Shown: one piece after another, positions 1 through 64,000 of the stretch
Layout: the number at the start of each line of letters is the position of its first letter
Numbering within the stretch: position 1 is the first letter of the stretch
DNA from: Deltaproteobacteria bacterium SG8_13
Lineage (GTDB): Bacteria; Desulfobacterota; Desulfobacteria; Desulfobacterales; SG8-13
Direction of reading: 5' to 3'
NCBI GenBank assembly: GCA_001303025.1
Contig: LJNK01000001.1
Coordinates: forward strand, 41-64,040
Length of the DNA: 64,000 bases
The notes under the pieces: model-generated
What the model was told of the DNA's origin: nothing
Seen by the model: the letters and a program-made list of their open reading frames with translations, nothing else
Databases searched by the model: none
Translations under genes and position numbers: made by a program

Positions 1-1256
1 AAATCCTGGGAGCCGGCGAAAATGAGGGGGTTGTTGGTGGAAGAGTTCATTTCGGTTTCGAGCACCTGGCGGGCATGGGCGATCGCATCCCGACTGCCGC
101 CGTGCACCTGCGGTGAGCATCGCAGGGTATAGGCATCCTGGATCCGCCCGCAGTCCTTGTGAGAGGAGATGATTTCACTGTTTTCGATGAGGCGGTCCAT
201 GTTGTCGGCAGCGGCTCGCTGGCCGGGGTGAGGTCGGACCTGGTGGATGCGTGCATCGAATTCCGTGCGGCTGCCGAGGAGCACCTCCAGGCTCATGGCG
301 GCGGCCACGTCGATCATCTTCGCCAGCCGGATCGCATCGTAAAGGGCCAGCCCCCCGACGGCGGTCATGACCTGGGTGCCGTTGACCAGAGCCAGCCCTT
401 CACCGGATTGTAGCCGGATCGGCTTAAGGCCGCACTGCCGAAGGGCGGCAGCTCCCGATAACCGCTGTCCTCGAAACAGGGCTTCTCCGCGGCCGATCAG
501 CACCAGCGCCAGGTGCGCCAGCGGCGCCAGGTCACCGCTGGCTCCCACCGATCCCTGCTGGGGGACGATGGGGCACACACCGCGGTTGAGCAACGCCGCC
601 AGCTGGCGAACCGTCTTCAGGCGGATGCCCGAATGTCCCCTGGCCAGGTCCTTGATTCGCAGGGCCATCGTGGCCCGGACGACCTCCGGGTCGAACGGAG
701 GCCCCACTCCGCTGGAGTGGCTCATCAGGATGTTTTCCTGCAGCCGGCGGGTGTCCTTGGCGGATATGCTGACGTCGCTCAGCGCGCCGAAGCCGGTCGT
801 TATACCATAGATGGCCCGGTTTTCCTTCACCCAGCGGTCCACCAGCTGCCGGGAGCTGCGGATGCGTCGGACTGAATTTTCCGTCAATGTGACTTGCGCC
901 CCGTGGCGGGCCACGGCGACAAGATCCTCGAGCGCCAGCCCGTCGAATCCCAACGCCACCTTTTTTTTCAGGGGACGGATTTCCAGCATGGCGGCGACCG
1001 GTTTGCGCGGTGACACAAAAGTGCCGACCCCCTGCACGCGGATCAGGTACCCCTCGGCTGCCAGTTCGCGCAGCGCTCGATGGACCGTCATCCGCGAAAC
1101 GCCCAAGGCGGGCACCAGCTCGTTTTCGGAAGGAATCCGGTCTTCGGGCGGCCATTCGCCGGAGACGATGCGCTGCTTGATGATTTTCTTCACCTTTTTA
1201 AACAGCGGTCCGGGGAAACCGGCAAGCGGGTTGTCGGTCGGGTTTTTGGGTTTCAT
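1..1256 (-). CDS. hutH: Histidine ammonia-lyase with an in-frame N-terminal GntR/HutC-type winged-HTH extension; the 3' end runs off the window
   Basis: I translated the minus strand from the ATG at 1256. The ORF is absent from the track because it has no stop inside the window. It begins MKPKNPTDNPLAGFPGPLFKKVKKIIKQRIVSGEWPPEDRIPSENELVPALGVSRMTVHRALRELAAEGYLIRVQGVGTFV, which looks like a HutC-type wHTH. It continues without a stop into LALEDLVAVARHGAQV...YGITTGFGAL...QQGSVGASGDLAPLAHLALVLIG, which carries the MIO-forming ASG triad of HAL/PAL enzymes. I checked the frame codon by codon from 1256 down to about 480. Confidence 0.85.
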   Translation of the reverse strand, partial: MKPKNPTDNPLAGFPGPLFKKVKKIIKQRIVSGEWPPEDRIPSENELVPALGVSRMTVHRALRELAAEGYLIRVQGVGTFVSPRKPVAAMLEIRPLKKKVALGFDGLALEDLVAVARHGAQVTLTENSVRRIRSSRQLVDRWVKENRAIYGITTGFGALSDVSISAKDTRRLQENILMSHSSGVGPPFDPEVVRATMALRIKDLARGHSGIRLKTVRQLAALLNRGVCPIVPQQGSVGASGDLAPLAHLALVLIGRGEALFRGQRLSGAAALRQCGLKPIRLQSGEGLALVNGTQVMTAVGGLALYDAIRLAKMIDVAAAMSLEVLLGSRTEFDARIHQVRPHPGQRAAADNMDRLIENSEIISSHKDCGRIQDAYTLRCSPQVHGGSRDAIAHARQVLETEMNSSTNNPLIFAGSQD

Positions 1257-1305
1257 AACTGCCTGCAGTTTGCCGTTGAAGTTGACAGCGGGGCGGCGAG
1301 ACGAC

Positions 1306-1324
1306 TATACAACCATATACAACC
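1306..1324. promoter_or_regulatory. Tandem direct repeat TATACAACC-a-TATACAACC in the hutH/hutU divergent intergenic region; candidate HutC-type operator
   Basis: There are two exact 9-bp copies, at 1306-1314 and 1316-1324, one helical turn apart. They lie inside the 247-bp divergent region 1257-1503. The opposite strand reads GGTTGTATA, which contains a TGTATA element like those in GntR/HutC operators. The function is inferred only. Confidence 0.3.
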
Positions 1325-1503
1325 GATGGGAACCCGTCAACCCGAAACTCTTCATTGAACCGGCCGCTGCAATTCGATATGGTGAAACAGACCAGGGAGC
1401 TTCACAGCGAGCGGCAACGCATCGCTTGGCTTCTCATCAACTGCACGCCGTATTCAGAAACGATCCGTTTCCCATAGGGTCGATCCGCAAAAAGGAGCCA
1501 GCC

Positions 1504-3405
1504 ATGGACAACCAAACGATTGCCGGGGCCATGACGATCCGGCTCGACGCCCTGTTCGACAGCCTGCCGCCCGAGCCGCAGTTTGAGCAGGGCATTCGTC
1601 GGGCCCCCAAAAGAGGCTTTGCACTCAATCGCGCGGAAACCGCACTCGCTTTGAGAAATGCGCTGCGGTATATCCCGGAAAAGTGGCAGCCGCAACTGGC
1701 GCCGGAATTTCTGACCGAACTGATGACCCGGGGCCGGGTGTACGGGTATCGTTTCCGGCCGCAGGGGCGTTTGCGGGGGCTATCGGTTGATACCTACCGG
1801 GGTGCGTGCATCGAAGGGCGCGCATTTCAGGTGATGATTGACAACAACCTCGATTTTGACATCGCGCTGTATCCTTACGAACTGGTGACTTACGGGGAAA
1901 CCGGGCAGGTCTGCCAGAACTGGATGCAGTACAACTTGATCAAGCGCTACCTGGAAATCTTGACCCGCGAGCAGACGCTGGTGGTGGCATCCGGTCACCC
2001 GTTGGGGCTGTTTGCGTCTTCTGCTCAGGCACCGCGGGTGATCATCACCAACGCCATGATGGTCGGCGCCTTCGACGATCAGCAGAACTGGCAGCGGGCG
2101 GCAGCGCTGGGCGTGGCAAACTACGGGCAGATGACCGCCGGCGGCTGGATGTATATCGGACCCCAGGGGATCGTTCACGGAACCTACAGCACCATTCTAA
2201 ATGCCGGGCGGCTCAAGCTGAACCTGCCGGTGGACGGAAATCTGGCCGGCCGGCTGTTCGTATCTTCCGGTCTGGGAGGGATGAGCGGTGCCCAGGGCAA
2301 GGCCGTCGAAATTGCCGGTGGTGTCGGCATCATCGCCGAGGTCGATCGCTCCCGGATCGACACCCGCCTGAACCAGGGATGGGTGCGGGAGGTCTGCGAC
2401 AGCCCTCGGGAGGCGTTTGCGCTGGCCGCCCGATTTCAGAAAGAGAAAAAGCCGGCCGCCATCGCCTTTTGCGGCAACATCGTCGACTTGCTGGAAACAG
2501 CGGCCGCAGAGCGGCACCGCATCGATCTGCTGTCGGATCAGACTTCCTGCCACGCAGTTTACGACGGCGGCTATTGTCCCCAGGGGCTGACCTTTGAGCA
2601 GCGCACCGAAATGTTGAAGACCGACCCGGACGGCTTCCGGGCAGCGGTGGACCGTTCTCTCAAGCGCCACTTCGAGCTGGTTCACCAGCTGGTGCAGCAG
2701 GGTGTTTATTTTTTCGACTACGGCAACAGTTTCATGAAAGCCGTCTGCGATGCCGGTGTCTCCGCTATCTGTAAAAACGGCAAAGACCCCATGGACGGCT
2801 TTATCTTTCCGTCTTATGTTGAAGACATTATGGGCCCGCTGCTTTTCGATTACGGGTACGGGCCATTTCGATGGGTCTGCCTGAGCGGCAAGCAGGAAGA
2901 TCTTCGGAAAACCGATCAGGCGGCCATGGACTGTATCGATCCGCAGGGTCGATTTCAGGACCGGGACAATTATGTGTGGATCCGGGATGCCGAACACCAC
3001 CGACTGGTGGTCGGCACACAGGCCCGCATCCTCTATCAGGATGCGATGGGCCGCATGAAGATCGCCTTGAAGTTTAACGGAATGGTGCGCAGCGGCGATA
3101 TCGGCCCGGTCATGCTGGGCAGGGATCACCACGATACCGGCGGGACGGATTCTCCGTTTCGGGAAACAGCGAACATCTATGACGGCAGCAACATCATGGC
3201 CGACATGGCCGTTCACTGTTTTGCGGGAAATGCGGCCCGGGGGATGAGCCTGGTCGCCCTGCACAACGGCGGCGGGGTGGGCATCGGCAACGCCGTCAAC
3301 GGTGGATTCGGCCTGGTGCTCGACGGCAGCGACCGGGCGGATCGGGTCGTTCGGCAGGCGATCCCCTGGGATGTGATGGTCGGGCGCCGGATACAACCTC
3401 GCTAG
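1504..3405 (+). CDS. hutU: Urocanate hydratase (long form, 633 aa)
   Basis: The true start is the internal ATG of track ORF 811..3405 (MDNQTIAGAMTIRLD...). Diagnostic stretches are YGETGQVCQNWMQY, GQMTAGGWMYIGPQGIVHGTY, GLGGMSGAQGKA and RDHHDTGGTDSPFRET. The upstream 231 aa of the track ORF are antisense to hutH and the intergenic DNA. Confidence 0.95.
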   Translation: MDNQTIAGAMTIRLDALFDSLPPEPQFEQGIRRAPKRGFALNRAETALALRNALRYIPEKWQPQLAPEFLTELMTRGRVYGYRFRPQGRLRGLSVDTYRGACIEGRAFQVMIDNNLDFDIALYPYELVTYGETGQVCQNWMQYNLIKRYLEILTREQTLVVASGHPLGLFASSAQAPRVIITNAMMVGAFDDQQNWQRAAALGVANYGQMTAGGWMYIGPQGIVHGTYSTILNAGRLKLNLPVDGNLAGRLFVSSGLGGMSGAQGKAVEIAGGVGIIAEVDRSRIDTRLNQGWVREVCDSPREAFALAARFQKEKKPAAIAFCGNIVDLLETAAAERHRIDLLSDQTSCHAVYDGGYCPQGLTFEQRTEMLKTDPDGFRAAVDRSLKRHFELVHQLVQQGVYFFDYGNSFMKAVCDAGVSAICKNGKDPMDGFIFPSYVEDIMGPLLFDYGYGPFRWVCLSGKQEDLRKTDQAAMDCIDPQGRFQDRDNYVWIRDAEHHRLVVGTQARILYQDAMGRMKIALKFNGMVRSGDIGPVMLGRDHHDTGGTDSPFRETANIYDGSNIMADMAVHCFAGNAARGMSLVALHNGGGVGIGNAVNGGFGLVLDGSDRADRVVRQAIPWDVMVGRRIQPR

Positions 3406-3511
3406 AAAAGAGACGGACCACATCACGCTGCCGTATACGGCTGACGACGAACTGGTCAGAGCGTGTGTCGACCAGGCCTTTTCTTCGAAGTAAAAGGAGA
3501 GCTTGCTGGCA

Positions 3512-4408
3512 ATGAATAAAATCATCGAATGCGTGCCCAATTTCAGTGAAGGGCGCGATGCGGAAACCGTTGATAAGATCATCGACGCCTTCCGGGGGCA
3601 GCAGCAGGTCAAACTGCTCGACTACCAGCTGGATAAGGATCATAACCGATCGGTGGTCACGGTGGTCGGGCAACCCGATGCGCTGAAAAAAGCCGTCATC
3701 GGCGCGGTCGCTGAGGCTGTCGAACGAATCGACATGCGCAAACACCAGGGACAGCATCCGCGCATGGGCGCTGTGGATGTCGTCCCGTTCATTCCGGTGA
3801 AAAATATCACCATGGATGAAGTGGTGACGTTTTCCCGGCAGGTGGCGGAAGAGATCGGCCAAACCTTTCAATTGCCCGTGTTTCTCTACGAAGCCTCGGC
3901 TGCGCGGCCCCAGCGGCAGAACCTGGCAGCCATCCGCAAAGGGCAGTTCGAAGGGATGGAAGCAAAGCTGAAAGATCCTGTCTGGAAGCCGGATTTCGGC
4001 CCGGCTCAGGTTCACCCGACAGCGGGGGTAACGGCCGTTGGCGCGCGCATGCCGCTGGTGGCCTACAATGTAAACCTGGACACCGACAAGCTGGAGATTG
4101 CCGATGCCATTGCCAAAAAGGTCCGCCACATCAGTGGAGGGCTCCGGTACTGCAAAGCGCTTGGCATTGAGATGCAAGACCGCGGGCTGGTGCAGGTTTC
4201 CATCAACATGACCGACTACACCAGAACTGCCCTGTACCGGGTTTTCGAGCTGATCCGGATCGAAGCCCGGCGCTACGGGGTAAATATCGTCGGCAGCGAA
4301 ATTGTCGGCCTGGTGCCGATGGGCGCCCTGATCGACTCCGCGGCCTTTTACCTGGGGCTGGAGGGCTTTTCCATGGACCAGGTGCTGGAGTACCGGATAT
4401 ACGAATAG
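3512..4408 (+). CDS. Glutamate formimidoyltransferase (FtcD N-terminal-type, stand-alone)
   Basis: The product begins MNKIIECVPNFSEGRDAETVDKII and contains HPRMGAVDVVPF, both typical of formiminotransferase. I preferred the ATG at 3512 (GGAG at 3496-3499) over the TTG at 3503 used by the track. Confidence 0.9.
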   Translation: MNKIIECVPNFSEGRDAETVDKIIDAFRGQQQVKLLDYQLDKDHNRSVVTVVGQPDALKKAVIGAVAEAVERIDMRKHQGQHPRMGAVDVVPFIPVKNITMDEVVTFSRQVAEEIGQTFQLPVFLYEASAARPQRQNLAAIRKGQFEGMEAKLKDPVWKPDFGPAQVHPTAGVTAVGARMPLVAYNVNLDTDKLEIADAIAKKVRHISGGLRYCKALGIEMQDRGLVQVSINMTDYTRTALYRVFELIRIEARRYGVNIVGSEIVGLVPMGALIDSAAFYLGLEGFSMDQVLEYRIYE

Positions 4409-4473
4409 CACCAGCGCAGCCGGCTTCCACTCATCGGCGTTCTACCGCAAAGCTCAATAATCGGGGGGGCACC

Positions 4474-5748
4474 GTGCCCAACGGAAACATCATCATCAAA
4501 AATGCATCCGAATTGGTGACCTGCAGCGGTTTCAGGGCCAAATGCGGCGCGGAGATGTCCGACCTGCGCGTCATCGACAGCGGCGCGGTTGTCATCCGCA
4601 ACGGGGTGATCCAGGCGGTGGGACCCAGCGGACAGGCGCTGGCGGGCGTGGACGAATCCGACTTCAGCGTAATCGATGCTTCCGGCAAGGCCGTGCTGCC
4701 GGGCTTTGTCGATTCGCACACCCACCTGGTGTTCGGCGGTTACCGCGCCGAAGAATTCGGCTGGCGGCTGCGGGGCGACAGTTACATGGAGATCATGCAG
4801 CGCGGCGGCGGAATCGTCAATACGGTCGACGCCACCCGCAAGGCATCCCGGCAGCAGCTGGTGGACTCCGGCATGCGCCGCCTCGACAGCATGCTCTCCT
4901 TCGGTGTAACCACCGTTGAAGGCAAGAGCGGCTACGGGCTGGACCGGGATACGGAGATCAAGCAGCTCGAAGCAATGCGCGAGTTAAACCGGCTTCACCC
5001 GGTAGAGGTGGTGCCCACCTTTTTGGGCGCCCACGCCGTACCGGGCGATTACAAGGGGCGCGAAGATGCGTTCATCGACCTGCTGATCACCGATGTCATG
5101 CCGCTGGCTGCCGCCGGAGGGTTGTCAGAGTTTTGCGATGTCTTTTGCGAAAGGGGGGTGTTCTCCATCGAGCAGTCCCGCCGGCTGTTGTTGAAAGCCC
5201 GCGAGATGGGACTGAAGCTGAAGCTGCACGCCGACGAGATCGTGCGGCTCGGAGGAGCCGAGCTGGCAGCCGAACTCGGTGCGGTGTCGGCCGATCACCT
5301 GCTGCAAGCCTCCGACGAGGGAATCGACCGGCTGGCTGCAGCCGGTGTTATCGCCACATTGTTGCCGGGTACGGCCTTCAGTCTCCGCGAGCCATACGCC
5401 AGGGCACGCACCATGATCGATAGAGGCTGTGCGGTTGCGCTGGCCACCGACTTCAACCCCGGCAGCTGTTTCACCGAATCGATTCCGCTGATCCTGGCGC
5501 TGGCCACGCTGCACATGAACATTACCACCGAGGAAGCAATCACGGCCATGACGATCAACGGGGCGGCCGCCCTTAACCGGGCGGAAACCATCGGCAGCCT
5601 AGATGTCGGCAAGCAGGGCGATCTGATCGTTCTGGAATTCCCATCCTACCATTTCATCCCTTATCACATCGGTGTCAGCACAGTGGAAAAGGTCATCAAG
5701 GGCGGCCGGGTGGTATTTGAAAAAACGGCTGCAAAGGAGGCAATCTAA
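4474..5748 (+). CDS. hutI: Imidazolonepropionase
   Basis: GTG start. The product carries amidohydrolase motifs (PGFVDSHTHLVFGG, KLHADE, ATDFNPGS), and its length and context fit HutI. Confidence 0.95.
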   Translation: MPNGNIIIKNASELVTCSGFRAKCGAEMSDLRVIDSGAVVIRNGVIQAVGPSGQALAGVDESDFSVIDASGKAVLPGFVDSHTHLVFGGYRAEEFGWRLRGDSYMEIMQRGGGIVNTVDATRKASRQQLVDSGMRRLDSMLSFGVTTVEGKSGYGLDRDTEIKQLEAMRELNRLHPVEVVPTFLGAHAVPGDYKGREDAFIDLLITDVMPLAAAGGLSEFCDVFCERGVFSIEQSRRLLLKAREMGLKLKLHADEIVRLGGAELAAELGAVSADHLLQASDEGIDRLAAAGVIATLLPGTAFSLREPYARARTMIDRGCAVALATDFNPGSCFTESIPLILALATLHMNITTEEAITAMTINGAAALNRAETIGSLDVGKQGDLIVLEFPSYHFIPYHIGVSTVEKVIKGGRVVFEKTAAKEAI

Positions 5749-6366
5749 ATGCTGGCAGATCTGGGAATCAAAGAGTTTGTCGATCAAACCGCTTCATCGA
5801 AGCCGGTGCCCGGCGGCGGCAGTGCAGCCGCCCTGAGCGGAGCGCTGGCAGCCGGATTGACGGAAATGGTGGCCGGCCTGACAATCGGGCGCAAGGGATT
5901 CGAAGCTGTCGAATCCGATATGCAGCGCATCGCAGAAGAAGCCGGCGAGCTTCGCAAAAAGTGTCTGCAGAATATCGATCGCGACTCGGATGCCTATACC
6001 GGCGTCATCGATGCGTTTCGGCTGCCCAAAAGCAGCCCAGAAGAGAAAAATACGCGTAAACTAGCCATCCAGACAGCCTTGCAGCATGCCAGCCGGGTTC
6101 CACTGGAAACCGCTGAACTGGCCGCACGGGTCATCGAGCTGGCCGGGCAGGTGGTCGCCAAGGGAAATCCAAACGCCGTCACCGACGGAGCGGTGGCCGG
6201 CATGCTGGCCCGAACGGCCGTACTGGCCGGTGCCATGAATGTCCGGATCAACCTGGCCACTATCGAGGACCGCGATTTCACCGCCAGACTGGCCGGACAG
6301 GTGGATGAGCTGGAGGCGAGAGCCAAGAAGGTGGAGCAGGAACTGTTGGCCGGCTTGAAGTTGTAA
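5749..6366 (+). CDS. Formimidoyltetrahydrofolate cyclodeaminase (FtcD C-terminal-type, stand-alone)
   Basis: The ATG directly abuts the hutI stop. The motif KPVPGGGSAAALSGALAAGL is typical of the cyclodeaminase family, the predicted protein is about 205 aa and appears mostly alpha-helical. Confidence 0.85.
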   Translation: MLADLGIKEFVDQTASSKPVPGGGSAAALSGALAAGLTEMVAGLTIGRKGFEAVESDMQRIAEEAGELRKKCLQNIDRDSDAYTGVIDAFRLPKSSPEEKNTRKLAIQTALQHASRVPLETAELAARVIELAGQVVAKGNPNAVTDGAVAGMLARTAVLAGAMNVRINLATIEDRDFTARLAGQVDELEARAKKVEQELLAGLKL

Positions 6367-6514
6367 ATGGCGAAAATCCCTCAATTGCAGGCCTGCAGGC
6401 AGGCAGAGCATCCGAGAACACCAAGTCATGGGACAACCACAGGAGAACCGCTGTAAAAATAAACGGCTCGGCTTTGAAGGGTTCACGATCACGACATAAC
6501 GGTGTGATGCGAGA

Positions 6515-7732
6515 ATGATGATCCCGTCATTGTACTACCTGGATCGTTACAGAAATGAAGGCACCAGAACCTACAGTGTTCACGCCGATTTTACGGAGGC
6601 GCAGCAACCCTACCGGCCCGATTCGAAACACTCCCGATTTGCGCTGCCGTCCTTCGAGGTTCCCCGCGATCAAATGCTGGTCTATACAGCCCACCCATCC
6701 GTTGAACTGCAACAGACCTATCTGAGAGCCGAAACGGTTCTGTTTTGCATCCACCCGCAGGTGCTTGAACACTATCCCGACGATCCATACATTAAGCGAA
6801 CACTGTCCATCGGAACCCCGTGCGGCGGTATCGCCGTGGCGCCGAGCTCCTCGACGAGGACGCTTTACGTCGACGACGACAACCCCCCGCATGCCGTCAA
6901 GGTGCATTTCCCGTTCCGGATTTCGCGCTACCACCGCCGCATGCGCCAGGAAGTTGTCGAGCAGGCGGTCGTCGTCTCCAGGGAGCTCGAAAGGGCGGTG
7001 GGGTGTTTAGACGATCGGTTTGCCTTTTGCAGGGAGGTCATCGGTTTGGTGCACAAAGACCTGCAGCCGGAAACTCCCCGCGGCGAGAATTGGGGGTATC
7101 TGGTCCGGGACATGCAGCCGTTTCCGGTCGCCGCCGCCGAGCGAAATCTCGTTCCCGGGTTTTCGCTGTACGGCACGGATTTTTTTGAACCCGCAACCAC
7201 CCCGCTGCTGTTTGAGCTGATGGGAAACAAGGACCCCCGGGAATTTGTCCTCAACGAGATCATGATCCCCATTATCCGACACTGGGTCGGCTGTTTCCAA
7301 CATTTCGGCTACCTGCTCGAACCCCACGGTCAGAATGTGCTGCTGGAGGTAAATAAAGATCTGGATATTACCCGGATCGTCCATCGGGATTTGAGCATTG
7401 GTATCGATATGAGGCGTCGGCGTGAACGGAACCTTCCGGATGGAAACCTGAATGCCTACAATCGGATGGAAACCGACGAATTTCACAGCATCGTCTATGA
7501 CATGTTCATGGGGGGCCACTTTTTTGACCGCCTGGTGGCGCTTTGCCTGGAAAAGTATCCGAACCTCCAAAAGGAGGACTTCTGCAGACCCTGTCGCGAT
7601 GAGTTCGCACGGATTTTGCCCGACCACGAAAAGTATTTCCCCAAGACCATTCAGTACTTCAGCGAAAAGCGGGATCGTTTCGGGAAGCCACTTTTTGAAG
7701 ATACGGGAAAGGCGCCGCAGTGGCGGCCATAA
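6515..7732 (+). CDS. Divergent, short IucA/IucC-like (NIS-synthetase-like) protein; function unknown
   Basis: Three stretches echo conserved IucA/IucC blocks. CIHPQV resembles HPWQ, SSSTRTL...AVKVHFPFRISRYHRRM resembles the R-T-L / K-l-s-l-x-x-R block, and YLLEPHGQNVLLE resembles EaHGQN. At 405 aa it is much shorter than the usual roughly 600 aa. The coding call is strong but the family call is tentative. Confidence 0.45.
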   Translation: MMIPSLYYLDRYRNEGTRTYSVHADFTEAQQPYRPDSKHSRFALPSFEVPRDQMLVYTAHPSVELQQTYLRAETVLFCIHPQVLEHYPDDPYIKRTLSIGTPCGGIAVAPSSSTRTLYVDDDNPPHAVKVHFPFRISRYHRRMRQEVVEQAVVVSRELERAVGCLDDRFAFCREVIGLVHKDLQPETPRGENWGYLVRDMQPFPVAAAERNLVPGFSLYGTDFFEPATTPLLFELMGNKDPREFVLNEIMIPIIRHWVGCFQHFGYLLEPHGQNVLLEVNKDLDITRIVHRDLSIGIDMRRRRERNLPDGNLNAYNRMETDEFHSIVYDMFMGGHFFDRLVALCLEKYPNLQKEDFCRPCRDEFARILPDHEKYFPKTIQYFSEKRDRFGKPLFEDTGKAPQWRP

Positions 7733-7741
7733 GAAATCAAC

Positions 7742-8569
7742 TCATCCCAGGGCAACATCTAGAGTCATCATTACAGCAAAGCCTAACATCGCGCCAACGG
7801 TAGCGACGTCAGAATGTTTTTCAAGTTGGGATTCCGGAATTAGCTCTTCAACCACCACATAAATCATGGCCCCCGCTGCAAATGCAAGCGCATAAGGAAG
7901 AATCGGTCGCATATAGATAACGGCGACCGCGCCGAGAACCCCCGCTACCGGTTCAACAGCTCCGGATAACTGACCGTACCAAAAGCTTTTTCTTCTCGAA
8001 AGTCCTTCGCGGCGAAGCGGCACCGATACGGCGGTTCCTTCAGGAAAATTCTGTATGCCAATCCCCAAAGCCAGCGCGACTGCACCGCCCAGGGTAGCTG
8101 CCGGCAAATCGGCTGCTAAGGCGCCAAACGCCACTCCTACTGCCAGGCCTTCCGGTATATTATGAATGGTAATTGCCAATACCAACAGCACGCTCCTGCG
8201 CCAGCTCGTGCTGACTCCCTCAGCCTCTCCTTTTGGAAATCCCGGGTGTACGTGAGGCAGCAGCTTATCAACAAACAACAGAAAGGCGCCACCCAAAAGA
8301 AATCCCGACGTTGCGACCAGCCATGCGGGCAAACTGGATTCTTCAGCCATTTCAATTGCCGGGGCCAGCAAGGACCAGTAAGATGCCGCGATCATAACCC
8401 CGGCTGCAAAACCGAGCATAGAATCCAATATCTTTCGGTTAATTTGTTTAAAAAAGAACACCAAGCCTGCACCTGCGGCAGTCATCAACCAAGTAAACAA
8501 AGTCGCAATGATCGCCTGGTAAATTGGACTCAATCCAACAAAGAATTCAATCAACATATCGATCTCCAC
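7742..8569 (-). CDS. zupT: ZIP-family divalent metal (zinc) transporter, ZupT/GufA-like
   Basis: The predicted product is multi-pass membrane and carries [13 protein letters not shown] and [12 protein letters not shown], the ZIP signature helices. It lies within the lower-GC block. Confidence 0.9.
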
Positions 8570-8729
8570 TTTTCGAACATTTTCTACGGTAATCCTGAGC
8601 TCTCAATAGTTATTTTGAATCAGATTCGCAAGGGGTTGTTATCGAAATCACCATCATTTCGCGTATCCCTCCGACTGTCTCAAGCCCACCGTTTTTCCGG
8701 CATGTTACGCCATGGCAGATGGGGTTTTG

Positions 8730-9365
8730 TCAGTACAGAAATGGAATATATCTTTTGGTGACTTGGCAATATCGGGTGTAATCCTGCCCGTGAGATTCTA
8801 TAAGAAATTCTTCCTCCAGCCGGACTTGGAATTCAATTGATATGAAAAAAACCGTTATCCATAAACTGAATGACATGGTGGGGAAAATCATAAATGACCC
8901 GATGCATATTAACAGAAGGCCGCTGTAAGTGGGGTTCCGTATGTATGCATAAACACCGGTTGTTATCAGCGCTGTCTTGTTTTGCCGGTCAATGCCGACT
9001 CGCCACGAGTTGCCCATTTCCTGTTGAGCCCTCCAGCTTAAGAACAGTCCCAAAATACCAAGAACGAAACCAATGACGTTAACAGCATCATTGTCCAAAA
9101 AGTCCAATTGATGCAGGGCGAAATGATTTTCGACACCGGCGCTGTGAAATCCGATCAGCAAGGCAATCGTGATAGACATCACGCGTAACAAATTGGCAAA
9201 AAACTTTTGCGTTGGACGGTTATCGTCGTAGATGACCTCTGGATTATCCCCACTGTGTCTGACCATTATCCGTTTTTTGATCCGCCACAGGGCGAGATAA
9301 CCAAGGAACAATGATAAAACCATGACGCCTTCCATTTGTTCAAATCCCAAATCCGGTTCTTTCAA
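8730..9365 (-). CDS. Isoprenylcysteine carboxyl / phospholipid methyltransferase-family membrane protein
   Basis: Polytopic membrane protein. TTGVYAYIRNPTYSGLLL and the downstream EE-rich segment match the ICMT/PEMT family. It starts 14 nt downstream of the P-type ATPase stop on the same strand. The exact start (M1, M11 or M15) is uncertain. Confidence 0.7.
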   Translation of the reverse strand: MKEPDLGFEQMEGVMVLSLFLGYLALWRIKKRIMVRHSGDNPEVIYDDNRPTQKFFANLLRVMSITIALLIGFHSAGVENHFALHQLDFLDNDAVNVIGFVLGILGLFLSWRAQQEMGNSWRVGIDRQNKTALITTGVYAYIRNPTYSGLLLICIGSFMIFPTMSFSLWITVFFISIEFQVRLEEEFLIESHGQDYTRYCQVTKRYIPFLY

Positions 9366-9379
9366 AAAATGAGAAAAGG

Positions 9380-11524
9380 TTACGCTGGGTCAGGTAACTC
9401 GATTTTTCCGATTATTCGCGTTGAATTTGCAACTGCTGCCAAAGCAGTGCCCATATCTGCAAATACAGCTTCCCACATCGTTGCCATTCCCATTGCGCCG
9501 AAGAGTATGAAGATTCCTTTAACAACAAACGCCAAAATAATATTCTGCCAGACGATCCGGCGTGTGTGTTTGGCAATGGAAATCGACTCGGCCATTTTCA
9601 TGGGCGAATCGTTCATCAACACCACATCAGCCGTCTCCACTGCAACATCGCTTCCAAGCGCTCCCATGGCCACGCCGACATCCGCGCGGGCAAGGACCGG
9701 TGCATCGTTGATACCGTCACCGACAAAAGCGATTTTACCCTGACTTTGCCATCGTCTTGTTAGCTTTTCAAAAGTGCTGACCTTATCTTCCGGTAGAAGA
9801 TCAGCATAATAACTGTCGATTCCCAATACAGTCGCAACAGCCTCCGCAGCACAGGTATTATCGCCTGTCAACATCGCAACATGTTCTACACCCTGCTGCC
9901 TGAGCATCTTGATGGCTTTTTTCCCGTCCGATTTGATTTCATCCCCGATTGTGATGAAACCTGCGTATTTTTCATCCACCACGATGTGGGCGACAGTCGC
10001 GTCGAATTCACATTTTGGATGATCGATTGATTCTACGTGAAGAAGGCTGTCGTTTCCGACCATAACCGAATGAGAGCCATAGCGGGCCTTGACACCCTTC
10101 CCTGATATTTCCGTATGGTCAAAAACCATTGCAGGGTTCAGTTCCTGGCCATTTTTTTCATAAGCGTGGATAATGGAAGTGGCGATGGGATGATTTGACT
10201 GCAATTCTGCTGCAGCTGCAAACTCTAAAAGTTGATTTTTCGAAAATCCGTTCAGATTGACGATCTCCTGTACGTTGAATACACCTTTTGTCAGGGTTCC
10301 AGTTTTGTCGAATACCACCATTTTAACGGCTGCCAGTGCATCGATAAAGTTAGAGCCTTTTACCAGAATACCGTTGCGGGAGGCCTTGCCGATCCCACCG
10401 AAATAGCCCAGTGGAATGCTGACAACCAACGCACAAGGGCACGAAATGACCAGCAGCACCAGGGCCCGGTAGATCCAAGTTTGAAAAGATGCTCCGGTGA
10501 TAGCCGGCGGGATAAAGGCAACAGCCGCTGCGATCAGCACCACCGCAGGGGTATAATAGCGGGCAAATGTGGTTATGAAATTTTCAGTTTTTGCTTTTCG
10601 AGCAGTGGCATTTTCGACAAGATCCATCACCTTGGCAATGGAAGATTCGCCAAAAGGCCGCGTCACCCGAACAACCAGGGCGCCGCTTTGATTGATTTGC
10701 CCGGCCAATACCGAGTCCCCGGGTTTGACGGTGACAGGCACAAATTCGCCGGTTAGGGCAGAGGAATCCAGTTGAGAGTTTCCCGTAACGATATCTCCAT
10801 CCAAAGGAACCTTTTCGCCGGGTTTAACGAGTATCAGATCACCGACAACAACTGACTCCGGAGCCACTTCATGGTATCCGTTGGGAGTTTTTATAACCGC
10901 CTTGTCCGGCTTTGCCGCCAACAGTGCTCGTATCGAGCGGCGCGACCGGGACACGGCCACACCCTGGAGCAGTTCACCGACTTTGAAAAAAATCATGACC
11001 CCGACGGCCTCGGCATACGCATGAATTGCCAGCGCTCCCCCGGTGGCTATCACCATGAGTACATTTTCGTCGAATAACGTGCCTTTGCGAATCGTTTTGA
11101 ATGCTCCCAAAAGAACATTCCAACCCGCCATCAGATAGGCCGCAGCAACAATGGCGATTTCCAGAATCGGAAGGGGGTTTTTATGAAACCAGTCTTCAAA
11201 AAAAAGTTGCAGCATGAACAGGACCGAAGCAGCAGACAGGATTGAGAGCTCTCTTTTACGTTTGATACGTCCGGATGCTTCATCGCGCTTATGCCAAGCC
11301 CGATTCCCGGATTTTGGTTCCAGCTCAACCTCGGGTTCAATCCTGCGGACTTCATCCAAAACCCGCGGGATATCCTTGGCCTTCACATGCAGGGTCGAGG
11401 TGGCAAAGTCGAGAACGGCTTCATCTACGCCGGCTAAGGCGTTCAACCCGTTTTCAATTTTCGCCGCACAGGAGGCGCAATCGAGGTTTTTTACAGTAAA
11501 TATTTCTGTTTTTATCTCTTCCAT
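9380..11524 (-). CDS. Heavy-metal translocating P1B-type ATPase (Cd/Zn/Pb-type)
   Basis: Motifs present are an HMA domain with NLDCASCAAKIE, the CPC transmembrane motif (ISCPCALVVS), DKTGTLT, SNHPIA and GDGINDAP. I placed the start at the ATG at 11524 (MEEIKTEIFTV). The track ORF extends to 11650, which overlaps the arsR gene. Confidence 0.95.
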   Translation of the reverse strand: MEEIKTEIFTVKNLDCASCAAKIENGLNALAGVDEAVLDFATSTLHVKAKDIPRVLDEVRRIEPEVELEPKSGNRAWHKRDEASGRIKRKRELSILSAASVLFMLQLFFEDWFHKNPLPILEIAIVAAAYLMAGWNVLLGAFKTIRKGTLFDENVLMVIATGGALAIHAYAEAVGVMIFFKVGELLQGVAVSRSRRSIRALLAAKPDKAVIKTPNGYHEVAPESVVVGDLILVKPGEKVPLDGDIVTGNSQLDSSALTGEFVPVTVKPGDSVLAGQINQSGALVVRVTRPFGESSIAKVMDLVENATARKAKTENFITTFARYYTPAVVLIAAAVAFIPPAITGASFQTWIYRALVLLVISCPCALVVSIPLGYFGGIGKASRNGILVKGSNFIDALAAVKMVVFDKTGTLTKGVFNVQEIVNLNGFSKNQLLEFAAAAELQSNHPIATSIIHAYEKNGQELNPAMVFDHTEISGKGVKARYGSHSVMVGNDSLLHVESIDHPKCEFDATVAHIVVDEKYAGFITIGDEIKSDGKKAIKMLRQQGVEHVAMLTGDNTCAAEAVATVLGIDSYYADLLPEDKVSTFEKLTRRWQSQGKIAFVGDGINDAPVLARADVGVAMGALGSDVAVETADVVLMNDSPMKMAESISIAKHTRRIVWQNIILAFVVKGIFILFGAMGMATMWEAVFADMGTALAAVANSTRIIGKIELPDPA

Positions 11525-11546
11525 TCTCGGGATTCTATCGACTGCA

Positions 11547-11927
11547 TCATGACTCTTGCGTATGTTCCATTCCCAAATTAAGCAGCTTGCGGATGTGCTC
11601 ATCGTCCAAGCTGTAGTAAACGATTTTCCCGTCCCTTCTGGCTTTGACAACCCGTGACTGTTTTAAATTTTTTAGCTGATGGGAAACCGCCGGTTGTTTC
11701 ATCTGTAACAATGCGCACAGGTCACAAACGCACATTTCAGATTCGCTCAACGCCCACAGAATACCTAACCTGGTGCTGTCACCGAAAAGCTTAAACAGGT
11801 CAGCGAGTTCATACAAAGCAACCGCATCCGGCATATTCCGATCCACTGCACGGATCGTATCCTTATGGATTCCCTTGGTAATGCATGTTTCAACCGCATC
11901 GGTGGTGTTGCGTTGCCGGGCTGCCAT
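11547..11927 (-). CDS. ArsR/SmtB-family metal-sensing transcriptional repressor
   Basis: The sequence LFKLFGDSTRLGILWALSESEMCVCDLCALLQMKQPAVSHQLKNLKQSRVV is a canonical ArsR HTH with a CVC metal site. It lies 22 nt upstream of the ATPase on the same strand. Confidence 0.9.
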   Translation of the reverse strand: MAARQRNTTDAVETCITKGIHKDTIRAVDRNMPDAVALYELADLFKLFGDSTRLGILWALSESEMCVCDLCALLQMKQPAVSHQLKNLKQSRVVKARRDGKIVYYSLDDEHIRKLLNLGMEHTQES

Positions 11928-11964
11928 GTTTCATCCCCTTTCGGGTTCATCATTTGTACATATG

Positions 11965-11982
11965 AACATATATTAATATGTT
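11965..11982. promoter_or_regulatory. Inverted repeat AACATAT-atta-ATATGTT; candidate ArsR/SmtB operator
   Basis: A perfect 7-bp inverted repeat with a 4-nt spacer lies about 40 bp upstream of the arsR ATG, in AT-rich DNA. It sits within TATGAACATATATTAATATGTTATGA, which resembles SmtB/CadC 12-2-12-type operators. Confidence 0.45.
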
Positions 11983-12650
11983 ATGAAATGTCAAGCTTCT
12001 GTAAAGTTCATTCACCGGCTTTTGTGCGGGAAGGGGTCGATTAGGTAAAATTTCAGTGAGTTGTATACAAGCTGTTCAGACGAATATTTTGTCTATAAAC
12101 AGGATTATTCGTGATGAACTGCCGGATGAGAGTGTCTGGTTTTATGAAAAAATCCCCATCCAAACAACTCCACAGCCGGGGGGATGCCTCTGTGTCGCCT
12201 ATCAACGCATTCGAAAATTTGGAATCGCGATAAAAGAATTTTGCGGCAAACCTGTCCAAGGCAGAGCAGCGATGCGCGTCTTCGGTATCGTTGTTTGTGG
12301 AAACGTTTGTGCACAGCAGACGTGCCGCAGGGCCATTGCAATTGCCGGTGCCGGCATCAAAAAAAATCAGTCCAAAAACCGTTCCTGCAATGATAAAAAC
12401 AGCAGGTCTTGGACAACCTTGCCGTCACACCGACGCAACATTCAAAGGAAAAGCGCTGTTTGGATTGAAAAATACCACTATCGTGAACGTTGAGAAGTGT
12501 AATCTTCTGCGGTGCTTTTCATTTGGGTGAAAAAAAGAAAAGTGCAATCCTGCTGATGAAGACTGCAATTTTTTACATTATACACGCCCACTGCCTGCAG
12601 TGGCTAACCGTTGTTTTCGATTCGCCAAACGCTTTCAGGCGATCATTGCG

Positions 12651-15107
12651 TCAACTGTTGACAGGTTCGGTAGCTTCTGACGGCGCGTGGGCAGACGGCA
12701 GTGCCACGGCAACGGCCTCGTCGATTTGTTCGACCGGAACGAACAGCAGCGTGTTGCGCACCTCGTCCGGGAGGTCCTCCAGGTCTTTTTCGTTGCGCCT
12801 GGGCAGCACCACTGTGCTCAGACCGGCCCGATGGGCCGCGAGCACCTTCATCTTTATGCCGCCGACCGGCAATACCCTCCCTCGAAGGGTCACTTCGCCG
12901 GTCATGCCGACATCGCCGCGAACCGGGCGGTTGCTGAACAGGCTGGCCATGGCCATGATCATGGCGACACCCGCCGATGGGCCGTCTTTGGGCACGGCTC
13001 CGGCCGGCACGTGCAGGTGCACATCGGTCTTGTCGAAGCTGTCCGGTTCGATGCCCAGCTCCCTGGCCTTCGAACGGACGTAGCTGTAAGCGATCTGGGC
13101 GCTTTCGCGCATGACATCTCCCAGGTGGCCGGTTAGGGTCAAGCCGCCCTTGCCGTTCATCTTGGTCGCTTCGATAAACAGGATGTCGCCGCCGACCGCC
13201 GTCACGGCCAGGCCGGTGGAAATACCTGGAATCTCGATGTCTTCGGAGAGCTCCGACTCGAATTTTTCCTTTTTCAGGTACTCGCGGATCAGCTCCGGTG
13301 TGATGATGACGTGCTCCCACCGCTGGTCGGCAATTTTCACCACACTTTTGCGACAGACCGCACCGATCTGTCTCTCGAGGTTGCGCACTCCGGCCTCCCG
13401 GGTGTAATCTTCGACAATCTTGCGCAGGGCCTCTTCGGTGAAGGTGATCTCCTCATCCTCGAGGGCATGGGCTTTGACCTGCCGCGGCACCAGGTGACGC
13501 TGGGCGATCTGGATTTTTTCGTATTCGGTGTAACCGTCCAGCCCGATGATTTCCATGCGATCGCGCAACGGGGCCGGGATGGTTTCCAGCTGATTGGCGG
13601 TGGTGATGAAGATCACTTCGCTCAGGTCAAAGTCCACATCGAGGTAGTGATCGCGGAATGCGTGGTTTTGAGCCGGATCGAGGACTTCGAGCAGGGCGCT
13701 GCTGGGGTCGCCTCGCCAGTCCACCCCGATCTTGTCCACCTCGTCGAGCATGAAGACCGGATTGCGGGTCTTCGCCCGCTTGATCGACTGGATGATGCGT
13801 CCGGGCATGGCGCCGATGTAAGTGCGCCGGTGTCCGCGGATCTCGGCTTCATCCCGCATACCGCCCAGGCTCATTCGGGTGAACTCGCGACCCAGGGCCC
13901 GGGCAATGCTCTGTCCCAGACTGGTTTTACCGACGCCCGGAGGTCCGGCAAAGCATAAAATGGCCCCCATCGCTTCGCCCGCATCTTTCGATTCGGCCGG
14001 TTCGGAGGACTTTCCGCGTTCCAGCACCAGCTTGCGTACCGCCAGGTATTCGATGATTCGTTCCTTGACGTCCTGCAATCCGTAGTGATCCTCGTCCAGA
14101 ACCGTTCGGGCACGATCGATGTCGGTCTGGTCTTCGCTGGTCTTGTCCCAGGGAAGATCGAGCAGCCAATCGAGATAGGTTTTGATCACCGAATACTCCG
14201 CGGACTGGGGCGCCATGCTCGCCAGGCGTTTGAGCTCGCGCTCGGCCTCTTTGCGGGCTTCTTCGGGAAGCTGCGCCTCGTTTAGTTTCTCGGTGTACTC
14301 GTCCACCTCGGACTGGCCTTCTTCGGTCTCGCCCAGCTCGCTTTTAATCGCCTTGAGCTGCTGGCGCAGGTAGTATTCCCGCTGGGCCTTGTTCATCTTC
14401 TCCCTGGTTTCGGATTCGATTTTTTTGCCCAGCGTCAGCACCTCTTTTTCCCGGGACAGGTAACCGATCAGCTGCCGGATCTTGTCTTTGACCGAGTTTC
14501 TTTCCAGTATCTGCTGGGCCTTTTCGACCTCCAGGCCGGCGCCGCTGGCCACCAGGTAGGTCAGGTAGCGGGGATCTTTCACCTGGGCCAGGTAGTCGCC
14601 GACTTCTTTGGGGAACTTAGGCGACAGGGCGACCACCTCCTGGGCCAATTCCCGCAGGCTTCGCTGGAGCGCATCCATTTCCAGGTCTTTTTCCACCCGG
14701 TCGGGGGAAAGGGCGATGCGCGCCCGCAGATAAGGGCTGTCCGCCAGCCAGTAATCGATTCGAAACCGTTCCAGGCCGTGCACGATCACCTGCATGCTCT
14801 TGTCGGCCGCGCGGGTCACGTGCTCCACCTTGGCAACGGTCCCCACCTCGTAAGTCTGACCCGGAAGCGGCTCTTCGATATCGGGATATTTCATCCCCAC
14901 CAGCCCGATCAAGCGGTCGCCTTTCAAGGCTTCTTCGATCAGTTTGACCGAGCGGGCCACCCCGACAGAGAGCGGCACCATGGAAAACGGAAATGCCACC
15001 GTGTTGCGCAGGGGCAGGATCGGCAGTTCGTTGGGAATTTCCGCTTCCTGGGAAGGGGCGGTATCTTTCTGTTCAACGGGCTTCAAAGGTGTTTTTTCTT
15101 CACTCAT
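12651..15107 (-). CDS. lon: ATP-dependent Lon protease
   Basis: Motifs present are the LON N-domain (LPILPLRNTVAFPF), Walker A GPPGVGKTSLGQSIA and the catalytic PKDGPSAGVAM. I set the start at the ATG at 15107 (MSEEKTPLK, AGGTGA 6 nt upstream). The track ORF extends 69 codons further. Confidence 0.95.
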   Translation of the reverse strand: MSEEKTPLKPVEQKDTAPSQEAEIPNELPILPLRNTVAFPFSMVPLSVGVARSVKLIEEALKGDRLIGLVGMKYPDIEEPLPGQTYEVGTVAKVEHVTRAADKSMQVIVHGLERFRIDYWLADSPYLRARIALSPDRVEKDLEMDALQRSLRELAQEVVALSPKFPKEVGDYLAQVKDPRYLTYLVASGAGLEVEKAQQILERNSVKDKIRQLIGYLSREKEVLTLGKKIESETREKMNKAQREYYLRQQLKAIKSELGETEEGQSEVDEYTEKLNEAQLPEEARKEAERELKRLASMAPQSAEYSVIKTYLDWLLDLPWDKTSEDQTDIDRARTVLDEDHYGLQDVKERIIEYLAVRKLVLERGKSSEPAESKDAGEAMGAILCFAGPPGVGKTSLGQSIARALGREFTRMSLGGMRDEAEIRGHRRTYIGAMPGRIIQSIKRAKTRNPVFMLDEVDKIGVDWRGDPSSALLEVLDPAQNHAFRDHYLDVDFDLSEVIFITTANQLETIPAPLRDRMEIIGLDGYTEYEKIQIAQRHLVPRQVKAHALEDEEITFTEEALRKIVEDYTREAGVRNLERQIGAVCRKSVVKIADQRWEHVIITPELIREYLKKEKFESELSEDIEIPGISTGLAVTAVGGDILFIEATKMNGKGGLTLTGHLGDVMRESAQIAYSYVRSKARELGIEPDSFDKTDVHLHVPAGAVPKDGPSAGVAMIMAMASLFSNRPVRGDVGMTGEVTLRGRVLPVGGIKMKVLAAHRAGLSTVVLPRRNEKDLEDLPDEVRNTLLFVPVEQIDEAVAVALPSAHAPSEATEPVNS

Positions 15108-15499
15108 GGATTCACCTGTCTGTTGTTCTTTTCGGGCTTGAAACGACAACATAATACGCGACCCGGGATTGTAAAGCCGGGTGTTTCGACCATTTCTGAT
15201 TCTGAAAAGAGCCGCCACCGCGCCCGGCGTGTGGGCAGCACCGCCCGCTTTCCCTGATGAAGCCGGTTCGGATACCAGCAGGGCCGGGTTACAGCCTTTG
15301 TCGATAGTCGGCACGAACCCTGACGTTTTTTGTCATTCCCGCACCGGCCATTGGGGGGACAGGGGCTTAAACTATCTGAAATGATAGTATAAATTATATT
15401 CGGGATACGTGGTATGAAATTTGCTTCCTAGTATGTCATCCGGTTGATGTACCGGCGGGCCGGGAACTGATGTATTTTACGACAGAGGGGAGGAGTGCT

Positions 15500-15715
15500 G
15501 TGATCTGTAAAGAGTGTTATCATGAGAATGGGTGCGATAGGCGTCCGGACGAGGACGGCCGATGCGGCTTCTACGTGAAAAAGACCCGGGTGGACATCGG
15601 AAATGAAGTCGAGGTGAACCCAATGGACACCATGACCTTCGATTACGACGACATTAAAAAACTCTTCGAAGATGCCGACCTGACAGAAGAACAGCTCAAG
15701 GAATTGGGGCTGTAA
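15500..15715 (+). CDS. Small Cys-containing hypothetical protein (71 aa)
   Basis: A GTG at 15500 is preceded by GGAGGAG with 5-nt spacing. The product begins ICKECYHENGCDRRPDEDGRCGFY and has an acidic C-terminus. I did not recognise a family. Confidence 0.45.
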   Translation: MICKECYHENGCDRRPDEDGRCGFYVKKTRVDIGNEVEVNPMDTMTFDYDDIKKLFEDADLTEEQLKELGL

Positions 15716-15774
15716 CCCCCCGCATGAAATACAGTAATCGGTAATTCCTGTCATGCCGAACTGGCCGACGCTGA

Positions 15775-16173
15775 TCATCGCTGTTCGCCGGCGATGATCG
15801 CGTCGGCTTCCAATTCCACCAGCCACTGCGGATCGATAAAACCGGTAACCTGCACCACGGTGTCAGCCGGCCGGATGTCATGGAAATACTCGGCATGCAC
15901 CCTGGCAACGGCCTGCCAGTCTTCGATACGCTTTAGCAGCAATCGGGTTCGAACCACATCGCCGAGCGTCGCGCCGGCCTTTTCCAGCGCTTCCCGGATG
16001 ATTTCCAGACACCGACGGGCCTGAGCGCCGGCATCACCGGGTGCAACGGTTTTACCGTCGACCCCGATGGGGGCGGTACCGCCGACGCTAACAAAGGGAC
16101 CGACGCGCACGGCCCGCGAAAATCCGATGACAGCTTCGTAGGGACTGCCGCTGAAAACGAGTTTGCGTTCCAT
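15775..16173 (-). CDS. RidA/YjgF-family reactive-intermediate deaminase-like protein
   Basis: The product is 132 aa. GPFVSVGGTAPI, RCLEIIREALEKAGATLGDVVRTRLLL and VELEADAII fit the YjgF/RidA fold family. Confidence 0.85.
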   Translation of the reverse strand: MERKLVFSGSPYEAVIGFSRAVRVGPFVSVGGTAPIGVDGKTVAPGDAGAQARRCLEIIREALEKAGATLGDVVRTRLLLKRIEDWQAVARVHAEYFHDIRPADTVVQVTGFIDPQWLVELEADAIIAGEQR

Positions 16174-16543
16174 GATGTGTTCCTTTCCGTTTACCTGCCT
16201 ATTTCATGTTCCCTATCTTCTTGCAATTCCCTATCAAGTATGGGAAGTGTTAGACAACATATGCCAAACCGCCCGAAGATTCGAACCGGATGGTTAAACC
16301 CTGATCCGCCCCTGCAAGCTTCTGGCCTCTGCACCGTCTTTTCACCTGGAAACTGCGCCTTCTGCCCTTGCAGCTGACCACTCCCGCCATCTTTGCCACT
16401 GGTGACCCTGAACCTTGAACTCGCATGGTTTTGTCGCTCCAAGCGCATCTGCTGTAATCTGCTTCCAAGGCGTGTTGTCATGATGGCTGTTTCGTTTCAA
16501 AGGCCGTCCGGAGGTATGAACCACCCAACACAAGGAGGTGACT

Positions 16544-17173
16544 ATGGAAAAGCCCATCATCAACTACGAAACCTTGATTCGCATCACCAAGGCCATTTCC
16601 ATGATCCGGGATCCGGAGGAGATCTTGTTGATTACGGTTGAGGGCGTCACAAGTGCTCTGGGTATCAAGGGCTGTGCCGTGTTTTTGTTCAGCGCAAAAA
16701 CTGACGAACTGAAGCTTGCTTGCAGTTACGGCCTCAGCGACGAATATTTGAACAAGGGGCCGGTAAACGCCCTTCGTTCGATTGCATCGGCTCTTCAGGA
16801 CGGCCAACCGGTGGCCATTTCCGATGTTACGGACGACCCCCGGGTACAGTACCCCGAAGCAGCGCAAAAGGAGGGTGTCGCCTCGATCCTATCGGTGCCG
16901 ATGATTATCGGTGATAAGATTACCGGGTGCATGCGAGTCTATACTGCCGAGCGCTGGGAGTTCACTTTGAACGATGTGAATTTTGTCCAGGCCGTAGCGC
17001 AGGTGGTTGGAATGGCCCTGGAAATGTGCCGGGTCAACAAAGGGTTGAAAGACAGCATCGACATTCTCAAAACGATGCGGGATCCAAAGACGCTGAAGTC
17101 CCAAAAACGGACACCATATGAAGGCGTGCCGAAAAGTTTCGCCAGACAGGAGATCGCTGAAACCAGCGCTTGA
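16544..17173 (+). CDS. GAF domain-containing protein
   Basis: The ATG at 16544 is preceded by AAGGAGG. The core, from LIRITKAISMIRDPEEILLITVEG to SILSVPMIIGDKITGCMRVYT, has a GAF-like pattern. No output domain is present. Confidence 0.75.
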   Translation: MEKPIINYETLIRITKAISMIRDPEEILLITVEGVTSALGIKGCAVFLFSAKTDELKLACSYGLSDEYLNKGPVNALRSIASALQDGQPVAISDVTDDPRVQYPEAAQKEGVASILSVPMIIGDKITGCMRVYTAERWEFTLNDVNFVQAVAQVVGMALEMCRVNKGLKDSIDILKTMRDPKTLKSQKRTPYEGVPKSFARQEIAETSA

Positions 17174-17325
17174 GTGAAAATCTGCGCTGTCGGCCATTGG
17201 ATTGTTGCTGCACCGGTCCATGGTTGATTGACCCGTGCGATATACGGCAGGCCGGTTGAGAGATAGTGGAGATGGAGGCAGGTCGAAACTTGATGGCAGC
17301 TGCCTGCCGCCGGGTTCGGCCATGC

Positions 17326-18849
17326 TTACCCCCACACACTGGCAAGCCTGCGGATCAGGTTCATCATGTCGCTGTGCTCGTAGACCTCGGGCATCAACCC
17401 GATGGGATCGTTATAGAGCCGGTCGTCTTCAATGATGGCAGCCCAATCGAGTCCGTTCGGATCGACCACCCGGCCACCGGCATCTTTGACGCCGGCTTGC
17501 TGCATTATTTTTAAAAATTCGTATGCCACCAGTCCCTGGCCGATCACGGTTGGATGCACGCCGTCGAGGCCGAAGATTCCTCCCTGGACCAGCTGTCCGT
17601 TTCGCGCTGCATGGTAAAACTTGGTGTTCACCGGCGGGTCCATGTAAGCCAGGGCCGGCGGCAGGGTATAGGTGGGGTTGCCGTTGTTTCGTTTCCAGGC
17701 CATTTCGGAAAGCGCCCGGCTGACATCCACCAGATAATAACGCTGCCGGCCGCCGCGGCTTTTGTGTTCACTGTTGAGACGGTTGATGGTTTTGCGGATC
17801 GACTCGTTGTAGGCGTTGATGGCCAGGTCGATGTTGCGGGCCCTGTGCTGGGTGAGAAACGGCCACAGTCCGCTGTGGATGTCCTTTTCACGGAGAAAGA
17901 AATACGCGTAGTATTTGTAGTAAACCGATCGCTTCGTGCGGCCTTCCAGCGTGTCTTCGTAAACTGTTGTGGGGCCGAAGCCTTTGGCCAGCGGAGCGAT
18001 GGTCACATGGGGCACGTTGGCCACAAAAACCTTCCAGTCGACTTCTGCCGGGTTGTTGCGCATGGCCGCATCGACCCGCTTCGCAAGTTCGGCGTACTCC
18101 GCCGCAAAATGATCGGGGTGCCAGAAATTCCAGCCCTGTCTTTCCCGCTCGACATGGCTCAACTGGTGCGGCCATTTGCCATCGACCAGGGTTGTTTGAT
18201 TCGGCTGCAGACGCAGCACGGCGCCCAGCACATTGTTGCTGCCCAACCAGAGAATCAGGTTTTCCACCCCCGGCTCCTCGGAACCGCCTGCAAGCCCCTG
18301 CACATGGGCATCGAGCCATCCGAGCGGGCTCAGGGCGTCATAATCTGAAAGCTGTGCAGGGTTGAGCACGGTGTTGATGGCCCGGTAAAAAGGGGCGTTC
18401 GGCCACGAGAACCATTCGTCACCGTGCCCCCGGGTCTTTTTAATGAGTTGCTTGCAAAGGCCCGCATGGATGCCCCAGGCATCGGCGACCCGCAGGCCGA
18501 ATACGGCGATATTGTGGAAATAGGCGTCACCGCCGGGATGGGGGGCACCTACCTTGCCTTTGCCGCGTTCGTAATAGCGTTCGACCCTGTCCATGGCCTT
18601 GCGGATGGTGTTGACAGCCTGCAGCCACTCGATCGGGCCGAAGATATCGCTGCCGAATTTGTTTTCAAGACTGCGCAGGATCGTTTCGAGGTTGAGCGGG
18701 AAACCACCGTGGGGCCATTCCGCGGGGATTCGGTACGGGTCCGCCCCCAGCATATTGGCGATCAGGGTCGAATAACAGGCATCTGTGCGCGCTGCGGCAA
18801 AAGACATAAATCCCTGGGTGATGCTGTCTCCGATGGAGAATAGCTTCAT
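17326..18849 (-). CDS. Cytoplasmic SGNH/GDSL-family hydrolase (507 aa)
   Basis: Three SGNH blocks are present: Block I FSIGDSITQG, Block III WLGSNNVLG and Block V LDGVHPTVIG. There is no signal peptide. AAGGAG precedes the ATG. Confidence 0.8.
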   Translation of the reverse strand: MKLFSIGDSITQGFMSFAAARTDACYSTLIANMLGADPYRIPAEWPHGGFPLNLETILRSLENKFGSDIFGPIEWLQAVNTIRKAMDRVERYYERGKGKVGAPHPGGDAYFHNIAVFGLRVADAWGIHAGLCKQLIKKTRGHGDEWFSWPNAPFYRAINTVLNPAQLSDYDALSPLGWLDAHVQGLAGGSEEPGVENLILWLGSNNVLGAVLRLQPNQTTLVDGKWPHQLSHVERERQGWNFWHPDHFAAEYAELAKRVDAAMRNNPAEVDWKVFVANVPHVTIAPLAKGFGPTTVYEDTLEGRTKRSVYYKYYAYFFLREKDIHSGLWPFLTQHRARNIDLAINAYNESIRKTINRLNSEHKSRGGRQRYYLVDVSRALSEMAWKRNNGNPTYTLPPALAYMDPPVNTKFYHAARNGQLVQGGIFGLDGVHPTVIGQGLVAYEFLKIMQQAGVKDAGGRVVDPNGLDWAAIIEDDRLYNDPIGLMPEVYEHSDMMNLIRRLASVWG

Positions 18850-18954
18850 GGCGATCTCCTTTCAACCGACAGGATGCATCCGATCAAGAAACTCTTCTAC
18901 CCCATATTCGATTCGGCCGGGGCCCGTTGTGCCCGGTGTAATACCGCGGCGGGA

Positions 18955-19317
18955 TCAACCTGCACGATGATGGACCAGCATCGACAAAAGCAGCTGCAGC
19001 CCCCCGGTCCATGCGAAAAGAACCAGGTAATAAAACGATCCCAGCATGTCCCGTACGTCTCTATCGCTGCGCCCTTCCAAGCCTTCGGCGCCCGCGGATC
19101 TGCTGAACTGCACTTCGAAACTGCCCCGCGAGGCAAACGAACCGAGCATGGAGAGACAGCCGGTAAGGATGCAGGCCAAACCGCTCCAGCCCAGGGCCCG
19201 CACGAAATAAGCGACAGTGAGTTCGCCTCTGGCAAGCCCGACGGCTGCAATCATCGCAACGGTGCAAAGAACCAGCAGCGAACTTTTCAACTGAAATCGA
19301 AGGAATGAGCCCACCAT
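18955..19317 (-). CDS. Small predicted 3-TM membrane protein (120 aa), unknown function
   Basis: This is the internal ATG of track ORF 18955..19479, whose upstream part overlaps the SIR2-like gene. There are three hydrophobic stretches: LLVLCTVAMIAAVGLA, WSGLACILTGCLSMLGSF and FYYLVLFAWTGGLQLLLSMLV. The SD is weak, so the start and even the coding status are uncertain. Confidence 0.45.
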   Translation of the reverse strand: MVGSFLRFQLKSSLLVLCTVAMIAAVGLARGELTVAYFVRALGWSGLACILTGCLSMLGSFASRGSFEVQFSRSAGAEGLEGRSDRDVRDMLGSFYYLVLFAWTGGLQLLLSMLVHHRAG

Positions 19318-19384
19318 AACCGGTTTGCTTTCGGCGTGGCTGGATAAAAGTCCTGAACCTGGCGGGATGGCGATTCGGCTCTTT

Positions 19385-20536
19385 TTACGGTTCGGCCAGC
19401 AGCGGTCGTATGCTGTTTTCATCTGCCACCAGGTCCTCAAAAGAGCAGTGGATGAACTCCACATTGTTCGACAGGGCATGATACTGCTGTCGCAGGTTGG
19501 CCGAGCGTTTGGGATTCACCACAACAATGCGGGTGTTTTCCTTCAGGTGCTTTTTGAACAGGGCCTTGATGTGCACATCGGTATCCGAGAGGGAGTAGCC
19601 GATGAACACGATTTTGCGGCACATCCGTATCTCCCGGGAAGCTTCTCCAAGCAGCTGTGTTACGATCGGGTTATTCAGTGATTTGATGTACGAAGGCGGC
19701 ATGATCAGGGTTTGAAACTCGGTCCGGTCGATGGGGCAGTAATAGTCGTATTGTTTTTCGTCGGGAAACGTGTGGCCGATCAGTTTTCCGCGGTTCAGAT
19801 CGATTTTTCGGTCCCACGGGGTCAGCAGGGTGTGGTTGCAGCAGTTGCAGTATTTCCAGTTCAGGCTGCCGTGCAGCTTGATGATTTTTATGGGGACCGG
19901 GTCCTCTCCCGGCTGGACCGAAATCGGCTCGCGGGGGTTGACCCAGAAGTTGAAGTCCATGAGTTCGATGAGCTTTTCGTAGTTCATCAGGTGGATGCTG
20001 TAGTCGATGTAGCCGTATTTACGAAACAAAAAATCGAAAGCCTGCTCCAGAAGCGTGTCGTAGTTCAAGGTGATAATGGAGATGTTGCGGTTATAGCGGG
20101 CAACGGCATCCCAGAAAAGATGGTAGGTTTTGCTTCGCTTGTCCGTGCGCAGGTTTACGATATAGTGAATGATTTTGATGAAATTTTCCTTGATTTCCCG
20201 GATCGTTTCGTAGCTGTATTTCGAACTCAGGCTCTCGTTTTGCTGGATGAAATAGTCCAGAAATCCGAAAATAGCCTCCAGCTTGGGGAGATGGCCGGCA
20301 TCGGGATCGACGGAAAAGTTGTCGAAGATAAATTCCCTGACCTGCTGGCCGATGGCAGAAGAGCTGATTTCCGCTACTTGTTCGGAAATGATTATCGGCA
20401 GGATATCGTGCTGCAGGGGAACCCCGTCGGGGTGCGAGGAACCCGCGCCCAGCACAAACAGCACGTCGCGGACCGGCGCGTACCGCAGGTATTTTTCCGA
20501 TGATTGCGATGGCTGATTCGGGGCTGAGCTGCTCAT
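19385..20536 (-). CDS. SIR2_2-type (SIR2-like, NAD-utilising) domain protein, 383 aa, with no additional domain
   Basis: Motifs present are FVLGAGSS, ITLNYDTLLEQAF, KLHGSLNW and VFIGYSLSDTDV, plus a Cys cluster CNCCNH...YYCP. The ATG at 20536 overlaps the symporter stop (ATGA). The 254 N-terminal residues of track ORF 19385..21298 are an out-of-frame overlap with the symporter. Confidence 0.8.
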   Translation of the reverse strand: MSSSAPNQPSQSSEKYLRYAPVRDVLFVLGAGSSHPDGVPLQHDILPIIISEQVAEISSSAIGQQVREFIFDNFSVDPDAGHLPKLEAIFGFLDYFIQQNESLSSKYSYETIREIKENFIKIIHYIVNLRTDKRSKTYHLFWDAVARYNRNISIITLNYDTLLEQAFDFLFRKYGYIDYSIHLMNYEKLIELMDFNFWVNPREPISVQPGEDPVPIKIIKLHGSLNWKYCNCCNHTLLTPWDRKIDLNRGKLIGHTFPDEKQYDYYCPIDRTEFQTLIMPPSYIKSLNNPIVTQLLGEASREIRMCRKIVFIGYSLSDTDVHIKALFKKHLKENTRIVVVNPKRSANLRQQYHALSNNVEFIHCSFEDLVADENSIRPLLAEP

Positions 20537-22029
20537 ATGAACCGGTATTTCTGCAAGTTTTTTTCCAGGTAGCCGATAAATTCCTCCGCTTTTTCTGCCG
20601 GGGCCTGCGTGAAGAGGCTGATGGCGATGTAAAGCAGAATGCCGGCCGCCAGTCCCCACACACCGGGCCAGACGCCCAGCGGTTTGGTTCCGGTCAGCTG
20701 AAGGATCAGAACCACGATCGATCCGCCCAGCATGCTGCCAAGGGCGCCCGCCGCAGTGGCCCTTCTCCAGAAAAAGGCGCCGACGATGGCCGGCACGGCC
20801 ATCAGCAAGCCGGCTGAAGCGGCCGAGGCCAGCGGGGCGATCATAAACGCCAGCCCCGATTTTCCGGCCGCCCAATAGGCGAAGACGAAAAACACCACCG
20901 CCAGAATCGGGATGATCAGCTTGCCAAGCCGCAGTTCCGACGCCTCGGTCATACCGGCGGCGAAACCGGCCTTGAGAATATCTCGCGCGGCCATGGATGA
21001 AAGGCTCAGCAGAATGGAGTCGATGGTCGATATGGCCGCCGAGAGGATGCCGACCATCACGATGACCGCGATCAGCCTGGGTATGATCGGAAGGGCCAGC
21101 AGGGCCGGTGTGGCCAGGTCGGCCGATTGCAGATCGGGAATCAGCAAGCGGGCGCCAAAGCCCCAGAAAACAGACACCAGCGTGTAGAGAAATCCGAATA
21201 CGAGAAACCCGCCGATCATCTGCTTGAACGCCTTGACGGATTGGGGAACGAACAGGCGCTGGGTGACCTGGGGGTTGGAGATGGAGAAAAAGAGCCACGG
21301 CAGTGCCAGGCCCACGAAAACATTGAATTTAAACAAACCCGGGCCGGAGAGCAGCTCGGGGATGTCGCGGTTCATCCGGGCAAAGAATTCGGCAAATCCA
21401 CCGAAACCGCGGTACACCATGAAACACAGGGTGATGACCGAACTCACCAGCATGATTACCGCTTGCAGGGCATCGGTCCAGGCGACCGAACGCAAACCGG
21501 CCATGTTCGACCAGATCACCGCCAGTACGGTGGCAAGGATCATGGCCGCCACCAGGCCGACGCTCCCCTGGGAAACACCGGCAAGCAGATACCCGATGCC
21601 CATGAGCTGAATGGCAGCATAAGGAATCAGAAATACCAGGCAGAGCAGGGCAGAGATGATGCCGACGGCGCGGGACTGGTAGCGGTCGGCCAGAAGCTGG
21701 GCGTGGGTCAGGTAGTCGAATCTGCGGCCCACGAGCCAGAACCGCGGTCCGAAAAAAACGACCAGCGCCAGCCCGCACAGATAGGTGACCTCAAAACCGA
21801 AAGCCCCCACCCCGAGCTTGTAGGTGAGTCCGGCCAGCCCCACCATCATAAAGGCGCTGTAGGTCGTGGCGGCATAACTGAGCGCTGAAACGATCCCGCC
21901 CAGCTGGCGGTTGGCCAGGAAAAACTCGTTCATGCCGGCGCCCATTTGTTGACGGGCAACCGCCGCTACCGCTATGCCCAGTGCAGCGTATATCGCCAGA
22001 ATCATCCAGGGATAAAAGGTCTCACCCAA
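20533..22029 (-). CDS. Sodium:solute symporter (SSS) family transporter
   Basis: The 498-aa polytopic protein has a PutP/PanF-like N-terminal pattern (FFLANRQLGGIVSALSYAATTYSAFMMVG). The substrate cannot be determined from the sequence. Confidence 0.9.
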   Translation of the reverse strand: MGETFYPWMILAIYAALGIAVAAVARQQMGAGMNEFFLANRQLGGIVSALSYAATTYSAFMMVGLAGLTYKLGVGAFGFEVTYLCGLALVVFFGPRFWLVGRRFDYLTHAQLLADRYQSRAVGIISALLCLVFLIPYAAIQLMGIGYLLAGVSQGSVGLVAAMILATVLAVIWSNMAGLRSVAWTDALQAVIMLVSSVITLCFMVYRGFGGFAEFFARMNRDIPELLSGPGLFKFNVFVGLALPWLFFSISNPQVTQRLFVPQSVKAFKQMIGGFLVFGFLYTLVSVFWGFGARLLIPDLQSADLATPALLALPIIPRLIAVIVMVGILSAAISTIDSILLSLSSMAARDILKAGFAAGMTEASELRLGKLIIPILAVVFFVFAYWAAGKSGLAFMIAPLASAASAGLLMAVPAIVGAFFWRRATAAGALGSMLGGSIVVLILQLTGTKPLGVWPGVWGLAAGILLYIAISLFTQAPAEKAEEFIGYLEKNLQKYRFI

Positions 22030-22041
22030 GGCAACATCCTC

Positions 22042-22245
22042 TCATCCTTCATCTGCGGTGGGGGCGTCCCGCCACCGGAGGAAAATAACGAACATGCTGC
22101 CGATGGCCAGCAGCGTCCAGCAGGTCCAGAAGAGAAAACTGCCTTTTGCGTGCGGGATGCCCGCGAGCAGGAAAAACGGAAACAGCACGTCGATCAGCAG
22201 TAGAAAACCAAACCAGATCAACCAGAAACGTAGGGTATTGCTCAT
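22042..22245 (-). CDS. Small 2-TM protein, DUF3311-like accessory subunit of SSS transporters
   Basis: The ATG at 22245 gives MSNTLRFWLIWFGFLLLIDVLFPFFLL...WTLLAIGSMFVIFLRW. The product is 67 aa and ends 12 nt before the symporter start, which is the typical arrangement. The family call is tentative. Confidence 0.6.
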   Translation of the reverse strand: MSNTLRFWLIWFGFLLLIDVLFPFFLLAGIPHAKGSFLFWTCWTLLAIGSMFVIFLRWRDAPTADEG

Positions 22246-22348
22246 GTCAGCCGTTCTTTCCAAATCCGAGATGATTGCCCGTCCACCGGATCGCATGCCG
22301 CCGGTGGGCCAGGGCTTTTTTCGATGCAAGGCGCACGTGCGGCTGCAG

Positions 22349-22906
22349 CTATTGCTTCAAGGGAGCCGCCATCACCAGCGTCCAATAGGTCCCGTAGCGC
22401 GACGCAGTGTTCTGCGCGCATGCAGCGCCGATTTCGGTAAAGGCCGGTTCCATGATGTTGGCACAGTGGCCGGGGCTTTTTAGCCAACCGGATACCACCG
22501 ATTCGCAGGAGTCGAGACCGCCGGCCACGTTTTCCCCAACGGCCCGCCAGGTGTATCCGGCCCGACCGACCCGTTTTTCCACCGTCGACTTTCCCGTACC
22601 CTTATGACCCAGACGGTTGCGGTCGGCCATATCGATTGAATGACTGCGGGCTGCCGTGGCCAGCGCGGGATTCCATCGGACTGCTGCGGCGGGTCGAAAC
22701 CGCTTTGCTCCACACCTGCCTCCCGAGGCACGGGCGCGATTGATCAGTTTTACCATCTGTTTTTCCATACGGGCTGCAGATGTACACTGGGCGTACGGTC
22801 TTTTCGGTACCACCACCGTTTTCTTTTCCGGCGGGGCGCAACCGCCCGCGAGAAAAATGACAAGGGCTGTGGTCACAATTGCCAATCGGTGTCTGCGGGG
22901 GCTCAT
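22349..22906 (-). CDS. CAP/SCP-domain (YkwD-like) lipoprotein
   Basis: The ATG at 22906 gives MSPRRHRLAIVTTALVIFLAGGC, a signal peptide with a lipobox. CAP motifs are HSIDMADRNRLGH, GENVAGG and WLKSPGHCANIM. Its start overlaps the Rrf2 stop (ATGA). Confidence 0.75.
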   Translation of the reverse strand: MSPRRHRLAIVTTALVIFLAGGCAPPEKKTVVVPKRPYAQCTSAARMEKQMVKLINRARASGGRCGAKRFRPAAAVRWNPALATAARSHSIDMADRNRLGHKGTGKSTVEKRVGRAGYTWRAVGENVAGGLDSCESVVSGWLKSPGHCANIMEPAFTEIGAACAQNTASRYGTYWTLVMAAPLKQ

Positions 22907-23331
22907 TTGGCGTCTTCCCGCATCTCGCACTCCATCTTCATCAGATCGGAAATGGTGATCTGCGAGAGCCTCCGGTACATCGCCTTCGTGGCCTCGTGCC
23001 ATACAAAGCGCGTTGCGCAATCATCGGATCGCTGGCAGCTGTCCGGATCGACGGTGCAAGCTGTTAATTCAATTCCTCCTTCAAGCACGGAAACGATGTC
23101 GCCGACCGAAATTTCTTCGGGCGATCTTGCCAGGTAGTGGCCTCCTTTGGGTCCCCGGACACTCATTACATAGTCGGCCTGCTTGAGCGGTCGCACCAAA
23201 TGCTCCAGGTATTTCATGGAGATGTTCTGCCGTCGGGCGATGTCGCTGAGCCGGATCGGTCCCTGGTCGTAATGCTGGGCCATGTCCAGCACCAACCGGG
23301 TTCCGTATCTGCTGCGAGTCGAAAGTTTCAT
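22903..23331 (-). CDS. Rrf2-family transcriptional regulator (IscR-like; Cys-containing C-terminal half)
   Basis: MKLSTRSRYGTRLVLDMAQHYDQGPIRLSDIARRQNISMKYLEHLVRPLKQADYV is a canonical Rrf2 wHTH. Cysteines in TACTVDPDSCQRSDDC are possible cluster ligands. Confidence 0.9.
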   Translation of the reverse strand: MKLSTRSRYGTRLVLDMAQHYDQGPIRLSDIARRQNISMKYLEHLVRPLKQADYVMSVRGPKGGHYLARSPEEISVGDIVSVLEGGIELTACTVDPDSCQRSDDCATRFVWHEATKAMYRRLSQITISDLMKMECEMREDAK

Positions 23332-23452
23332 GGCATTTCTCCGCTATCGGTTGAATCCTGTTGCCGGGCCGTGTTTTGTGTCGGGGCCTCTTGATCGATA
23401 TGCGAATCACGCGAATCCGTCAAGTCCCGTCGGTCGACTGCCCGTCTGATCA

Positions 23453-24529
23453 CTACACGTAGGATATCGGGGCCATCTGCTTTTGGCGGCGGATGGCCTC
23501 CAGCAGGCCGACCGTTCCGGTCATCATGTTGTCTCCGAAAGGAGCGCCAAAGGAGATCGGCAACTGCGTATCCTCCAAGAGTCGTCGTTTGGGTCCCGTG
23601 GCGATGATGGCTTCGGTGGACCCGAATCCGAAGGCCCTGCGAATGTAAGCTCCGTGCCCCCCTTCGGCCAGGACCTGCTCATGGCTCAGCTTGCCGTCTG
23701 TCAGTTCCCGCAGCAGGGATTCGAGCCGGCTCAAAGAGATGTCTCTGGTGTGGTACTCGAAAAAGCCGCAGATCTCGCCTTTTTCAAGGGCCGCGCATAC
23801 CGTGTGGGAAGTTGCGATATCAAGCACCACGATGCGCTCGCAACGGCGGGCCTGCATGTCGAGAGAGGCCCCGAGGATCGCCGCCATCCCGCTGTCCATT
23901 ACAAAAACTTCGGAGGTCGGCAAGCGCTCTGCGCTTCGCGCAATTGTCGTCAGCCGATTCATGGTGGCTGGCACCTGGCTGCTGGAAAACAAAACGGCGT
24001 GAGGGTAGGGCGCATCGTCCAGCTTGTCGCGAAACAACCGGTGGCGGTAGTCAAGGTGGGAGACCCCTGCCGGCGGAACCCCATGGTCCTGGGCGCAGAC
24101 ACCGACCACGTCGAATGCGAAGGCGACGCCAAAACTTTTCACCATCTGCTCGATGCGTCCGGCATCGATGTCCGTGACCACCAGTGATGAGTAACCGGGC
24201 TGCTGCAGTCGGTTTTCCGCCTCGGCGTCCGATACAATCTCGATGTTCCAGCTGCGCACGACATCCGGGTTGTGGTGCAGGGTGGCAGCCGATGAAGCCG
24301 ACATGATCACTGCGGACTGTCGGGCCCTTTCCCGCAGGGCATCGGTGACGGGGCCGCCGCCCATTTCGCCGCCGGTGACCACCAGGTTGCCGGGGAGAGC
24401 ATCGATTTTTTCCGCCACCGTTCTCACCGGGGACCGGACAACGGCCTTGTAGTGCAGGTCTTGCGCGCTGTCGTGGTAGAGTACATCCAGCGTTCCGGCA
24501 CCGATGTCGAGCAATAGAATTCGGCTCAT
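23453..24529 (-). CDS. ASKHA (actin-like ATPase) superfamily protein, DUF1786-like
   Basis: The N-terminal ILLLDIGAGTLDVLY resembles a phosphate-1 motif, and there is a second VVLDIATSHT block. Length and pattern resemble DUF1786. The call is tentative. Confidence 0.55.
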   Translation of the reverse strand: MSRILLLDIGAGTLDVLYHDSAQDLHYKAVVRSPVRTVAEKIDALPGNLVVTGGEMGGGPVTDALRERARQSAVIMSASSAATLHHNPDVVRSWNIEIVSDAEAENRLQQPGYSSLVVTDIDAGRIEQMVKSFGVAFAFDVVGVCAQDHGVPPAGVSHLDYRHRLFRDKLDDAPYPHAVLFSSSQVPATMNRLTTIARSAERLPTSEVFVMDSGMAAILGASLDMQARRCERIVVLDIATSHTVCAALEKGEICGFFEYHTRDISLSRLESLLRELTDGKLSHEQVLAEGGHGAYIRRAFGFGSTEAIIATGPKRRLLEDTQLPISFGAPFGDNMMTGTVGLLEAIRRQKQMAPISYV

Positions 24530-24604
24530 TGCGGCATTTCTCCCACTGTAATCATTCCGAAGATCGACCCGGGTGGCCCGCGTCTTTGTGAAGTGCCGGC
24601 AGGC

Positions 24605-26182
24605 TTACACCGCTACCGCTTCCCCCTGTTGGGGTACGACAGCTGAAATTCCCTCTTTGCGGAGCGTGTCCGCAAATGCTTGCGCCTGCTCTTTTTCACC
24701 GTGAACCACGGCGACCTTATTGATTCGTACGTTCGATCCTTTGACAAACCGGACCAGTTCGCTGCGGTCGCCATGGGCGCTGAACCCACCGATGCTGACC
24801 ACGTGCGCTTTGAGCGGGTACTCCTTGTTTAGAAATTTCAGGTACGGTGCGGCGCCGCTGCGGCCGTTCTTCTCGTATTCAATGCCCTTTTCGAGAATCC
24901 GTCTGCCCAGGGTGTTTTCGGCCATGAAACCGACGATCAGGATGGTGTTGCGGGGGTCGTGGATTCGATGACGCAAGTGGTGCAGAACACGGCCGGCTTC
25001 ACACATTCCCGAGGCGGCCAGGACGATATGCGGTTTTTTGCTGCGATTCAGGGCGATGGATTCCTCCACCGAACTCACGAACCGGAGCTTGTCAAAGGCA
25101 AACGGGTTTTTGCCGCTTTGAAGAAACGTCTCCTGCGTATCGGTATCGTAGACTTCCGGGTGTTCGCCAAACACGTGGGTAAGATTGCTGGCCAGCGGAC
25201 TGTCCACGTAAACCGGCAATTTGGGGATCTGTCTGTCGTCATACAGCTCATGCAGCACGTAGAGCAGCTCCTGCGTGCGCCCGAATGCAAAGGACGGAAT
25301 CAGCACACATCCACCGCGCTGGACCGCGTCGATGAGCACCTCGCGCAGACGCGGCTTGAGATCGACCACCGGCTCGTGGTCGCGGTTTCCGTATGTGCTT
25401 TCCATGATCAGCAGGTCCACTTGTCGATGTGCTTCTTCGAATTCAAGGGTCGGGTCGCGCAGGATCGGTTTGTCGAAACGACCGATATCTCCGGTGTAAC
25501 AAACCGTTTTCATTTGTCCGTTTTCCCGAACCCGCAGCATGCTTACAGCCGAGCCGAGGATGTGACCGGCATCGTACAGGCACCCTTCAGCGTCCCGTCC
25601 GACCGTTACCGTGTATCGGTATGGGAAACCGTCAAAATGCGTCAATGCCTGCTGGGCATCGGCGGTATTGTATAGCGGCTCGATGCGGTGGAGCTGCAGC
25701 CGATCGATCAGATTATCAATGGTATCGGTGTCGAGGTGATGGCGGTTCTTTTTCAGCAGCTTTTTAACCGCCGTCATTTGCCCCCCTCCACCGAATTTTT
25801 TCCGTGCCGAGGGTTTCATCTGGGAAAAAGTGGACCGCAGCGTCTTGTAGTTCAGATAGGCCGCGTCCGACTCCTGGATATTTGCCGAATCGAGCAGCAG
25901 ATATTTGCAGGCGGCTGCCGTGGGACGGGTGCAAAATACCCGGCCGGCAAAGCCGTTTTTCACCAACAGGGGGATGCGACCTGAATGATCGATGTGGGCG
26001 TGAGAGAGGATAACGTTGGTGACGATTTTCGGATCGAAGGGCAGGATCCGATTCTTGGCTTCACTCTCCCTGCGGCGTCCCTGGAACATGCCGCAATCGA
26101 ATAGAATCCGGTCAGTGTCGGTGGTCAGCAGGTGCATTGAACCGGTTACCTCCCGGGCGGCACCGTAGAAAGTTACATGCAT
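24605..26182 (-). CDS. MBL-fold beta-CASP ribonuclease (RNase J / CPSF-like)
   Basis: Supporting stretches are MHVTFYGAAREVTGS, ILSHAHIDHSGRIPLL (HxHxDH) and a beta-CASP region ending in the C-terminal GFSAHGD. Confidence 0.85.
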   Translation of the reverse strand: MHVTFYGAAREVTGSMHLLTTDTDRILFDCGMFQGRRRESEAKNRILPFDPKIVTNVILSHAHIDHSGRIPLLVKNGFAGRVFCTRPTAAACKYLLLDSANIQESDAAYLNYKTLRSTFSQMKPSARKKFGGGGQMTAVKKLLKKNRHHLDTDTIDNLIDRLQLHRIEPLYNTADAQQALTHFDGFPYRYTVTVGRDAEGCLYDAGHILGSAVSMLRVRENGQMKTVCYTGDIGRFDKPILRDPTLEFEEAHRQVDLLIMESTYGNRDHEPVVDLKPRLREVLIDAVQRGGCVLIPSFAFGRTQELLYVLHELYDDRQIPKLPVYVDSPLASNLTHVFGEHPEVYDTDTQETFLQSGKNPFAFDKLRFVSSVEESIALNRSKKPHIVLAASGMCEAGRVLHHLRHRIHDPRNTILIVGFMAENTLGRRILEKGIEYEKNGRSGAAPYLKFLNKEYPLKAHVVSIGGFSAHGDRSELVRFVKGSNVRINKVAVVHGEKEQAQAFADTLRKEGISAVVPQQGEAVAV

Positions 26183-26404
26183 ATGACACCATCCTCAAAG
26201 AAGAGCGCGCGGGCAGTGCCGGCTGGGTGAGCAGCGAGGGCCGAGCCGCAGATACCACGAAATATCCGGACGTAATCGACGACCGTCGGCGGGCCGGGTC
26301 AACGGGTTGGGATTATACACGGAATACGCCGGCTTGCAAAGGCGGCTTGATTGTCCTGACAAAATTCAGTAAAATAATAGTCTCGAATAAAAGGAGATAT
26401 TGCC

Positions 26405-28846
26405 ATGGCCAACCCAGCCCCCTCTTCGGGTGCCCGAAATGAAAGCAAGGATCTTTCCGATCTGCGCATCACGATAAATATTATTCGCGACTTTTTGACC
26501 CTGGTCGAATTGCTCGATACCCTGCCGAACATGTCAAAGGTCCCCTATGACGTAACCCGCAGTCTGTACCAGTCCGTATCGAAGGGACGCGACATTCACA
26601 TGCTCGGAAGAGAACTGGAGGGATTCTTCGGCCCGCCAAAGAAAGAACCCGGCAAACCATTGCCGAAAATGCTCCGATTTCATCCTACCATCAAATACCT
26701 GGACGGCATTCGCGACGAACAAGCGCTGTACATCAAAAAAACCAAAAATGGTTTTTTCTATGGCGCCCTCTGGCCCTGGTTCAAGACACCGGAAAACATC
26801 ACGGTTCACCTCGGCTACATCGGCAACAAGATGTCCGGCAAGGACTTTGACAAGCTCAACAAAACGGTCAAAACCCGGCTGCTGAATGAAAAAATATTCG
26901 ACGAGCTGGCTGCCGGCGAAGGAGGGCGGATTCACGGAATCAGCCTGGCGTCCTTTCTGCAGATGGGTCAACTCGAAAAGGTCTCGTGTTCACTGGAGGT
27001 GAAAACCGCCGGTGCAGGAGGGTACCTGCATCTTTATAACGGGGAGCTGTGCGATGCCAAAACCGGCAACTTGAGCGGAAAGTCGGCCGCCTACGAAGTG
27101 ATCAGCTGGGACAACACGGAAATCGATCTCAGGGATCTTGGCGGGAAAAAGAAAAATGAGATCAATCAGCCGCTGGTGCAGGTGCTCAGCGAGGCGCTCA
27201 GGCTCCGGAAGAGCAAGAAGAACAAACCGGGCGTTTCGGCTGCGGCTGCCGGTCTCGCAGCGCGCGGGCCCACAGACGATCGCTACAAGGCGCTGCGTGA
27301 CGCCCAGGCGTCGAAGGACAGGCGCCTGATGCCGGTCATCCTCGGCACCCTGCTGGCCCTGATGATCATCGGTGCCGGGGCCGTGTTCGGCATGCGTTTT
27401 GTGAAAACCTGGCAACTGAAGAAAGAGTATCAGGCGGTTCTCACCCAGGTTGCGGGGATCCAGGACCCTGAAGAAATAGCGGCGCTGCTGCAGGAATTCG
27501 CCGATTCCCATGAATACACAGACCAGGCGGATGATGCGATGACCCGGATTCGGAAAATCTATGCAGGCGTAGAGGACCACGAATACCGGCTGGTTCTGGA
27601 GCGGGTGGCCCGGCTTCCCATCGACGAAAAATACGAAGAGACCGCTTCTGAAATTTACGACCAGTACCTGATGGAGTATCCGGATAGCGAACACTACAAC
27701 GACATCCAGGTCAAGCTTTCCGAGATCCCCATTGTGATCGACGATGTCGATTTCCAGAAGGTTCAGAAGGTCGCCGAACAAGATTATGACAACCGCATTG
27801 CGGCTTACCTCGATTATATGGTGAAGCATCCCAACGGACGGCACAAATCGAAGGTCGAATCCTTTGTAGCGGAGATGAGCGAGGAGTATTACGATCACCT
27901 GCTAACAGAAGTTCCGCGTTGCGACAGAGAAGAGAATTGGGACCGCTGCCTGTTGCTGTGTGACAATTTTCTGGGGTACTTTCGAAACCATCACCGTGCT
28001 TATGAAATCGAAGCGTTGAAAGGGGTTTTGATCGACAAGAAAGAGGTGGCGGCCCTGATGCAGACCGTCAAAGAACTGGGGGACCGGTTCGAACTGGCAA
28101 AAATGGTGTTGACCGAGTATTTGGAAGAAAACCCGTACTCCTCTCAGGCGGAGAAGGTCAAAGAACAACTGACCAAGATCCGGCGCAACCTTGCCATAAC
28201 CCACGAGTGGGAGCAGGCGCTGGCATACAGCCAGGACAACCGATACCCCTATCGCGACCGGATTGGGTATCTGACCCGTTATATCCAGCAGAATCCCTCC
28301 GGCCGATACACCGATGAAGCAAAGCAGGTGCTGGTTCAGCTGCAGCAGGAGAACCGAACCCGATACAACGAGTTGATCAAGGCTGAACAGGCCCAGCAGG
28401 CTGAGCAGCTGGCGGAGGAAAAAGCGCGGCTCCAGAAGGTAAGAAACAGGCTGGTCGCTCAAATCCGGCAGGCCGGCGGTCGGTTTGCCGCCAACGACAA
28501 TGACACCTTCATCGACACCCGAACCAATCTGACATGGTGTCTGCTCGACTCGAGCGTGATGTTGAATCAATGCCAGAATTTCAACGACGCCCAGCAGTAC
28601 GTCAAAAATCTCAACACCGGCGGGTACACGGACTGGCGTCTGCCTTACGGGAACGAGCTGGCCGGTCTCTACAAGAATGAGCCGTATTTTCCCGGTGACA
28701 GTTCTCCCTGGTACTGGACCGCCGAAGTGTTTGTCAAAGGCTATCGCAAACAGGTGATGGCAGTCACGTCCGTCCGGGAACTGGGGCACAACCGCCTGAA
28801 GAAAAACCTGAATCAGTGCGGTGCGGTCCGCGCGGTGCGTCCCTAA
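26405..28846 (+). CDS. Bitopic 813-aa protein: cytoplasmic DUF4388/PATAN-like domain, 1 TM, long helical-repeat region, C-terminal DUF1566 (Lcl-C-like) domain
   Basis: AAGGAG precedes the ATG. The DUF4388-like part is GISLASFLQMGQLEKVSCSLEVKTAGAGGYLHLYNGELCDA...AYEVISW. The TM segment is LMPVILGTLLALMIIGAGAVFGM. The DUF1566-like part is TNLTWCLLDS...GGYTDWRLPYGNELAGLY...WYWTAE. Confidence 0.6.
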   Translation: MANPAPSSGARNESKDLSDLRITINIIRDFLTLVELLDTLPNMSKVPYDVTRSLYQSVSKGRDIHMLGRELEGFFGPPKKEPGKPLPKMLRFHPTIKYLDGIRDEQALYIKKTKNGFFYGALWPWFKTPENITVHLGYIGNKMSGKDFDKLNKTVKTRLLNEKIFDELAAGEGGRIHGISLASFLQMGQLEKVSCSLEVKTAGAGGYLHLYNGELCDAKTGNLSGKSAAYEVISWDNTEIDLRDLGGKKKNEINQPLVQVLSEALRLRKSKKNKPGVSAAAAGLAARGPTDDRYKALRDAQASKDRRLMPVILGTLLALMIIGAGAVFGMRFVKTWQLKKEYQAVLTQVAGIQDPEEIAALLQEFADSHEYTDQADDAMTRIRKIYAGVEDHEYRLVLERVARLPIDEKYEETASEIYDQYLMEYPDSEHYNDIQVKLSEIPIVIDDVDFQKVQKVAEQDYDNRIAAYLDYMVKHPNGRHKSKVESFVAEMSEEYYDHLLTEVPRCDREENWDRCLLLCDNFLGYFRNHHRAYEIEALKGVLIDKKEVAALMQTVKELGDRFELAKMVLTEYLEENPYSSQAEKVKEQLTKIRRNLAITHEWEQALAYSQDNRYPYRDRIGYLTRYIQQNPSGRYTDEAKQVLVQLQQENRTRYNELIKAEQAQQAEQLAEEKARLQKVRNRLVAQIRQAGGRFAANDNDTFIDTRTNLTWCLLDSSVMLNQCQNFNDAQQYVKNLNTGGYTDWRLPYGNELAGLYKNEPYFPGDSSPWYWTAEVFVKGYRKQVMAVTSVRELGHNRLKKNLNQCGAVRAVRP

Positions 28847-29844
28847 CCGACAGTTACGACGACACGCCCCGTTACCTTGCCGGCCAGTATCTGATCTATC
28901 AGAGGGTCGAGCGCCTCCAGATCGACCTGAGAAGACAGTCCTTCCAGATCGGCCGGTTTCCACTGCCCGGCGAGTTTTTGCCACACCGCTTGGCGAAGAT
29001 CCATGGGGCACTCCACCGAGTCGATGCCCAGCAGGCTGACGCCCCTGAGGATGAACGGGAAAACGGTCGTTGAAAGACTCGGAGAGGCCACCAGGCCACA
29101 GCACGTTGCGACACCCCCGTATTGCAGCGATTTCAGTGCGCTGGCAAGAATGTCGCCTCCAACCGTATCCACCACCCCTGCCCATCTTCCCTTCAGCATC
29201 GGCCGGCCACTGGTATCCGTTGCTTCTTCACGGCTGATGACTTCGGTTGCCCCGAGCTGATCGAGGAAGCTTTTCCGGTCGGTTTTTCCGCTGACGGCAA
29301 CCACCCGGAATCCAATTTTGGCCAGCACGGCGACGGCAACGCTGCCCACGCCGCCGGTTGCACCGGTCACCAGCACCTCACCGCGATCGGGCGTTACACC
29401 GCATTCCTGCAGTTTCCAAACAGAAAGCCCCGCGGTGAATCCGGCGGTTCCCAAGATCATGCTTTCCCGCAGGGATAGGCCGTCCGGCAGCCGCACGACC
29501 CAGTCGGCAGGGACACGGATATATTCGGCAAAGCCACCGGGCGTATTCATACCCAGATCATAACCGGTGACGACCACAGGGGCGCCGGCACGCAAACGAT
29601 CGGTGGCGCTGGCAGCGACCTCTCCGGCTGCATCGATGCCGGGAGTGTGCGGGAATTGGCGGGTGACACCCTTATTCCCGGTTGCCGACAGTGCGTCCTT
29701 GTAATTGAGCGACGAGTATTTTACCCGAATCAGGACCTCGCCGTCCGGCAATTCATCGATCGATCTTGTTCCGATGCGGCGAACAAATTTTTTGTCCGCC
29801 ACTTCTTCCACCACCATGGCCTTGAATTGTTCTGGAATTTCCAT
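28843..29844 (-). CDS. YhdH/AcuI-type MDR-family NADPH-dependent oxidoreductase (acrylyl-CoA reductase-like)
   Basis: The ATG at 29844 is preceded by GGAAGGGGGG. SSLNYKDALSATGNKGVTRQFPHTPGIDAAGEV and VLVTGATGGVGSVAV match the YhdH subfamily. Its 3' end overlaps the convergent gene by 4 nt. Confidence 0.85.
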   Translation of the reverse strand: MEIPEQFKAMVVEEVADKKFVRRIGTRSIDELPDGEVLIRVKYSSLNYKDALSATGNKGVTRQFPHTPGIDAAGEVAASATDRLRAGAPVVVTGYDLGMNTPGGFAEYIRVPADWVVRLPDGLSLRESMILGTAGFTAGLSVWKLQECGVTPDRGEVLVTGATGGVGSVAVAVLAKIGFRVVAVSGKTDRKSFLDQLGATEVISREEATDTSGRPMLKGRWAGVVDTVGGDILASALKSLQYGGVATCCGLVASPSLSTTVFPFILRGVSLLGIDSVECPMDLRQAVWQKLAGQWKPADLEGLSSQVDLEALDPLIDQILAGKVTGRVVVTVG

Positions 29845-30269
29845 GCGCCCCCCTTCCAGGATGTGTGTTCGGTTGGCTCTGTCGCCTGCGCCTGTCAGAA
29901 ACTTTGTCACCTAATACCGAAAGATCAGAAAAATCATGTTGCCACAATTCGTTGTGTGTTCTCCCCTGCAAATTCCTGTGATCATTGGCTGGGTGAAGAA
30001 TCAGCCGGTTCGATCGAAATCTGCCGGCCCGCCCGTTCCGCGGTGCCTGCGGCCGGTGTTCCGTCGCTTGCGGTGCGCGCATTGCATGGGGCCGGCTCCG
30101 CCCGATGCATTTTGTATCAACGAGCAAATGCCGCCCGTGCGGGCTATGTGCGGGGGACAAATTCCCGATCCTTGCTTATGCAAAACAGCATGTCGAACCG
30201 AATCTTTCAAGACTTTCTTTGCCCCCTGTTCGATTTACCGTTTACAGGGGAAAAGAATTGAAATATAAA

Positions 30270-30298
30270 TTGACATTGTAATACAATTTTAATACAAT
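30270..30298 (+). promoter_or_regulatory. Near-consensus sigma70 promoter (TTGACA-17-TACAAT) giving a leaderless or near-leaderless RHH-PilZ mRNA
   Basis: TTGACA lies at 30270-30275, followed by a 17-nt spacer and TACAAT at 30293-30298. Only 9 nt (tatcctgct, no SD) separate the -10 from the ATG at 30308. Confidence 0.5.
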
Positions 30299-30299
30299 T
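30279..30299. promoter_or_regulatory. Tandem direct repeat TAATACAATT x2 overlapping the promoter spacer and -10; candidate RHH operator
   Basis: Exact 10-bp copies lie at 30279-30288 and 30290-30299, an 11-bp period. RHH proteins typically bind short tandem or inverted repeats at their own promoters. The function is inferred. Confidence 0.35.
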
Positions 30300-30307
30300 A
30301 TCCTGCT

Positions 30308-30808
30308 ATGAAAAAAGACATCGTATACAGCATTCGGATGAGTCTGGTTGTCCGCGAAGCGTTGAAGAGGGCGGCCAAAAAGGAACGGCGGACAGTAGCG
30401 TCATTGCTCGACAAAATAATCCTCGACTACCTCGAAGAGCAACGCTACCTGCTCCCCCACGAGACCGGGTCCGACCGCAGGGGATTCCAGCGGCGCAAAA
30501 TAACGCTGCCGGCCTCCACTGTTGTCGTGGACGGAGATCCTTCCGAAATCTTTCCCTGCGTGATCACCGATATTGCCATGGGCGGTGTGTTCGTTACCTA
30601 TCCAAAGGGATCGAGGATCAAGGAAGTCTTCATGCGCGACCTGGACCGGTTTTTTCTCTCCTTCAAACTTCCCCAGACCGGCGAAGAGCTCCGCTTTGAC
30701 TGCGATGCCCGGCGCATGGTGGAAGTGGACGGGGAGATTCAGGTGGGCGCTATCCTCAACGAGCCGGACGAGCAAGACCTGGGCAAACTGAAATCGTACC
30801 TGATTTAG
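30308..30808 (+). CDS. Ribbon-helix-helix (CopG-like) DNA-binding domain fused to a PilZ (c-di-GMP receptor) domain
   Basis: The N-terminus IVYSIRMSLVVREALKRAAKKERRTVASLLDKIILDYLEE has a strand-helix-helix pattern. PilZ motifs follow: RRGFQRRK (RxxxR) and DIAMGG (a D-x-S/A-x-x-G variant). Confidence 0.65.
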   Translation: MKKDIVYSIRMSLVVREALKRAAKKERRTVASLLDKIILDYLEEQRYLLPHETGSDRRGFQRRKITLPASTVVVDGDPSEIFPCVITDIAMGGVFVTYPKGSRIKEVFMRDLDRFFLSFKLPQTGEELRFDCDARRMVEVDGEIQVGAILNEPDEQDLGKLKSYLI

Positions 30809-30831
30809 ACCAAATCCCCTGGAATGCGAAC

Positions 30832-30854
30832 GCTGCACTTGCGGCCCCGTTTTT
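30832..30854 (+). terminator. Weak candidate intrinsic terminator after the RHH-PilZ gene
   Basis: The structure is GCUGC-ACUU-GCGGC, a 5-bp stem including one G-U, followed by CCCGTTTTT. The stem is short, so this is low confidence. Confidence 0.25.
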
Positions 30855-31063
30855 CCATGGGTGATTTCATTGCCGCCGCCGCCGCAGATATCCGGCTATA
30901 CCCGCGATCCGTCCGATTGCGCCGGCTCTGTGCGGTTGCGATGGCAAAGCAGCAAAACCCTGATGGACAGATAATTAGCAGGCGCCCTGTCTGATGGATG
31001 CACGGAGCGAGCCACAAACTTCCGGCATCTTACCATTATACAGGGCCAAAGGAGGCTATGATC

Positions 31064-31669
31064 ATGAAAAGGCGTATGACAGCAACACTGGCGGTTATCA
31101 TTGCAATGACCTTTCTGATCGGATGTGTGACGACTTCGGGATCGAAGAGCGGCTCTGCATCCGGCTCCGGTGCCCCAAAAGCCGAGCCGGGCAGCTACAG
31201 CCAGGTACCGGCATCGCTGCGGGGTCCGGTGAAAGAAGCCGAGTTCGACCTGAGGCAGGCCAGTGAGGACATGAAACTTGCCGATGAAAAGGTCAAGCTG
31301 GCGGAGCTGCAGAAAGAATGGGCACTGCTCAACGACAAGAATGCCGGTTACGTGAAGAAACTGGCCGAAGTGCGGCGGGCCAAAGCCGAGATCGTCGTCG
31401 AAGTCAGAAAGGCCGAGGCCATCGACAATGCAGGCCTGGGCGACAAGGAAGAGAACATCAAGAACATTGCAAAACTGAGAACCAAAGAACTCGATATTTC
31501 CACTGACGAGATCAAGGTCCAGGCCGATATCGACACCACCGAACTGAGGCTCAAAAAGCTGGACAAGCAGATCCGAAGCCAGCAGGCAGCGGTGGCCAAA
31601 GCTGCCGGACACACCGGCAAAACAAACGCCAGCAGCAAAAAGTCGAAAAAAAGAGCGGCAAAAAAGTAA
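31064..31669 (+). CDS. Coiled-coil lipoprotein with a Lys-rich C-terminal tail, unknown function
   Basis: AAGGAGG lies 8 nt upstream of the ATG at 31064. MKRRMTATLAVIIAMTFLIGC is a signal peptide plus lipobox. The rest is heptad-like and K/E/A-rich, ending in SSKKSKKRAAKK. Confidence 0.6.
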   Translation: MKRRMTATLAVIIAMTFLIGCVTTSGSKSGSASGSGAPKAEPGSYSQVPASLRGPVKEAEFDLRQASEDMKLADEKVKLAELQKEWALLNDKNAGYVKKLAEVRRAKAEIVVEVRKAEAIDNAGLGDKEENIKNIAKLRTKELDISTDEIKVQADIDTTELRLKKLDKQIRSQQAAVAKAAGHTGKTNASSKKSKKRAAKK

Positions 31670-31699
31670 GCAAGAAGAAGTAACGCATTGGAGGAGATC

Positions 31700-32152
31700 A
31701 TGAAGAATTTTCGAGGATTTCTGAAACTGATTCTTGTCGGCCTGTCGCTGGTGGTGGCTGCTTGCTCTGCCAAGATTTATGGCAGTGTGCAGTTGGTAGA
31801 TCCAGAGATGAAGCCGATCGAAAGCGAAAGCGCCCAGGGCACGGTAATCAACATGATCAACACCACCGCCCAGGTCGAAAATGCATCGACTTCCGCCGTT
31901 GTTGACGAAAAGGGGAAGTTCGAATCCGCGAAAGAGTCGATCGTGCCGGGCACCTACAAGGTGGAGGCGGCCAGAATCGGGTTTGAAACGGAGACCGAGA
32001 CCGTGGAAATCAAGGGAAGCAGCAGTAAAAAAATCGAGTTCAAGCTCAAGAAGATCGAGGAAGGCAAGCGCCGAACCATCGAGAGTTCTTCGACCGACGC
32101 AGATAAGATCATCAATCCCGGTGAAGTCAACATTCGTCCGCCCGGCATGTAA
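31700..32152 (+). CDS. Small lipoprotein with a carboxypeptidase-regulatory-like (Ig-like beta-sandwich) domain
   Basis: GGAGGAG precedes the ATG at 31700. MKNFRGFLKLILVGLSLVVAAC contains a lipobox. GTYKVEAARIGFETETETVEI has a CarboxypepD_reg-like pattern. Confidence 0.6.
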   Translation: MKNFRGFLKLILVGLSLVVAACSAKIYGSVQLVDPEMKPIESESAQGTVINMINTTAQVENASTSAVVDEKGKFESAKESIVPGTYKVEAARIGFETETETVEIKGSSSKKIEFKLKKIEEGKRRTIESSSTDADKIINPGEVNIRPPGM

Positions 32153-32293
32153 TCTTCAGCCGGGCGCCCAAATACGGAATACGAGGCGAGCAGCCATCTT
32201 CTCAAGCGGGAGACCGGAGGTGGCGTGTCGGCGGCAGGCGACTGTGCGCCTGATGACAGACGTCTCAAACGAATCCGATTCTTTGGAGGTACC

Positions 32294-35002
32294 ATGATTG
32301 CCAACCGAGCCACCCGATGGGGTATAGCAATTGCCGCAGCGTTTTTCTTTTTAGCCTGTGAGGGGTCGAAAACGGTAGACCTGGAACTGGAGCTTACCGT
32401 CACCCTCGACGGCAAACCAGCTCCTGCGGCAAAAGTGTTAATCGATGGCACACACGTCGGCGCCACCGATGACAGCGGGCATTTTCTACAGAAACTCAGC
32501 AAGCTGCCGGGAACGGAAGTTCAAGTGGCCGTGGAAAAGGAGGCTGCCGGGTATCGTGTCGATCCCTGGAAAGACTCTTTCGTCACCAAACTGACCCAAC
32601 CGGGAACCATTGAACGGTACGGGTTCAAACCGGATCTGAGTGCCACCCGCTATTTTACCCTGTTGGTTACCGATGAGGGCGAGCCGGTCGAAGGCGCCGC
32701 GGTTCAGATTCAGGGCGAGCGGGTTTCCGAGACCGGGCAGGCCGGAGAATACGAGTACAGCTATCAACGGACTCCCGGCAAAGGGTTTGCGGTCAGTGTT
32801 TCCAAACCAGGCTATCTCGCCTGGCGAAAGACCGTCAGCGTCCAGCCCGGAGAACTGTACACGGTTGATCTGCAAAAGAAAGAAGCCAAACCGGCTCCGC
32901 AGGTGGCGGCAGTGGCCCCACCGGCGGAAAAAGAGCCGCCGGCACCGGTGAAGGCCGCCGCGCCTGCTCCGAAGGCAGCTCCGAAACCGAAGGCCCAGAG
33001 CACCACGCTGTATGTCGGCGCACTGACGGAAGCCTACGGCGTTACGCGTGCCGTACCCGGTGTATCGGTGGCTGCCGGCGGCACGGCGGTCGGCAAGACC
33101 AATGCCAAGGGGGCCCTCGTATACACTTACAAGGGACAGCCCGCCGAGACGGTAAACATCAAGCTGACCTCCCCCGGCCTCATACCGGCAGAATGGGAAA
33201 GCACCGTTCCACTGAGAAACAAACGGCGGGTTCAGCGTTATTTTTACCCGGTGAAACCGGATCCCATCCGCGTGGGGATTTACGGTTACGTCAACAACTC
33301 CCCCGACAAGGATCTCACCGATGTTATTGAGCGGGTGGAACTGACCATCGCCAACAACCTGTTCTCCTATGGCGGATTCCGGGAGGTGCCGAAGGACTCC
33401 CTGCAAGCCATGATGCGGCAGGCGAAGCTGGACATGGAGACGGTTTCCACCAAAGGCTGGATGACCACGCCGCTGATCAAAGCGGTGGACATGATCATTT
33501 ACGGCAGCGTCACCGCCGATGAAGTCGGCATGTCCATCGAAACCACCGTTACTACGGCCGACGGCACCATCATCTTGAGCCAGATCAACCCGGCCAGGAA
33601 AAAAGAAAACATTAAAAACACCGCCAAACTGATAGTCGGCGGCATTGTCGATCAGTTCCCATTCGAAGGCACCGTTTCGGAGGTGGCGCCCGAAGGCTGC
33701 CGCATCAATCTTGGCAAGGCCGATTTTCAGCTCCGACGCGGCAACGAGTTCCGCTATATGGTGGCGGATACCGATCGATCGGGCCGCCTGAAAGGGTATA
33801 AGGATGCCGGGTTGCTGCGGGTTATTCAAACCGACGACGCGTCATCGCTGCTGGAGGTCGTGGAACTGGCAGAAGGCACCCAGCTGAGCGTCGGTGATCG
33901 GGTGGTACGCCGAATCTATCTCGACGAACGAAGAGAAACCGAAAAGGCCACCGCCACTGTTTCGGTGACAGGCGGAATGCCGCCGGACAGCAGGCCCCTG
34001 TGGGGCGTAAATATCTATTTGAACAACACCTGGGTGGGTACCACCGGATCCAAGGGGTCGGTGAACATACCGGTGCGCCTTTATGAAGAACAGGATATCC
34101 TGCTCTCCCGCCACGGTTACCAGCAACTGCGTGACACCGTCAGCTTCGGTGAGAACAAGGAGGTCATGACATTTAGCCTCGATGTCGCCAGCGCGCTGTT
34201 CAAGGTGGAGTCGGAGCCATCCGGCGCCGAAGTCTCCATTGACGGGACGGTGATCGGCACCACGCCGATGATGAAAGGTGAGTTGGTCAATTTCGGATTC
34301 CGCAAGGTCAAACTGACCGTTGGCGGAGATTTCCGCGATTGGGAGCAGGTGATCGAATTCAACCAGCCCGAAGTGGACCGAACCGGCGGCCGTAAAATAG
34401 TGTTTCTGAAAGATTACATGAAGATCGGCAAACGGGCCGAAGCGCAGGGCAATATGGATGCTGCCATCACGGCATACGCCAGCACCGAAAGAGAGAACCC
34501 GGATTACTCGGAAGCGCGCTGCAGGCTTGCGCAATTGTACATGGACGAAAAAAACGACAGTGACGCCGCCATTCGGGAATTCGAAAGCGTGCTGTCGTTG
34601 CCCGAAAACCGGCAGATCATTTACAAGCAGTTTGCCGTGACATACACCAACTTGGGGCACGCATATTATGAAAAGGGCAACAGCCTGGTGCGCGACGACC
34701 AGCGGGCGGCTGCTCAACATTTTGCCTCGGCCCTGAAAAACCTGGGCATTGCCAAGCAGAACACACGCTTCTTCCCCACGGCCTATTACGACGAAGCTTT
34801 GCACGACACCTATTACTACACGGCGATTTCTTATCACAAGCTCTACCTGGTGACAAAGAAACGTTCGCTGATCGACAGAGCCGACCGGGCGTGGCAGGAG
34901 TATTTTGACTTTTACCCGGAATCCCTGGAGGGGAAAAGCAACTTCGTTGCAATGCGCAGCGGAGCTCAAAAATACTGGAGCCAGATAAAAGATCTGAAGT
35001 AG
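32294..35002 (+). CDS. Large (902 aa) multidomain lipoprotein: repeated CarboxypepD_reg/PEGA beta-sandwich domains, LpoB/CsgG-like domain, C-terminal TPR
   Basis: GGAGG precedes the ATG at 32294. The signal peptide and lipobox are AIAAAFFFLAC. A PAK-rich linker lies at about 32880-33000. IRVGIYGYVNNSPDKDLTDVIERVELTIANNLFSYGGFREVP resembles LpoB/CsgG. EPSGAEVSIDGTVIGTTP is a PEGA motif. GNMDAAITAYASTERENPDYSEARCRLAQLY is TPR-like. Confidence 0.65.
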   Translation: MIANRATRWGIAIAAAFFFLACEGSKTVDLELELTVTLDGKPAPAAKVLIDGTHVGATDDSGHFLQKLSKLPGTEVQVAVEKEAAGYRVDPWKDSFVTKLTQPGTIERYGFKPDLSATRYFTLLVTDEGEPVEGAAVQIQGERVSETGQAGEYEYSYQRTPGKGFAVSVSKPGYLAWRKTVSVQPGELYTVDLQKKEAKPAPQVAAVAPPAEKEPPAPVKAAAPAPKAAPKPKAQSTTLYVGALTEAYGVTRAVPGVSVAAGGTAVGKTNAKGALVYTYKGQPAETVNIKLTSPGLIPAEWESTVPLRNKRRVQRYFYPVKPDPIRVGIYGYVNNSPDKDLTDVIERVELTIANNLFSYGGFREVPKDSLQAMMRQAKLDMETVSTKGWMTTPLIKAVDMIIYGSVTADEVGMSIETTVTTADGTIILSQINPARKKENIKNTAKLIVGGIVDQFPFEGTVSEVAPEGCRINLGKADFQLRRGNEFRYMVADTDRSGRLKGYKDAGLLRVIQTDDASSLLEVVELAEGTQLSVGDRVVRRIYLDERRETEKATATVSVTGGMPPDSRPLWGVNIYLNNTWVGTTGSKGSVNIPVRLYEEQDILLSRHGYQQLRDTVSFGENKEVMTFSLDVASALFKVESEPSGAEVSIDGTVIGTTPMMKGELVNFGFRKVKLTVGGDFRDWEQVIEFNQPEVDRTGGRKIVFLKDYMKIGKRAEAQGNMDAAITAYASTERENPDYSEARCRLAQLYMDEKNDSDAAIREFESVLSLPENRQIIYKQFAVTYTNLGHAYYEKGNSLVRDDQRAAAQHFASALKNLGIAKQNTRFFPTAYYDEALHDTYYYTAISYHKLYLVTKKRSLIDRADRAWQEYFDFYPESLEGKSNFVAMRSGAQKYWSQIKDLK

Positions 35003-35017
35003 CGGAGGGAATCGGAG

Positions 35018-36616
35018 TTGGACCAGTGGAAGAAGTCTGCGCTCCTCGGCATCCTGTTTCTTTTGGCAATGGTGCCCGTCTCGGCTCGATGGGCTGCCGA
35101 AGGCGACCCCATCGTACCCAAGGATGAGCGGTTGACCGGGACGGCTGCTGTTCAGAATAAATTGCCCGGAGCGGCGGAGCAACCGGAAAATTCCGGTGTT
35201 GCTGGAGACCCGGCAGTGCCGACGCCGGGGCCTTCACAGGCGCCGGAAAATGCAGCTCCGGCCGAGAGTGCAACCGACAGCAGTGCATCGGAGGCGCCAG
35301 GCCAGCAGGCGACACCGGCTGCCGACCCGCAGCGCGACAGTCAGCCCCAGGATGCGCCTCGGGCCGGCACTCCGCCGGAAAAAGACCTGCAGTCGGAGGC
35401 CGGGATGCCGCCGGCGCCGGTCGCCGAGCCGGTGGACGGCGGCGAACCGGTGCAACAGCACGGTGAAGATCCGGTGGGCGTGGATGTCGGCGAAGTGACG
35501 GCTCCGCCGGCTGAGACAGTCCCGGTGCAGACACCCATTGAACCGGATTTCGTGCGTGCCCTTACCGATATCGCCGCAGGCCGCAATGACTCAAACCCGG
35601 TATGGTCCCCCTCCGGAGAGATGATCGCGTTTGAACGCAGCATTGGCGACAATCGTGAAATCATCGTCGCCCGCAGCAACGGTTCGATCATACAGCGTAT
35701 CCAGTGTCGGCCCACAGAAAAAAAAGATGAGATGGAGTTCTTTATGCCGGGAATCGTGGAAGAAACCAGCTACAATGCCGGCATCAGCTGGTCTCCGGAT
35801 GAAAACCGCCTGGTCTTTATGAGCAATGGCGGCAGCGGCAACTACGACCTTTATCTTCTCCCCGTTCTGGGGCAAGAGAAAACCATACGCCTGACGAAAA
35901 ACTCCGAGAAAGACAGCCATCCGCACTGGAGCCCGATTGACGAACGGCTGGCATTCGTTTCGGGTCGCACCGGCAAGGCCGAGGTTTATCTCATGGACCT
36001 GGCTTCGAGGCGGGTCAGTGTTGTAACCAATGGCACCAAAACCTACCTCTATCCGCAGTGGTCACCGGACGGAAGCAAGCTGGCACTGATATACGGCAGC
36101 AACGAAAACCACGACATATATCTGATTGAAGATCTGCGCAAGCCGGCCGAAACCCGGAAGGCGCTGACCACGTGGCAGTATGACGACCTGCGGCCAACCT
36201 GGTCGCCCGACGGCGGTAAGATCGCCTTTTACTCCAATTACAACCCTGCGGCGGACCCAAAAGTGTGGTCAATCATCGTGGTGGCTGCCGACGGCACGGA
36301 CCCGACCGACGGTGAGGAGCTGGCAGCTAAGGTCGTGGCGCACAATGTGGTTCCTGACGTAGAGCGGGGGCCGGCCTGGATGCCCGACAGCCGACGTATC
36401 GTTTTCGTGAAAAACGATCCGAAGGCCTACAACCCGATCTTTATAACCAATATCGGTGACCCCAGAGAAATGCCGCTTCGCACCGAAACGAAAATGAATC
36501 ACGATGTGGTTTGCTCGAAAACCGGGGTGCTGGCATTTCGATCCCAGACCGAGCAGTGGGATCACATCTACGTCGCAAAGCTGAAAAATGAAGTCGCAAA
36601 CCGGGAGCCGCAATGA
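35018..36616 (+). CDS. TolB-like periplasmic beta-propeller (PD40/WD40-like repeats) with a roughly 150-aa Pro/Ala/Glu-rich N-terminal region
   Basis: TTG start with GGAGGGA 7 nt upstream. The signal peptide is ALLGILFLLAMVPVSA. PD40 repeats are WSPSGEMIAFERS, SWSPDENRLVFMS, HWSPIDERLAFVS, QWSPDGSKLALIY and TWSPDGGKIAFYS. Confidence 0.75.
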   Translation: MDQWKKSALLGILFLLAMVPVSARWAAEGDPIVPKDERLTGTAAVQNKLPGAAEQPENSGVAGDPAVPTPGPSQAPENAAPAESATDSSASEAPGQQATPAADPQRDSQPQDAPRAGTPPEKDLQSEAGMPPAPVAEPVDGGEPVQQHGEDPVGVDVGEVTAPPAETVPVQTPIEPDFVRALTDIAAGRNDSNPVWSPSGEMIAFERSIGDNREIIVARSNGSIIQRIQCRPTEKKDEMEFFMPGIVEETSYNAGISWSPDENRLVFMSNGGSGNYDLYLLPVLGQEKTIRLTKNSEKDSHPHWSPIDERLAFVSGRTGKAEVYLMDLASRRVSVVTNGTKTYLYPQWSPDGSKLALIYGSNENHDIYLIEDLRKPAETRKALTTWQYDDLRPTWSPDGGKIAFYSNYNPAADPKVWSIIVVAADGTDPTDGEELAAKVVAHNVVPDVERGPAWMPDSRRIVFVKNDPKAYNPIFITNIGDPREMPLRTETKMNHDVVCSKTGVLAFRSQTEQWDHIYVAKLKNEVANREPQ

Positions 36617-38100
36617 AACGCGTTGCCATATTGCTGATATTCGTCCTGGCAGCCGGTGCTGCCCTGGCGGCCGAAGACAATCTGAACCGTGGCATGAAAT
36701 TTTACAAACAGCACCGCTACGATGATGCTTTCCAGCTGCTGCGCCGGGACCATTCGGAAGCGGCAGCCGGCAGCCGGCAGAAGCTGCAGTTGAGCCTCGG
36801 AATGGTCGCTCTGCGCTCCGCCGGTTTGTATCAGCAGCTCTACAGCCTTTCGTTGCGCATGAGCCTGGGTTATCTCACCCGGTTGATAGCCGACGAGCAG
36901 CAGCTGGACAGCCGGCTGGTCAAGCTCTATCTGGGAATGACCCTTCTTCAGACCGGTGAACTGACCGAGTCGACGGCCTTTCTGGCCAAGTTCGTCGACG
37001 ATAAAGGCGCTCTGGAGAAGGACCGGCAGCTTGCCGGCATCGATCTGGGTGCGGCCTATTACCTGCAGGGCAAAAAAGATCGGGCCGAAAAGTTCTGGTC
37101 CAAAATCAACGGCAATCCGAGCGATCCGTCCATCGTCACTTCCCTGGCATCGGTGTACAACCGCCTCGGCCTGGATGCGAAAGATCCCGTCGCACTGTGC
37201 AGCGGGGCTCTTGCGCAGCAGGCACCGGGAACGCAGCCCTCGATCCGCATGGTGTCGGACATCGTGGGAGTGTACGCCGGCCGCAGCCGGATCGATGAAA
37301 GCCTCGATTTGTTGCGGCAATCCGACCTGAGAAGCTATTTCCACGAGGAAATGTTGGTGGAAAACAAGGTGATTCGTTTTTACGATCCGATGCTGTTGCT
37401 GAATTTGTTTCACCTGTATGCCAGCGCTGCCGTTGCCTACCTGCAGGAGGCCGCCGGCGGGCCGGACGAAAAGCTGGCCGCCGCTGCAGGGACCTATCTC
37501 TGCGAAGGATACGAAATGACCGGTGCTGCAGATCAGTCGCAGCAGCTGGCGGAAAAACTGCTGGCCGAACCGAAATGGCCGGCCTGGATGAAAAACAGAC
37601 TAACCATCCGTCTGGCGACCGCGCAGTATCTGCTGGGTCAGAAAGAGACAGCCGAAAGCCAGTTCCAGCAGCTGCTGCAGTCGAAACCAGATCCGGATCT
37701 GGCGGCAGAACTGCTGATGGCCTGCTGCAACCATGGGATCGATTTCCCGCCGGCGGTCATCAGTGCAACCGAGCTGGCCCAGAAAGGAGAGGGCAAGGCG
37801 TTTGCCTCTTTGAATCACGCCCTGGGCCGGTATTACCTGTGGAAAAAAGATTACGTCAGGGCTGTGGTCCACATGGAGGCCGGGCGCGACAAGAGTAACA
37901 AGAACCGCATAGAATTCAACGACCCGCTGATGCTGATCCACCTGGCAGATGCATACTACTACTCGCGAAAATACTCGGAGGCCCTGGAGATCTTTTTCGA
38001 GATGAGCAAGCAGTTCCCGGCCGTTCGGCAGATACAGGTTGCCATTCAGGGAGTTTACTCGATGGAGCAGAAAAGCGCCGGCGATGCCAAGATCTTTTAA
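36613..38100 (+). CDS. Secreted TPR-like helical-repeat protein (495 aa)
   Basis: The ATG overlaps the preceding stop (ATGA). The signal peptide is MKRVAILLIFVLAAGAALAAE. Repeated helical hairpins such as GMKFYKQHRYDDAFQLL and ALGRYYLWKKDYVRAVVHME are TPR-like. Confidence 0.6.
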   Translation: MKRVAILLIFVLAAGAALAAEDNLNRGMKFYKQHRYDDAFQLLRRDHSEAAAGSRQKLQLSLGMVALRSAGLYQQLYSLSLRMSLGYLTRLIADEQQLDSRLVKLYLGMTLLQTGELTESTAFLAKFVDDKGALEKDRQLAGIDLGAAYYLQGKKDRAEKFWSKINGNPSDPSIVTSLASVYNRLGLDAKDPVALCSGALAQQAPGTQPSIRMVSDIVGVYAGRSRIDESLDLLRQSDLRSYFHEEMLVENKVIRFYDPMLLLNLFHLYASAAVAYLQEAAGGPDEKLAAAAGTYLCEGYEMTGAADQSQQLAEKLLAEPKWPAWMKNRLTIRLATAQYLLGQKETAESQFQQLLQSKPDPDLAAELLMACCNHGIDFPPAVISATELAQKGEGKAFASLNHALGRYYLWKKDYVRAVVHMEAGRDKSNKNRIEFNDPLMLIHLADAYYYSRKYSEALEIFFEMSKQFPAVRQIQVAIQGVYSMEQKSAGDAKIF

Positions 38101-38255
38101 GACCGCAATAAGGATTCCTGCATTCGGTGCACCGGCGCAGGAGCAAGCAGGTGTTTTCGATGAGGGGATGAGACGAAGTTTCGTTGTGACAAAACTCCAT
38201 ACTCCAAAACTTCAGCGGCAGCAAGCAGCTCTAGCCGCTATTTGAGGAGGATATC

Positions 38256-39872
38256 ATGAAAAGGTTGCCCATTGTAGTTACGATCTTTCTGATGATGTGT
38301 TGCCTCGCAGCCTCTCCGGCACTGGCCGGACAGCGCGGGGACCAGTTTCCAGACGGCGGTGCCCTGAACTACGGTGAATACGGACGCCCTGCAACCCTGG
38401 ATCCCATCACCAGCAACGATATGATCTCTTTGCGGATTACCGAACTGATCTTCAACGGTCTGGTCGGCATCGATGAAAAACAGGAGATCATTCCGGAGCT
38501 GGCCGAAAGATGGGAAATTGAAGAGGATGGTAAAAAGTACACCTTCTACCTGCGCCAGGACGTTGCCTGGCACCCGCGGGAAGGCGAGGATGCCAAGCCG
38601 TTCACGGCAGATGACGTGGTCTTTACCTACGACATTATGATGCACCCCCAGACCATCACGCCGTTGAAAGTCCGGTATGAGTTTATCGAAAGCGTCACCA
38701 AGGTGGACGATTTCACCGTGACCTTCACCTTGAAGCGGCCGATCCTGAACGCGCTGGCCAAATTCAGCTTCAAAGTGATCCCACGCCACGGGCTGCAAAA
38801 TCAGGAATTTCTGACCCGGGAGGATCCGTTCGTCCAGGCTCCGATCGGCACCGGGCCTTACATGCTAAAAAACATCACCGCCGATCGTGAAGTGATCCTG
38901 GTGTCCAACGAGAACTATTTTAAAGGGCGGCCGCACATCGACAAGTATATCGCGCGGCCCTTTGCCGACCAGAACATTATGGGCCAGGCCCTGATGTTCA
39001 ACGCCATCGACATGATCGTGCTGGTGAACCACCGCGATATTCCCCAGCTTCAGGGAGATAAGCGCTTTGTCATGCAGCCCTACAACGCGCTTTCTTATTC
39101 GTTTTTTGGGTTCAACTTGCGCAATCCGCTGCTGGTCGACAAAAGGGTTCGCAAGGCCTTTACCTACGCGATCAACCGCCAGGAGATGCTCGACTCCTTT
39201 TTCAACAGCCAGGGAACCATTATTTCCGGACCGTTCGCACCGGGCAGCTGGGCCTACAATCTTGACGTTCAGCCGGTGCCCTACGATCCCCAGAAGGCCG
39301 AAGAGCTGCTTACCGAGGCCGGTTTCACCAAAAACGGTGACGGAATTATGGAAAAGGACGGGCGCAAGCTGTCGTTGAACCTCAAGGTGCCGATAGCCAA
39401 AGAAAGCGAAGCCGTCAAGCGCGTCGTGCTGGCTTTCAAGAACTATCTTCAGAAAGTCGGTGTCGACATCCAGCCCGAATTTCAGGAATGGATGGCGTGG
39501 AAAGAAGATATCTTTCTGCATCATGATTACGATCTGATGTACGCCTCCTGGGTCTTTGACGATTCGGCCGATATTTCTTCCCTGTTTCATTCCGCCGAGA
39601 TCGGATCCTGGAAAAACAACTTCGGCGCCTTCTCCAATCCGGAAGTCGACGGATTGATCGTCGAGGCCAAACTGACTCTCGATCATGAAAAACGAAGGAC
39701 CATCAACCGCAAACTGCACGAAAAAATTGCCGATGAAAATCCCTACACGTTTCTGTGGACCCTGACCAACTATGCCGGCTACAACAAAAAGCTCCGGAAA
39801 GTGGCCATTCATCCATACAAGTTCTTCTCCTTTGCAGATGAATGGTACATTCCCAAGTCGGAGCAGCGCTAA
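38256..39872 (+). CDS. ABC transporter substrate-binding protein, family 5 (peptide/nickel, OppA/DppA-like)
   Basis: There is a signal peptide. LDPITSNDMISLRITELIFNGLV and WHPREGEDAKPFTADDVVFTY match the SBP_bac_5 pattern. GAGGAGG precedes the ATG. Confidence 0.9.
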   Translation: MKRLPIVVTIFLMMCCLAASPALAGQRGDQFPDGGALNYGEYGRPATLDPITSNDMISLRITELIFNGLVGIDEKQEIIPELAERWEIEEDGKKYTFYLRQDVAWHPREGEDAKPFTADDVVFTYDIMMHPQTITPLKVRYEFIESVTKVDDFTVTFTLKRPILNALAKFSFKVIPRHGLQNQEFLTREDPFVQAPIGTGPYMLKNITADREVILVSNENYFKGRPHIDKYIARPFADQNIMGQALMFNAIDMIVLVNHRDIPQLQGDKRFVMQPYNALSYSFFGFNLRNPLLVDKRVRKAFTYAINRQEMLDSFFNSQGTIISGPFAPGSWAYNLDVQPVPYDPQKAEELLTEAGFTKNGDGIMEKDGRKLSLNLKVPIAKESEAVKRVVLAFKNYLQKVGVDIQPEFQEWMAWKEDIFLHHDYDLMYASWVFDDSADISSLFHSAEIGSWKNNFGAFSNPEVDGLIVEAKLTLDHEKRRTINRKLHEKIADENPYTFLWTLTNYAGYNKKLRKVAIHPYKFFSFADEWYIPKSEQR

Positions 39873-39954
39873 ATAAGGACGCGGGCAATCTTTTCACTCC
39901 AGCCGCAGGGGGCCCGGAACGGGCACCCTGCGGCTGCTCAAATCCAATAAACGG

Positions 39955-40902
39955 ATGAAACTTTCTGCCGTACGACCCATCACCGTTCTGGTTACCCGGG
40001 AACTGGGCATCGCCGCTCTTTTGCTGCTGGGCGTCAGTTTTGTCGTGTTCGTCATTTTGTACTTGTCTCCCGGAAATCCATTCGCCACGCTGGTCACCCG
40101 GATAGAGACCGCAGCCGATCCCGGCGCGGCTGCAGCGGCGCCGGCAACCTGGTACGGCCAGTATTTCACCTGGCTGAAAAACCTGTTCAAAGGCAACCTC
40201 GGCAATTCCATCCGCACCGGACTGCCGGTGCTGCAGGAGGTCGTGCGGGTCGGGATCAACACCCTGTATCTTACCATCGGCTCTTTGCTGGTTACGCTGC
40301 TGATCGCCGTGCCGATCGCCGTTTTTTCCGCCAGACGCGGGATGACCCCAACCAGCTGGTCGATGACGGTTTTTACCTATGTCGTGTCGGCCCTGCCGGT
40401 TTTCTGGCTGGGGTACATCGTCATTTACATATCCATTCACCGGTTCGGGCTCTTTCCCCTGGCTTTTGGCTCCAGCGCCGGCCCGTGGAACTGGTTTTAC
40501 TTCCTGCTTCCGGTTCTGGTGCTGGGCATCAGCAACGGCACCATCAGTGAGGTCGTTCGCTACCTGCGCGAGGAGATGAAGCGGGTTTTTGCCGAGGAAT
40601 ACATCGTCACTGCCCGCGCCAAAGGGGCCTCTGTGTGGAAACATTCCTTCAAGGAGGGATTTCTGATTCCCATCACCGAGATCATCGCCGCCAAGATACC
40701 TTTCATCCTGGGCGGTGCGGTGGTGGTCGAGCAGGTGTTCAACTGGCCCGGAATGGGGCGCATGGCCTGGCAGGCCGCTCAGGATCGGGATTATCCGTTG
40801 ATTATGGGCATCACGCTGGTTGCCGCCATCATCGTTCGGATGGGCAGCCTGATGCAGCGGGTGGTGCACATTATCGTCAACCCGCGGGCATCCAAGGAAT
40901 AA
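39955..40902 (+). CDS. ABC transporter permease (DppB/OppB-like)
   Basis: BPD_transp_1-type permease of 315 aa. It has an N-terminal LSPGNPF motif and an EAA-like loop (EEYIVTARAKGAS). Confidence 0.9.
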   Translation: MKLSAVRPITVLVTRELGIAALLLLGVSFVVFVILYLSPGNPFATLVTRIETAADPGAAAAAPATWYGQYFTWLKNLFKGNLGNSIRTGLPVLQEVVRVGINTLYLTIGSLLVTLLIAVPIAVFSARRGMTPTSWSMTVFTYVVSALPVFWLGYIVIYISIHRFGLFPLAFGSSAGPWNWFYFLLPVLVLGISNGTISEVVRYLREEMKRVFAEEYIVTARAKGASVWKHSFKEGFLIPITEIIAAKIPFILGGAVVVEQVFNWPGMGRMAWQAAQDRDYPLIMGITLVAAIIVRMGSLMQRVVHIIVNPRASKE

Positions 40903-40924
40903 TTTTGGATCAAAGATTTACATT

Positions 40925-41818
40925 ATGAGACGATTCTCCCAGTACGCTTTTGAAATAAGCGACGTTTCCCATGTGTCGTTCTGGAAAAAGGCCGGACCGA
41001 TGGACCGGGTGTACATCGGTTACGGGCTGCTGGTGGTGCTGCTGGTGGTTATATCCTATTTGCTGGGGGCGACCGGCGCTCTGCCGTACGATCCCCAGGA
41101 GATCAACCTGGAGCTGATTATGGCACCGCCCAACACCGGCGGGCATCTGCTGGGCACCGATTTCATGGGGCGGGATATGCTCTCGCGGCTGATCATTTCA
41201 ATTCAGGCATATTTTCTTCCGGGACTGCTGGCCATCGGGATCGCCATTGTTTTCGGAACCTGCTTCGGTGTTTTTGCCGGCTACTGGGGAGGGGCGCTGG
41301 AGACGGCCACCACGTACGTCAGCAACCTGTTGAATTCCTTTCCCCGCCTGGTGCTGATCCTGTTGATGGTCGCCGCTTTCAAGCCGGACATCTACTACAT
41401 CATGATCATCGTCGGGGTCACCAACATCCCGGTGGTGGCTTCGCTGATTCACAGCAAGATTCAATTTTTGAAACAGAAGAACTTTATCGAAGCGGCCACG
41501 GCGCTCGGTTTGAACAACTGTACCATCATTTTCAAGCATATCCTCTGGCACAACTGCCGGTCGGTGCTGATCATACAGGCAACTTTGGGGATGGCCGAAG
41601 CCATTTTGATGGAAACCAGCCTGAGCTACCTCGGCTTCGGCGTGCAGGAGCCCACTCCCTCCTGGGGCAACATGGTGCAGGCCGGCTCCAATTACTTCAT
41701 GCAGGGCAAGTTCTGGCCCTCGACCGCACCCGCCCTGGCGATTTTGTTCGCCATCATGGGATTTCATCTGCTCGGCGACGGATTGAACAGCATGCTCGAA
41801 AGGAAAGGGGATCGATGA
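40925..41818 (+). CDS. ABC transporter permease (DppC/OppC-like)
   Basis: HLLGTDFMGRDMLSRLI and FIEAATALGL are typical of the OppC/DppC family. The start is uncertain, because an internal M at MDRVYIGYG is also possible. Confidence 0.88.
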   Translation: MRRFSQYAFEISDVSHVSFWKKAGPMDRVYIGYGLLVVLLVVISYLLGATGALPYDPQEINLELIMAPPNTGGHLLGTDFMGRDMLSRLIISIQAYFLPGLLAIGIAIVFGTCFGVFAGYWGGALETATTYVSNLLNSFPRLVLILLMVAAFKPDIYYIMIIVGVTNIPVVASLIHSKIQFLKQKNFIEAATALGLNNCTIIFKHILWHNCRSVLIIQATLGMAEAILMETSLSYLGFGVQEPTPSWGNMVQAGSNYFMQGKFWPSTAPALAILFAIMGFHLLGDGLNSMLERKGDR

Positions 41819-42915
41819 CCGACGGGCCGGTACTGAAAATCGAGAACCTTTACACCTACTTTTACACCCGCAGCCGGCAGGCCTTCATCCGCAGCGTCGA
41901 CGGGGTCCACCTGGAGATCGAAAAGGGCCAAACGCTGGGGATTGTGGGCGAAAGCGGCAGCGGAAAGAGCGTAACCGCCCTGTCGGTGATGGGGCTGGTG
42001 ACCGCCGAACCGGGCGTAATCAGCGGCAAAGTCGGCCTGAAAACCGCCAACGTTCAAAAAAACCTTCTCCAGGACCTGTCCGAGTATGTAAAGACGGCCA
42101 CCATAACCGGCCGAATCATGGACGTCTACAAGGACAACCGGCGCTGGCAGAAAAACGTCGATCGGGTGATGCGCGGGATCCGCGGCCGGGAGATATCGAT
42201 GATCTTCCAGAACCCCAAGCTTTCGATGAACCCGTTCACCAGCGTCGGAAGACAGATCCAGGAATCGATCCTGCTCAACACCGCGGTGCGCAGTGCTGCT
42301 GAAGCCAGGGACCGGGCATTGTACTGGCTGGAGAAAGTGAGAATCGACTCGCCCCGGCTGCGCTACGACAACAACCCCTACGGTCTTTCTGGCGGAATGT
42401 GCCAGCGGGCGATGATCGCCATGGCACTTTCCTCCGAGCCCTCCCTGCTGATTGCCGATGAACCCACAACCGGACTGGATGCCACGATTCAGTCGAAAAT
42501 CGTCGAGCTGCTGCAGGAAATCAAAACCACGGTGGGGGTAACCACCATGCTCATCAGCCACGATATCGACGTGATCCGCGCCCTGTCGGATCAGGTGGCT
42601 GTCATGTACGGCGGCACTATCCTCGAGCACGGCCCGGCCGATGCGATTCTCTCCGGTGCAATGGCCCAGAGCCATCCGTATACGGCGGCGCTGATGGCCT
42701 CGATTCCCAACCGGGAGCAGATCAGAACAAAGGCCTATCTGCAGGCCATCAAGGGGGAGGTGCTCGACACGATCAACCTGCCCGAAGGTTGCCGTTTTTA
42801 TCCGCGCTGCGAGCAGGTGACGGATCGGATTCAGGAGCATTGCCGGCTGCGGGAGCCGGGGCTGCTTTCGATATCCAACGGCCACAGGATTCGCTGCTGG
42901 CGATACCAGCAATAA
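41815..42915 (+). CDS. ABC transporter ATP-binding protein (DppD/OppD-like)
   Basis: Motifs present are Walker A GESGSGKS, the signature LSGGMCQR, Walker [10 protein letters not shown] and a C-terminal oligopeptide-transporter Cys motif (CRFYPRC). Its start overlaps the preceding stop. Confidence 0.92.
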
Positions 42916-42948
42916 AGTCACATTGCACTTAGAGGGTGACCGCAACAG

Positions 42949-43968
42949 ATGACCACGGCTAAAACCATACTGGAAGTTCAAAACCTGAAAAAATACTACT
43001 CATCCTCCAAGGGCCTGTTTACTTCCCTGCGCAAAACCACAAACTTCATCCCGGCCGTGGATGATGTCAGTTTCTATATCAAGGAAAATGAAACCATGGG
43101 GCTGGTGGGTGAGACCGGCTGTGGAAAGACCACGATCGGGAAAACCGTTTTAAAGCTGACACCGCCGACGGCCGGGCGGATTCTTTACGACGGCAAGGAC
43201 ATCACCGGATTGTCGCAGGCCGGTTTCCGCCCGTATCGGAAGCAGATGCAAATGATATTCCAGGACCTGGATGCGGCCCTGAACCCGAAGATGCGCATCC
43301 GGTCCATTTTGAAAGAAGCCCTCACCGTGCATGAAAGGCCCAGTGATGCGCAGGTCGACCGCCGCATCGCAGAGCTGCTGGAGATGGTGAATCTGAAAAA
43401 AGGAAAGCTCAACAACTTTCCCGGGGAGCTTTCCGGCGGCGAGAAACGCCGGGTGGGCATTGCCCGTTCGCTGGCCGTCGACCCCCGGTTTGTGGTGGCC
43501 GACGAGCCCACCAGCGCCCTGGATGTGTCGATCCAGGCCCAGGTGGTCAACCTCCTGCGCGATTTGCAGCAGCGGCTGAAGCTGTCTTATCTGTTCATCT
43601 CCCACGACCTGCGGGTGGTGGAGCTGATCAGTCACAAGGTGGCGGTCATGTACCTGGGACAGATCGTCGAGATGGGCATGGCTGGCAAGATAGCCAGCGC
43701 TCCGCGGCACCCGTATACGGCCGTGCTCTGGTCGTCACTGGTGGACAAGACCACCGGCGAGGGCAAAAGCGTGGTCAGCGATCTCGAGGGCCAGCACTGG
43801 GGGGTTTTCGACTTCGAACGCCCCACCACCGGATGCCGGTTCGCCCCCCGCTGTCCGGTTTACGAGGTCAAAGGACGCCCGCCGTTTTGCACCAACCCGG
43901 GCACACCGCCCGAGCTGCACAGGGTCGGCGAAGCGCACATGGTGCGTTGCCACTACCCTTTGCAGTAA
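42949..43968 (+). CDS. ABC transporter ATP-binding protein (DppF/OppF-like)
   Basis: Motifs present are Walker A GETGCGKTT, the signature LSGGEKRR, Walker B FVVADEPTSALD and a C-terminal CRFAPRCP. Confidence 0.92.
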   Translation: MTTAKTILEVQNLKKYYSSSKGLFTSLRKTTNFIPAVDDVSFYIKENETMGLVGETGCGKTTIGKTVLKLTPPTAGRILYDGKDITGLSQAGFRPYRKQMQMIFQDLDAALNPKMRIRSILKEALTVHERPSDAQVDRRIAELLEMVNLKKGKLNNFPGELSGGEKRRVGIARSLAVDPRFVVADEPTSALDVSIQAQVVNLLRDLQQRLKLSYLFISHDLRVVELISHKVAVMYLGQIVEMGMAGKIASAPRHPYTAVLWSSLVDKTTGEGKSVVSDLEGQHWGVFDFERPTTGCRFAPRCPVYEVKGRPPFCTNPGTPPELHRVGEAHMVRCHYPLQ

Positions 43969-44270
43969 AAGCAGGTCTATACGCCTCCCCCTCCGGTTGT
44001 TTCGGTCCGTTGCCGACAACCGTCAGATAGTGGCCAGACGGCATCGGTTGGCCATCGGCAGCATCAAAGGGCTTGATGAAGGTGAAGATGTGCGGTTTGC
44101 TGTTCGAACGGACAGACCCGCTTGACTTGCCGCACCCGATAGTCCGGCGGTGGGCCGGGAATCGACTGACCTGCATGCGGGTTACGGGTGCCGGAAAATA
44201 GGTCCGGCCGATACTGCGCAGGCGCGGTTTCACCAACTGCAATGGGGCGGTCCGGCGGCGGCACTTTCTG

Positions 44271-44687
44271 CTATTGGCTCCTGGGCTGACTCTGCAGGCT
44301 GGGTGCAGGGCTCGTGTTTTGACGGGTGCGCCGTTTGATCCGCTCCCGGTGAAATGCTTCCCTTTCGGCGTCTTCCGCCACGCCTGGTTCGGATCCGACC
44401 GGTTCAGCAACGGTGTCGGTCGATCCTTCGGACGGGGCTTCACTCTCGGGCGCTTGCTGTTCGGGCTCTTTGAGATCCTGCCGGTCGCTTTCCGCCTGCT
44501 TCTGGAGCTGCGGTTCGTCTGTTTTTATTTCGATGTCCTGAGAAAAAACGGTTACGCCTTCGGGCGGCGGGTCGTTGCTGTAGTGCTTGACGCCATTTTC
44601 GTCCACCCAGCCGTAGATCTCCCCAAATGCTGCGCAGGGCAGCAACACACTGACAAGACAAACTGCTGCGATCCTCCATGCGCTCAT
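44271..44687 (-). CDS. DUF4124-domain secreted protein with an acidic low-complexity tail
   Basis: The ATG at 44687 gives MSAWRIAAVCLVSVLLPCAAFG, a signal peptide. EIYGWVDENGVKHYSNDPPPEG follows, which is the DUF4124 signature. Confidence 0.65.
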   Translation of the reverse strand: MSAWRIAAVCLVSVLLPCAAFGEIYGWVDENGVKHYSNDPPPEGVTVFSQDIEIKTDEPQLQKQAESDRQDLKEPEQQAPESEAPSEGSTDTVAEPVGSEPGVAEDAEREAFHRERIKRRTRQNTSPAPSLQSQPRSQ

Positions 44688-44923
44688 AATTCCCGCTCCC
44701 CGAAGAAATGTTGCCCAGCGAATGACGCTTCGCACATTCAATATTGCAAAATCAACTCATAGCAGAAAACCGTCTTGCAATACAGCCGATGGCTTTGGGT
44801 TGTCTGATGACGCCATCCACCATCGCCCCAAAATAATCCGTCCCGCACAAGGCGGGACGGAAGAAGGTGGACAGGTGCCGGTGTCTCGGTCGGCAACAGC
44901 TGCATTGCTTTGGGCAGTGCCGA

Positions 44924-46492
<1,569 letters not shown>

Positions 46493-46802
46493 TTCAACCT
46501 CCTTTTCTGGTGCCGTTTGTTTGTACCCCGGGTTCATCTGTTTTTGTTTGGTACGTAAACGGGTTGTCATTTCTGGCTGCTGCATGATTGTTTCCCGGGC
46601 GGCCGGCAACATAAGACAGTAAACATCAGAGGGGGGGTTGTCATCCGTATCTGTGCCTGGAGGCTCGAAACGGATTGGATGCAATGGCTGCAGGGCGCTC
46701 CTGCCTTGCTGTATGGCGGGATCGATCCGCTTATCGGATAGCAGCTGCCCATTGGTCCTTGGGTGTATGGGGGATGTATCGGCTGTAGATACCCGATGAG
46801 CA

Positions 46803-49424
46803 CTAGAGCGGTCTGCCGAGTTGAAACACGAACTGCGGTCCCTTCTGATCCAGGAAATCGGGTTGCACAAGGGGCCAGGCGACACCGGCGCGAAAGGCGG
46901 AGAAGTTGCCCCAGGCGAATTCCAGCGAGGTGACCAGCTCGAAGCCGGCACCCACCAGCAGATCGTCGGAAGTGGGGTTCTCGGCGGCAAACCCGGCGTC
47001 CACGAACGTGCCCAGCCGCAGGCGGTGCAGGTAAAGCGGCAGCGTGGCATAGCCGTACTGCAGGTTGGCCAGCGGCCAGAAGACCTCCACATTTCCGGTC
47101 GCTGCCTTCGGCGCTTCGAGCAGTTCGGAATCAAACCCCCGAATCGGAAACAGCCGGGTGGGCCGCCGGGTGAAGTACCCCTCGCCCACAGAGCCGCCGA
47201 CCCGGAAGGTGGTGTGGCCGGCGGTGGGCTCTCCCCACGACCGGCCGGCCAGCAGGTTTATCGAGGCGAGGATCTGATCGCCGAAAAGCAGGTTCGCTCC
47301 GAATGAGAAAGACTGCCGGTTTTCGGTGAACAGCTCCAGACTGCCCCAGGTTCTGAGCATGGCGAAGCGCCGCGCGAAATCGACACCGATCCACGCTTCT
47401 TCGTCCGATGCGCCGCTTCCTTCCAGGGGGCGGAAGGTGCGCCCGTTCAGCGAAATCTCCGCGCCGTCGATCAGATCGAATCCTTCCCGGGCCCGGAGGA
47501 TGTCGGTCGCTTCCACCAGCTTTTGCTCCACCGGGCGCCAGAACAGCCGGATTTCATTGCGGGCTTCATCGATGGTCTGGTCCAGGGCCGTGGTGTAGGA
47601 GAGCGGATAGCGGGTGTACTGGGTGCCGAATTCTTTGAACTGGAGTCCTGCCCGAAAAGCGAAAAAGTTGGCGTCAAATGAATAGCGAAGTCCGGCGTCG
47701 AACTTGTAATCTCCGGTGACATCCCGGCTTCGGGTGGCCAGGCCGATCTGCAGATCGGTGACGGCCGCAAAAAAGTCCGGTCGGATGTAGTTCGGCCACA
47801 GGCTCTTAAATGGCGAGTACGGCCTGGTTCCGAGCGGTGGGGGGGCTGCTTCTGCTGTCTGTGGCGCGGCGGAGGCCGGCAGCGCAAACGGTGCGAAGCC
47901 GGCCCGGTCGATCTTGTAGTTCATCAGCTTCCAGCCGGAGGGTGTCAGGTCCATGTACTTGCCCTGCCGCGGCAGGATCGCTGCCGTCGTGGAGCGGGAA
48001 AGCTGCTCGCCGCCGGCGTGGATCTGAAACCGGCCCGTTTCGTTGGAGGCATACACCAGGGACTCTCCCTCCCACCAGGGGTCCATCTGCACCGAAGGTG
48101 CCGTGGTCAGGCGATACCAGCGGTTGTCGTACACCCAGATGTCCCAGTTGCCGTCGCGGTTGCCCGCCACCGCGATGCGCCCATTGTCGTCACGCACCGG
48201 TCCGGACAGCTGGATGACTCCCGGCGGGGCTTCGATGAGAGTGGCCGGCTTTTTCTTTTGCTGATCGGCCAACCGAAAACCACCCCGTCCGTCGTCCGGA
48301 AAGATGATCAGCGCAGGCCGTCGGCCCCGGCGGGTTACGGCGACCCGTCCGGGTCCCGGGTCCCAGACATGCCGGAGCCGTTTAAAGGTGGTGGTGCCGG
48401 CCGAATACCGGTAGATTCGGGAACTGTCGTTGTACTCGGAGAGCCAGATCGTTCCGCCGGGTTCGACATAACCGTATCGACCGCGGCTTCGAACCTGCAG
48501 CTTGCCGGGGAAAACCCCGGACCGGTTCCAGTAGACGAACGGTTCGCTCCAGTATCCGGTAATCAGCAGCCCCGGCGGGGATTGTCCCCGGCGGGTGCGG
48601 GTTCGCTGGAAATCCCGCCAGAGCCCGGCGCCGGTTTTGCCGAATACCTGCAAGGCTTTCAGGTCGATTTCAATCGGTACAATGCCCCGGCCGTGCACCT
48701 GCAAAAACTCGAGGATTTTGTCCCAGCCGTATTCCCGGTCGAGCCATGCGAAAAAGGGCCGGCCGAAAATCCGGTAGGCATGATATCCGGGCCAGATCTG
48801 GGGGTGATGGCTGATCAACTCCAGGTCGGGGGTGGGGATGGCTCCAAAGACCGCCTGCTCGAAGGGGCCCAGGATGTCTGTCTGGCGGTACTGGGCATAG
48901 AGAAAGCTGCAGATGCCGTCTTCCACCCACGGCGGCAGGATGACATTGGGAGAGATGAGTTCACCGAAGCCCCGATACAGGAAACCGGGCACCCCGCCGC
49001 GGATCGCGTAGATGCCCTGCAGGCACAGCCCTTTGAACAGATAGTAGTGCCAGGGATCGGCCTCGGTGTAGCCGTCTTCCAGAACCCCCGGCGCCCGCAG
49101 GGGAATGCGGATTTCCAGGTGTGGGATTGTGTATGCCTGCATATCGGGTTCGTCGCGCTCGTCATCCAAAATGATGTGCAAAGGGGTCGGCACCGGCAGA
49201 CCGCGGGCCTGCAGAAAGGAGCGGATTTCCGGCACGCCTTTCATCAGGGCGCTGCCGAGGCCCTGCTCGGTTTCGGGAAAATAAAGGAAGACGCCCTCAT
49301 CTTGGATAAAGACGGGAGCTGCCGCACCGGCGGGCAGCACCCAGAACACCGGCAACACGAGCAAAACGATCAATACAGCCCGACGATTTGCGCCCGGGGA
49401 AAAATTGTGTAGCCAATCAGACAT
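46803..49424 (-). CDS. Large exported protein (about 873 aa): N-terminal globular region, beta-propeller-like middle, C-terminal predicted outer-membrane beta-barrel (Omp85/surface-antigen-like)
   Basis: The signal peptide is RRAVLIVLLVLPVFWVLPAGAAA. The middle carries PD40-like strings such as GRIAVAGNRDGNWDIWVY and ESLVYASNETGRFQIH. The C-terminal roughly 330 aa show an alternating hydrophobic and aromatic beta-strand pattern ending in FVFQLGRPL. The family call is tentative. Confidence 0.5.
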   Translation of the reverse strand: MSDWLHNFSPGANRRAVLIVLLVLPVFWVLPAGAAAPVFIQDEGVFLYFPETEQGLGSALMKGVPEIRSFLQARGLPVPTPLHIILDDERDEPDMQAYTIPHLEIRIPLRAPGVLEDGYTEADPWHYYLFKGLCLQGIYAIRGGVPGFLYRGFGELISPNVILPPWVEDGICSFLYAQYRQTDILGPFEQAVFGAIPTPDLELISHHPQIWPGYHAYRIFGRPFFAWLDREYGWDKILEFLQVHGRGIVPIEIDLKALQVFGKTGAGLWRDFQRTRTRRGQSPPGLLITGYWSEPFVYWNRSGVFPGKLQVRSRGRYGYVEPGGTIWLSEYNDSSRIYRYSAGTTTFKRLRHVWDPGPGRVAVTRRGRRPALIIFPDDGRGGFRLADQQKKKPATLIEAPPGVIQLSGPVRDDNGRIAVAGNRDGNWDIWVYDNRWYRLTTAPSVQMDPWWEGESLVYASNETGRFQIHAGGEQLSRSTTAAILPRQGKYMDLTPSGWKLMNYKIDRAGFAPFALPASAAPQTAEAAPPPLGTRPYSPFKSLWPNYIRPDFFAAVTDLQIGLATRSRDVTGDYKFDAGLRYSFDANFFAFRAGLQFKEFGTQYTRYPLSYTTALDQTIDEARNEIRLFWRPVEQKLVEATDILRAREGFDLIDGAEISLNGRTFRPLEGSGASDEEAWIGVDFARRFAMLRTWGSLELFTENRQSFSFGANLLFGDQILASINLLAGRSWGEPTAGHTTFRVGGSVGEGYFTRRPTRLFPIRGFDSELLEAPKAATGNVEVFWPLANLQYGYATLPLYLHRLRLGTFVDAGFAAENPTSDDLLVGAGFELVTSLEFAWGNFSAFRAGVAWPLVQPDFLDQKGPQFVFQLGRPL

Positions 49425-49457
49425 CGAACCGATACCGTGCAACTCAACATTGTGGTG

Positions 49458-49477
49458 CCATCAGACAGGGCTGATGG
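49458..49477. promoter_or_regulatory. Perfect 7-bp stem / 6-nt loop hairpin (CCATCAG-acaggg-CTGATGG) between acpH and the outer-membrane-type gene
   Basis: The hairpin is visible directly in the sequence. No U-tract follows on either strand, so it is not a classical terminator. It could be an acpH 3' structure or an operator or leader element of the downstream gene. Confidence 0.25.
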
Positions 49478-49541
49478 GTCGTTCGCAGAATCCAGCCAGG
49501 TGGAGAACGGAAAAATGAACATAAAACCCAAAATACGTGGG

Positions 49542-50129
49542 CTATAACGGATCTGGACGATAATTGCGAGCAAATTCGATAAGATCGGGAAAGAAAGCGG
49601 AAAAATTGTCCTCCAGAGCGCCGTAGCAGGCGGTGATATCGGCCATGGCGTCATCGAGCCGGATGTTGGCGCTCAGACGCCTGGAGATCCGCATCAGGGT
49701 CAGCTCCACCCCCTCAAGGGAACGGTAGCTGGAGAGCCAGTTCTGCTCGCGCATACGCGGCAAAACCTGGCGAAACCGCTTGGGCAGAAGATCGATGTGC
49801 GACTGCAGCAGATCGTATATGCCCGCGATGAACACCGCCAGTTCGATTTCGGCATACCGGCCCCAGTTTTTGGCCAGAAAATGATCGTAGCAGATGTCCA
49901 GAACGATACCGGCCGTTCGACGACGGTGGGGCGCAAACAGCCTTCGGCTGGCGGCGGTCATGTGGTGACCGTCGGCAAAGGCATCGACCTTGCGATGAAA
50001 GACAATGCCGGCGGCGATCTGCCGGTCGTACTTTTTATCGGCGCTGCCCTTAACGAAGTCGGCGATCAGGTTGCCGATCAGAAACCGGTCGGTCGAGTCT
50101 GCCAGGTAGGCGTGGGCCAGGTAGTTCAT
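49542..50129 (-). CDS. acpH: Acyl carrier protein phosphodiesterase
   Basis: MNYLAHAYLADSTDRFLIGNLIADFVKG...HRKVDAFAD matches the AcpH N-terminal signature, and the length (195 aa) fits. Confidence 0.85.
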   Translation of the reverse strand: MNYLAHAYLADSTDRFLIGNLIADFVKGSADKKYDRQIAAGIVFHRKVDAFADGHHMTAASRRLFAPHRRRTAGIVLDICYDHFLAKNWGRYAEIELAVFIAGIYDLLQSHIDLLPKRFRQVLPRMREQNWLSSYRSLEGVELTLMRISRRLSANIRLDDAMADITACYGALEDNFSAFFPDLIEFARNYRPDPL

Positions 50130-50398
50130 CGGGGTTGCTGCGCTCGTTTCGCCGGTTGCCGGGTTTCGGGTTTGGGGGCTCCCAAATGAGCAGATGTTGT
50201 TACATTATTGTGTCTATTGAGCCCGTGATTCGACATTTGTGTCATAAACTCATCCTCCTCAGGTTGCCGATCTTATTTGAGAACATACGATATCATCCTG
50301 TTACTATACAGCAATTACGTTTTCACACCCGGCCGGTGACGATGGGCATATTCTTTGCAGTTACCCTAATACTTTCACACACAACCCCGGAGGTTCTG

Positions 50399-50593
50399 AT
50401 GGAATCGGACATTCAATCGATGAACAAGCCCACCGATCAGTCATCCCAAACACGATACGCCGTCTGCGCGGAATGCGGACACCGGATCAAGGCGAGTGCC
50501 GAACGGCTTCGTGTCGGTGACTGCTCTTTTATCTGCGATCAATGCTACAAGCATCTTTCCTTCCCGGAGAATGTGATCCGCTGCTGCGAGTGA
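50399..50593 (+). CDS. Small zinc-ribbon-like protein (64 aa), hypothetical
   Basis: The ATG at 50399 is preceded by GGAGG. There are two Cys pairs, CAECGH...CDQC. The upstream part of the track ORF has no coding support. Confidence 0.35.
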   Translation: MESDIQSMNKPTDQSSQTRYAVCAECGHRIKASAERLRVGDCSFICDQCYKHLSFPENVIRCCE

Positions 50594-50620
50594 GCGCCGG
50601 CGGGTGCTGCGGTTCGCGTC

Positions 50621-53600
50621 CTATCCGCTGTTCCCGTTTCTCAATGCTGCCGCCGTGCGCCTGCGGTAGCGTCGTCTCAAGGATATTTTCATCTGTTCAT
50701 AAAATTCGTAGTTGGTCGGAGTGATCAGCAGCGTCAGAAACGTTGCGCTGGACAACCCGGCCACAAAAGCAGTGGCCATCGGTGCCCACTCGATGGAACG
50801 GTTCGGGATGCCGATCGCCATCGGCAGCAGCCCCAGCATGGTGGTCACTGTGGTGATGATCACCGGCCGCATGCGGGCGGCGCACGATTCGATGATGGCC
50901 TCCCGCAAGTCTTTGCCCTCCCGCCTGCGCACGTTCATGAAATCGATCAGCAGCAGGGTGTCATTAACGGCAATACCGGCCAGGCCGACAATGGCCAGAA
51001 AACTGCCCACCGTGAAGGGGGTGCGGGTGACCAGCAGCCCCAGGACCACGCCGATCAGCGCATAGGGAACCGCATTGATGATGATGACCGGTTGGAAGTA
51101 GTCTTTGAACTGGGAAGCCAGCACGAGGTAGATCAGCATCAGGGCGATGAAAAAGGCGAATGTCAGTGACGTGTAGGATTTGCTGGTGGACTCGAACTCT
51201 CCGCCGAAGGATATCGATATGCCGGGGAACATGTCGCTGTGGCCCTGATAATAGCTCTTGACCAGGTACTGCACCCGGGCTGGTGACAGCTGGGACCCGT
51301 CGGCGATATTCGAGGTGATCGTCACAGCCGGCTTGCCTTTGTAACGCATGCGCACGTTGGGTTCGGATTCAAATTCGATGCGCACCAGGTCCCTGAGCAG
51401 AACCGGTGAAGCGCTGTCTTCGACCACCGGGACATCCAGGATATCCGTCGGATCCGACAAGCCGGCCGCCGAAGGGTTACCGGAGTCGTCATACCGGGCG
51501 ATTCTCACCAGCAGATCGACCTCTTCATCATCCGTTCTGAAGTTGCCGGCATATCGCCCGTTGAGGGCGCCGGCCACCAGGGTGGTGACATCACCGGGCA
51601 GCAGACCGAACTCAAACGCCTTTTCGGCCACAGGTGCATATTTGACGGTGCGGTACAGGGCCGGCCGGTCATCGCCCAGATCCACCAGGTCGGCAAGCTC
51701 GGCCTCGGTTTGCATGTAACCAATCAAAGCGTCGGTGGCCCGGAAGGCTTGTTGGAGGGCGGCTGCGGTGATGCGGATGTTGACCGCTTTGCCCGCCGGG
51801 GGTCCGCCGCTTTCTTCGAAGACTTTGACCACCGGAGCGGCGGCGCTGCCACCGTATCTTTCCCGGGCGAAACGCTGCACTTCGCGACGCATGAATTCCA
51901 GGTGACGCATCGGTTCGTTTCGCGGGTTTTCGGGGAAATCCTGCATTTTCTGCTCCGGCATGGTGACGATGATCTGGCCGAAGTTGTTGCCGCTGTGGCG
52001 CACATAGTCTTCGTCTTCATAAAAGCCGGCGCTGCCGGCCGCCGACTGGGCGGATTGCTGCCCGAAGGACATGATGAACCGCGACAGTTCCCGCACCACT
52101 TCATCGGTCTTTTCGATGGAAGAGCCCACCGGCGTGGCGATGGTGACGTGATAGCGAAAATAGGTGCCGGGAAAGAACTTAACCTTGATCAGTGGCAAAA
52201 CCCCGGAGATGGACAACCCCAAAATCGCCACGGTGGAAAGAAAGAGCATCGACATGCCGGCAAAGCAAAGCAGCTTATGGTTCAGCAGGAAAACCACCGC
52301 TGTCCGGTAGATCTTCCAGAACGGTGCGAACAGTCCTGCGCGAAGATGGTGAAAGGGATCCTGGTCATTCTCATCAGCGCGTTTGCGGTCAGCTTTTTTG
52401 GGGCCCCAGTCGAGAAAGTGGATCGGCAGAATGAACAGCGCTTCCACCAGCGAGGCGGCCAGGGCAAAACTGACGGTCTTGGGGATGTAGGCAAAGAAGT
52501 CGCCGGTGCTGCCGGTCATGATCAGCATGGGCAGAAACGCCAGCACCGTGGTGACTGCCGAGCTGATCACCGGCAGCATGACTTCGGCGGTTCCATCGAT
52601 GACGGCCTGTCGGCGGGATTTGCCCATTTCAAAGTGGCGGAAGATGTTTTCCACGATGATGACCGCGTCATCGACCATGATGCCGGTCACCAGCACGAAG
52701 GCGAACAGGCTGATGCTGTTGAGGGATACGTTGTTGAGCTTCATCACCAGGATGGAGCACAGAAACGCAAACGGGATGCCGATGGCGGTGAGCATGGCGT
52801 TGCGAAATCCGAGGCTGATCCACAAAACGATGAGTACCAGGGCCATGCCCAGAATGAGGTTGCCACCGAGGGTGTGAAGCGAGTCGTTGATTTCAATGGT
52901 GGAGTCGTTGGTGAAAATCACCTCGATACCGTCGCGCTGGTGAAGTGCCTCGAACTGTTCGGAAAGCTTCTTGACGGCCGCGGATATGGCCACCGCATTT
53001 CCCGATTCCTCCTTGCTGACCAACAAGCGCACGGTGTTGCGACCGTTTACCGACGGTATCAGTGACGGGTCGCGGTGACTGAGCCTGGCGTTGGACACCA
53101 GGTCGGCGACCCGGATGAAATTCCCGTCACCGTCCCGGCGAACCACGACATTGAGAACCTTTTCCTGTGAATTGAGCTTACTGCCGGCATCCAGCATGTA
53201 CTCGCTGTCGAGCTTGCGAAAACGGCCGGTGGGGTACTTGGTATTGGCCGATTCGATGGCGGCGGCCAGCTGTTGGAAAGTGATGCCGTAACGTCTCAGT
53301 TTGGCCGGATCGGCGGAGACATGAAATTCGTCCACAAAGTCTCCTTCGATGGCCACATCCCGCAAACTGTCGATCGACAGCAGTCGGGTGCGCAGCTCTT
53401 CGGCATACAGTTTCAGGCTGCGCTGGGGCAGATCGCCGGCAATGTTTACGATCACCACCGGCAGCCAGGCATTGGTGTCCATGTAGAGGAAGCTGGGATC
53501 ATCGACTTCAGGGGGCAGTTCGCTTCTGATGTTCAGGACGCGGAAGCGCAGGTCGTCGTAGAGTTTCTTGTAATCCGAATCGTCGATGAACTTGACGTTG

Positions 53601-53875
53601 ATAAAAGAAAAGTTGCGGTAGGATTGAGACTGAATCCACTCGACGTTTTCCAGGCCGTCGAGCGCCTCTTCGATTTTGGTGGTAACCAGCTGTTCGACAT
53701 CTTCGGCCGATGCGCCGAAATATACGGTCTGGACGAAGACATTGCCCATGTCCACCACCGGGTAGTTCTCCAAGGGAGTGGTAAACACCGCATATGATCC
53801 GGCGACAACGAGAATCACGAAGACCACGTTGATGAATACCGACTGCCGTATGGAAAATTTGACGACCGGGCGCAT
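50621..53875 (-). CDS. RND efflux transporter permease (AcrB/HAE-type, 1084 aa)
   Basis: The product has 12-TM RND architecture with two large periplasmic loops. The N-terminus FSIRQSVFINVVFVILVVAG and repeated GIMVDDAVIIVENI / GIAVNDTLLLIDF motifs support the call. Confidence 0.95.
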   Translation of the reverse strand: MRPVVKFSIRQSVFINVVFVILVVAGSYAVFTTPLENYPVVDMGNVFVQTVYFGASAEDVEQLVTTKIEEALDGLENVEWIQSQSYRNFSFINVKFIDDSDYKKLYDDLRFRVLNIRSELPPEVDDPSFLYMDTNAWLPVVIVNIAGDLPQRSLKLYAEELRTRLLSIDSLRDVAIEGDFVDEFHVSADPAKLRRYGITFQQLAAAIESANTKYPTGRFRKLDSEYMLDAGSKLNSQEKVLNVVVRRDGDGNFIRVADLVSNARLSHRDPSLIPSVNGRNTVRLLVSKEESGNAVAISAAVKKLSEQFEALHQRDGIEVIFTNDSTIEINDSLHTLGGNLILGMALVLIVLWISLGFRNAMLTAIGIPFAFLCSILVMKLNNVSLNSISLFAFVLVTGIMVDDAVIIVENIFRHFEMGKSRRQAVIDGTAEVMLPVISSAVTTVLAFLPMLIMTGSTGDFFAYIPKTVSFALAASLVEALFILPIHFLDWGPKKADRKRADENDQDPFHHLRAGLFAPFWKIYRTAVVFLLNHKLLCFAGMSMLFLSTVAILGLSISGVLPLIKVKFFPGTYFRYHVTIATPVGSSIEKTDEVVRELSRFIMSFGQQSAQSAAGSAGFYEDEDYVRHSGNNFGQIIVTMPEQKMQDFPENPRNEPMRHLEFMRREVQRFARERYGGSAAAPVVKVFEESGGPPAGKAVNIRITAAALQQAFRATDALIGYMQTEAELADLVDLGDDRPALYRTVKYAPVAEKAFEFGLLPGDVTTLVAGALNGRYAGNFRTDDEEVDLLVRIARYDDSGNPSAAGLSDPTDILDVPVVEDSASPVLLRDLVRIEFESEPNVRMRYKGKPAVTITSNIADGSQLSPARVQYLVKSYYQGHSDMFPGISISFGGEFESTSKSYTSLTFAFFIALMLIYLVLASQFKDYFQPVIIINAVPYALIGVVLGLLVTRTPFTVGSFLAIVGLAGIAVNDTLLLIDFMNVRRREGKDLREAIIESCAARMRPVIITTVTTMLGLLPMAIGIPNRSIEWAPMATAFVAGLSSATFLTLLITPTNYEFYEQMKISLRRRYRRRTAAALRNGNSG

Positions 53876-53970
53876 AGGAATCGTTTTCGTCTTCCTGCCG
53901 GAGATTCACGCTGCCGCTGGAACGGACTGCGTGCAGTACGAAGACCGCAGTTGATTTTCAGGCGGAAAAA

Positions 53971-54978
53971 TTAATTGTTGTCGGCCAGCTCCACCCCCGG
54001 CATCAGTTGCCGGGTTTCAGCAATGATATAGTGGTCGTTGGATTCGCCCAAGATCATCACCTGGACTTCTTCACCGGTAGTTCGGATTCTGACCCTCGGA
54101 TTTTCATAGCGGGTGATGACGGCGTCTTTGGGGACTCGCAAGCCCTCGGTTTCGATTTGCAGGGGAAGGTTGAGAAGAAGACCGCCGCGCTTTTCGCCGC
54201 GGTAGCGGCCTACGATCAGCTCGATGTTCAGTTTACGTGTTTCTTCGTCAAATTCTGGATTGATCCAGTTGACTTCGGTCTCCACGGGTTCGCTTTCCAG
54301 ATAAGCGGTAAAGGGCGATGAGAGCCGGCGAATAGCGGCAAGCTCTCTGCCGGAAACCGACAGCGGGACGATCAGCTCGCGGTAGTCGGCCACCCTTCCC
54401 ATGGCCGTGCCGGTCGCGACGATCTCGCCGCTTTCGACAAACCTGTCCGTCACGATCCAACCGTCGGGGGCGGATACGCGGTGGCGCCGCTTGCGTTCCG
54501 CCAGCTCCGCCAGGGCCGTCTTTACTTCGGCAATCCGCACGCGGATCGACTCACTTTCCAGCTTCGCCTGGGACAGATCTTCGGCCGCCTTGTCCCATTG
54601 GGTCTCGGCCGTGCTTTGACCGCGAAACAGCCGATCGATTCGAGTGAATTCCTTTTCCAAATAGCCGATCCGCGACTGGCTTCTTTGAAAGTCGATCTCC
54701 AGGTTGTGCAGGGATTGACGGGTGCTTTCCAGCTGAAAGTCGATAAAGGTCGGGTCGATTTCTGCAAATGGGGACTTGGCGACAACCTGGCCGACATCGT
54801 AGTTGACCCGCAGGATCTTGCCCGAAACCTCCGAGGATACGGTCACGGTCGATTGGGCGCGGGTGTAGCCGGATAGAACCACCTCCTTGGTAGCCTTTTC
54901 GACCCGGAAGTCATCCTGCGCGGTTGCAGATGTCGCAAGAATCAGCAAAGTGAATAGCGCATGGGCTATAAAGCGCAT
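53971..54978 (-). CDS. RND efflux periplasmic adaptor (MFP/HlyD family)
   Basis: There is a signal peptide. SSEVSGKILRVNYDVGQVV is a lipoyl-like hairpin, followed by a coiled-coil segment and a beta-barrel domain. It lies immediately upstream of the RND pump. Confidence 0.85.
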   Translation of the reverse strand: MRFIAHALFTLLILATSATAQDDFRVEKATKEVVLSGYTRAQSTVTVSSEVSGKILRVNYDVGQVVAKSPFAEIDPTFIDFQLESTRQSLHNLEIDFQRSQSRIGYLEKEFTRIDRLFRGQSTAETQWDKAAEDLSQAKLESESIRVRIAEVKTALAELAERKRRHRVSAPDGWIVTDRFVESGEIVATGTAMGRVADYRELIVPLSVSGRELAAIRRLSSPFTAYLESEPVETEVNWINPEFDEETRKLNIELIVGRYRGEKRGGLLLNLPLQIETEGLRVPKDAVITRYENPRVRIRTTGEEVQVMILGESNDHYIIAETRQLMPGVELADNN

Positions 54979-55006
54979 AAACAGGTTCCCATCCTTCGGG
55001 TATCGG

Positions 55007-56344
55007 TTAAAACTGGGATTCCTCGGTCGAACCTGTCAAGGCTCCCACGGAGGTTTCACCGGTTGTGACGGCGTTCATCACCCGATCGAAATAACCGGTG
55101 CCGACGAATTTCTGGTGAGTCGTGGCCATATAGCCATCCTCTTTGCCGAACCGGAATTCTTCCTCCTGGAACCGTGCGTAAGCCGCCATGCCTTCTTTGC
55201 GGTAGCTTTGGGCCAGGTCGAACATACCCAGGTTCAGGGCGTGAAACCCGGCCAGGGTTACGAATTGAAATTTATAACCCATGGCGGCCAGCTCCCGCTG
55301 AAATTTTGCAATGGTGGCCTGATCGAGGTTTGCCTTCCAGTTGAAAGACGGAGAGCAGTTGTAGGCCAGCAGTTTGCCGGGGAATTTCTCATGGATGCCC
55401 TCGGCAAACCGTTTGGCCTGTTGCAGGTCCGGCGTGGAAGTCTCGCACCAAACCATGTCGGCGTATGGCGCGTAAGACAGCCCGCGGGCGATGGCCGATT
55501 CCACGCCGCTCTTAACGTAGAAAAACCCCTCCGACGAGCGCTGTCGGTCGAGAAGGAAGGGTTTGTCTCGTTCATCGTGGTCACTGGTGATCAACCGCGC
55601 GGCGTCGGCATCGGTTCGGGCCACCAGGACGGTGGGTACCCCGCAGATGTCTGCCGCCAACCGCGCGGCTGCCAGTTTGTTGATAAATTCTGCGGTTGGA
55701 ACCAGGACCTTGCCGCCCAGGTGGCCGCACTTTTTGGCGGAAGCCAGTTGATCTTCGAAATGGACCCCTGCCGCCCCGGCCTCGATCATCTGTTTCATCA
55801 GTTCGAACGCATTCAGGGGCCCGCCGAAACCGGCCTCGGCATCGGCCACAATGGGGGCAAACCAGTAGGGGCCTTTTTTGCGCCCATCCAGAATCTGGAT
55901 TTGATCGGCGCGCTGCAAGGCGTTGTTGATCCGCCTGACCACTGCCGGAACGCTGTTGGAAGGGTACAGGCTCTGGTCCGGATACATCTGCCCGGCAAGG
56001 TTGGCGTCGGCAGCCACCTGCCAGCCGCTCAGGTAAATGGCCTGCAGTCCTGCTTCCACCTGCTGGACCGCCTGGTTGCCGGTCAGGGCGCCCAGCGCGG
56101 CAATATACGATTCTTTTTGCAGCAACAGCCAGAGGCGCTTGGCCCCCACCCGGGCGAACGAGTGCTCGACATGCAGGTTGCCCCGCAGTTTTAGCACTTC
56201 CTCGGCCGAGTAGGGCCGGACGATTCCTTCCCAGCGAGGATCGTTTTCCCATGACTCTTTCAGGTCGGTGACTTCGTCTGCAACGACCTCGCGACACGAG
56301 AGCCTTTCGCAGATCTCTTCAGCCTTTTCATCGACAGTTTTCAT
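55007..56344 (-). CDS. aceA: Isocitrate lyase
   Basis: The ATG at 56344 is preceded by GGAAGGGGG. Diagnostic stretches are [30 protein letters not shown] and the signature [14 protein letters not shown]. The track ORF has a 41-aa upstream extension. Confidence 0.9.
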
Positions 56345-56408
56345 ACTTGCCCCCTTCCGGTGATGCTTGCCCGCTGCCCGCGTGGCGGGCTGGTTCGTCG
56401 TTTGCGCG

Positions 56409-56786
56409 TCAGTGGCACCCGCAGCAGCTGTCACCACAGTTGGCGACGTCCGCCAGGGTCCTGACAACCTCCCGGCTGCTTGCCGGTGATATATCCAGAA
56501 TGCGCGCTTTCAACGCGATCGAATCCGACCCCCCGGAAGCGTGAACGGCGGGTATACGAATGTGTCCGAAAAACTCCGGTATCTGATTCGGCTGCAACTG
56601 CAGTTGCACCTCGTCGCCGACGGTTTTTTGCGCCAGGGCAAACTCGAAGGGCGTCAGCCCCGACGAGCCCAATCCATAGACAAACTCGATTGTTGGAAAG
56701 GATGCGGATGCACTTTCCGTATCCGGGGTGCTGCCGGTTTCCAGGGATAGCCTTATTTTTTGCATATACTCGACTTTAGCCTTCAC
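56409..56786 (-). CDS. Small FKBP/SlyD-like-fold protein lacking the insert-in-flap domain, with a C-terminal Cys-rich tail (CGDSCCGCH)
   Basis: GTG start with GGAGG 4 nt upstream. [32 protein letters not shown] and [18 protein letters not shown] resemble the SlyD FKBP core. The terminal CCGCH recalls the Cys/His tail of SlyD-type chaperones. The call is tentative. Confidence 0.45.
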
Positions 56787-57251
56787 TGTACCTCCTTTGG
56801 GACAACCGGGTGACCCGTCGGAATGATTGAATAATTATCAACAACATAGGACAACCGCCGGAATTTGGCAACCGCAGCCAAAGCCATTTTTTGAAAGGTT
56901 TGCCACCGCCTCTTCACGTTACATGCCATTCTGGAGCGCAGCCGACGCTGCGATCTGCGAAAATCCCCCGGACGTCTCACCAATTGGCGAAATTCCGGTA
57001 GGTTCGCATGCGACAGGCACCTGGTTTCATTTTTACAGCCCTGCTCTTTTGACTTCCGGGTCAACCTGCCGGTTTTCAGGTCGTGCTGCGGTGTCGGAAA
57101 CAGCCGCAAACTCTTTACAATTTCTAAAAATATTGATAAGTTATTAGGGTCAGCCCTGAAGTGGTAGCCAGTTGATTCCGGTCGGTCGCCGACCCAGTCT
57201 TTCCCTTTCCGGCCGTTGTCCCGGCCGCGTGTTGTACCCAGGATGGTGATC

Positions 57252-58517
57252 ATGGTTGTCAAATGCCCGACATGCCAGTCTGGCTATCAGATTGATGAAT
57301 CCAAAATACCGGCCAGGGGTGCCTACACCCGGTGCCGGAAGTGCCAGACGCGATTCAAGGTTCAAGTCGGAAGCACGGTGCCGCCACCGGCAGAAGCCGG
57401 CAAGGATGCTCCCGCGCCGCTGCCGGAATCAAGCGCGCCCCTAAACCCGGAAGCAGCCGCACCCCAGAACCCGGAAGCAGCCGGCCAAGCCGTTTCGGCC
57501 GATGAGGATCGCCGTATCCAGGAGGTTGTGGCGTCCGGCGACCAGGAGGCGATTGCACGGCTGCTGCTCGATCTGATTATCGAGCATGCCGGCCGGAGAA
57601 ACTTCGCCCGGGCAGAGACCCTGCGCGATCAACTTTACGAAGCGGCACCGCTGGCACTCAATGAGATCGTTAAAGCCAACGAGACCATCGACGAGGAGAA
57701 AAGCGGTTCCATCGATTCCGAGCACCTGGAGCTGTGGTCCGGTCTGTTCGAGTCGCTGGAGAGCGACGAAGCCAGCGAACTCTACTACGCCATGCAAACC
57801 GCCAACACGCATGCCGGGCAGCCGGTTTTCGAAAAGGGGCAATACAACTCCAACCTCTACTTCGTTCAGAGCGGCAGCCTGAAAATGCTCCACTTCGATC
57901 CCGGGGAGAAAAAGGAAATCGTTCTGAAGCAGATGCGGGCCGGCAGCCTTTTCAACATGGAGGCTTTTTTTTCCTTTACGGTTACCACCTGTGCTGTCGT
58001 TGCAGAAGCCGATTGCACGCTGAGATACCTGGAACAGTCCATCCTGGATCGTTGGAGGGAAAAATTCCCGCGGATTGAACCGAAACTGAACAGTTTTTGC
58101 CGGCAGTTCGAAGACGTGCGGGCGCTGGTAAAGAAAACCGGGGCAGACGTGCGTTCCAGTCCGCGCTACCTGGTTTCGATGGCAGCGATCATCCAGTTTC
58201 TCGATACTTACGGAAAACCGTCGAAAAAACCGTTCAAGGTCACCCTGTTCGACATCTCCAGCGGTGGTATCAGCTTCGGGTTGAAATTAAACCGGCGACA
58301 GGAGGCCGCCCAGTTGCTGGGGCAGGCGTTGTTTATGCAGACCGGCTACGTGTTGGACGGAAAAAAGCAGAAAGTCTCCCAAAAAGGCAGAATCATCGCT
58401 GCCCACCTGCAACCCTTCGGAGAGAGTTCTGTCCACGTTCAATTTGACAAATCCCTACCCGATGATGCAATGGCCGATATCATGAAAGTCTCCGGGCATC
58501 CCCCAGAAGACGCTTAA
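57252..58517 (+). CDS. MJ0042-type zinc-ribbon / degenerate cNMP-binding-like / PilZ three-domain protein
   Basis: The N-terminus is VKCPTCQSGYQIDESKIPARGAYTRCRKCQTRFKV. The middle is GQPVFEKGQYNSNLYFVQSGSLKMLHF...AGSLFNMEAFF, which has a cNMP-like fold pattern but lacks the FGE/RxA residues. The C-terminus carries RSSPRY (RxxxR) and DISSGG (DxSxxG). The start could be 57243 or 57252. Confidence 0.65.
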   Translation: MVVKCPTCQSGYQIDESKIPARGAYTRCRKCQTRFKVQVGSTVPPPAEAGKDAPAPLPESSAPLNPEAAAPQNPEAAGQAVSADEDRRIQEVVASGDQEAIARLLLDLIIEHAGRRNFARAETLRDQLYEAAPLALNEIVKANETIDEEKSGSIDSEHLELWSGLFESLESDEASELYYAMQTANTHAGQPVFEKGQYNSNLYFVQSGSLKMLHFDPGEKKEIVLKQMRAGSLFNMEAFFSFTVTTCAVVAEADCTLRYLEQSILDRWREKFPRIEPKLNSFCRQFEDVRALVKKTGADVRSSPRYLVSMAAIIQFLDTYGKPSKKPFKVTLFDISSGGISFGLKLNRRQEAAQLLGQALFMQTGYVLDGKKQKVSQKGRIIAAHLQPFGESSVHVQFDKSLPDDAMADIMKVSGHPPEDA

Positions 58518-58569
58518 TCCACTGATATAATTTGATTATTCTTTTGTCGATCCGCGTCAAAAAAAGGGA

Positions 58570-58598
58570 TTGACAGAAAACCCATTCTTGACTAAATA
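58570..58598 (+). promoter_or_regulatory. Sigma70-type promoter (TTGACA-17-TAAATA) upstream of rrf2-hmc
   Basis: TTGACA lies at 58570-58575, followed by a 17-nt spacer and TAAATA at 58593-58598. This is about 90 nt upstream of the Rrf2 ATG. Confidence 0.45.
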
Positions 58599-58608
58599 GG
58601 TCAACAAA

Positions 58609-58633
58609 TATCTCGACCAATGCAGTCGAGATA
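58609..58633. promoter_or_regulatory. Perfect 9-bp inverted repeat TATCTCGAC-N7-GTCGAGATA just downstream of the -10; candidate Rrf2 operator or leader hairpin
   Basis: The arms lie at 58609-58617 and 58625-58633 and are exact reverse complements. The position, +5 to +35 relative to the predicted TSS, suits a repressor roadblock or an RNA stem-loop. Confidence 0.4.
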
Positions 58634-58688
58634 AGGGCTGACCGGCGAACCACTGGAGCCACAAACCGAATCCGAAAAAAATAGCGCG

Positions 58689-59114
58689 ATGATTCGGACG
58701 CACAAGAAAGAGCAGTACGCACTTCGAGCGATGTTGGAGCTTGCCAAAAAGAGCGGCAAAGGTCCCACCAAAATATCCGATATCGCTGCCGCCCAGGCGA
58801 TTCCGATCCGATTCCTGGAGGTCATCCTCAGCCAGCTGAAGGCGAGCGGATTCGTAGATTCAAAAAGGGGTTTCTACGGAGGGTATTACCTGCTGCGGCC
58901 TCCGGATCAGATCACGGTCGGCGACGTGCTGCGTTTCATGCAGGGAGATGAAGACCCCGCCCACCGAGTATCCTGTATGTCCAAGAAGGAATGCCCGTTT
59001 AACTGTGATTGCGCGTTTGTCCCCATGTGGACAAAGCTCAATAAAGCTGTTTTCAAAATATACGATGAAACGTCTTTTCAGGATCTGCTGAACATCGAGA
59101 GGCGGAGGCATTAA
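58689..59114 (+). CDS. Rrf2-family transcriptional regulator
   Basis: The Rrf2 wHTH is EQYALRAMLELAKKSGKGPTKISDIAAAQAIPIRFLEVILSQLKASGFVDSKRG. There is a Cys cluster, CMSKKECPFNCDC. It lies directly upstream of hmcA. Confidence 0.9.
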   Translation: MIRTHKKEQYALRAMLELAKKSGKGPTKISDIAAAQAIPIRFLEVILSQLKASGFVDSKRGFYGGYYLLRPPDQITVGDVLRFMQGDEDPAHRVSCMSKKECPFNCDCAFVPMWTKLNKAVFKIYDETSFQDLLNIERRRH

Positions 59115-59183
59115 TCGCCAACCGGACACCAACGCAGCCGGGGTTGATCCAAGGCTGAAAATCTGACGGGGAACGGAAGCATC

Positions 59184-60785
59184 ATGAAGAAGGGCAAGAC
59201 ATTTCTGCGAGGGACAGGGATCATATGCGGTGTCGTTTTTTCGGTGGTGTTTGCATGGAGCATCGGAGCTCGGGGACTTGTGCAGTCGTCGGCCTCACCG
59301 GACAAACCGAGGGCGGATATCATCACCATCGATGCGCTGAAAAGCTTCGGCGACCTTGAGAGACCTCCGGTGATATTTCTGCATGAAAAGCACTCCGATG
59401 CAGTGGAAAAGCAAAACAAGGACTGTTCGGCCTGCCACCTCAAGGAGGAATCCCGCCAGTCGATCAAGTTCAAGCGTCTGAAGGACACCGCCAAAAAGAC
59501 GACCATGGACCTGTATCATGCCGAGTGCATCGACTGTCACAACCAGACGGCAGCCGTCGGCCAGAAAAGCGGTCCGGTCACCTGCGGTCAGTGCCACAGG
59601 CAAGACGGCCAGGTGGCTTCTTCTTGGGAGCCGATCGGCATGAACAATTCTCTTCACTTCCGGCATTCCAAGGCGCTGGACAAAAAATGCGAACGATGCC
59701 ACCACGAATTCAACGAAAGCACCAAAGAGCTGTTTTACGCCAAGGGTAAAGAAGGAACCTGCCGCTACTGCCACCGGCAGGTCAGCGAAGAAAACCGGAT
59801 TTCCATGCGGTTGGCTTCTCACCAGGCCTGCGTCGACTGCCACCTCAAGCAACTCGCCCTGGACAAGGATGCCGGTCCGGTCAAATGTGGAAGCTGCCAC
59901 GAACCGGCCCAACAGAAACTCATCAAGGCGCTCAAGGATGTTCCGCGCATGGAGCGCAACCAGCCGGACGCGGTTTTCGTGAGCAAGGTCAAAGAATCGC
60001 AGCCGGTCGCCGAGCCGCCGGCGGAGGGGTCTATTTCTCTGGTACCGTTCAACCACAAAGCCCACGAAGGCTATAACGATACCTGCCGCGTGTGCCATCA
60101 CGCGGAAATGAATGCATGTGCTCAGTGCCACACGATGGAGGGCGCCAAAGACGGCCGGCACATAAAATTGGCGCAGGCCATGCACCAGCTCGGCTCGAAC
60201 CAGAGCTGCATTGGCTGCCACGAGCGCAACCAGAAAAAGCCGGAGTGCGCCGGCTGCCACAACTCGATCAGCCGGACACGGGTCTTTGAAGAAACCGAAT
60301 CCTGCCGGATGTGCCACGTGCCGGCCCGACAGACGGTTGCCGGTGCCGAAACCGTGCTCGATCCGGAAAACAAAATGCTGGCAGCTATGCTGCTGGAAGA
60401 GCGCAAGCCGACATACACCCCCTATCCGGATGAAGAAATCCCCGAAAAGGTCATTATCAAGGCGATTTCCGACCAGTACGGGCCGGCGGAGCTCCCGCAC
60501 CGAAAAATCGTGAAAACCCTGGTGGCCAATATCCAGAACAACAAAATCGCGGGCTATTTTCATCGCGATGCGGGCACGCTTTGCCAGGGATGCCACCACG
60601 CCAGCCCGGAAACCAGAAAGCCGCCCAAGTGCAGCAGCTGTCACGGGAAGCCGTTCGATGCGAACAATCCGCTCAGGCCCGGTCTGATGGCCGCTTATCA
60701 CCAGCAGTGCATGGAATGCCACAGCGCGATGGGACTCAGCAAACCGAAAGCCACTGATTGCACGGGCTGTCACAAGAGAAAATAG
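59184..60785 (+). CDS. hmcA: High-molecular-weight 16-heme cytochrome c
   Basis: There is a signal peptide, and I counted exactly 16 CxxCH motifs in the 533-aa product, from CSACH through CTGCH. Confidence 0.9.
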   Translation: MKKGKTFLRGTGIICGVVFSVVFAWSIGARGLVQSSASPDKPRADIITIDALKSFGDLERPPVIFLHEKHSDAVEKQNKDCSACHLKEESRQSIKFKRLKDTAKKTTMDLYHAECIDCHNQTAAVGQKSGPVTCGQCHRQDGQVASSWEPIGMNNSLHFRHSKALDKKCERCHHEFNESTKELFYAKGKEGTCRYCHRQVSEENRISMRLASHQACVDCHLKQLALDKDAGPVKCGSCHEPAQQKLIKALKDVPRMERNQPDAVFVSKVKESQPVAEPPAEGSISLVPFNHKAHEGYNDTCRVCHHAEMNACAQCHTMEGAKDGRHIKLAQAMHQLGSNQSCIGCHERNQKKPECAGCHNSISRTRVFEETESCRMCHVPARQTVAGAETVLDPENKMLAAMLLEERKPTYTPYPDEEIPEKVIIKAISDQYGPAELPHRKIVKTLVANIQNNKIAGYFHRDAGTLCQGCHHASPETRKPPKCSSCHGKPFDANNPLRPGLMAAYHQQCMECHSAMGLSKPKATDCTGCHKRK

Positions 60786-60876
60786 CCGTTGGAGTCCGAC
60801 GGACCAATAGTTCTGGGTGAAACGATGATGACGATATCTGCAAAAACGAAATCTTATAGCGCGTTGAGGTAAGCCT

Positions 60877-62052
60877 ATGTCTATTTCGAGGAGAAGATTT
60901 CTAGGCTGGCTGGGAGCCGCTGGACTCGGCACCACTCTTGGAACGACCGCCCGGGCTGCGACTGCCAAGCATTTTACCGGTCATCCGGGCGCTGGTGGGG
61001 TCTTGTTCGACAGCACCCGCTGCATCGGTTGTCGCAAATGCGAAGCTGCCTGCAACCTGGTCAACGAGCTCCCGTTGCCGGACCAGCCTTTTGACGACCT
61101 GAAGATCCTGGACAAAACCCGGCGCACGGATGCCAAGACCTATACGGTGGTCAACCGGTACGATTCTAATTCGTCCGGAAGCGGCCCACTCTATCGCAAA
61201 ATCCAGTGCAATCACTGCCTGGAACCGGCCTGTGCGTCGGCATGCTTTGTCCGCGCCTTCCGCAAAACCGAAACAGGTGCCGTCACCTATGACGCTTCGG
61301 TGTGTGTCGGCTGCCGGTACTGCATGATTGCCTGTCCTTTTGAAATTCCGACCTACGAATACGACAAGGCCCTGACGCCGCGGGTTCAAAAGTGCACCCT
61401 GTGCTATCCGCGGATTTCCAAGGGGATGCTGCCCGGTTGTGTGGAAAGCTGCCCGACGGAAGCCCTTACCTACGGAAACCGGTCCGAGCTGCTCCGGGTT
61501 GCCCGGCAACGAATCAGCCGGTTTCCGCAGCGCTATGTAGATCATGTTTACGGCGAAAACGAAATGGGTGGCACCAGTTGGTTGTATCTGTCCGCCGTAC
61601 CGTTTCGTGAAATCGGATTGCGCGAAGACCTGGGAGTCACACCGGCCCCCCAGCTGACCAAGGGCGCGTTGAGTGCCGTTCCGATCGTGGTAGGCCTGTG
61701 GCCGGTTTTGCTGACCGGCATCTACGCCATTTCGAAGCGCAAGGATAGGATATCGGATGCAGAGAAACAGCAGGCGGTTGAACTGGCGGTAACGCAGGCG
61801 AAAACCGAAGCCGAGGAGAAACTGGCGGCCGCATTGGATCAGGCCAAGCAGCAAAAAGAAAAAGAGATTGAAATGCGAATCAAAAAAGCCCTTGAAGAGG
61901 CAGCCAAAGCACAGGCCGAGGAGGCTGCCGAACCTGAGACCGGGGAGGCTGGGGAACCCGAGGCCGGGGAGACAGGTGAACCTGAGGCCGGAGAGACTGG
62001 CGAGCCAGAGGCCGGGGAGTCTGATAAGCCTGAAGATGAGGAGGGATCTTGA
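60877..62052 (+). CDS. hmcB: Tat-exported 4x[4Fe-4S] ferredoxin-type subunit with C-terminal TM anchor and acidic repeat tail (HmcB-like)
   Basis: The Tat motif is [10 protein letters not shown]. Fe-S motifs are [36 protein letters not shown] and CTLC...CVESCP. The TM segment is [21 protein letters not shown]. Confidence 0.85.
61927..62022 (+). repeat. Four tandem 24-bp coding repeats (protein: [32 protein letters not shown]) in the HmcB tail
   Basis: The units are 61927-50, 61951-74, 61975-98 and 61999-62022. They differ mainly at third codon positions (GGG/GGT/GGC, CCC/CCT/CCA). Confidence 0.85.
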
Positions 62053-63224
62053 TGCCAGAAGAATCAGCAACCAGCGGCAAAAACATCTTCACCCCGTTTA
62101 ACATTGTGGCGGGCATAATCCTCGCAGTCGGTGGCGTTCTAACGATATTGCGGTTTACCGGCGGGCTGGCCGCCGTTACCAATCTTTCCGACTACAATCC
62201 CTGGGGAATCTGGATCGGCTTCGACCTTCTGGTCGGCGTCGCACTGGCTGCCGGCGGATATGTGACTTCCGCAGCGGTTTACATTTTCGGGATGAAAAAG
62301 TACCACGCCGCTGTGCGTCCGGCGATTCTGACCGGGTTTTTGGGATACGCCCTTGTGGTCCTGGCCCTGCATTACGATGTGGGCCGGCCCTGGCGACTGC
62401 CGTATCCGTTTATCATTCAGCAAGGAACCACTTCGCTGCTCTTCGAGGTGGGTGCCTGCGTGGCCCTTTACCTGACGGTGTTGTTTATCGAGTTCACTCC
62501 GGCACCGCTGGAATGGCTCGGCTTCAAGCGCGCCCGCAACATCGTGGTCAAACTGACCATGCTGCTGACCATATTTGGCGTCATCCTCTCGACGCTTCAC
62601 CAGTCGTCACTGGGGGCCCTGTTTTTAATCGCGCCGTCCAAACTGCACCCATTATGGTATTCTTCATACATTCCGGTATACTTTTTCATATCCAGTATTA
62701 TTGCCGGACTGTCCATGGTGATTTTCGAGGGCACGCTCTCCCACCGGTTTTTCAAAGGGAAAATGGACGAGGAGCACCTGGCGGAAAAAGACACGATCGC
62801 GCTGGGCTTCGGCAAAGCGGCCTCCCTGGTGCTGGCCGGCTATTTTATCATAAAAGTGATCGGCGTCGCCGCCGACAACAACTGGCATTACCTGGGCACC
62901 GGATATGGTGCCTGGTTTCTGCTGGAGCTGCTCGGTTTTGTCGCGCTGCCGTGTTTTCTGTATGCCGTGGGCGTCCGTGACAAGAATGTGAAACTCATCC
63001 GCTGGACGGCAGCCTTGACGGTGATCGGCATCGTTCTGAACCGTTTTAACGTGAGCATGATCGCTTTTAACTACCACCTGCCTTCCAGCGAGCGGTATTT
63101 CCCCCACTGGATGGAGATCGGCATTTCGGTGTTCATCGTGACCGTGGGGTTGGTGGTGTTCCGGTTTATCGTCACCCGCATGCCGATTCTCTACGAACAC
63201 CCGGACTACAAGGGTGTCCACTAG
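62052..63224 (+). CDS. hmcC: NrfD/PsrC-family integral membrane quinone-interacting subunit (HmcC-like)
   Basis: The polytopic 390-aa protein follows the Fe-S subunit. The ATG at 62052 overlaps the hmcB TGA (TGATG). WGIWIGFDLLVGVALAAGG is typical of the NrfD family. Confidence 0.85.
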   Translation: MPEESATSGKNIFTPFNIVAGIILAVGGVLTILRFTGGLAAVTNLSDYNPWGIWIGFDLLVGVALAAGGYVTSAAVYIFGMKKYHAAVRPAILTGFLGYALVVLALHYDVGRPWRLPYPFIIQQGTTSLLFEVGACVALYLTVLFIEFTPAPLEWLGFKRARNIVVKLTMLLTIFGVILSTLHQSSLGALFLIAPSKLHPLWYSSYIPVYFFISSIIAGLSMVIFEGTLSHRFFKGKMDEEHLAEKDTIALGFGKAASLVLAGYFIIKVIGVAADNNWHYLGTGYGAWFLLELLGFVALPCFLYAVGVRDKNVKLIRWTAALTVIGIVLNRFNVSMIAFNYHLPSSERYFPHWMEIGISVFIVTVGLVVFRFIVTRMPILYEHPDYKGVH

Positions 63225-63315
63225 GGCGCATTCGGCAGACTGCAGGGGGGCAGGATAGGGCGGCAATCCGGGCGGGGACTTGCCTTAGGCGGCCCGCAAA
63301 CACAAACCCGAAAGG

Positions 63316-63468
63316 ATGATGAAGGAACCCGTCGATATGGACACGGTTTTTCACAGCTTGCATGATTTTATGCTGCACACGGAGAGTATTACCTACATAT
63401 TGATCATAGCCGCGCTGATCGGCATTACCGGATTCTGGTTGTTTTTGTCCGACAGCGATGAAAAGTGA
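63316..63468 (+). CDS. hmcD: Small single-TM protein (50 aa), HmcD-like; below the ORF-track size cutoff
   Basis: My own translation is MMKEPVDMDTVFHSLHDFMLHTESITYILIIAALIGITGFWLFLSDSDEK. AAAGG precedes the ATG. Its position between hmcC and hmcE matches the known hmc gene order. The internal M8 is also a possible start. Confidence 0.5.
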   Translation: MMKEPVDMDTVFHSLHDFMLHTESITYILIIAALIGITGFWLFLSDSDEK

Positions 63469-63596
63469 CAGCTGTTGTGGTAGTAACAAAGACGGGATGG
63501 CCTGCGGCTGACTGCCGGCCTCGATCGACTGTGAGCAGCCGTCAATCGGCCGTGATGGGGTAACGCTTCAATGACATGCAACTGATGGAGTCTGCA

Positions 63597-64000
63597 ATGT
63601 ATCAATTCGTAACCGGACCGCTGGCATGGTTTGCTTTCGCCGTGTTTTTTATCGGCATCATTGTACGGACCGTGTGGTATATCCGCGGTCTGAACTGGCA
63701 GATGGACCGGGTGGCCTATCGTCCCCACATGCGCTATGGAATCCGGGGGGCGGTGCGCTCGATCGGTTATTGGCTGATGCCCTATGGCACGCACAGCTGG
63801 CGAAACAATCCGTTTTTCACTTTGCTGGTGTTTTTGCTGCACATCGGGCTGTTGCTCACCCCCCTATTTCTGCTGGGGCACAACGTGCTGCTGCAGGAGC
63901 GATGGGGTTTCAGCCTGCCGACCATTTCCGAATCCGCTGCAGACCTGCTGACGATTCTGGTGATCGTCAGCGCCGTGTTTCTGGTACTGCGGCGAATCGC
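63597..64000 (+). CDS. hmcE: NarI/DsrM-like membrane b-type cytochrome subunit (HmcE-like); 3' end truncated by the window edge
   Basis: My own translation is MYQFVTGPLAWFAFAVFFIGIIVRTVWYIRGLNW...FFTLLVFLLHIGLLLTPLFLLGHNVLL, with GGAG 7 nt upstream. It resembles DsrM/HmcE and carries conserved His residues. Confidence 0.75.
   Translation, partial: MYQFVTGPLAWFAFAVFFIGIIVRTVWYIRGLNWQMDRVAYRPHMRYGIRGAVRSIGYWLMPYGTHSWRNNPFFTLLVFLLHIGLLLTPLFLLGHNVLLQERWGFSLPTISESAADLLTILVIVSAVFLVLRRI

Follow-up and report, generated by a model that had tools for sequence, protein, structure and literature searches.

At its left end, the 64-kb stretch of DNA analysed here (the window) carries the 5' part of a gene in which a HutC-type winged helix (wHTH) is joined in frame to histidine ammonia-lyase (HAL), facing a divergent operon for histidine utilization (Table 1). 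Translation of positions 3–1256 on the minus strand gives 418 codons free of stops, the nearest stop lying 10 codons 5' of the ATG at 1256. The open reading frame exits the window at position 1, and the source contig extends about 40 nt beyond.

Table 1. Coordinates of the fusion gene, the putative control sites and the divergent hut genes in the window.
Feature	Position	Strand	Remarks
hutC(wHTH)-hutH fusion gene, 5' 1256 nt	1–1256	-	418 codons, both Pfam domains in frame
HutC-type winged helix, wHTH (aa 20–81)	1014–1199	-	PF00392, TIGR02018
Linker, aa 82–96 (SPRKPVAAMLEIRPL)	969–1013	-	HutC inter-domain linker and first UTRA strand
HAL domain, N-terminal ~320 residues (aa 97–418)	1–968	-	PF00221, TIGR01225
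Internal ATG (Met90)	987–989	-	start in the NCBI record; no Shine-Dalgarno sequence
Putative operator TATACAACC-A-TATACAACC-G	1306–1325	.	two direct HutC half-sites 10 bp apart
Promoter-like site, fusion gene	1312–1340	-	-35 TTGACG (1340–1335), 17 nt, -10 TATGGT (1317–1312)
Putative hutU-operon promoter	1282–1311	+	-35 TTGACA (1282–1287), 18 nt, -10 TATACA (1306–1311)
hutU (urocanase), first gene of the divergent operon	1504–3405	+	Urocanase_N, Urocanase, Urocanase_C
Glutamate formiminotransferase	3503–4408	+	FTCD_N/FTCD
hutI, imidazolonepropionase	4474–5748	+	Amidohydro_1/3
Formiminotetrahydrofolate cyclodeaminase	5749–6366	+	FTCD_C

The domain composition agrees with a sequence-only reading of this DNA, which had described a HutC-type N-terminal DNA-binding domain running without a stop into HAL. 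The GntR domain was matched in Pfam at aa 20–81 (E 9e-22), and positions 2–83 of the NCBIfam HutC model TIGR02018 match aa 20–101 (E 3.5e-30); canonical HutC proteins likewise align with the fusion as far as aa 100–101. Lyase_aromatic spans aa 107–412 (E 5e-135, Pfam), and position 3 of the NCBIfam hutH model TIGR01225 pairs with aa 102. The score against TIGR01225 is 418 bits, compared with a curated cut-off of 539, the window holding only model positions 3–317 of 506. The HAL sequence, which the same reading had called full, is indeed in frame but is represented in the window by only ~320 of ~509 residues, and the whole HAL is visible only in homologues of 605 aa. The MIO triad Ala-Ser-Gly, previously placed near 532–540, lies exactly at 534–542, within GSVGASGDL. 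The UTRA domain (PF07702) has no match in the fusion, where the HutC model reaches no further than position 83 of its 226 and HAL starts at aa 99–107, and no aminotransferase domain was matched in Pfam, the C-terminal part being Lyase_aromatic.

In the predicted structure of a homologue that is 88% identical (P0001), aa 11–80 adopt a wHTH fold (H-H-H-E-E) with a mean pLDDT of 71–89 over 10-residue blocks, linker residues 85–89 fall below 50, and HAL is modelled with confidence. Alignment of P0001 with 1GKM revealed identity at Y53, H83, the ASG triad, N195, Y280, R283, F329 and E414 (P. putida numbering); residues up to R283 lie inside the 418 aa of the window, F329 and E414 only in full-length homologues. 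By this alignment, the catalytic and substrate residues of HAL are intact in the fusion.

The same architecture was found in 17 protein clusters (601–612 aa when complete, 51–88% identical) among 5.8 billion, stemming from ENA, NCBI, JGI and Logan; 13 homologous clusters are at 83–88% identity, and 12 of these are complete, with 605 aa. A fusion-specific pattern search added 3 further loci from 241 million metagenome records. The gene context is constant in all fusion loci, the fusion being divergent from hutU–FTCD_N–hutI–FTCD_C, and the operon order (3503–6366) is identical in all related loci. The hut locus is complete, and no hutH other than the HAL of the fusion was found in it; a separate hutC was found neither within the window nor in the DNA flanking related loci. 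A profile built on the N-terminal 159 aa, searched against 1.84 billion representatives at 50% identity, retrieved no fusion; no fusion is a cluster representative, and the result says nothing about absence. The best match scored 145 bits, and the matches were HutC fragments and tandem-GntR proteins. A word-indexed search with the same profile returned canonical HutC only, known fusions being absent from its list, and supplied the closest unfused HutC. A scan of genome contigs gave at least 600 HutC pattern matches, from which 80 loci were kept; all of them aligned to aa 1–128 of the query only, and the nine that were read carry canonical hutC. One protein of 516 aa (P0015) was considered as a decayed fusion and rejected, since its truncation stems from a contig end lying 29 nt upstream.

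It could be argued that an assembly, frameshift or gene-calling artefact joined two separate genes at the run of eight A (961–968) that sits at the junction, given that the gene is located at a contig end and that the NCBI annotation covers the HAL part alone. However, about 150 UTRA codons cannot vanish by a frameshift, and the A run is missing from homologues that hold the same frame, so that it was rejected as a frameshift site for want of conservation. The identical junction recurs in 17 clusters of 51–88% identity from different samples and assemblers, and the comparison already refutes the artefact, to which we attach practically no probability. Judged from these sequences, the fusion is not an assembly error, and its presence in 17 independent protein clusters places it far beyond chance. 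The fusion proposed by the sequence-only reading is therefore upheld, frame and junction being common to the 17 clusters. That reading had also regarded the architecture as uncharacterised, in agreement with our full-text literature search, in which no description of a HutC wHTH–HAL architecture was found.

To account for its origin, the fused loci were aligned with a syntenic unfused locus (L086), from which they differ by one in-frame deletion of ~540 nt that took UTRA and most of the hutC–hutH spacer. At the sequence level, this comparison shows that the fusion arose through an in-frame deletion in an ancestral hutC–hutH pair; the deletion joined the HutC winged helix and ~15 linker residues to the N-terminus of an otherwise complete HAL. 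Trees of both domains indicate at least two, and probably three, independent fusions, with the window belonging to clade A. The HAL of clade B is 84–86% identical to that of the unfused L086 and 68–72% to that of clade A, while its wHTH is 73–91% identical to canonical HutC (P0271) and 58–62% to clade A. None of 300 bootstraps recovered all fusions as a monophyletic group, and P0016 clusters with an unfused locus (L093). In one clade-B descendant (L092) the wHTH has been deleted altogether, a secondary loss indicating that the head is dispensable in some lineages.

At the end of the linker, CTG (969–971) stands where the ancestral hutH had its start codon; clade A has CTG, GTA, ATT or CTC there, and correspondingly, the clade-A column opposite the Met of the clade-B MKK holds L, T, V or I. 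The codon at this place in L084 is GTT. Clade B retains the internal hutH ATG, and L085 additionally retains a GAGG Shine-Dalgarno sequence. By codon comparison, the ancestral hutH start is gone from clade A, and every HAL subunit should therefore carry a DNA-binding head. The sole ATG near the junction, that of Met90, is preceded by 20 nt (CGCGCAAACCGGTCGCCGCC) in which no Shine-Dalgarno sequence is present, as had been noted earlier; Met90 is kept in 5/5 clade-A DNA loci and replaced by Ile in P0003 and P0004. The public NCBI record of the window gene (P0014, 100% identical) begins at this internal Met, hiding the DNA-binding domain.

The wHTH shows dN/dS values of 0.06–0.15 at dS 0.6–1.0 in all 10 clade-A pairs (Fisher p = 2e-7 for the window against L002), compared with 0.09–0.17 for HAL. 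These ratios show, at the codon level, that in the window's clade purifying selection acts on the wHTH no less strongly than on HAL. The clade-A linker has a dN/dS of at most 0.33 in nine of the 10 pairs and of 0.75 in the remaining one. The counterparts of NagR Arg48 and Gly69, two DNA-contacting residues, are R55 and G76 in the fusion by our mapping, and both are invariant. In clade B, the dN/dS of the wHTH is 0.11–0.26 and the domain evolves at 1.8–2.5 times the rate of HAL, versus 0.67 times in an unfused pair; as judged by these rates, the younger clade B shows relaxed constraint.

The intergenic region contains the only two exact copies of TATACAACC in the 64 kb, at 1306–1314 and 1316–1324, in keeping with the tandem repeats reported earlier near the hutU promoter. 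The 20-bp block in which they lie (tandem GGTTGTATA) reads CGGTTGTATATGGTTGTATA on the fusion-gene strand and is invariant at 20/20 positions in five clade-A loci with diverged flanks. At the equivalent place, clade B and canonical hutC loci have TTGTATA-N3-TTGTATATACAA, and clade B and the P0016 locus retain a perfect palindrome. Two TGTATA half-sites in direct orientation occur in the window, where no sequence comes within two mismatches of TGTATATACA; since the second half of each palindrome is degenerate, the geometry of binding must differ from that of HutC. By sequence comparison, the block at 1306–1325 is a probable derivative of the HutC operator.

A promoter scan returned 2 sites compared with 0.1 expected. 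The -10 box of the fusion gene falls within the operator, and its -35 element (GTTGACGG) is invariant in five loci. The putative hutU promoter was read by eye, the scan having missed it because position 6 of the -10 box is not T; this box lies within the first repeat, and the block CGCTGTCAAC at the putative promoter is invariant in clade A. At the equivalent relative place, a TGTCAA element occurs in the canonical loci L086, L005, L068 and L003. The conservation of the operator could be owed partly to the overlapping -10 boxes. A second conserved intergenic block of 41 bp extends over 1344–1384; Rfam and alignment folding gave no match in the hutU leader and intergenic region.

Considering these patterns of conservation, we propose, with a probability of about 0.55, that the gene encodes a bifunctional enzyme–repressor, an enzyme that probably also shuts off its own pathway. 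The HAL homotetramer would replace UTRA as the oligomerisation scaffold and bring its winged helices, in pairs, to the tandem GGTTGTATA half-sites. Both the promoter of the fusion gene and the putative hutU promoter would be blocked on binding, and the first enzyme of the pathway would thereby repress its own gene and hutU–FTCD–hutI. The favoured yet least certain step is release: with histidine or urocanate in the HAL active site, the heads would shift position and repression would be lifted; such ligand-driven release would make the fusion a PutA-like trigger enzyme. Only ~50 residues separate the mobile catalytic Tyr loop from the linker, and we tentatively entertain the possibility, with the odds against it, that HAL took over the sensing role of UTRA, occupancy or turnover of histidine or urocanate in the active site moving the nearby N-terminal Tyr-loop region and the short, conserved linker and so freeing the winged helices. 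If this holds, the protein would be a genuine trigger enzyme, to which a single step, the deletion of the old effector domain, had led, and the recurrence of the deletion two or three times would mark an easily reached route from an enzyme to a sensor of its own operon.

It is also conceivable, though rather unlikely, that the fusion binds the operator with HAL as a scaffold only, giving a fixed, self-limiting hut expression; ligand control would have been lost with UTRA, and any induction would come from another factor. UTRA, the only known effector site, is wholly deleted, the sequence bears no sign that the HAL active site is coupled to the head, and the 41-bp conserved block could serve a second regulator; moreover, L092 tolerates full loss of the head. 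However, a repressor that is never released would hold a catabolic operon low despite abundant histidine, and the mostly constrained clade-A linker suggests a defined geometry and not a passive tether; the independent recurrence of the fusion suggests an advantage, without indicating which. The sequence-only reading had set a trigger enzyme against a hutC remnant that a deletion had fused. The alignment with L086 shows that the fusion did originate in a deletion, and the two options are not mutually exclusive.

A stronger form of the remnant view, which we consider improbable, holds that the deletion destroyed the repressor and left the wHTH as a tolerated extension of HAL on its way to loss, with effectively constitutive hut expression. 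The origin through deletion, the rarity of the family (the 17 clusters and 3 metagenome loci described above), and the faster evolution of the wHTH in clade B, with loss of the head in one descendant, would fit such decay. A neutral extension, however, should approach a dN/dS of 1, far from the ranges of either clade A (0.06–0.15) or clade B (0.11–0.26), and the residues mapped to DNA contacts would not be expected to stay invariant; the operator is invariant over 20 bp, more than the -10 hexamers require, and clade A lost the start codon of HAL itself instead of restoring it. In the window's clade, the notion of a mere remnant is contradicted by the wHTH dN/dS, the invariant equivalents of Arg48 and Gly69, the invariant operator and the lost HAL start taken together. 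Internal initiation yielding free HAL alongside the fusion, with tetramers of 0–4 heads and the ratio of the two products, not a ligand, tuning repression, appears very improbable. Clade B has kept the ancestral hutH ATG, with its Shine-Dalgarno sequence in L085, L092 shows that the hutH start suffices for a HAL-only gene, and Met90 persists in the five DNA loci of the window's clade; against this, the ancestral start has become CTG, GTA, ATT or CTC in that clade and GTT in L084, and Met90 lacks a Shine-Dalgarno sequence and is Ile in two proteins. The enzyme–repressor remains our preferred reading.

Bacterial one-component regulators are usually thought to acquire their sensors by domain shuffling. 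Here, one in-frame deletion swapped a dedicated effector domain for the enzyme that makes the effector, and its product has been retained under selection and has arisen more than once. DNA binding by the fusion, if real, would add a sixth type of partner domain to the GntR family and would make this a natural, very recent example of how trigger enzymes of the PutA kind may come about, one in which the ancestor without the fusion, the fused gene and a case of later loss can all be compared.

In HutC, the UTRA domain, which has a chorismate-lyase fold, binds urocanate and dimerises the protein. HutC recognises TGTA-N2-TACA and occupies hut promoters as a dimer or tetramer, from which urocanate releases it (PMC12977541). 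The wHTH of the fusion is 65–73% identical to canonical HutC of related Desulfobacterota, and the position of the promoter and operator and the half-site TGTATA are shared; in contrast, UTRA is absent and a 509-aa enzyme stands in its place, and the operator of the window's clade is a direct repeat, whereas that of HutC is a palindrome. With HutH (P. putida HAL, PDB 1GKM/1B8F) the fusion shares the Lyase_aromatic domain, the ASG triad and the catalytic and substrate residues, and its HAL is 75–78% identical to unfused HAL of Desulfobacterales, but it bears a 96-aa N-terminal DNA-binding extension and, in clade A, has no HAL start of its own.

PutA, the first enzyme of proline catabolism, carries an N-terminal DNA-binding domain of the ribbon-helix-helix type, represses a divergent promoter region, and is released through flavin reduction and membrane binding. 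The fusion likewise joins the enzyme that opens an amino-acid catabolic pathway to an N-terminal DNA-binding domain and sits at a divergent promoter region, which it would repress, but it uses a GntR winged helix instead of a ribbon-helix-helix. Trigger enzymes and PutA are discussed together with RbkR, an archaeal riboflavin kinase and regulator discovered through comparative genomics, which is bifunctional, has a fused DNA-binding domain and regulates its own pathway (PMC5397151); its enzyme, domain lineage and organisms are all unlike those of the fusion. In MocR, GabR and PdxR, a linker joins a GntR winged helix to a large domain with an enzyme fold, the part that serves oligomerisation and ligand binding (PMC5734734). 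The fusion, too, links a GntR winged helix to a large enzyme domain; however, the C-terminal domains of MocR proteins are aminotransferase-like, ancient, widespread and mostly non-catalytic, whereas the partner in the fusion is an unrelated MIO lyase, by its sequence the working enzyme of the pathway, in an arrangement that is young, rare and recurrent.

In the window, the minus-strand frame opened by the ATG at 1256 lies 10 codons downstream of an in-frame stop, stays open for 418 codons and leaves the window at position 1. As the sequence-only reading had claimed, it encodes a HutC-type winged helix (wHTH) followed by histidine ammonia-lyase (HAL, HutH). The HutC and HutH equivalog matches abut directly, so UTRA, the C-terminal urocanate-binding domain of canonical HutC, is absent, again as claimed; the tandem repeats and the internal ATG without a Shine-Dalgarno sequence were likewise recovered. 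The "full" HAL of that reading was only partly borne out: the domain is in frame and carries the Ala-Ser-Gly triad, but about 320 of its roughly 509 residues lie inside the window. In the homologue P0001, all HAL catalytic residues are identical to those of P. putida HAL. A tblastn search of the 64-kb window found no second HutC-like or HAL-like sequence. The NCBI record of the gene (P0014, 100% identical) is named 'histidine ammonia-lyase, partial'; it stops at the end of the contig, 13 residues past the window, and it begins at Met90, which makes the DNA-binding domain invisible in public annotation. Downstream, the opposite strand carries hutU, glutamate formiminotransferase, hutI and cyclodeaminase genes. 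An IucA/IucC-family gene directly follows this operon, as does one of the same size and family in the P0013 contig, an unexpected conserved neighbour for histidine degradation.

Features of the fusion gene and its surroundings (window coordinates unless given as residues, aa)
Feature	Position	Strand	Basis or remark
GntR wHTH	aa 20-81	minus	Pfam, E 9e-22
Lyase_aromatic	aa 107-412	minus	Pfam, E 5e-135
HutC equivalog TIGR02018	aa 20-101 (model positions 2-83 of 226)	minus	NCBIfam
HutH equivalog TIGR01225	from aa 102 (model position 3)	minus	NCBIfam
MIO triad Ala-Ser-Gly	534-542	minus	translation
A8 homopolymer	961-968		exactly at domain junction (Lys97-Lys99)
Internal ATG, Met90	987-989	minus	only ATG nearby; no Shine-Dalgarno sequence
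TATACAACC direct repeats	1306-1314, 1316-1324		only exact copies in 64 kb
Predicted fusion-gene promoter, TTGACG-17-TATGGT		minus	promoter scan; -10 inside repeats
Putative hutU promoter	TTGACA 1282-1287, 18 nt, TATACA 1306-1311	plus	read from sequence
41-bp block GAAACTCTTCATTGAACCGGCCGCTGCAATTCGATATGGTG	1344-1384	plus	almost invariant in five clade-A intergenic regions
IucA/IucC-family gene	6515-7732		405 aa
TTGTATACAA	12061-12070		AT-rich intergenic region between divergent ORFs

Among 5.8 billion protein clusters searched for homologues, 13 combine both Pfam domains at 83-88% identity (12 are full-length, at 605 aa), and four more distant fusion clusters have 601-612 aa (P0016, P0017, P0019, P0065); they are drawn from ENA, NCBI, JGI and Logan assemblies; a second cluster search, seeded with P0019, yielded no further fusions. 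P0015 (516 aa), which looks like a HAL-only protein, is a fusion truncated by a contig end. A fusion-specific DNA pattern (HutC recognition-helix motif, wing motif and HAL TTGFGAL 200-260 nt onward) matched 5/5 known fused loci and 0/83 others, mostly canonical hutC, and found three loci, all window-type, in 241 million metagenome records. Wherever flanking sequence is available, the fused gene diverges from hutU-FTCD_N-hutI-FTCD_C, and its vicinity holds no separate hutC. An artefact at the A8 run, within the stretch where the sequence-only reading wanted a frameshift or assembly error excluded, is ruled out by these comparative data: the frame is preserved in homologues that lack the run, and a frameshift cannot delete 150 codons. 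The fusion is genuine. The run itself is not conserved (L002 has GTAAAAGGCAAG) and is likely prone to sequencing errors or slippage in this genome alone. JGI sample 3300042731 is the source of the P0013, P0015 and P0285 contigs, so the fused gene and canonical hutC of the closest related type coexist in one community. Full-text literature searches found no description of a HutC wHTH-HAL architecture, which agrees with its initial assessment as uncharacterised.

The nearest relatives of the wHTH are found in ordinary HutC proteins (GntR plus UTRA) from Desulfobacterales and related groups. One of them, P0274, is encoded in L086, an unfused locus whose neighbours match those of L001 and L083, fusions of a second clade (clade B, with L085; clade A is the window's): the four-gene hut operon on one side, Rho-like ATPase and chorismate mutase/prephenate dehydratase genes on the other, and, in L086 and L001, a ferritin/rubrerythrin gene. 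In L086, hutC (249 aa) is followed after a 94 bp gap by hutH (510 aa), an order also seen in L003 and L093 and, as far as hutC and a downstream gene, in the P0285 contig. DNA alignment of the fused loci with L086 reveals a single deletion of ~540 nt that begins near codon 100-105 of hutC and ends some 10 nt short of the hutH start. The clade-B linker, now highly variable, consists of residues surviving from the start of UTRA (first strand and helix). The fusion was made by deletion, as the sequence-only reading had suggested as an alternative.

Clade B shares 84-86% HAL and 73-91% wHTH identity with its nearest unfused relatives (L086 HAL, P0271 HutC), against 68-72% and 58-62% with clade A; clade A matches its own nearest unfused relatives (HAL-only proteins; P0285/P0297 HutC) at 75-78% and 65-73%. 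Neighbour-joining HAL-domain trees recovered monophyly of all fusions in 0% of 300 bootstraps. Clade A grouped with unfused P0059/P0066 (87-91%), and clade B, P0016 (locus L084) and unfused L086 and L093 formed a 100% group, inside which clade B paired with L086 (70-83%) and P0016 with unfused L093/P0390/P0392 (76%). Since UTRA re-insertion is implausible, these distance trees indicate at least two, and probably three, independent origins of the fusion.

Alignment of five clade-A intergenic regions revealed weak conservation in the half next to hutU and strong conservation in the half next to the fusion gene, which contains GTTGACGG, CGCTGTCAAC, GCAGGC before the ATG, and the 20-bp CGGTTGTATATGGTTGTATA, invariant at 20/20 positions in all five loci. 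The HutC operator is TGTA-N2-TACA (PMC12977541). At the place of the window's repeats, clade B and canonical L086 and L005 carry a TTGTATA-like sequence, N3 and TTGTATATACAA, and the P0016 locus a perfect ACTTGTATATACAAGT; both correspond to the HutC operator. These matches indicate that the window's repeats are HutC half-sites that have lost their inverted partners by decay, so that two direct copies remain at a distance of one helical turn. Both -10 boxes lie at the repeats, so that one bound protein would cover the -10 of the predicted fusion-gene promoter and that of the putative hutU promoter; a TGTCAA element is also present in four canonical loci (L086, L005, L068, L003). The 41-bp block lies just upstream of the fusion-gene -35, inside the putative hutU leader, and the remaining hutU-proximal spacer is poorly conserved; the block has no Rfam match or conserved fold and may be the site of a second regulator. 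Elsewhere in the window, TTGTATACAA comprises two HutC-type half-sites without the 2-bp spacer. Clade-B intergenic regions contain short tandem repeats absent from the window: ATATCAA(A) units near hutU (L001 9800-9845, L083 ~5110-5160) and (TCAGTGA)x4 in the L085 fusion-gene leader (~5790-5830).

Clade-A genes are co-linear, which places their divergence after the fusion. Across 10 clade-A pairs, dN/dS was 0.06-0.15 for the wHTH (dS 0.58-1.03) and 0.09-0.17 for HAL; for the 19-codon linker it was at most 0.33 in 9/10 pairs and 0.75 in L002-L090. Between the window and L002, the wHTH shows 12.5 non-synonymous versus 21.5 synonymous changes (Fisher p = 2e-7). The RIPSE, SRMT, RALREL and QGVGTFV blocks are invariant in a 16-sequence alignment, and R55 and G76 map without gaps to NagR/YvoA Arg48, which contacts bases, and Gly69, in the wing (PMC4333415). 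An AlphaFold model of P0001 (88% identical to the window) has a folded three-helix, two-strand head and a confident HAL core, with low confidence at aa 85-89 and in a loop at aa 153-161 just after the catalytic Tyr (150). A functionless hutC remnant, the other half of the deletion proposal, is unlikely for clade A: a neutral extension would be shielded from stops and frameshifts only, not from the missense changes that the low wHTH dN/dS speaks against. In clade A the ancestral hutH ATG position reads CTG, GTA, ATT or CTC, and Met90 is replaced by Ile in P0003 and P0004, which leaves HAL without a conserved start of its own; in P0016 the position reads GTT. In clade A, selection has kept both halves of the fusion along with the putative operator.

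The remnant explanation gains more from clade B, which looks younger and less settled, and from the rarity of the fusion family. In clade B, the wHTH evolves at 1.8-2.5 times the rate of HAL (0.67 times in the unfused pair L086/L093), although its dN/dS is still 0.11-0.26. L001, L083 and L085 all keep the ancestral hutH ATG, with its Shine-Dalgarno sequence degraded in the first two and kept as GAGG in L085. The head can also be lost: in L092 (1440-1745), a descendant of the clade-B fusion with a HAL 95.6% identical to P0017 that falls inside clade B at 100% support, the wHTH has been deleted, leaving a 7-codon stub ORF (MPKPVIY*), a linker remnant and an intact operator, and HAL reads as translated from a retained internal Shine-Dalgarno sequence and ATG.

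From the locus comparisons, the fusion is evidently recurrent and deletion-made, and it is best read as a bifunctional enzyme-repressor, whose oligomerising scaffold would be the HAL tetramer in place of UTRA. The strongest alternative is a non-inducible autoregulator; that HAL itself senses histidine or urocanate, the trigger-enzyme idea of the sequence-only reading, is a tentative and rather doubtful extension. Lacking UTRA, the fusion falls outside the HutC subfamily as defined. The nearest analogues of such an enzyme-repressor are PutA and RbkR in logic and the MocR regulators in architecture.

Follow-up and report, generated by a model that had tools for sequence, protein, structure and literature searches.

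SIR2_2 domains with catalytic Asn and His residues are NAD+-degrading effectors in ThsA, DSR1/DSR2, SIR2-HerA and SIR2-pAgo. The anti-phage system SIR2-HerA (Nezha; PDB 8sub, 8uae, 8j4u and 8w9l) pairs its SIR2 protein with HerA in defence islands, and AbiH, a lactococcal protein of ~350 aa with a SIR2-like fold, is a stand-alone, single-gene abortive-infection protein. Canonical sirtuins (CobB, Sir2Tm/Sir2Af, Hst2 and SIRT2) use the same Asn/Asp/His set, show housekeeping-like conservation and carry a Cys-rich ribbon that begins eight residues after the His. Defence genes are reported to be enriched 12-fold around genes of the sirim clade (10.1101/2024.09.18.613514), and SIR2_2 proteins have been described as having no zinc-binding module (PMC12700824). 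Vertebrate FAM118A/B, which are stand-alone SIR2_2 proteins vertically conserved outside defence islands, provide a precedent for the domestication of sirims; FAM118B has no zinc module and forms filaments (PMC12700824).

We analysed a 64,000-nt stretch of DNA from Deltaproteobacteria bacterium SG8_13 (the window) that contains a SIR2-like ORF of 383 aa on the minus strand (19385..20536), which matches a hypothetical protein of that organism with 100% identity. The SIR2_2 family (PF13289) matches this ORF at 40.2 bits against a cut-off of 24.5 and is the sole Pfam family above threshold, there being no second domain, whereas canonical SIR2 (PF02146) falls short (17.4 bits against 24); by HMM the protein thus belongs with SIR2_2 and not with the true sirtuins. 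Also below threshold are AbiH (PF14253; 26.3 bits against 30.9, a partial match over residues 96-339) and the NCBIfam NAD-dependent protein deacylase model (CobB equivalog; 12.9 against 221 bits), and the acyl-lysine motifs of canonical sirtuins, FGE and GIPxFR, were not found in the ORF. The original prediction, made from sequence, had described a GAGSS, NYD, KLHGS and GYSxSD motif set with a Cys cluster and no other domain, and each element was recovered: a Rossmann glycine-rich loop, GAGSS, at residues 30-34 (20435..20449, minus strand), N158-Y159-D160 within TLNYD (20057..20065, minus strand), KLHGS at 220-224 within KLHGSLNW, containing the catalytic His222 (codon CAC; 19871..19873, minus strand), GYSLSD at 313-318, and cysteines at 230, 232, 233 and 267. 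We compared these residues in two alignments, one of 16 sequences from two phyla (A1) and one of the wider superfamily, reaching 23-46% identity (A2). N158-Y159-D160 and H222-G223-S224 are invariant in both, N158, D160 and H222 remaining so even at 23-46% identity; in A2, G30 and G32 are invariant, with conservation of 90% or more at A31 and S34. The gene is real and, judged by its conserved residues, apparently enzymatically intact.

An AlphaFold2 (AF2) model of the protein (pLDDT 78, pTM 0.79) has as its best PDB match by Foldseek the SIR2 of SIR2-HerA (E 7e-11, TM 0.54, 16-18% identity), followed in order by SPARSA, SIRT2, Hst2 and CobB. SIR2-HerA is the closest solved match by both structure and sequence, the profile of the SIR2-like family matching PsSIR2 (8w9l) with an E value of 1e-12; both proteins are ~380 aa long and share TxNYD, KLHGS(L/I)NW and (P/H)PS motifs. 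They differ in the distance between HGSLNW and PPS, which is ~14 residues in PsSIR2 but ~55 here owing to a zinc-ribbon insertion of ~40 residues. This insertion, C230-x-C232-C233 ... C267-P-x-D270 (19727..19849, minus strand), is recognisable by sequence conservation and in the AF2 model, where residues 227-264 form five short strands at medium confidence (pLDDT 60-76). Conservation of C230, C233 and C267 reaches at least 90% in the superfamily (A2), in which position 270 is Asp or Cys and many members have CxxC, and we infer that C230, C233, C267 and D270 would bind zinc. The CxxC...CxxD/C ribbon begins eight residues past His222, a His-to-Cys spacing that we take to be shared with Sir2Tm (H116/C124), Hst2 (H135/C143) and SIRT2 (H187/C195). 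A HMMER register match to Sir2-Af1 (profile 197-216 to chain 110-129) agrees with this spacing, although the match is weak (E ~2). Compared with canonical sirtuins, however, the protein has a larger helical insertion and Foldseek TM scores of just 0.35-0.45, and its similarity to FAM118A/B (9r3e) is insignificant (E 0.85). The ORF therefore departs from the absence of a zinc module that is typical of, though not formally defining for, SIR2_2 proteins and sirims.

ThsA, DSR1/DSR2 and SPARSA share the SIR2_2 catalytic core with its Asn and His, but they carry or pair with SLOG/TIR, large C-terminal domains or pAgo, none of which is present at this locus. The original prediction was right that the protein lacks a sensor domain and that TIR, HerA, Argonaute, STAND and SLOG partners are absent from its surroundings. 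We compared neighbourhoods in 80 species-level genomes that contain an orthologue of 58-87% identity; no HerA-type conserved cluster, and no conserved protein partner of any kind, was found across these loci. The orthogroup as a whole (~370-385 aa, 58-87% identity) has members in Desulfobacterota and Ignavibacteriota, in no fewer than 207 species-level genomes, its sequences group by phylum in a neighbour-joining tree, and 107 columns are invariant among 16 sequences from the two phyla. In ten Desulfobacterota loci the gene order is beta-CASP, DUF1786, (Rrf2), SIR2, Lon. Rrf2 is the ancestral upstream neighbour of SIR2: it immediately precedes SIR2 in L002 and in L011-L014, and in L082 it precedes SIR2 by ~210 nt. 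The backbone in Ignavibacteriota is mnmE-mnmG-rsmG-SIR2-padR: of 64 loci, 61 extend far enough upstream to show the preceding genes, and 50 have rsmG ahead of SIR2 in the same orientation, in 38 cases as the immediate neighbour, and padR follows SIR2 by 7-222 nt in 38 loci (of 60 with downstream room).

Selection and composition were examined alongside gene order. The dN/dS of the SIR2-like gene, measured against the close relative L005, is 0.10, similar to that of DUF1786 (0.106) and near that of Lon (0.058). The impression by eye that the gene is less GC-rich (about 50%) than the adjacent symporter gene (about 60%) proved accurate (52.0% and 60.1%, respectively), yet the compositional argument built on it fails at the level of codon usage. 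GC3 is 0.719 for the SIR2-like gene and 0.760 for the symporter gene, against a window mean of 0.672 +/- 0.074, and the deficit falls on codon positions 1 and 2, that is, on amino-acid composition and not codon usage. Because its GC3 is normal for the window, the gene gives no sign of recent acquisition. Taken together, these comparisons indicate that the SIR2-like gene is part of a conserved chromosomal backbone and is inherited under strong purifying selection, its core-gene status being inferred from the 80 loci.

We think it rather probable that the 383-aa protein is a catalytically intact, autonomous NAD+-consuming enzyme of the SIR2_2 (sirim-branch) type, with a function that would probably be housekeeping or regulatory. 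Such an enzyme would cleave NAD+ at the nicotinamide-ribosyl bond and would then probably ADP-ribosylate, or de-acylate, a conserved macromolecule of the cell that the zinc-ribbon subdomain would hold; modification of a macromolecule would imply a housekeeping or regulatory function and not a depletion of NAD+ triggered by phage. Counting against this explanation, the protein lacks the acyl-lysine motifs of canonical sirtuins, both its HMM class and the solved structures nearest to it are those of phage-defence NADases, and its nearest outgroups have a defence-like or mobile appearance. A homologue of 46% identity occupies a single-ORF cassette in an integron-like array of Vibrio sp. HDW18, and in a sister clade the N-terminus carries a RAMA-like domain of the kind usual in restriction-modification settings.

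The HMM class, the best structural matches (SIR2-HerA, SPARSA and DSR2 NADases) and these outgroups, together with the sub-threshold AbiH match, weak PADLOC matches to SIR2 (all at or below 62 bits) and Aga_SIR2 (46 bits only), and the defence enrichment around sirims in general, would favour an alternative in which the protein is a single-gene abortive-infection or defence NADase, like AbiH or a sensor-less sirim, that senses infection itself, perhaps through its zinc ribbon or through oligomerisation, and then depletes NAD+. We nevertheless consider this unlikely. The AbiH and PADLOC scores show no more than similarity at the level of the family, and the orthogroup, in contrast to AbiH, is neither patchy nor mobile in its distribution, keeping a fixed place among housekeeping genes in each of two phyla, with 58-87% identity over its full length and a low dN/dS. 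It also departs from the defence-enriched neighbourhood typical of sirims: PADLOC identified no recurrent defence family among 147 proteins encoded next to its members, two matches to BrxL among them being most likely Lon proteases. Phages yielded no matches to the family, and 2.9 million viral contigs contained only three distant relatives. Whereas SIR2-HerA resides in defence islands, the gene described here has a conserved core-genome location.

The immediate context of the gene in the window is that of one lineage. A co-directional string of genes on the minus strand begins with an Rrf2-family regulator (22903..23331; Pfam Rrf2, 135.7 bits) and continues with a lineage-specific CAP/SCP-domain lipoprotein (22349..22906; Pfam CAP, 73.6 bits; hydrophobic N-terminus and LAGGC lipobox), a small symporter subunit of 67 aa with two hydrophobic, putatively transmembrane segments (22042..22245), and a 498-aa sodium:solute symporter of the SSS family (20533..22029). 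The CAP, 67-aa subunit and symporter genes separate Rrf2 from SIR2 in the window lineage, and genes for a 120-aa ORF, an SGNH-like hydrolase, GAF and RidA lie between SIR2 and Lon, whereas in the sister clade Rrf2, SIR2 and Lon are directly consecutive. Direct reading verified the proposed ATGA overlap of the symporter stop and SIR2 start (20533..20536, minus strand): the symporter gene ends TAC CGG TTC ATA TGA, and SIR2 starts with the ATG within that ATGA (20536-20533). Three close relatives (L005, L010 and L090) have exactly this junction; a spacer takes its place in L007 (65 nt) and L096 (~15 nt). Since Rrf2 and CAP are joined by a further ATGA, at 22906-22903, such junctions are routine operon packing in this genome and not a special signal, and, given the Rrf2-SIR2-Lon order of the sister clade, the overlap means local co-expression only.

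The symporter matches Pfam SSF above its cut-off (144 bits), whereas its best NCBIfam similarities, PanF (150 against 328 bits) and PutP (106 against 515 bits), are below theirs. Its gene immediately precedes SIR2 in the window clade, in L007-9 and in L096, three lineages that are related to one another, and is absent from the other ~70 of the 80 SIR2 loci. Orthologues of the symporter occur at ~35 loci without SIR2, and a homologue of the 67-aa subunit is encoded directly upstream at nearly every orthologue locus. Symporter orthologues elsewhere are tightly linked to the nicotinamidase PncA, which follows the symporter by 4 nt at seven loci representing three sequence types (NCBIfam equivalog, 175.8 against a cut-off of 174). 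For other symporter orthologues the next gene encodes PutA, a PMT_2 glycosyltransferase, a PAS histidine kinase or ferritin.

Sir2 enzymes release nicotinamide and are inhibited by it, and in yeast Pnc1 lifts this inhibition. It is conceivable that SIR2 and the symporter are coupled through nicotinamide or NAD+ metabolism in this lineage, the 67-aa subunit and symporter carrying nicotinamide or niacin and the translationally coupled SIR2 releasing or exchanging nicotinamide, a proposal that we regard as doubtful but that is compatible with a housekeeping or regulatory SIR2_2 enzyme. Consistent with such coupling, the 67-aa subunit/symporter/SIR2 trio recurs in a different context (L007-9) and in L096, the ATGA overlap is conserved within the window clade, and PncA is linked to symporter orthologues. 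On the other hand, ~70 of 80 SIR2 loci and ~33 of 35 symporter loci with room are unlinked, the other symporter neighbours are varied, the best NCBIfam similarities of the symporter are to PanF and PutP, and no PncA was found near any SIR2 locus. The three lineages in which SIR2 and the symporter adjoin are themselves relatives, and one past event could account for the link. An earlier suggestion that the enzyme is tied to solute uptake thus finds weak support, in the adjacency and the PncA linkage, and is at odds with the many loci in which the genes are apart.

Downstream of SIR2 are two further genes that had been predicted and that are present as described: a lineage-specific membrane protein of 120 aa (18955..19317, minus strand) with strong hydrophobic segments at residues 8-33 and 97-116 and a weaker one between them, for which no Pfam family matches were found, and a cytoplasmic SGNH-like hydrolase of 507 aa (17326..18849, minus strand). 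The latter has GDS7, GSNN203 and DGVH429 blocks and no hydrophobic N-terminus, hence no signal peptide, although Pfam GDSL families score below threshold (PF00657, 17.9 against 23.6; PF13472, 13.6 against 32.9). It is very improbable that SIR2, the 120-aa protein as effector and the SGNH protein as an acyl-ADP-ribose esterase form one multi-gene module, a proposal that rests on the co-directional genes with gaps of 67 and 105 nt in the window, L005 and L010 and on a PADLOC "2TM effector" match to the 120-aa ORF that is not significant (E 0.004), and that is largely refuted by distribution. Among SIR2 loci, the 120-aa ORF is found beside SIR2 solely in the window clade (L005, L010) and is absent from all orthologue loci outside relatives of at least 83% identity; a 111-aa gene occupies its position on the Freo contig. 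Its dN/dS is 0.28. With its clade restriction and the housekeeping neighbours of SIR2, the pairing of SIR2 with a small membrane protein as an abortive-infection module failed the neighbourhood comparison set for it beforehand. The SGNH gene is likewise next to SIR2 in the window clade alone (among 80 genomes) and has its own strong Shine-Dalgarno sequence, AAGGAG. Homologues of 45-53% identity are found among unrelated neighbours in Methylomonas, Archangium and Nostoc, those of Methylomonas and Archangium standing alone, which marks the protein as a member of an independent, widely spread family and leaves the proposed esterase tie to SIR2 without support. The symporter, membrane protein and esterase are therefore neighbours of SIR2 in this lineage only, and not one system.

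The SIR2-like orthogroup is uncharacterised and, as read from its sequences, combines a SIR2_2-type core with a sirtuin-style zinc ribbon. As a tentative, rather speculative extension of the housekeeping or regulatory reading, the orthogroup and the wider superfamily of ~350-400-aa proteins may stand midway in evolution from immune sirims to canonical sirtuins, as a group in which a zinc-ribbon SIR2_2 core has become fixed among housekeeping genes as an NAD+-dependent modifier of a conserved macromolecule. The modified target could be a nucleic acid, as suggested by the DNA-associated RAMA-like fusion in the sister clade, by the SSB and Cho neighbours of one RAMA-fused gene, and by the embedding of SIR2 in the mnmE-mnmG-rsmG RNA-modification operon of Ignavibacteriota.

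The locus, a 100% match to Deltaproteobacteria bacterium SG8_13, is a string of seven co-directional genes on the minus strand, which occupy 23331–17326 in this order: an Rrf2 regulator (22903–23331), a CAP/SCP lipoprotein (22349–22906), a 67-aa two-TM protein (22042–22245; the 67-aa subunit), a 498-aa sodium:solute symporter (20533–22029), the 383-aa SIR2-like ORF (19385–20536), a 120-aa membrane ORF (18955–19317) and a 507-aa SGNH-like ORF (17326–18849). The features read from the sequence in the original prediction are present: the SIR2 ORF contains GAGSS, NYD, KLHGS and GYSLSD together with a Cys cluster, the 120-aa ORF has hydrophobic segments (two clear and one weaker), and the SGNH-like ORF carries its motif blocks (GDS7, GSNN203 and DGVH429) and lacks a leader. 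As predicted, the symporter gene ends and the SIR2 gene begins within a single ATGA at 20536–20533; the Rrf2 and CAP genes overlap likewise (22906–22903), and so such a junction is routine in this gene string. A promoter and terminator scan of window positions 16800–23600 returned nothing informative.

The lower GC content noted for SIR2 is real (52.0% versus 60.1% for the symporter), but it does not hold as a sign of foreign codon usage. GC3 is 0.719 for SIR2 and 0.760 for the symporter, with a window mean of 0.672 ± 0.074; the shortfall sits in codon positions 1 and 2 (GC2 0.326) and reflects a protein rich in Ile, Lys, Asn, Tyr and Phe. Recent horizontal acquisition, as inferred from low GC, was rejected on the basis of GC3. 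Elsewhere in the window are hut genes, an IucA-like gene, Lon, and a minus-strand block (7742–11650) encoding a ZIP zinc transporter, a PEMT/ICMT-like methyltransferase and a heavy-metal P-type ATPase. The GC3 of this block (0.50–0.52) is clearly under the window mean of 0.67, and the block, together with the IucA-like gene, separates the hut genes from Lon, which adjoin in the related locus L002; the block may represent an acquired insert for metal homeostasis.

Comparison with Pfam assigned the SIR2 ORF to SIR2_2, the only family to pass its cut-off (40.2 versus 24.5 bits). AbiH (26.3 versus 30.9) and canonical SIR2 (17.4 versus 24) fell below theirs, as did the CobB equivalog (12.9 versus 221), so that by HMM the choice that had been posed between SIR2_2 and a true sirtuin falls to SIR2_2. 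An AF2 model (pLDDT 78, pTM 0.79) had as its best structural match the SIR2 of the SIR2-HerA system (E 7e-11, TM ~0.5, 16–18% identity), followed in order by SPARSA, SIRT2, Hst2, KomC, CobB and DSR2. Searching 1.84 billion representatives with a profile yielded 79 clusters with E ≤ 1e-30 and 1270 with E ≤ 1e-10; the matches listed are nearly all single-domain proteins of 340–400 aa. Membership of a PADLOC defence family was rejected, as matches of this protein and ten superfamily members to the PADLOC SIR2 models were weak, all at 62 bits or less.

Across a superfamily alignment spanning 23–63% identity, G30, G32, E87, N158, Y159, D160, H222, G223 and S224 are invariant, so the NAD+-site residue set is intact. 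In the same alignment C230, C233 and C267 are kept in at least 90% of sequences and position 270 is Asp or Cys, such that many members read CxxC...CxxC. This conserved Cys/Asp segment, a putative zinc ribbon, starts eight residues past the catalytic His, a spacing shared with Sir2Tm, Hst2, SIRT2 and SIRT1. A HMMER match to Sir2-Af1 in that register was not significant, and the segment alone, aligned against PDB sequences, gave no matches; the case for placing it at the position of the sirtuin zinc modules therefore comes from the spacing of motifs and from residue numbering. PsSIR2 (8w9l), the nearest solved SIR2_2-branch protein (sirim), has about 14 residues where the family described here has about 55. 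SIR2_2 proteins are described as lacking a zinc module, the module being tied to a shift from NADase to deacetylase (PMC12700824). At the level of sequence, the present family is an exception to that rule.

A protein search returned 685 relatives of SIR2, the best 120 of which are all 370–400 aa long and at least 61% identical, and a species-level scan (one genome per species) found a relative in 207 genomes; cultured carriers include Melioribacter roseus, Stygiobacter electus, Rosettibacter primus and strain NaphS2. For 80 loci, as much as 10 kb of flanking sequence was retrieved. Sister-clade loci (L002 and L011–L018; 67–71% identity) have SIR2 flanked by (Rrf2)/DUF1786/beta-CASP on one side and by Lon on the other, with Lon directly adjoining it in five loci and one gene intervening in the rest. 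None of the 67-aa subunit, symporter, 120-aa ORF and SGNH was detected by tblastn in these sister-clade loci, so two blocks set the window apart from the backbone, namely CAP, the 67-aa subunit and the symporter upstream of SIR2, and the 120-aa ORF, SGNH, GAF and RidA downstream. The sister-clade Rrf2 gene is the immediate upstream neighbor of SIR2; the Rrf2 protein of the window contains the motif C-x6-C-x5-C (ACTVDPDSCQRSDDC), which resembles that of Fe-S-binding Rrf2 regulators. Upstream of Rrf2, the genes for DUF1786 (358 aa), a beta-CASP/RMMBL nuclease (525 aa) and a DUF4388/Lcl_C protein (813 aa), at 23453–28846, are syntenic in all sister-clade relatives and in all those of the window clade (the closely related loci L005, L010 and L090, and the Freo contig of a close relative).

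A different setting is found in Ignavibacteriota-type loci, of which 50 of 64 (61 with enough upstream sequence) have a co-directional rsmG upstream of SIR2. This rsmG is adjacent to SIR2 in 38 loci, at gaps of −26 to 229 nt and usually preceded by mnmG and mnmE, and a PadR regulator follows SIR2 by 7–222 nt in 38 loci (60 with enough downstream sequence). At L053, L059, L063, L081 and L088, SIR2 is embedded in such an mnmE-mnmG-rsmG string, its start touching or overlapping the stop of this 16S rRNA methyltransferase gene (gaps of −26 to 0 nt); the overlap partner of SIR2 therefore varies by lineage. In a neighbor-joining tree the Ignavibacteriota sequences form one clade nested among Desulfobacterota, a pattern consistent with a single ancient transfer and vertical descent thereafter. 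Values of dN/dS against L005 are 0.10 for SIR2, 0.077 for the symporter, 0.058 for Lon, 0.106 for DUF1786, 0.15 for SGNH and 0.28 for the 120-aa ORF. SIR2 is vertically inherited, strongly constrained and autonomous, with no conserved partner. A phage or plasmid origin was also rejected: a phage search gave no SIR2 match, IMG/VR held only three relatives (25–30% identity), and plasmid and viral relatives are only distant.

That SIR2 is a single-gene defence NADase is possible, though we think it improbable. In its favor, relatives occur alone and in mobile settings, as in Vibrio sp. HDW18 (NZ_CP049914.1), where a 46% identical homologue (L160:905–2038) stands alone among short one-gene units (catB9, VOC, GNAT, RelE/ParE) together with numerous short hypotheticals spaced ~140 nt apart. 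Because this array, which looks like a chromosomal-integron cassette array, consists of single genes, relatives of SIR2 appear able to act alone and be mobile, and a single-gene defence role is possible for the superfamily. The orthogroup itself, however, does not show such behavior. PADLOC analysis of 147 neighboring proteins (three genes each side of SIR2 at 29 diverse loci) gave only singleton matches and two BrxL matches; BrxL being Lon-like, the latter are most likely the Lon proteases. A look-up of the 46% identical P0122 gave only 1.2-kb contigs, which carry no gene context. Also pointing toward a defence role, seven clusters (467–520 aa) are extended at the N-terminus by a domain of some 110 aa, for which six give sub-threshold RAMA matches (E 3e-7 to 2e-2). 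P0121, P0130, P0132, P0137, P0141 and P0148, a sister clade of the SIR2 family, carry this ~110-aa domain, of sub-threshold RAMA/DUF4357 similarity, the two members aligned being 34–40% identical to SIR2; one RAMA-like gene (L156:8001–9449) lies between ssb and a Cho-like gene (RNase_T plus GIY-YIG/UvrC).

We give slightly less weight still to a local functional tie between SIR2 and the symporter via nicotinamide, an unlikely reading that is compatible with the others. The trio of 67-aa subunit, symporter and SIR2 recurs in three lineages; by tblastn, the first two lie beside SIR2 in the window clade and in L007–L009, the latter in a different genomic context with a 65-nt spacer. Conversely, the 67-aa subunit is found at almost all of 66 metagenomic loci that encode a relative of the symporter; of the roughly 35 with enough downstream sequence, the only ones in which SIR2 comes next are L090 (window clade) and L096 (68% SIR2 identity, ~15-nt gap). 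At seven metagenomic loci (L108–L114; three sequence types, 83–92% identical to one another), a gap of 4 nt separates a symporter orthologue (68–70% identity to the window's) from a downstream gene whose 212–215-aa product passes the NCBIfam PncA equivalog cut-off (175.8 versus 174), as in L114 (symporter, 6001–7494; PncA, a nicotinamidase/pyrazinamidase, 7499–8143). From this link, the 67-aa subunit and symporter may be a nicotinamide/niacin transporter. Other orthologues, however, precede PutA or unrelated genes: in L097 (symporter at 200–1693, 74% identity) a PutA-type proline dehydrogenase/aldehyde dehydrogenase gene (1953–5567) begins 260 nt downstream, a competing hint that proline is the substrate. 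Within the library of papers searched, no nicotinamide/niacin SSS-family transporter linked to pncA was found.

The predicted module of SIR2, the small membrane protein and SGNH is very improbable. It was rejected on the settings in which homologues of SGNH occur and on tblastn of window proteins against 89 SIR2 loci, where L005 and L010 (83–87% SIR2 identity) alone have the 120-aa ORF and SGNH beside SIR2, an arrangement confined to the window clade. On the Freo contig (84%) the gene order is as in the window, with a 111-aa gene where the 120-aa ORF stands. SGNH belongs to a separate family (45–53% identity in Methylomonas, Archangium, Nostoc and Leptolyngbya), whose members in the two contexts examined occur alone, next to AlaDH/SDH or Tol-Pal genes.

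We favor, as fairly probable, a model in which SIR2 would cleave NAD+ and most likely act, through its ribbon subdomain, on a conserved cellular macromolecule by deacylation or ADP-ribosylation. Judged from its sequence, the gene encodes a core-genome sirim with a predicted zinc ribbon. The SIR2 superfamily has been split in two, into zinc-containing, non-immune sirtuins and zinc-less SIR2_2 sirims, the latter taken as largely immune NADases (PMC12700824; 10.1101/2024.09.18.613514). As a practical caution, SIR2_2 matches and ATGA overlaps should be taken for a defence module only after conservation of the neighborhood has been checked. From its link to PncA, the symporter is a candidate for sodium-coupled nicotinamide/niacin transport. 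An SIR2_2 clade that is large and strongly conserved, with a putative ribbon at the sirtuin position, and core-gene-like in two phyla, is at odds with the two-way split; its cultured carriers allow one to ask what the job of a non-defence sirim is and when the zinc module arose.

Follow-up and report, generated by a model that had tools for sequence, protein, structure and literature searches.

An uncharacterised gene unit of several bacterial phyla comprising outer-membrane lipoproteins, a TolB-like propeller, a TPR protein and an Opp-type ABC importer

The window, a stretch of 64,000 nucleotides of Desulfobacterales DNA, contains a row of genes for exported envelope proteins, and the question is what they do together and where the row ends. 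A sequence-only reading had described six same-strand genes, a regulator followed by five exported products, as an unnamed envelope system that ends at 38100, lacks a motor and enzymes and may follow the logic of Tol-Pal. All six genes are present, and the recurrence of the gene set in other genomes bears out a conserved, unnamed system. Its right-hand boundary, however, has to be moved, since the conserved cluster continues through a substrate-binding protein (SBP), permeases and ATPases to 43968. Four of the genes noted earlier are the front part of a predicted nine-gene operon (31688-43968), encoding in order an Ig-like lipoprotein, a 902-aa PEGA/TPR lipoprotein, a PD40 propeller, a TPR protein, the SBP, two permeases and two ATPases (Table 1). 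This uncharacterised unit spans several bacterial phyla, and no named system or published description matching its nine genes was found.

Table 1. Features of the cluster and its upstream region, in window coordinates
Feature	Position	Strand	Supporting detail
Sigma-70-like promoter of RHH-PilZ gene	30270-30298	+	TTGACA-17-TACAAT, 11/12 positions
RHH-PilZ protein, 166 aa	30308-30808	+	PilZ Pfam match
Coiled-coil lipoprotein, basic C-terminal tail	31064-31669	+	lipobox LIGC
Small Ig-like (CarboxypepD_reg-type) lipoprotein	31688-32152	+	lipobox VAAC
902-aa lipoprotein	32294-35002	+	lipobox FLAC; Pfam PEGA, CarbopepD_reg_2, TPR
PD40 beta-propeller, secreted	35018-36616	+	PD40 101.4, DPPIV_N 56.1 bits
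TPR protein, 495 aa, secreted	36613-38100	+	TPR_2 45.7, TPR_1 29.5, TPR_14 28.8 bits
Family-5 periplasmic SBP	38256-39872	+	SBP_bac_5 282 bits
Two Opp/Dpp/Nik-type permeases	39955-40902, 40925-41818	+	BPD_transp_1 in both
Two OppD/OppF-type ABC ATPases	41815-42915, 42949-43968	+	ABC_tran + oligo_HPY in both

The extent of the unit was established from two sides. The 902-aa protein as query yielded 80 genome loci and the SBP 80 metagenome loci, every locus coming from a metagenome-assembled genome (MAG) or a metagenome; the MAG labels of the genome loci comprise Desulfobacterales, Nitrospirota, Rokubacteria, Acidiferrobacterales, Sulfurifustaceae, Nitrosomonadales/Gallionellaceae, Geobacteraceae/Desulfuromonadales and Gemmatimonadota. 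The same gene order was recovered from either query, and the succession Ig-PEGA-PD40-TPR-SBP is kept in essentially all of the 160 related loci with enough flank, which places the arrangement beyond chance. From the SBP side the envelope genes are found without exception (TPR 65/65, PD40 50/50, PEGA 40/40, Ig 37/37), together with the permeases (66/67 for permease B and 59/60) and the ATPases (52/53 and 46/47); from the 902-aa side the counts are 69/80 for Ig, 79/80 for PD40 and 72/80 for TPR. The ABC importer lies 3' of the TPR gene in 65/65 loci from the SBP side and in each genome locus with enough sequence beyond that gene, so that its two ATPases provide the energy source which the earlier reading took as absent. 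Beyond the unit, the neighbourhood comparison shows no flanking gene that different lineages share as a conserved neighbour. Median identities are 76% for the SBP, 66-71% for the permeases and 64-67% for the ATPases, and 61% (Ig), 57% (PD40), 47% (PEGA) and 41% (TPR) in the envelope part; this divergence of 41-76% argues against a single, recently spread mobile island as the source of the synteny.

The five exported products noted in the window do not all belong to the conserved unit: four keep their place across loci, whereas the coiled-coil lipoprotein, judged from its distribution, is an accessory gene of Desulfobacterales-type loci only. It has no Pfam match, and none of its 30 homologous loci is labelled outside Desulfobacterota, some being unlabelled metagenome contigs. 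The Lys-rich tail ascribed to it is present, and such tails are rich in Lys/Arg in 30/30 homologues and end in Lys in 21/30. The cross-phylum unit starts with the gene of the small Ig-like lipoprotein, which scores 28.5 bits with CarboxypepD_reg, beneath the Pfam cut-off. All three lipoboxes reported earlier are visible in the translations, as are N-termini resembling signal peptides in the PD40 and TPR proteins. The start of the TPR gene overlaps the PD40 stop (ATGA), as had been noted, but the remaining gaps measure 255, 18, 141 and 15 nt, and the number of gaps given earlier is slightly off.

The 902-aa lipoprotein (PEGA 55.7, CarbopepD_reg_2 43.5 bits) belongs to a family of 199 representatives at E<=1e-30 and is composed of three Ig-like sandwiches, a FlgT-like core of alpha/beta and beta-barrel parts, PEGA sandwiches and a C-terminal TPR-like domain. 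Its AlphaFold model has a mean pLDDT of 78.4, and the best Foldseek matches are the LPHT ring 8z5n (E 3.6e-10, 331 columns) and FlgT 3w1e (E 1.2e-9, 334 columns), with the TolB N-terminal domain also matched. The modelled centre of the protein thus resembles flagellar FlgT, which forms a ring of 26 subunits; the resemblance is one of fold only, with no FlgT signal in the sequence, and it has a target-normalised TM of 0.28-0.30 and a large rmsd. Of the domains previously assigned to this protein, CarbopepD_reg_2, PEGA and TPR are confirmed by Pfam, while the LpoB/CsgG-like domain gives way to FlgT and the TolB N-terminal domain: neither CsgG nor LpoB is matched by HMM at E<=0.1 or among the top 50 Foldseek matches. 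The propeller does contain the Pro/Ala/Glu-rich region described for it, a lineage-specific linker of ~150 aa; homologues elsewhere are ~400-440 aa long. Membership of Tol-Pal is rejected. The TolB equivalog model reaches 132 on the PD40 protein against a cut-off of 343, covering the propeller part only, the YbgF model reaches 17.7 in the cluster against 90.1, and the cluster has no OmpA-like Pal.

The SBP is the most conserved component (69-85% identity across phyla). Its closest solved relative is AppA 1xoc, and its invariant D435 aligns with D408 of DppA, the residue that binds the amino group of the peptide there. The permeases are matched best by the NCBIfam models Opp2B and Opp4C, under the equivalog cut-offs, with median identities of 66% and 71%, and a 4-nt overlap joins permease and ATPase genes in nearly all loci. 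As to specificity, no NCBIfam equivalog cut-off is reached by the transporter, and the scores of nickel-type and peptide-type models are about equal. The cluster contains no gene for an outer-membrane channel.

A cyclic-dinucleotide link, suggested earlier for c-di-GMP, is borne out by different evidence from outside the window. In many lineages a terminator-type GEMM-I riboswitch opens the operon, and it stands directly upstream of 24 orthologous operons: Rfam RF01051 exceeds its gathering score in 6/16 loci scanned, and a covariance model built from these six gave 24 strong matches (92-152 bits), all on the operon strand and 63-272 nt 5' of the Ig gene. In their alignment 94% of cells are paired, compared with <=39% for slid partners, and double changes occur in eleven pairs. 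The 3' aptamer strand GCCGCCAAAG doubles as the 5' half of the terminator and is followed by a U-run; since the terminator competes with the aptamer, a ligand-ON switch is predicted. The residue equivalent to G20 of Vc2, which defines cGAMP-type GEMM-Ib, is A in 23/24 riboswitches, and riboswitches with A20 are able to bind c-di-GMP as well as cGAMP. Sigma-54-like promoters are found at 17 other orthologous operons, and a receiver-GGDEF gene lies <=5 kb from the cluster in nine loci. A canonical PilZ gene is the last gene of the Bdellovibrionota cluster.

The window itself has neither a GEMM-I riboswitch nor a sigma-54-like promoter, and control of its operon by c-di-GMP through the RHH-PilZ protein is an inference. 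The PilZ part of that domain call stands (28.9 bits, cut-off 22.5), while RHH_5, at 22.3 bits, is under the Pfam cut-off of 26. Counted earlier as part of the cluster, the gene occurs in just seven loci; in L001, L003, L007, L037, L092 and L093 an orthologue immediately precedes the cluster. These orthologues retain RRxxxR, and their DxSxxG is altered to DI[AG]MGG, the canonical serine being replaced in the window (DIAMGG). The strong promoter attributed to the gene is indeed there. A tandem TAATACAATT repeat (30279-30299), of which the window has no further exact copy, overlaps it and could be an operator; a related TTGACA..GTAWTAC..ATAC arrangement is conserved 5' of the PilZ orthologues, and the region upstream of the operon yielded no shared RHH operator. 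As a neighbour of the unit the protein is lineage-specific; it is a candidate for a regulator that responds to cyclic dinucleotides.

The reading that we prefer, with a probability of roughly 0.55, is a cyclic-dinucleotide-induced envelope scaffold which feeds a peptide-like ligand to the ABC importer. A rise in 3',3'-cGAMP and/or c-di-GMP would bring about transcription of the operon, the adjacent RHH-PilZ protein being a candidate substitute regulator in the window's lineage, where the riboswitch is missing. The lipoproteins would anchor the scaffold beneath the outer membrane, and the scaffold would hold the propeller and the TPR protein; like FlgT itself, its FlgT-like core may assemble into a ring. 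A small ligand that carries a free amino group, most probably a peptide and perhaps a stem peptide of the cell wall, would then be captured by the scaffold or presented to the unusually constrained SBP, whose docking on the permeases would lead, with ATP hydrolysis, to import.

The Bdellovibrionota form of the cluster bears on a different reading, which we consider unlikely: that Ig, PEGA/FlgT-like, PD40 and SBP proteins make up a periplasmic scaffold or sensor core in which the SBP is structural or ligand-sensing, the ABC transporter being a lineage-specific addition. Exactly these four genes are retained there, the SBP 51% identical to the type-1 form over its full length and the Ig lipoprotein 29% (E 1.6e-16), with no TPR gene and no permease or ATPase genes adjoining the SBP; the SBP may therefore do something other than supply a transporter, and import may be of secondary importance. 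The additional genes of this form encode an SH3_3 protein, a membrane protein, the PilZ protein and sometimes a YkuD L,D-transpeptidase, found in two independent loci (L161; L163-L165, one assembly group), and SH3_3 with YkuD gives a hint of a cell-wall ligand that counts for the preferred reading too. The SBP is also better conserved than the permeases on which it should dock, and the basic tail of the coiled-coil lipoprotein from Desulfobacterales is Lpp-like and often Lys-terminated. Against this, a dispensable transporter would hardly follow the TPR gene so constantly in the type-1 form, or show 64-71% identity in its permeases and ATPases, the Bdellovibrionota permeases could be encoded elsewhere, and Pfam finds no OmpA_C, LysM or SH3 peptidoglycan-binding domain in the window cluster. 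This reading, in which the SBP might for example bind peptidoglycan stem peptides in place, comes close to the envelope-remodelling idea put forward earlier.

Uptake of a metal or metallophore of nickel/cobalt type, with the envelope proteins gathering a metal chelate under the outer membrane, is improbable. The NCBIfam nickel models (Opp2B/Opp2C, NikA, NikB/C) do score close to the peptide models, several solved SBP relatives are of NikA or NikZ type, and the host lineages are, by their record titles, common in metal-rich sediments and groundwater. The oligopeptide binder AppA is nevertheless the best solved relative (217 bits, against <=104 for E. coli NikA), the Asp at the position of DppA D408 does not vary, and the operon has no associated TonB-dependent receptor, NiCo riboswitch or metal-responsive regulator; to our knowledge, cyclic-dinucleotide control is not typical of metal homeostasis.

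More doubtful still is an apparatus for the secretion or assembly of a surface polymer (adhesin, amyloid or exopolysaccharide), with the large lipoprotein as a CsgG-like outer-membrane pore. Cyclic-dinucleotide control and TPR or lipoprotein components are common in matrix-secretion systems, and an alpha/beta domain of the large lipoprotein was once likened to CsgG/LpoB, but the searches for these domains described above were negative, the cluster lacks a glycosyltransferase, a gene for a secreted substrate and a beta-barrel, and the permeases are of importer type. Two unrelated operons side by side, one for the envelope proteins and one for an ordinary peptide transporter, are strongly disfavoured: in the window the TPR gene ends 155 nt before the SBP gene, and there is a weak promoter-like match (9/12, 37886-37915), but adjacency and order are invariant in the 65 SBP-side loci of several phyla, whose other neighbours all differ, and even the transporter-less form keeps the SBP together with the envelope genes. 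The scan detected no plus-strand terminator in that gap, and across loci the median TPR-to-SBP distance (87 nt) is close to that between SBP and permease (75 nt).

The gene cluster extends beyond the six-gene, Tol-Pal-like envelope cluster described in the sequence-only reading. Those six genes are all present on the plus strand at the positions assigned to them, the translations show the lipoboxes LIGC, VAAC and FLAC as well as N-termini resembling signal peptides, and the promoter proposed ahead of the RHH-PilZ gene is found as TTGACA-17-TACAAT (11 of 12 positions, 30270-30298). The right-hand end placed at 38100 is wrong: five further genes, coding for a family-5 substrate-binding protein (SBP), two permeases and two ATPases, follow directly downstream, so that a cluster said to lack a motor adjoins genes for Opp/Dpp/Nik-type ATPases. 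Pfam matches in the envelope half include PilZ (28.9 bits, cut-off 22.5), PEGA (55.7), CarbopepD_reg_2 (43.5), PD40 (101.4) and TPR_2 (45.7), with RHH_5 (22.3 bits) and, in the small lipoprotein, CarboxypepD_reg (28.5 bits) both just under their cut-offs. The features of the transporter half all exceed the Pfam cut-offs (SBP, 282 bits; permeases, 78.8 and 63.6; ATPases, 83.8+51.2 and 110.7+40.5), and by its architecture this half belongs to the PepT family. The SBP of the window is 100% identical to AMJ54_00160.

Genes of the cluster in the window, with the median identity of homologues to the window protein and the fraction of reverse-search loci in which each gene was found (denominators are loci with enough flank)
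Product	Position	Strand	Family or remark	Median identity	Reverse-search loci
RHH-PilZ	30308-30808	+			
Coiled-coil lipoprotein	31064-31669	+	no Pfam match		
Small Ig-like lipoprotein	31688-32152	+		61%	37/37
902-aa lipoprotein (PEGA)	32294-35002	+	start 32294 consistent with homologues	47%	40/40
PD40 protein	35018-36616	+		57%	50/50
TPR protein	36613-38100	+		41%	65/65
SBP	38256-39872	+	Opp/Dpp/Nik type, SBP_bac_5	76% (range 69-85%)	
Two permeases	39955-40902, 40925-41818	+	Opp/Dpp/Nik type, BPD_transp_1	66% (B), 71% (C)	66/67 (B), 59/60 (C)
Two ATPases	41815-42915, 42949-43968	+	Opp/Dpp/Nik type, ABC_tran+oligo_HPY	64-67%	52/53 and 46/47

The envelope and transporter genes travel together. 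Scanning of the 31 aligned members of the 902-aa family against one genome per species gave 110 confirmed matches, from which 80 loci were kept; all are metagenome-assembled genomes (MAGs), whose record labels, which may be wrong, name Desulfobacterales, Nitrospirota, Rokubacteria, Acidiferrobacterales, Sulfurifustaceae, Nitrosomonadales/Gallionellaceae, Geobacteraceae/Desulfuromonadales and one Gemmatimonadota. Comparison of the window proteins with the ORFs of these 80 genome loci by phmmer recovered the order Ig-PEGA-PD40-TPR-SBP-permease-permease-ATPase-ATPase on every contig that was long enough, and no other gene conserved across lineages was found in the flanks. The reverse search from the SBP, in which metagenome contigs were scanned, added 80 further loci. 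The median gap between the TPR and SBP genes (87 nt) is similar to that between the SBP and permease genes (75 nt). On this synteny the reading as two unrelated operons lying side by side was rejected, chance adjacency being among the less likely explanations. Because identity is high across phyla, the whole predicted operon appears to have moved by horizontal transfer.

As for the genes first grouped together, the Ig-PEGA-PD40-TPR order is kept across genomes, and the coiled-coil lipoprotein and RHH-PilZ genes occur only in limited sets of loci: the former in 30, all of Desulfobacterales type, and the latter in seven, the window included. The coiled-coil homologues are Lpp-like, with a basic tail that finishes in Lys in 21 of the 30. 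Another feature confined to Desulfobacterales-type proteins is a Pro/Ala/Glu-rich linker of ~150 aa in the PD40 protein (residues ~30-185; 35100-35570), which is absent from the homologues of other phyla, of ~400-440 aa. The carriers are sediment, soil and groundwater bacteria of several phyla, namely Desulfobacterota, Nitrospirota, Rokubacteria and several proteobacterial orders, together with Bdellovibrionota for a second form of the system. Since every locus comes from a MAG or a metagenome, the system may have escaped study. Literature searches on the gene combination returned no name and no describing paper, which bears out the earlier view that it is not a named system. We regard it as an ABC importer of the binding-protein-dependent kind that has its own envelope module and is controlled by dinucleotides. 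An anti-phage defence system was considered and rejected, as none of seven products had a PADLOC match.

The most conserved component of the unit is the SBP. Binding proteins are usually the least conserved components of ordinary PepT systems, from which we infer that the surfaces of this SBP may be more constrained than the carrying of cargo alone would need. Its D435 is invariant and aligns with D408 of E. coli DppA, which we take to bind the alpha-amino group of the peptide, and V378 aligns with R355 of DppA, presumably the clamp for the dipeptide carboxylate; the retention of the former and the replacement of the latter would fit a longer, peptide-like ligand with a free amino group. We have moderate confidence that the ligand is peptide-like and low confidence that it is a cell-wall peptide. 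No cut-off was reached among the substrate-specific NCBIfam equivalogs (OppA, DppA, NikA, GsiB, SapA, CntA and others), the best SBP model being Opp4A (217 bits, cut-off 650), with NikA at 170 (393) and DppA at 152 (1005), and nickel-type models score about the same on the transporter as peptide-type models. Metal uptake, the function to which the nickel-type models would point, is a less likely reading beside the invariant D435. A structure model of the SBP was set aside (pLDDT 44, on a shallow alignment of 19 sequences, 76-93% identical).

With the known PepT importers (B. subtilis AppA-F, E. coli DppA-F and MppA-OppBCDF) the transporter shares the five-component architecture, the Pfam families and the aspartate aligned with DppA D408, and AppA is its closest solved SBP. 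It differs from them in the inverted conservation of the SBP, in the equivalog scores and in the four dedicated exported proteins that are always encoded upstream, many of the operons also being preceded by a cyclic-dinucleotide riboswitch. We know of no described PepT system with such an accessory module.

A riboswitch of the RF01051 family (c-di-GMP-I) lies directly upstream of the Ig gene in 6 of the 16 orthologous loci scanned (L022, L023, L030, L031, L035 and L038), with scores of 44-53 bits (gathering score, 35). From these six a covariance model, R1, was derived, which matched 24 of the 160 loci strongly (92-152 bits), or 24 of 103 when only loci with 450 nt or more upstream are counted; all 24 matches are on the operon strand, 63-272 nt ahead of the Ig start. 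Most carriers are Nitrospirota, the others being Geobacteraceae, Desulfuromonadales, one betaproteobacterium and four metagenome contigs. In the alignment 94% of cells are paired, against at most 39% with slid partners, and 11 pairs exhibit double changes, compared to a shuffle mean of 6.0. The 3' strand of the aptamer, GCCGCCAAAG, doubles as the 5' arm of a hairpin, which CTTTGGCGG and a U-run complete, and on account of this double use ligand binding would prevent termination, making the element a probable ON switch. The motif CAGAGCAA, with A at the equivalent of Vc2 G20, occurs in 23 of the 24 strong matches, and in L023 position 11 of the Rfam model (G, the G20 position) is aligned with A. 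An A at position 20 is the mark of the cGAMP-type GEMM-Ib class, in which A20G shifts specificity to c-di-GMP, and natural A20 variants are able to bind both cGAMP and c-di-GMP. By this adenine, the riboswitches of the orthologous loci would count as GEMM-Ib. In the nitrospirotal locus L032 the region upstream of the Ig gene (start about 9260-9320) has no full match and keeps GGGTCGAGCCGCCAAAGACG, a match to the aptamer's 3' half that may belong to a degraded or divergent riboswitch. In L130 a weak second R1 match (2369-2473, 30 bits), ~750 nt upstream of the Ig gene, may be that of another gene or a divergent copy.

These riboswitches share the RF01051 family, the adenine and the terminator-type ON design with those of the Geobacter GEMM-Ib regulon, and Geobacteraceae or Desulfuromonadales MAGs account for two of the loci. 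The GEMM-Ib targets described in G. sulfurreducens are cytochromes, pili and lipoprotein transpeptidases; neither 'ABC' nor 'transporter' appears as a word in the papers searched. The present set differs in its mainly nitrospirotal and partly betaproteobacterial distribution. The window has no riboswitch: no Rfam family matched at gathering score over its whole length, none at E<=10 in 29800-32400, and R1 gave no match.

Other lineages appear to employ other means of control. In 17 of 100 loci, none of them with a riboswitch, the first gene is preceded by a sigma-54-like TGGCA-N6-YTGCW box, where about one such locus would be expected by chance (background of the -24/-12 box, about 0.024 per kb). 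It includes TGGCAAATTTGTTGCA in L041, L048, L050, L051, L119 and L120, the remaining loci being L010, L012, L016, L020, L049, L057, L099, L102, L103, L128 and L151, and suggests that an enhancer-binding protein may control the operon in Rokubacteria and some Desulfobacteraceae. Upstream alignments revealed no conserved RNA in the lineages without the riboswitch. A receiver-GGDEF gene lies within 5 kb in nine loci.

In the lineage of the window, the upstream position is held by the RHH-PilZ gene, whose product may be the regulator of the operon. Its RRxxxR motif is intact (RRGFQR), and the second motif reads DIAMGG, not DxSxxG, the Ser being replaced in all seven orthologues. Two exact tandem copies of TAATACAATT (30279-30299) overlap the spacer and -10 region of the RHH-PilZ promoter and look like a candidate autoregulatory RHH operator; a shared operator was not found, the repeat being absent between the PilZ gene and the next gene in the window and six orthologous loci. 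A related TTGACA..GTAWTAC..ATAC arrangement is seen upstream of the PilZ genes in L003, L007, L037 and L093, and the transcript from the window promoter has a predicted leader of just ~10 nt. The sub-lineage with RHH-PilZ also keeps, upstream of the cluster (26405-28846, plus strand; L003, L007 and L037), a gene whose 813-aa product has DUF4388 (PATAN-like, 30.5 bits) and, at its C-terminus, an Lcl_C/DUF1566 domain (48.4 bits), along with a membrane segment and a long helical stretch.

The 902-aa lipoprotein was modelled with AlphaFold on the family alignment (mean pLDDT 78.4). The predicted structure begins with three beta-sandwiches, followed by a central alpha/beta domain (~325-455), a beta-barrel (~458-540), further sandwiches including PEGA, and a helical C-terminal domain (708-902), which holds the densest run of invariant residues in the 31-member alignment. 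The top Foldseek hits in the PDB were the Vibrio LPHT ring (8z5n, E 3.6e-10, 331 columns) and FlgT (3w1e, E 1.2e-9, 334/356 residues), and a domain of the protein was also aligned to TolB (7mx5, E 2.6e-6). For the central part of the protein FlgT is the closest structural match, a likeness at the level of the fold only (TM 0.28-0.30, covering ~330 of FlgT's 352-356 residues): no FlgT family was matched in Pfam at E<=0.1, and a profile of the 902-aa family returned only TPR proteins among PDB sequences. In contrast to FlgT, the protein is a lipoprotein with added Ig, PEGA and TPR domains, and the conserved unit contains no flagellar genes. FlgT is periplasmic, lies below the outer membrane and assembles into a 26-subunit ring; the model raises the hypothesis that the 902-aa lipoprotein may form a ring as well. 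The CsgG/LpoB-like domain earlier ascribed to this lipoprotein did not hold up, as neither CsgG (PF03783) nor LpoB (PF13036) is listed for any product at E<=0.1 or appears among the top 50 Foldseek PDB hits. A CsgG-like secretion pore, for which that domain had been an argument, is one of the less likely readings, and membership of the envelope half in curli, LpoB or flagellar systems was rejected.

The resemblance to the periplasmic half of Tol-Pal consists in the co-encoding of a PD40 propeller and a TPR protein with predicted outer-membrane lipoproteins, and it does not extend to membership. The TolB model TIGR02800 reaches 132.2 bits against a cut-off of 343.15, over the propeller only (query 249-421, model 233-396), and the CpoB/YbgF model TIGR02795 reaches 17.7 against 90.1; the three lipoproteins have no OmpA-like domain, as Pal would, and TolQRA are absent, the window neighbours being the ABC transporter, an oxidoreductase and the DUF4388 protein. 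The PD40 protein is without the TolB N-terminal domain, and the source of energy would be ABC ATPases rather than a proton-driven stator. PorE of the T9SS is reportedly a single periplasmic lipoprotein that unites TPR, beta-propeller and carboxypeptidase-regulatory-like domains, a set that is here spread over several proteins. The NCBIfam model T9SS_PorE matches the TPR protein weakly (E 0.0019, 16.6 bits, cut-off 600), and no OmpA_C or other T9SS gene is present, so that the likeness is one of domain vocabulary only.

A second form of the system emerged when 1.84 billion representative proteins were searched with a profile, a search that gave 199 hits at E<=1e-30 in two tiers. The contexts of six proteins of the weaker tier were examined; their assignment to Bdellovibrionota rests on one cluster name, 'PEGA domain-containing protein [Bdellovibrionota bacterium]', and a homologue search with that protein returned only itself. 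This form comprises a membrane protein of ~340 aa, an SH3_3 protein, homologues of the small Ig lipoprotein (29% identity, E 1.6e-16), the PEGA lipoprotein (24%, E 2e-82) and the PD40 protein (37%), a full-length SBP_bac_5 protein (51%) and a PilZ protein with canonical RKAKR and DISLSG motifs. In the six contexts no permease or ATPase gene adjoins it and no TPR gene is present. Because these four proteins are kept without transporter or TPR, the Ig, PEGA, PD40 and SBP components appear to constitute the invariant core. A link to dinucleotides is seen in three unrelated forms, the riboswitch, RHH-PilZ and PilZ. A YkuD L,D-transpeptidase gene starts the cluster in two independent loci (L161, and L163-L165, a single assembly group), and the SH3 and YkuD genes, together with the Lpp-like coiled-coil lipoprotein of Desulfobacterales, hint at peptidoglycan. 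The second form (L166, L167, L168 and the context of protein P0304) is repeatedly divergent from genes for heptosyltransferase-like (Glyco_transf_9) and Kdo-transferase-like (Glycos_transf_N) proteins and RNase G, and thereby adjoins lipopolysaccharide core genes.

The best-supported interpretation is a dinucleotide-induced envelope scaffold that works with a constrained SBP and, in the form found in the window, with an ABC importer. Its main rival regards the SBP as a structural or sensing subunit, transport being secondary; the Bdellovibrionota form, with an SBP and no transporter genes, supports this, whereas the strict retention of the transporter in the window form speaks against it. An SBP that is 51-76% identical across phyla and kept where the transporter is absent suggests a role beyond cargo delivery. 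Returning to the scaffold, the four-protein core (Ig lipoprotein, FlgT-like/PEGA/TPR lipoprotein, PD40 propeller and SBP) has a real chance of being a new kind of envelope machine, and we tentatively put at about three in ten the fuller proposal, taken as a whole, of an unrecognised machine under cyclic-dinucleotide control. It would be a ring-like scaffold under the outer membrane, in which the SBP would be the ligand-recognising subunit, perhaps for peptidoglycan stem peptides, and the output would vary by phylum: in Desulfobacterota, Nitrospirota, Rokubacteria and Proteobacteria the core would be coupled to an ABC importer, and in Bdellovibrionota to PilZ, SH3 and L,D-transpeptidase proteins. 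If true, this would be the first defined GEMM-Ib effector operon outside the Geobacter exoelectrogenesis regulon. Known dinucleotide outputs are mostly motility, pili, matrix and cytochromes, to which an ABC importer with a dedicated envelope module would be added, and A20-type GEMM-I riboswitches, known mainly from Geobacter, would reach Nitrospirota and Betaproteobacteria. The evidence is that of sequence and predicted structure, not of experiment, drawn from MAG or metagenome loci throughout, and the operon gives concrete handles in the ligands of the riboswitch and the SBP and in the predicted self-assembly of the FlgT-like lipoprotein.

Downstream of the operon, on the minus strand, lie genes for a small secreted Glu/Pro-rich protein (44271-44741) and a product judged by eye to be arylsulfatase-like (44924-47134), neither of which is conserved in the related loci. 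Within the operon, the first ATPase, of OppD type, is matched by its family models over two separate segments; between Walker A and the Q-loop region (residues ~60-105) it has ~35 additional residues, and its C-terminus carries Cys-rich motifs (CRFYPRC...C) that presumably resemble the Fe-S-binding tails described for some OppD/F proteins.
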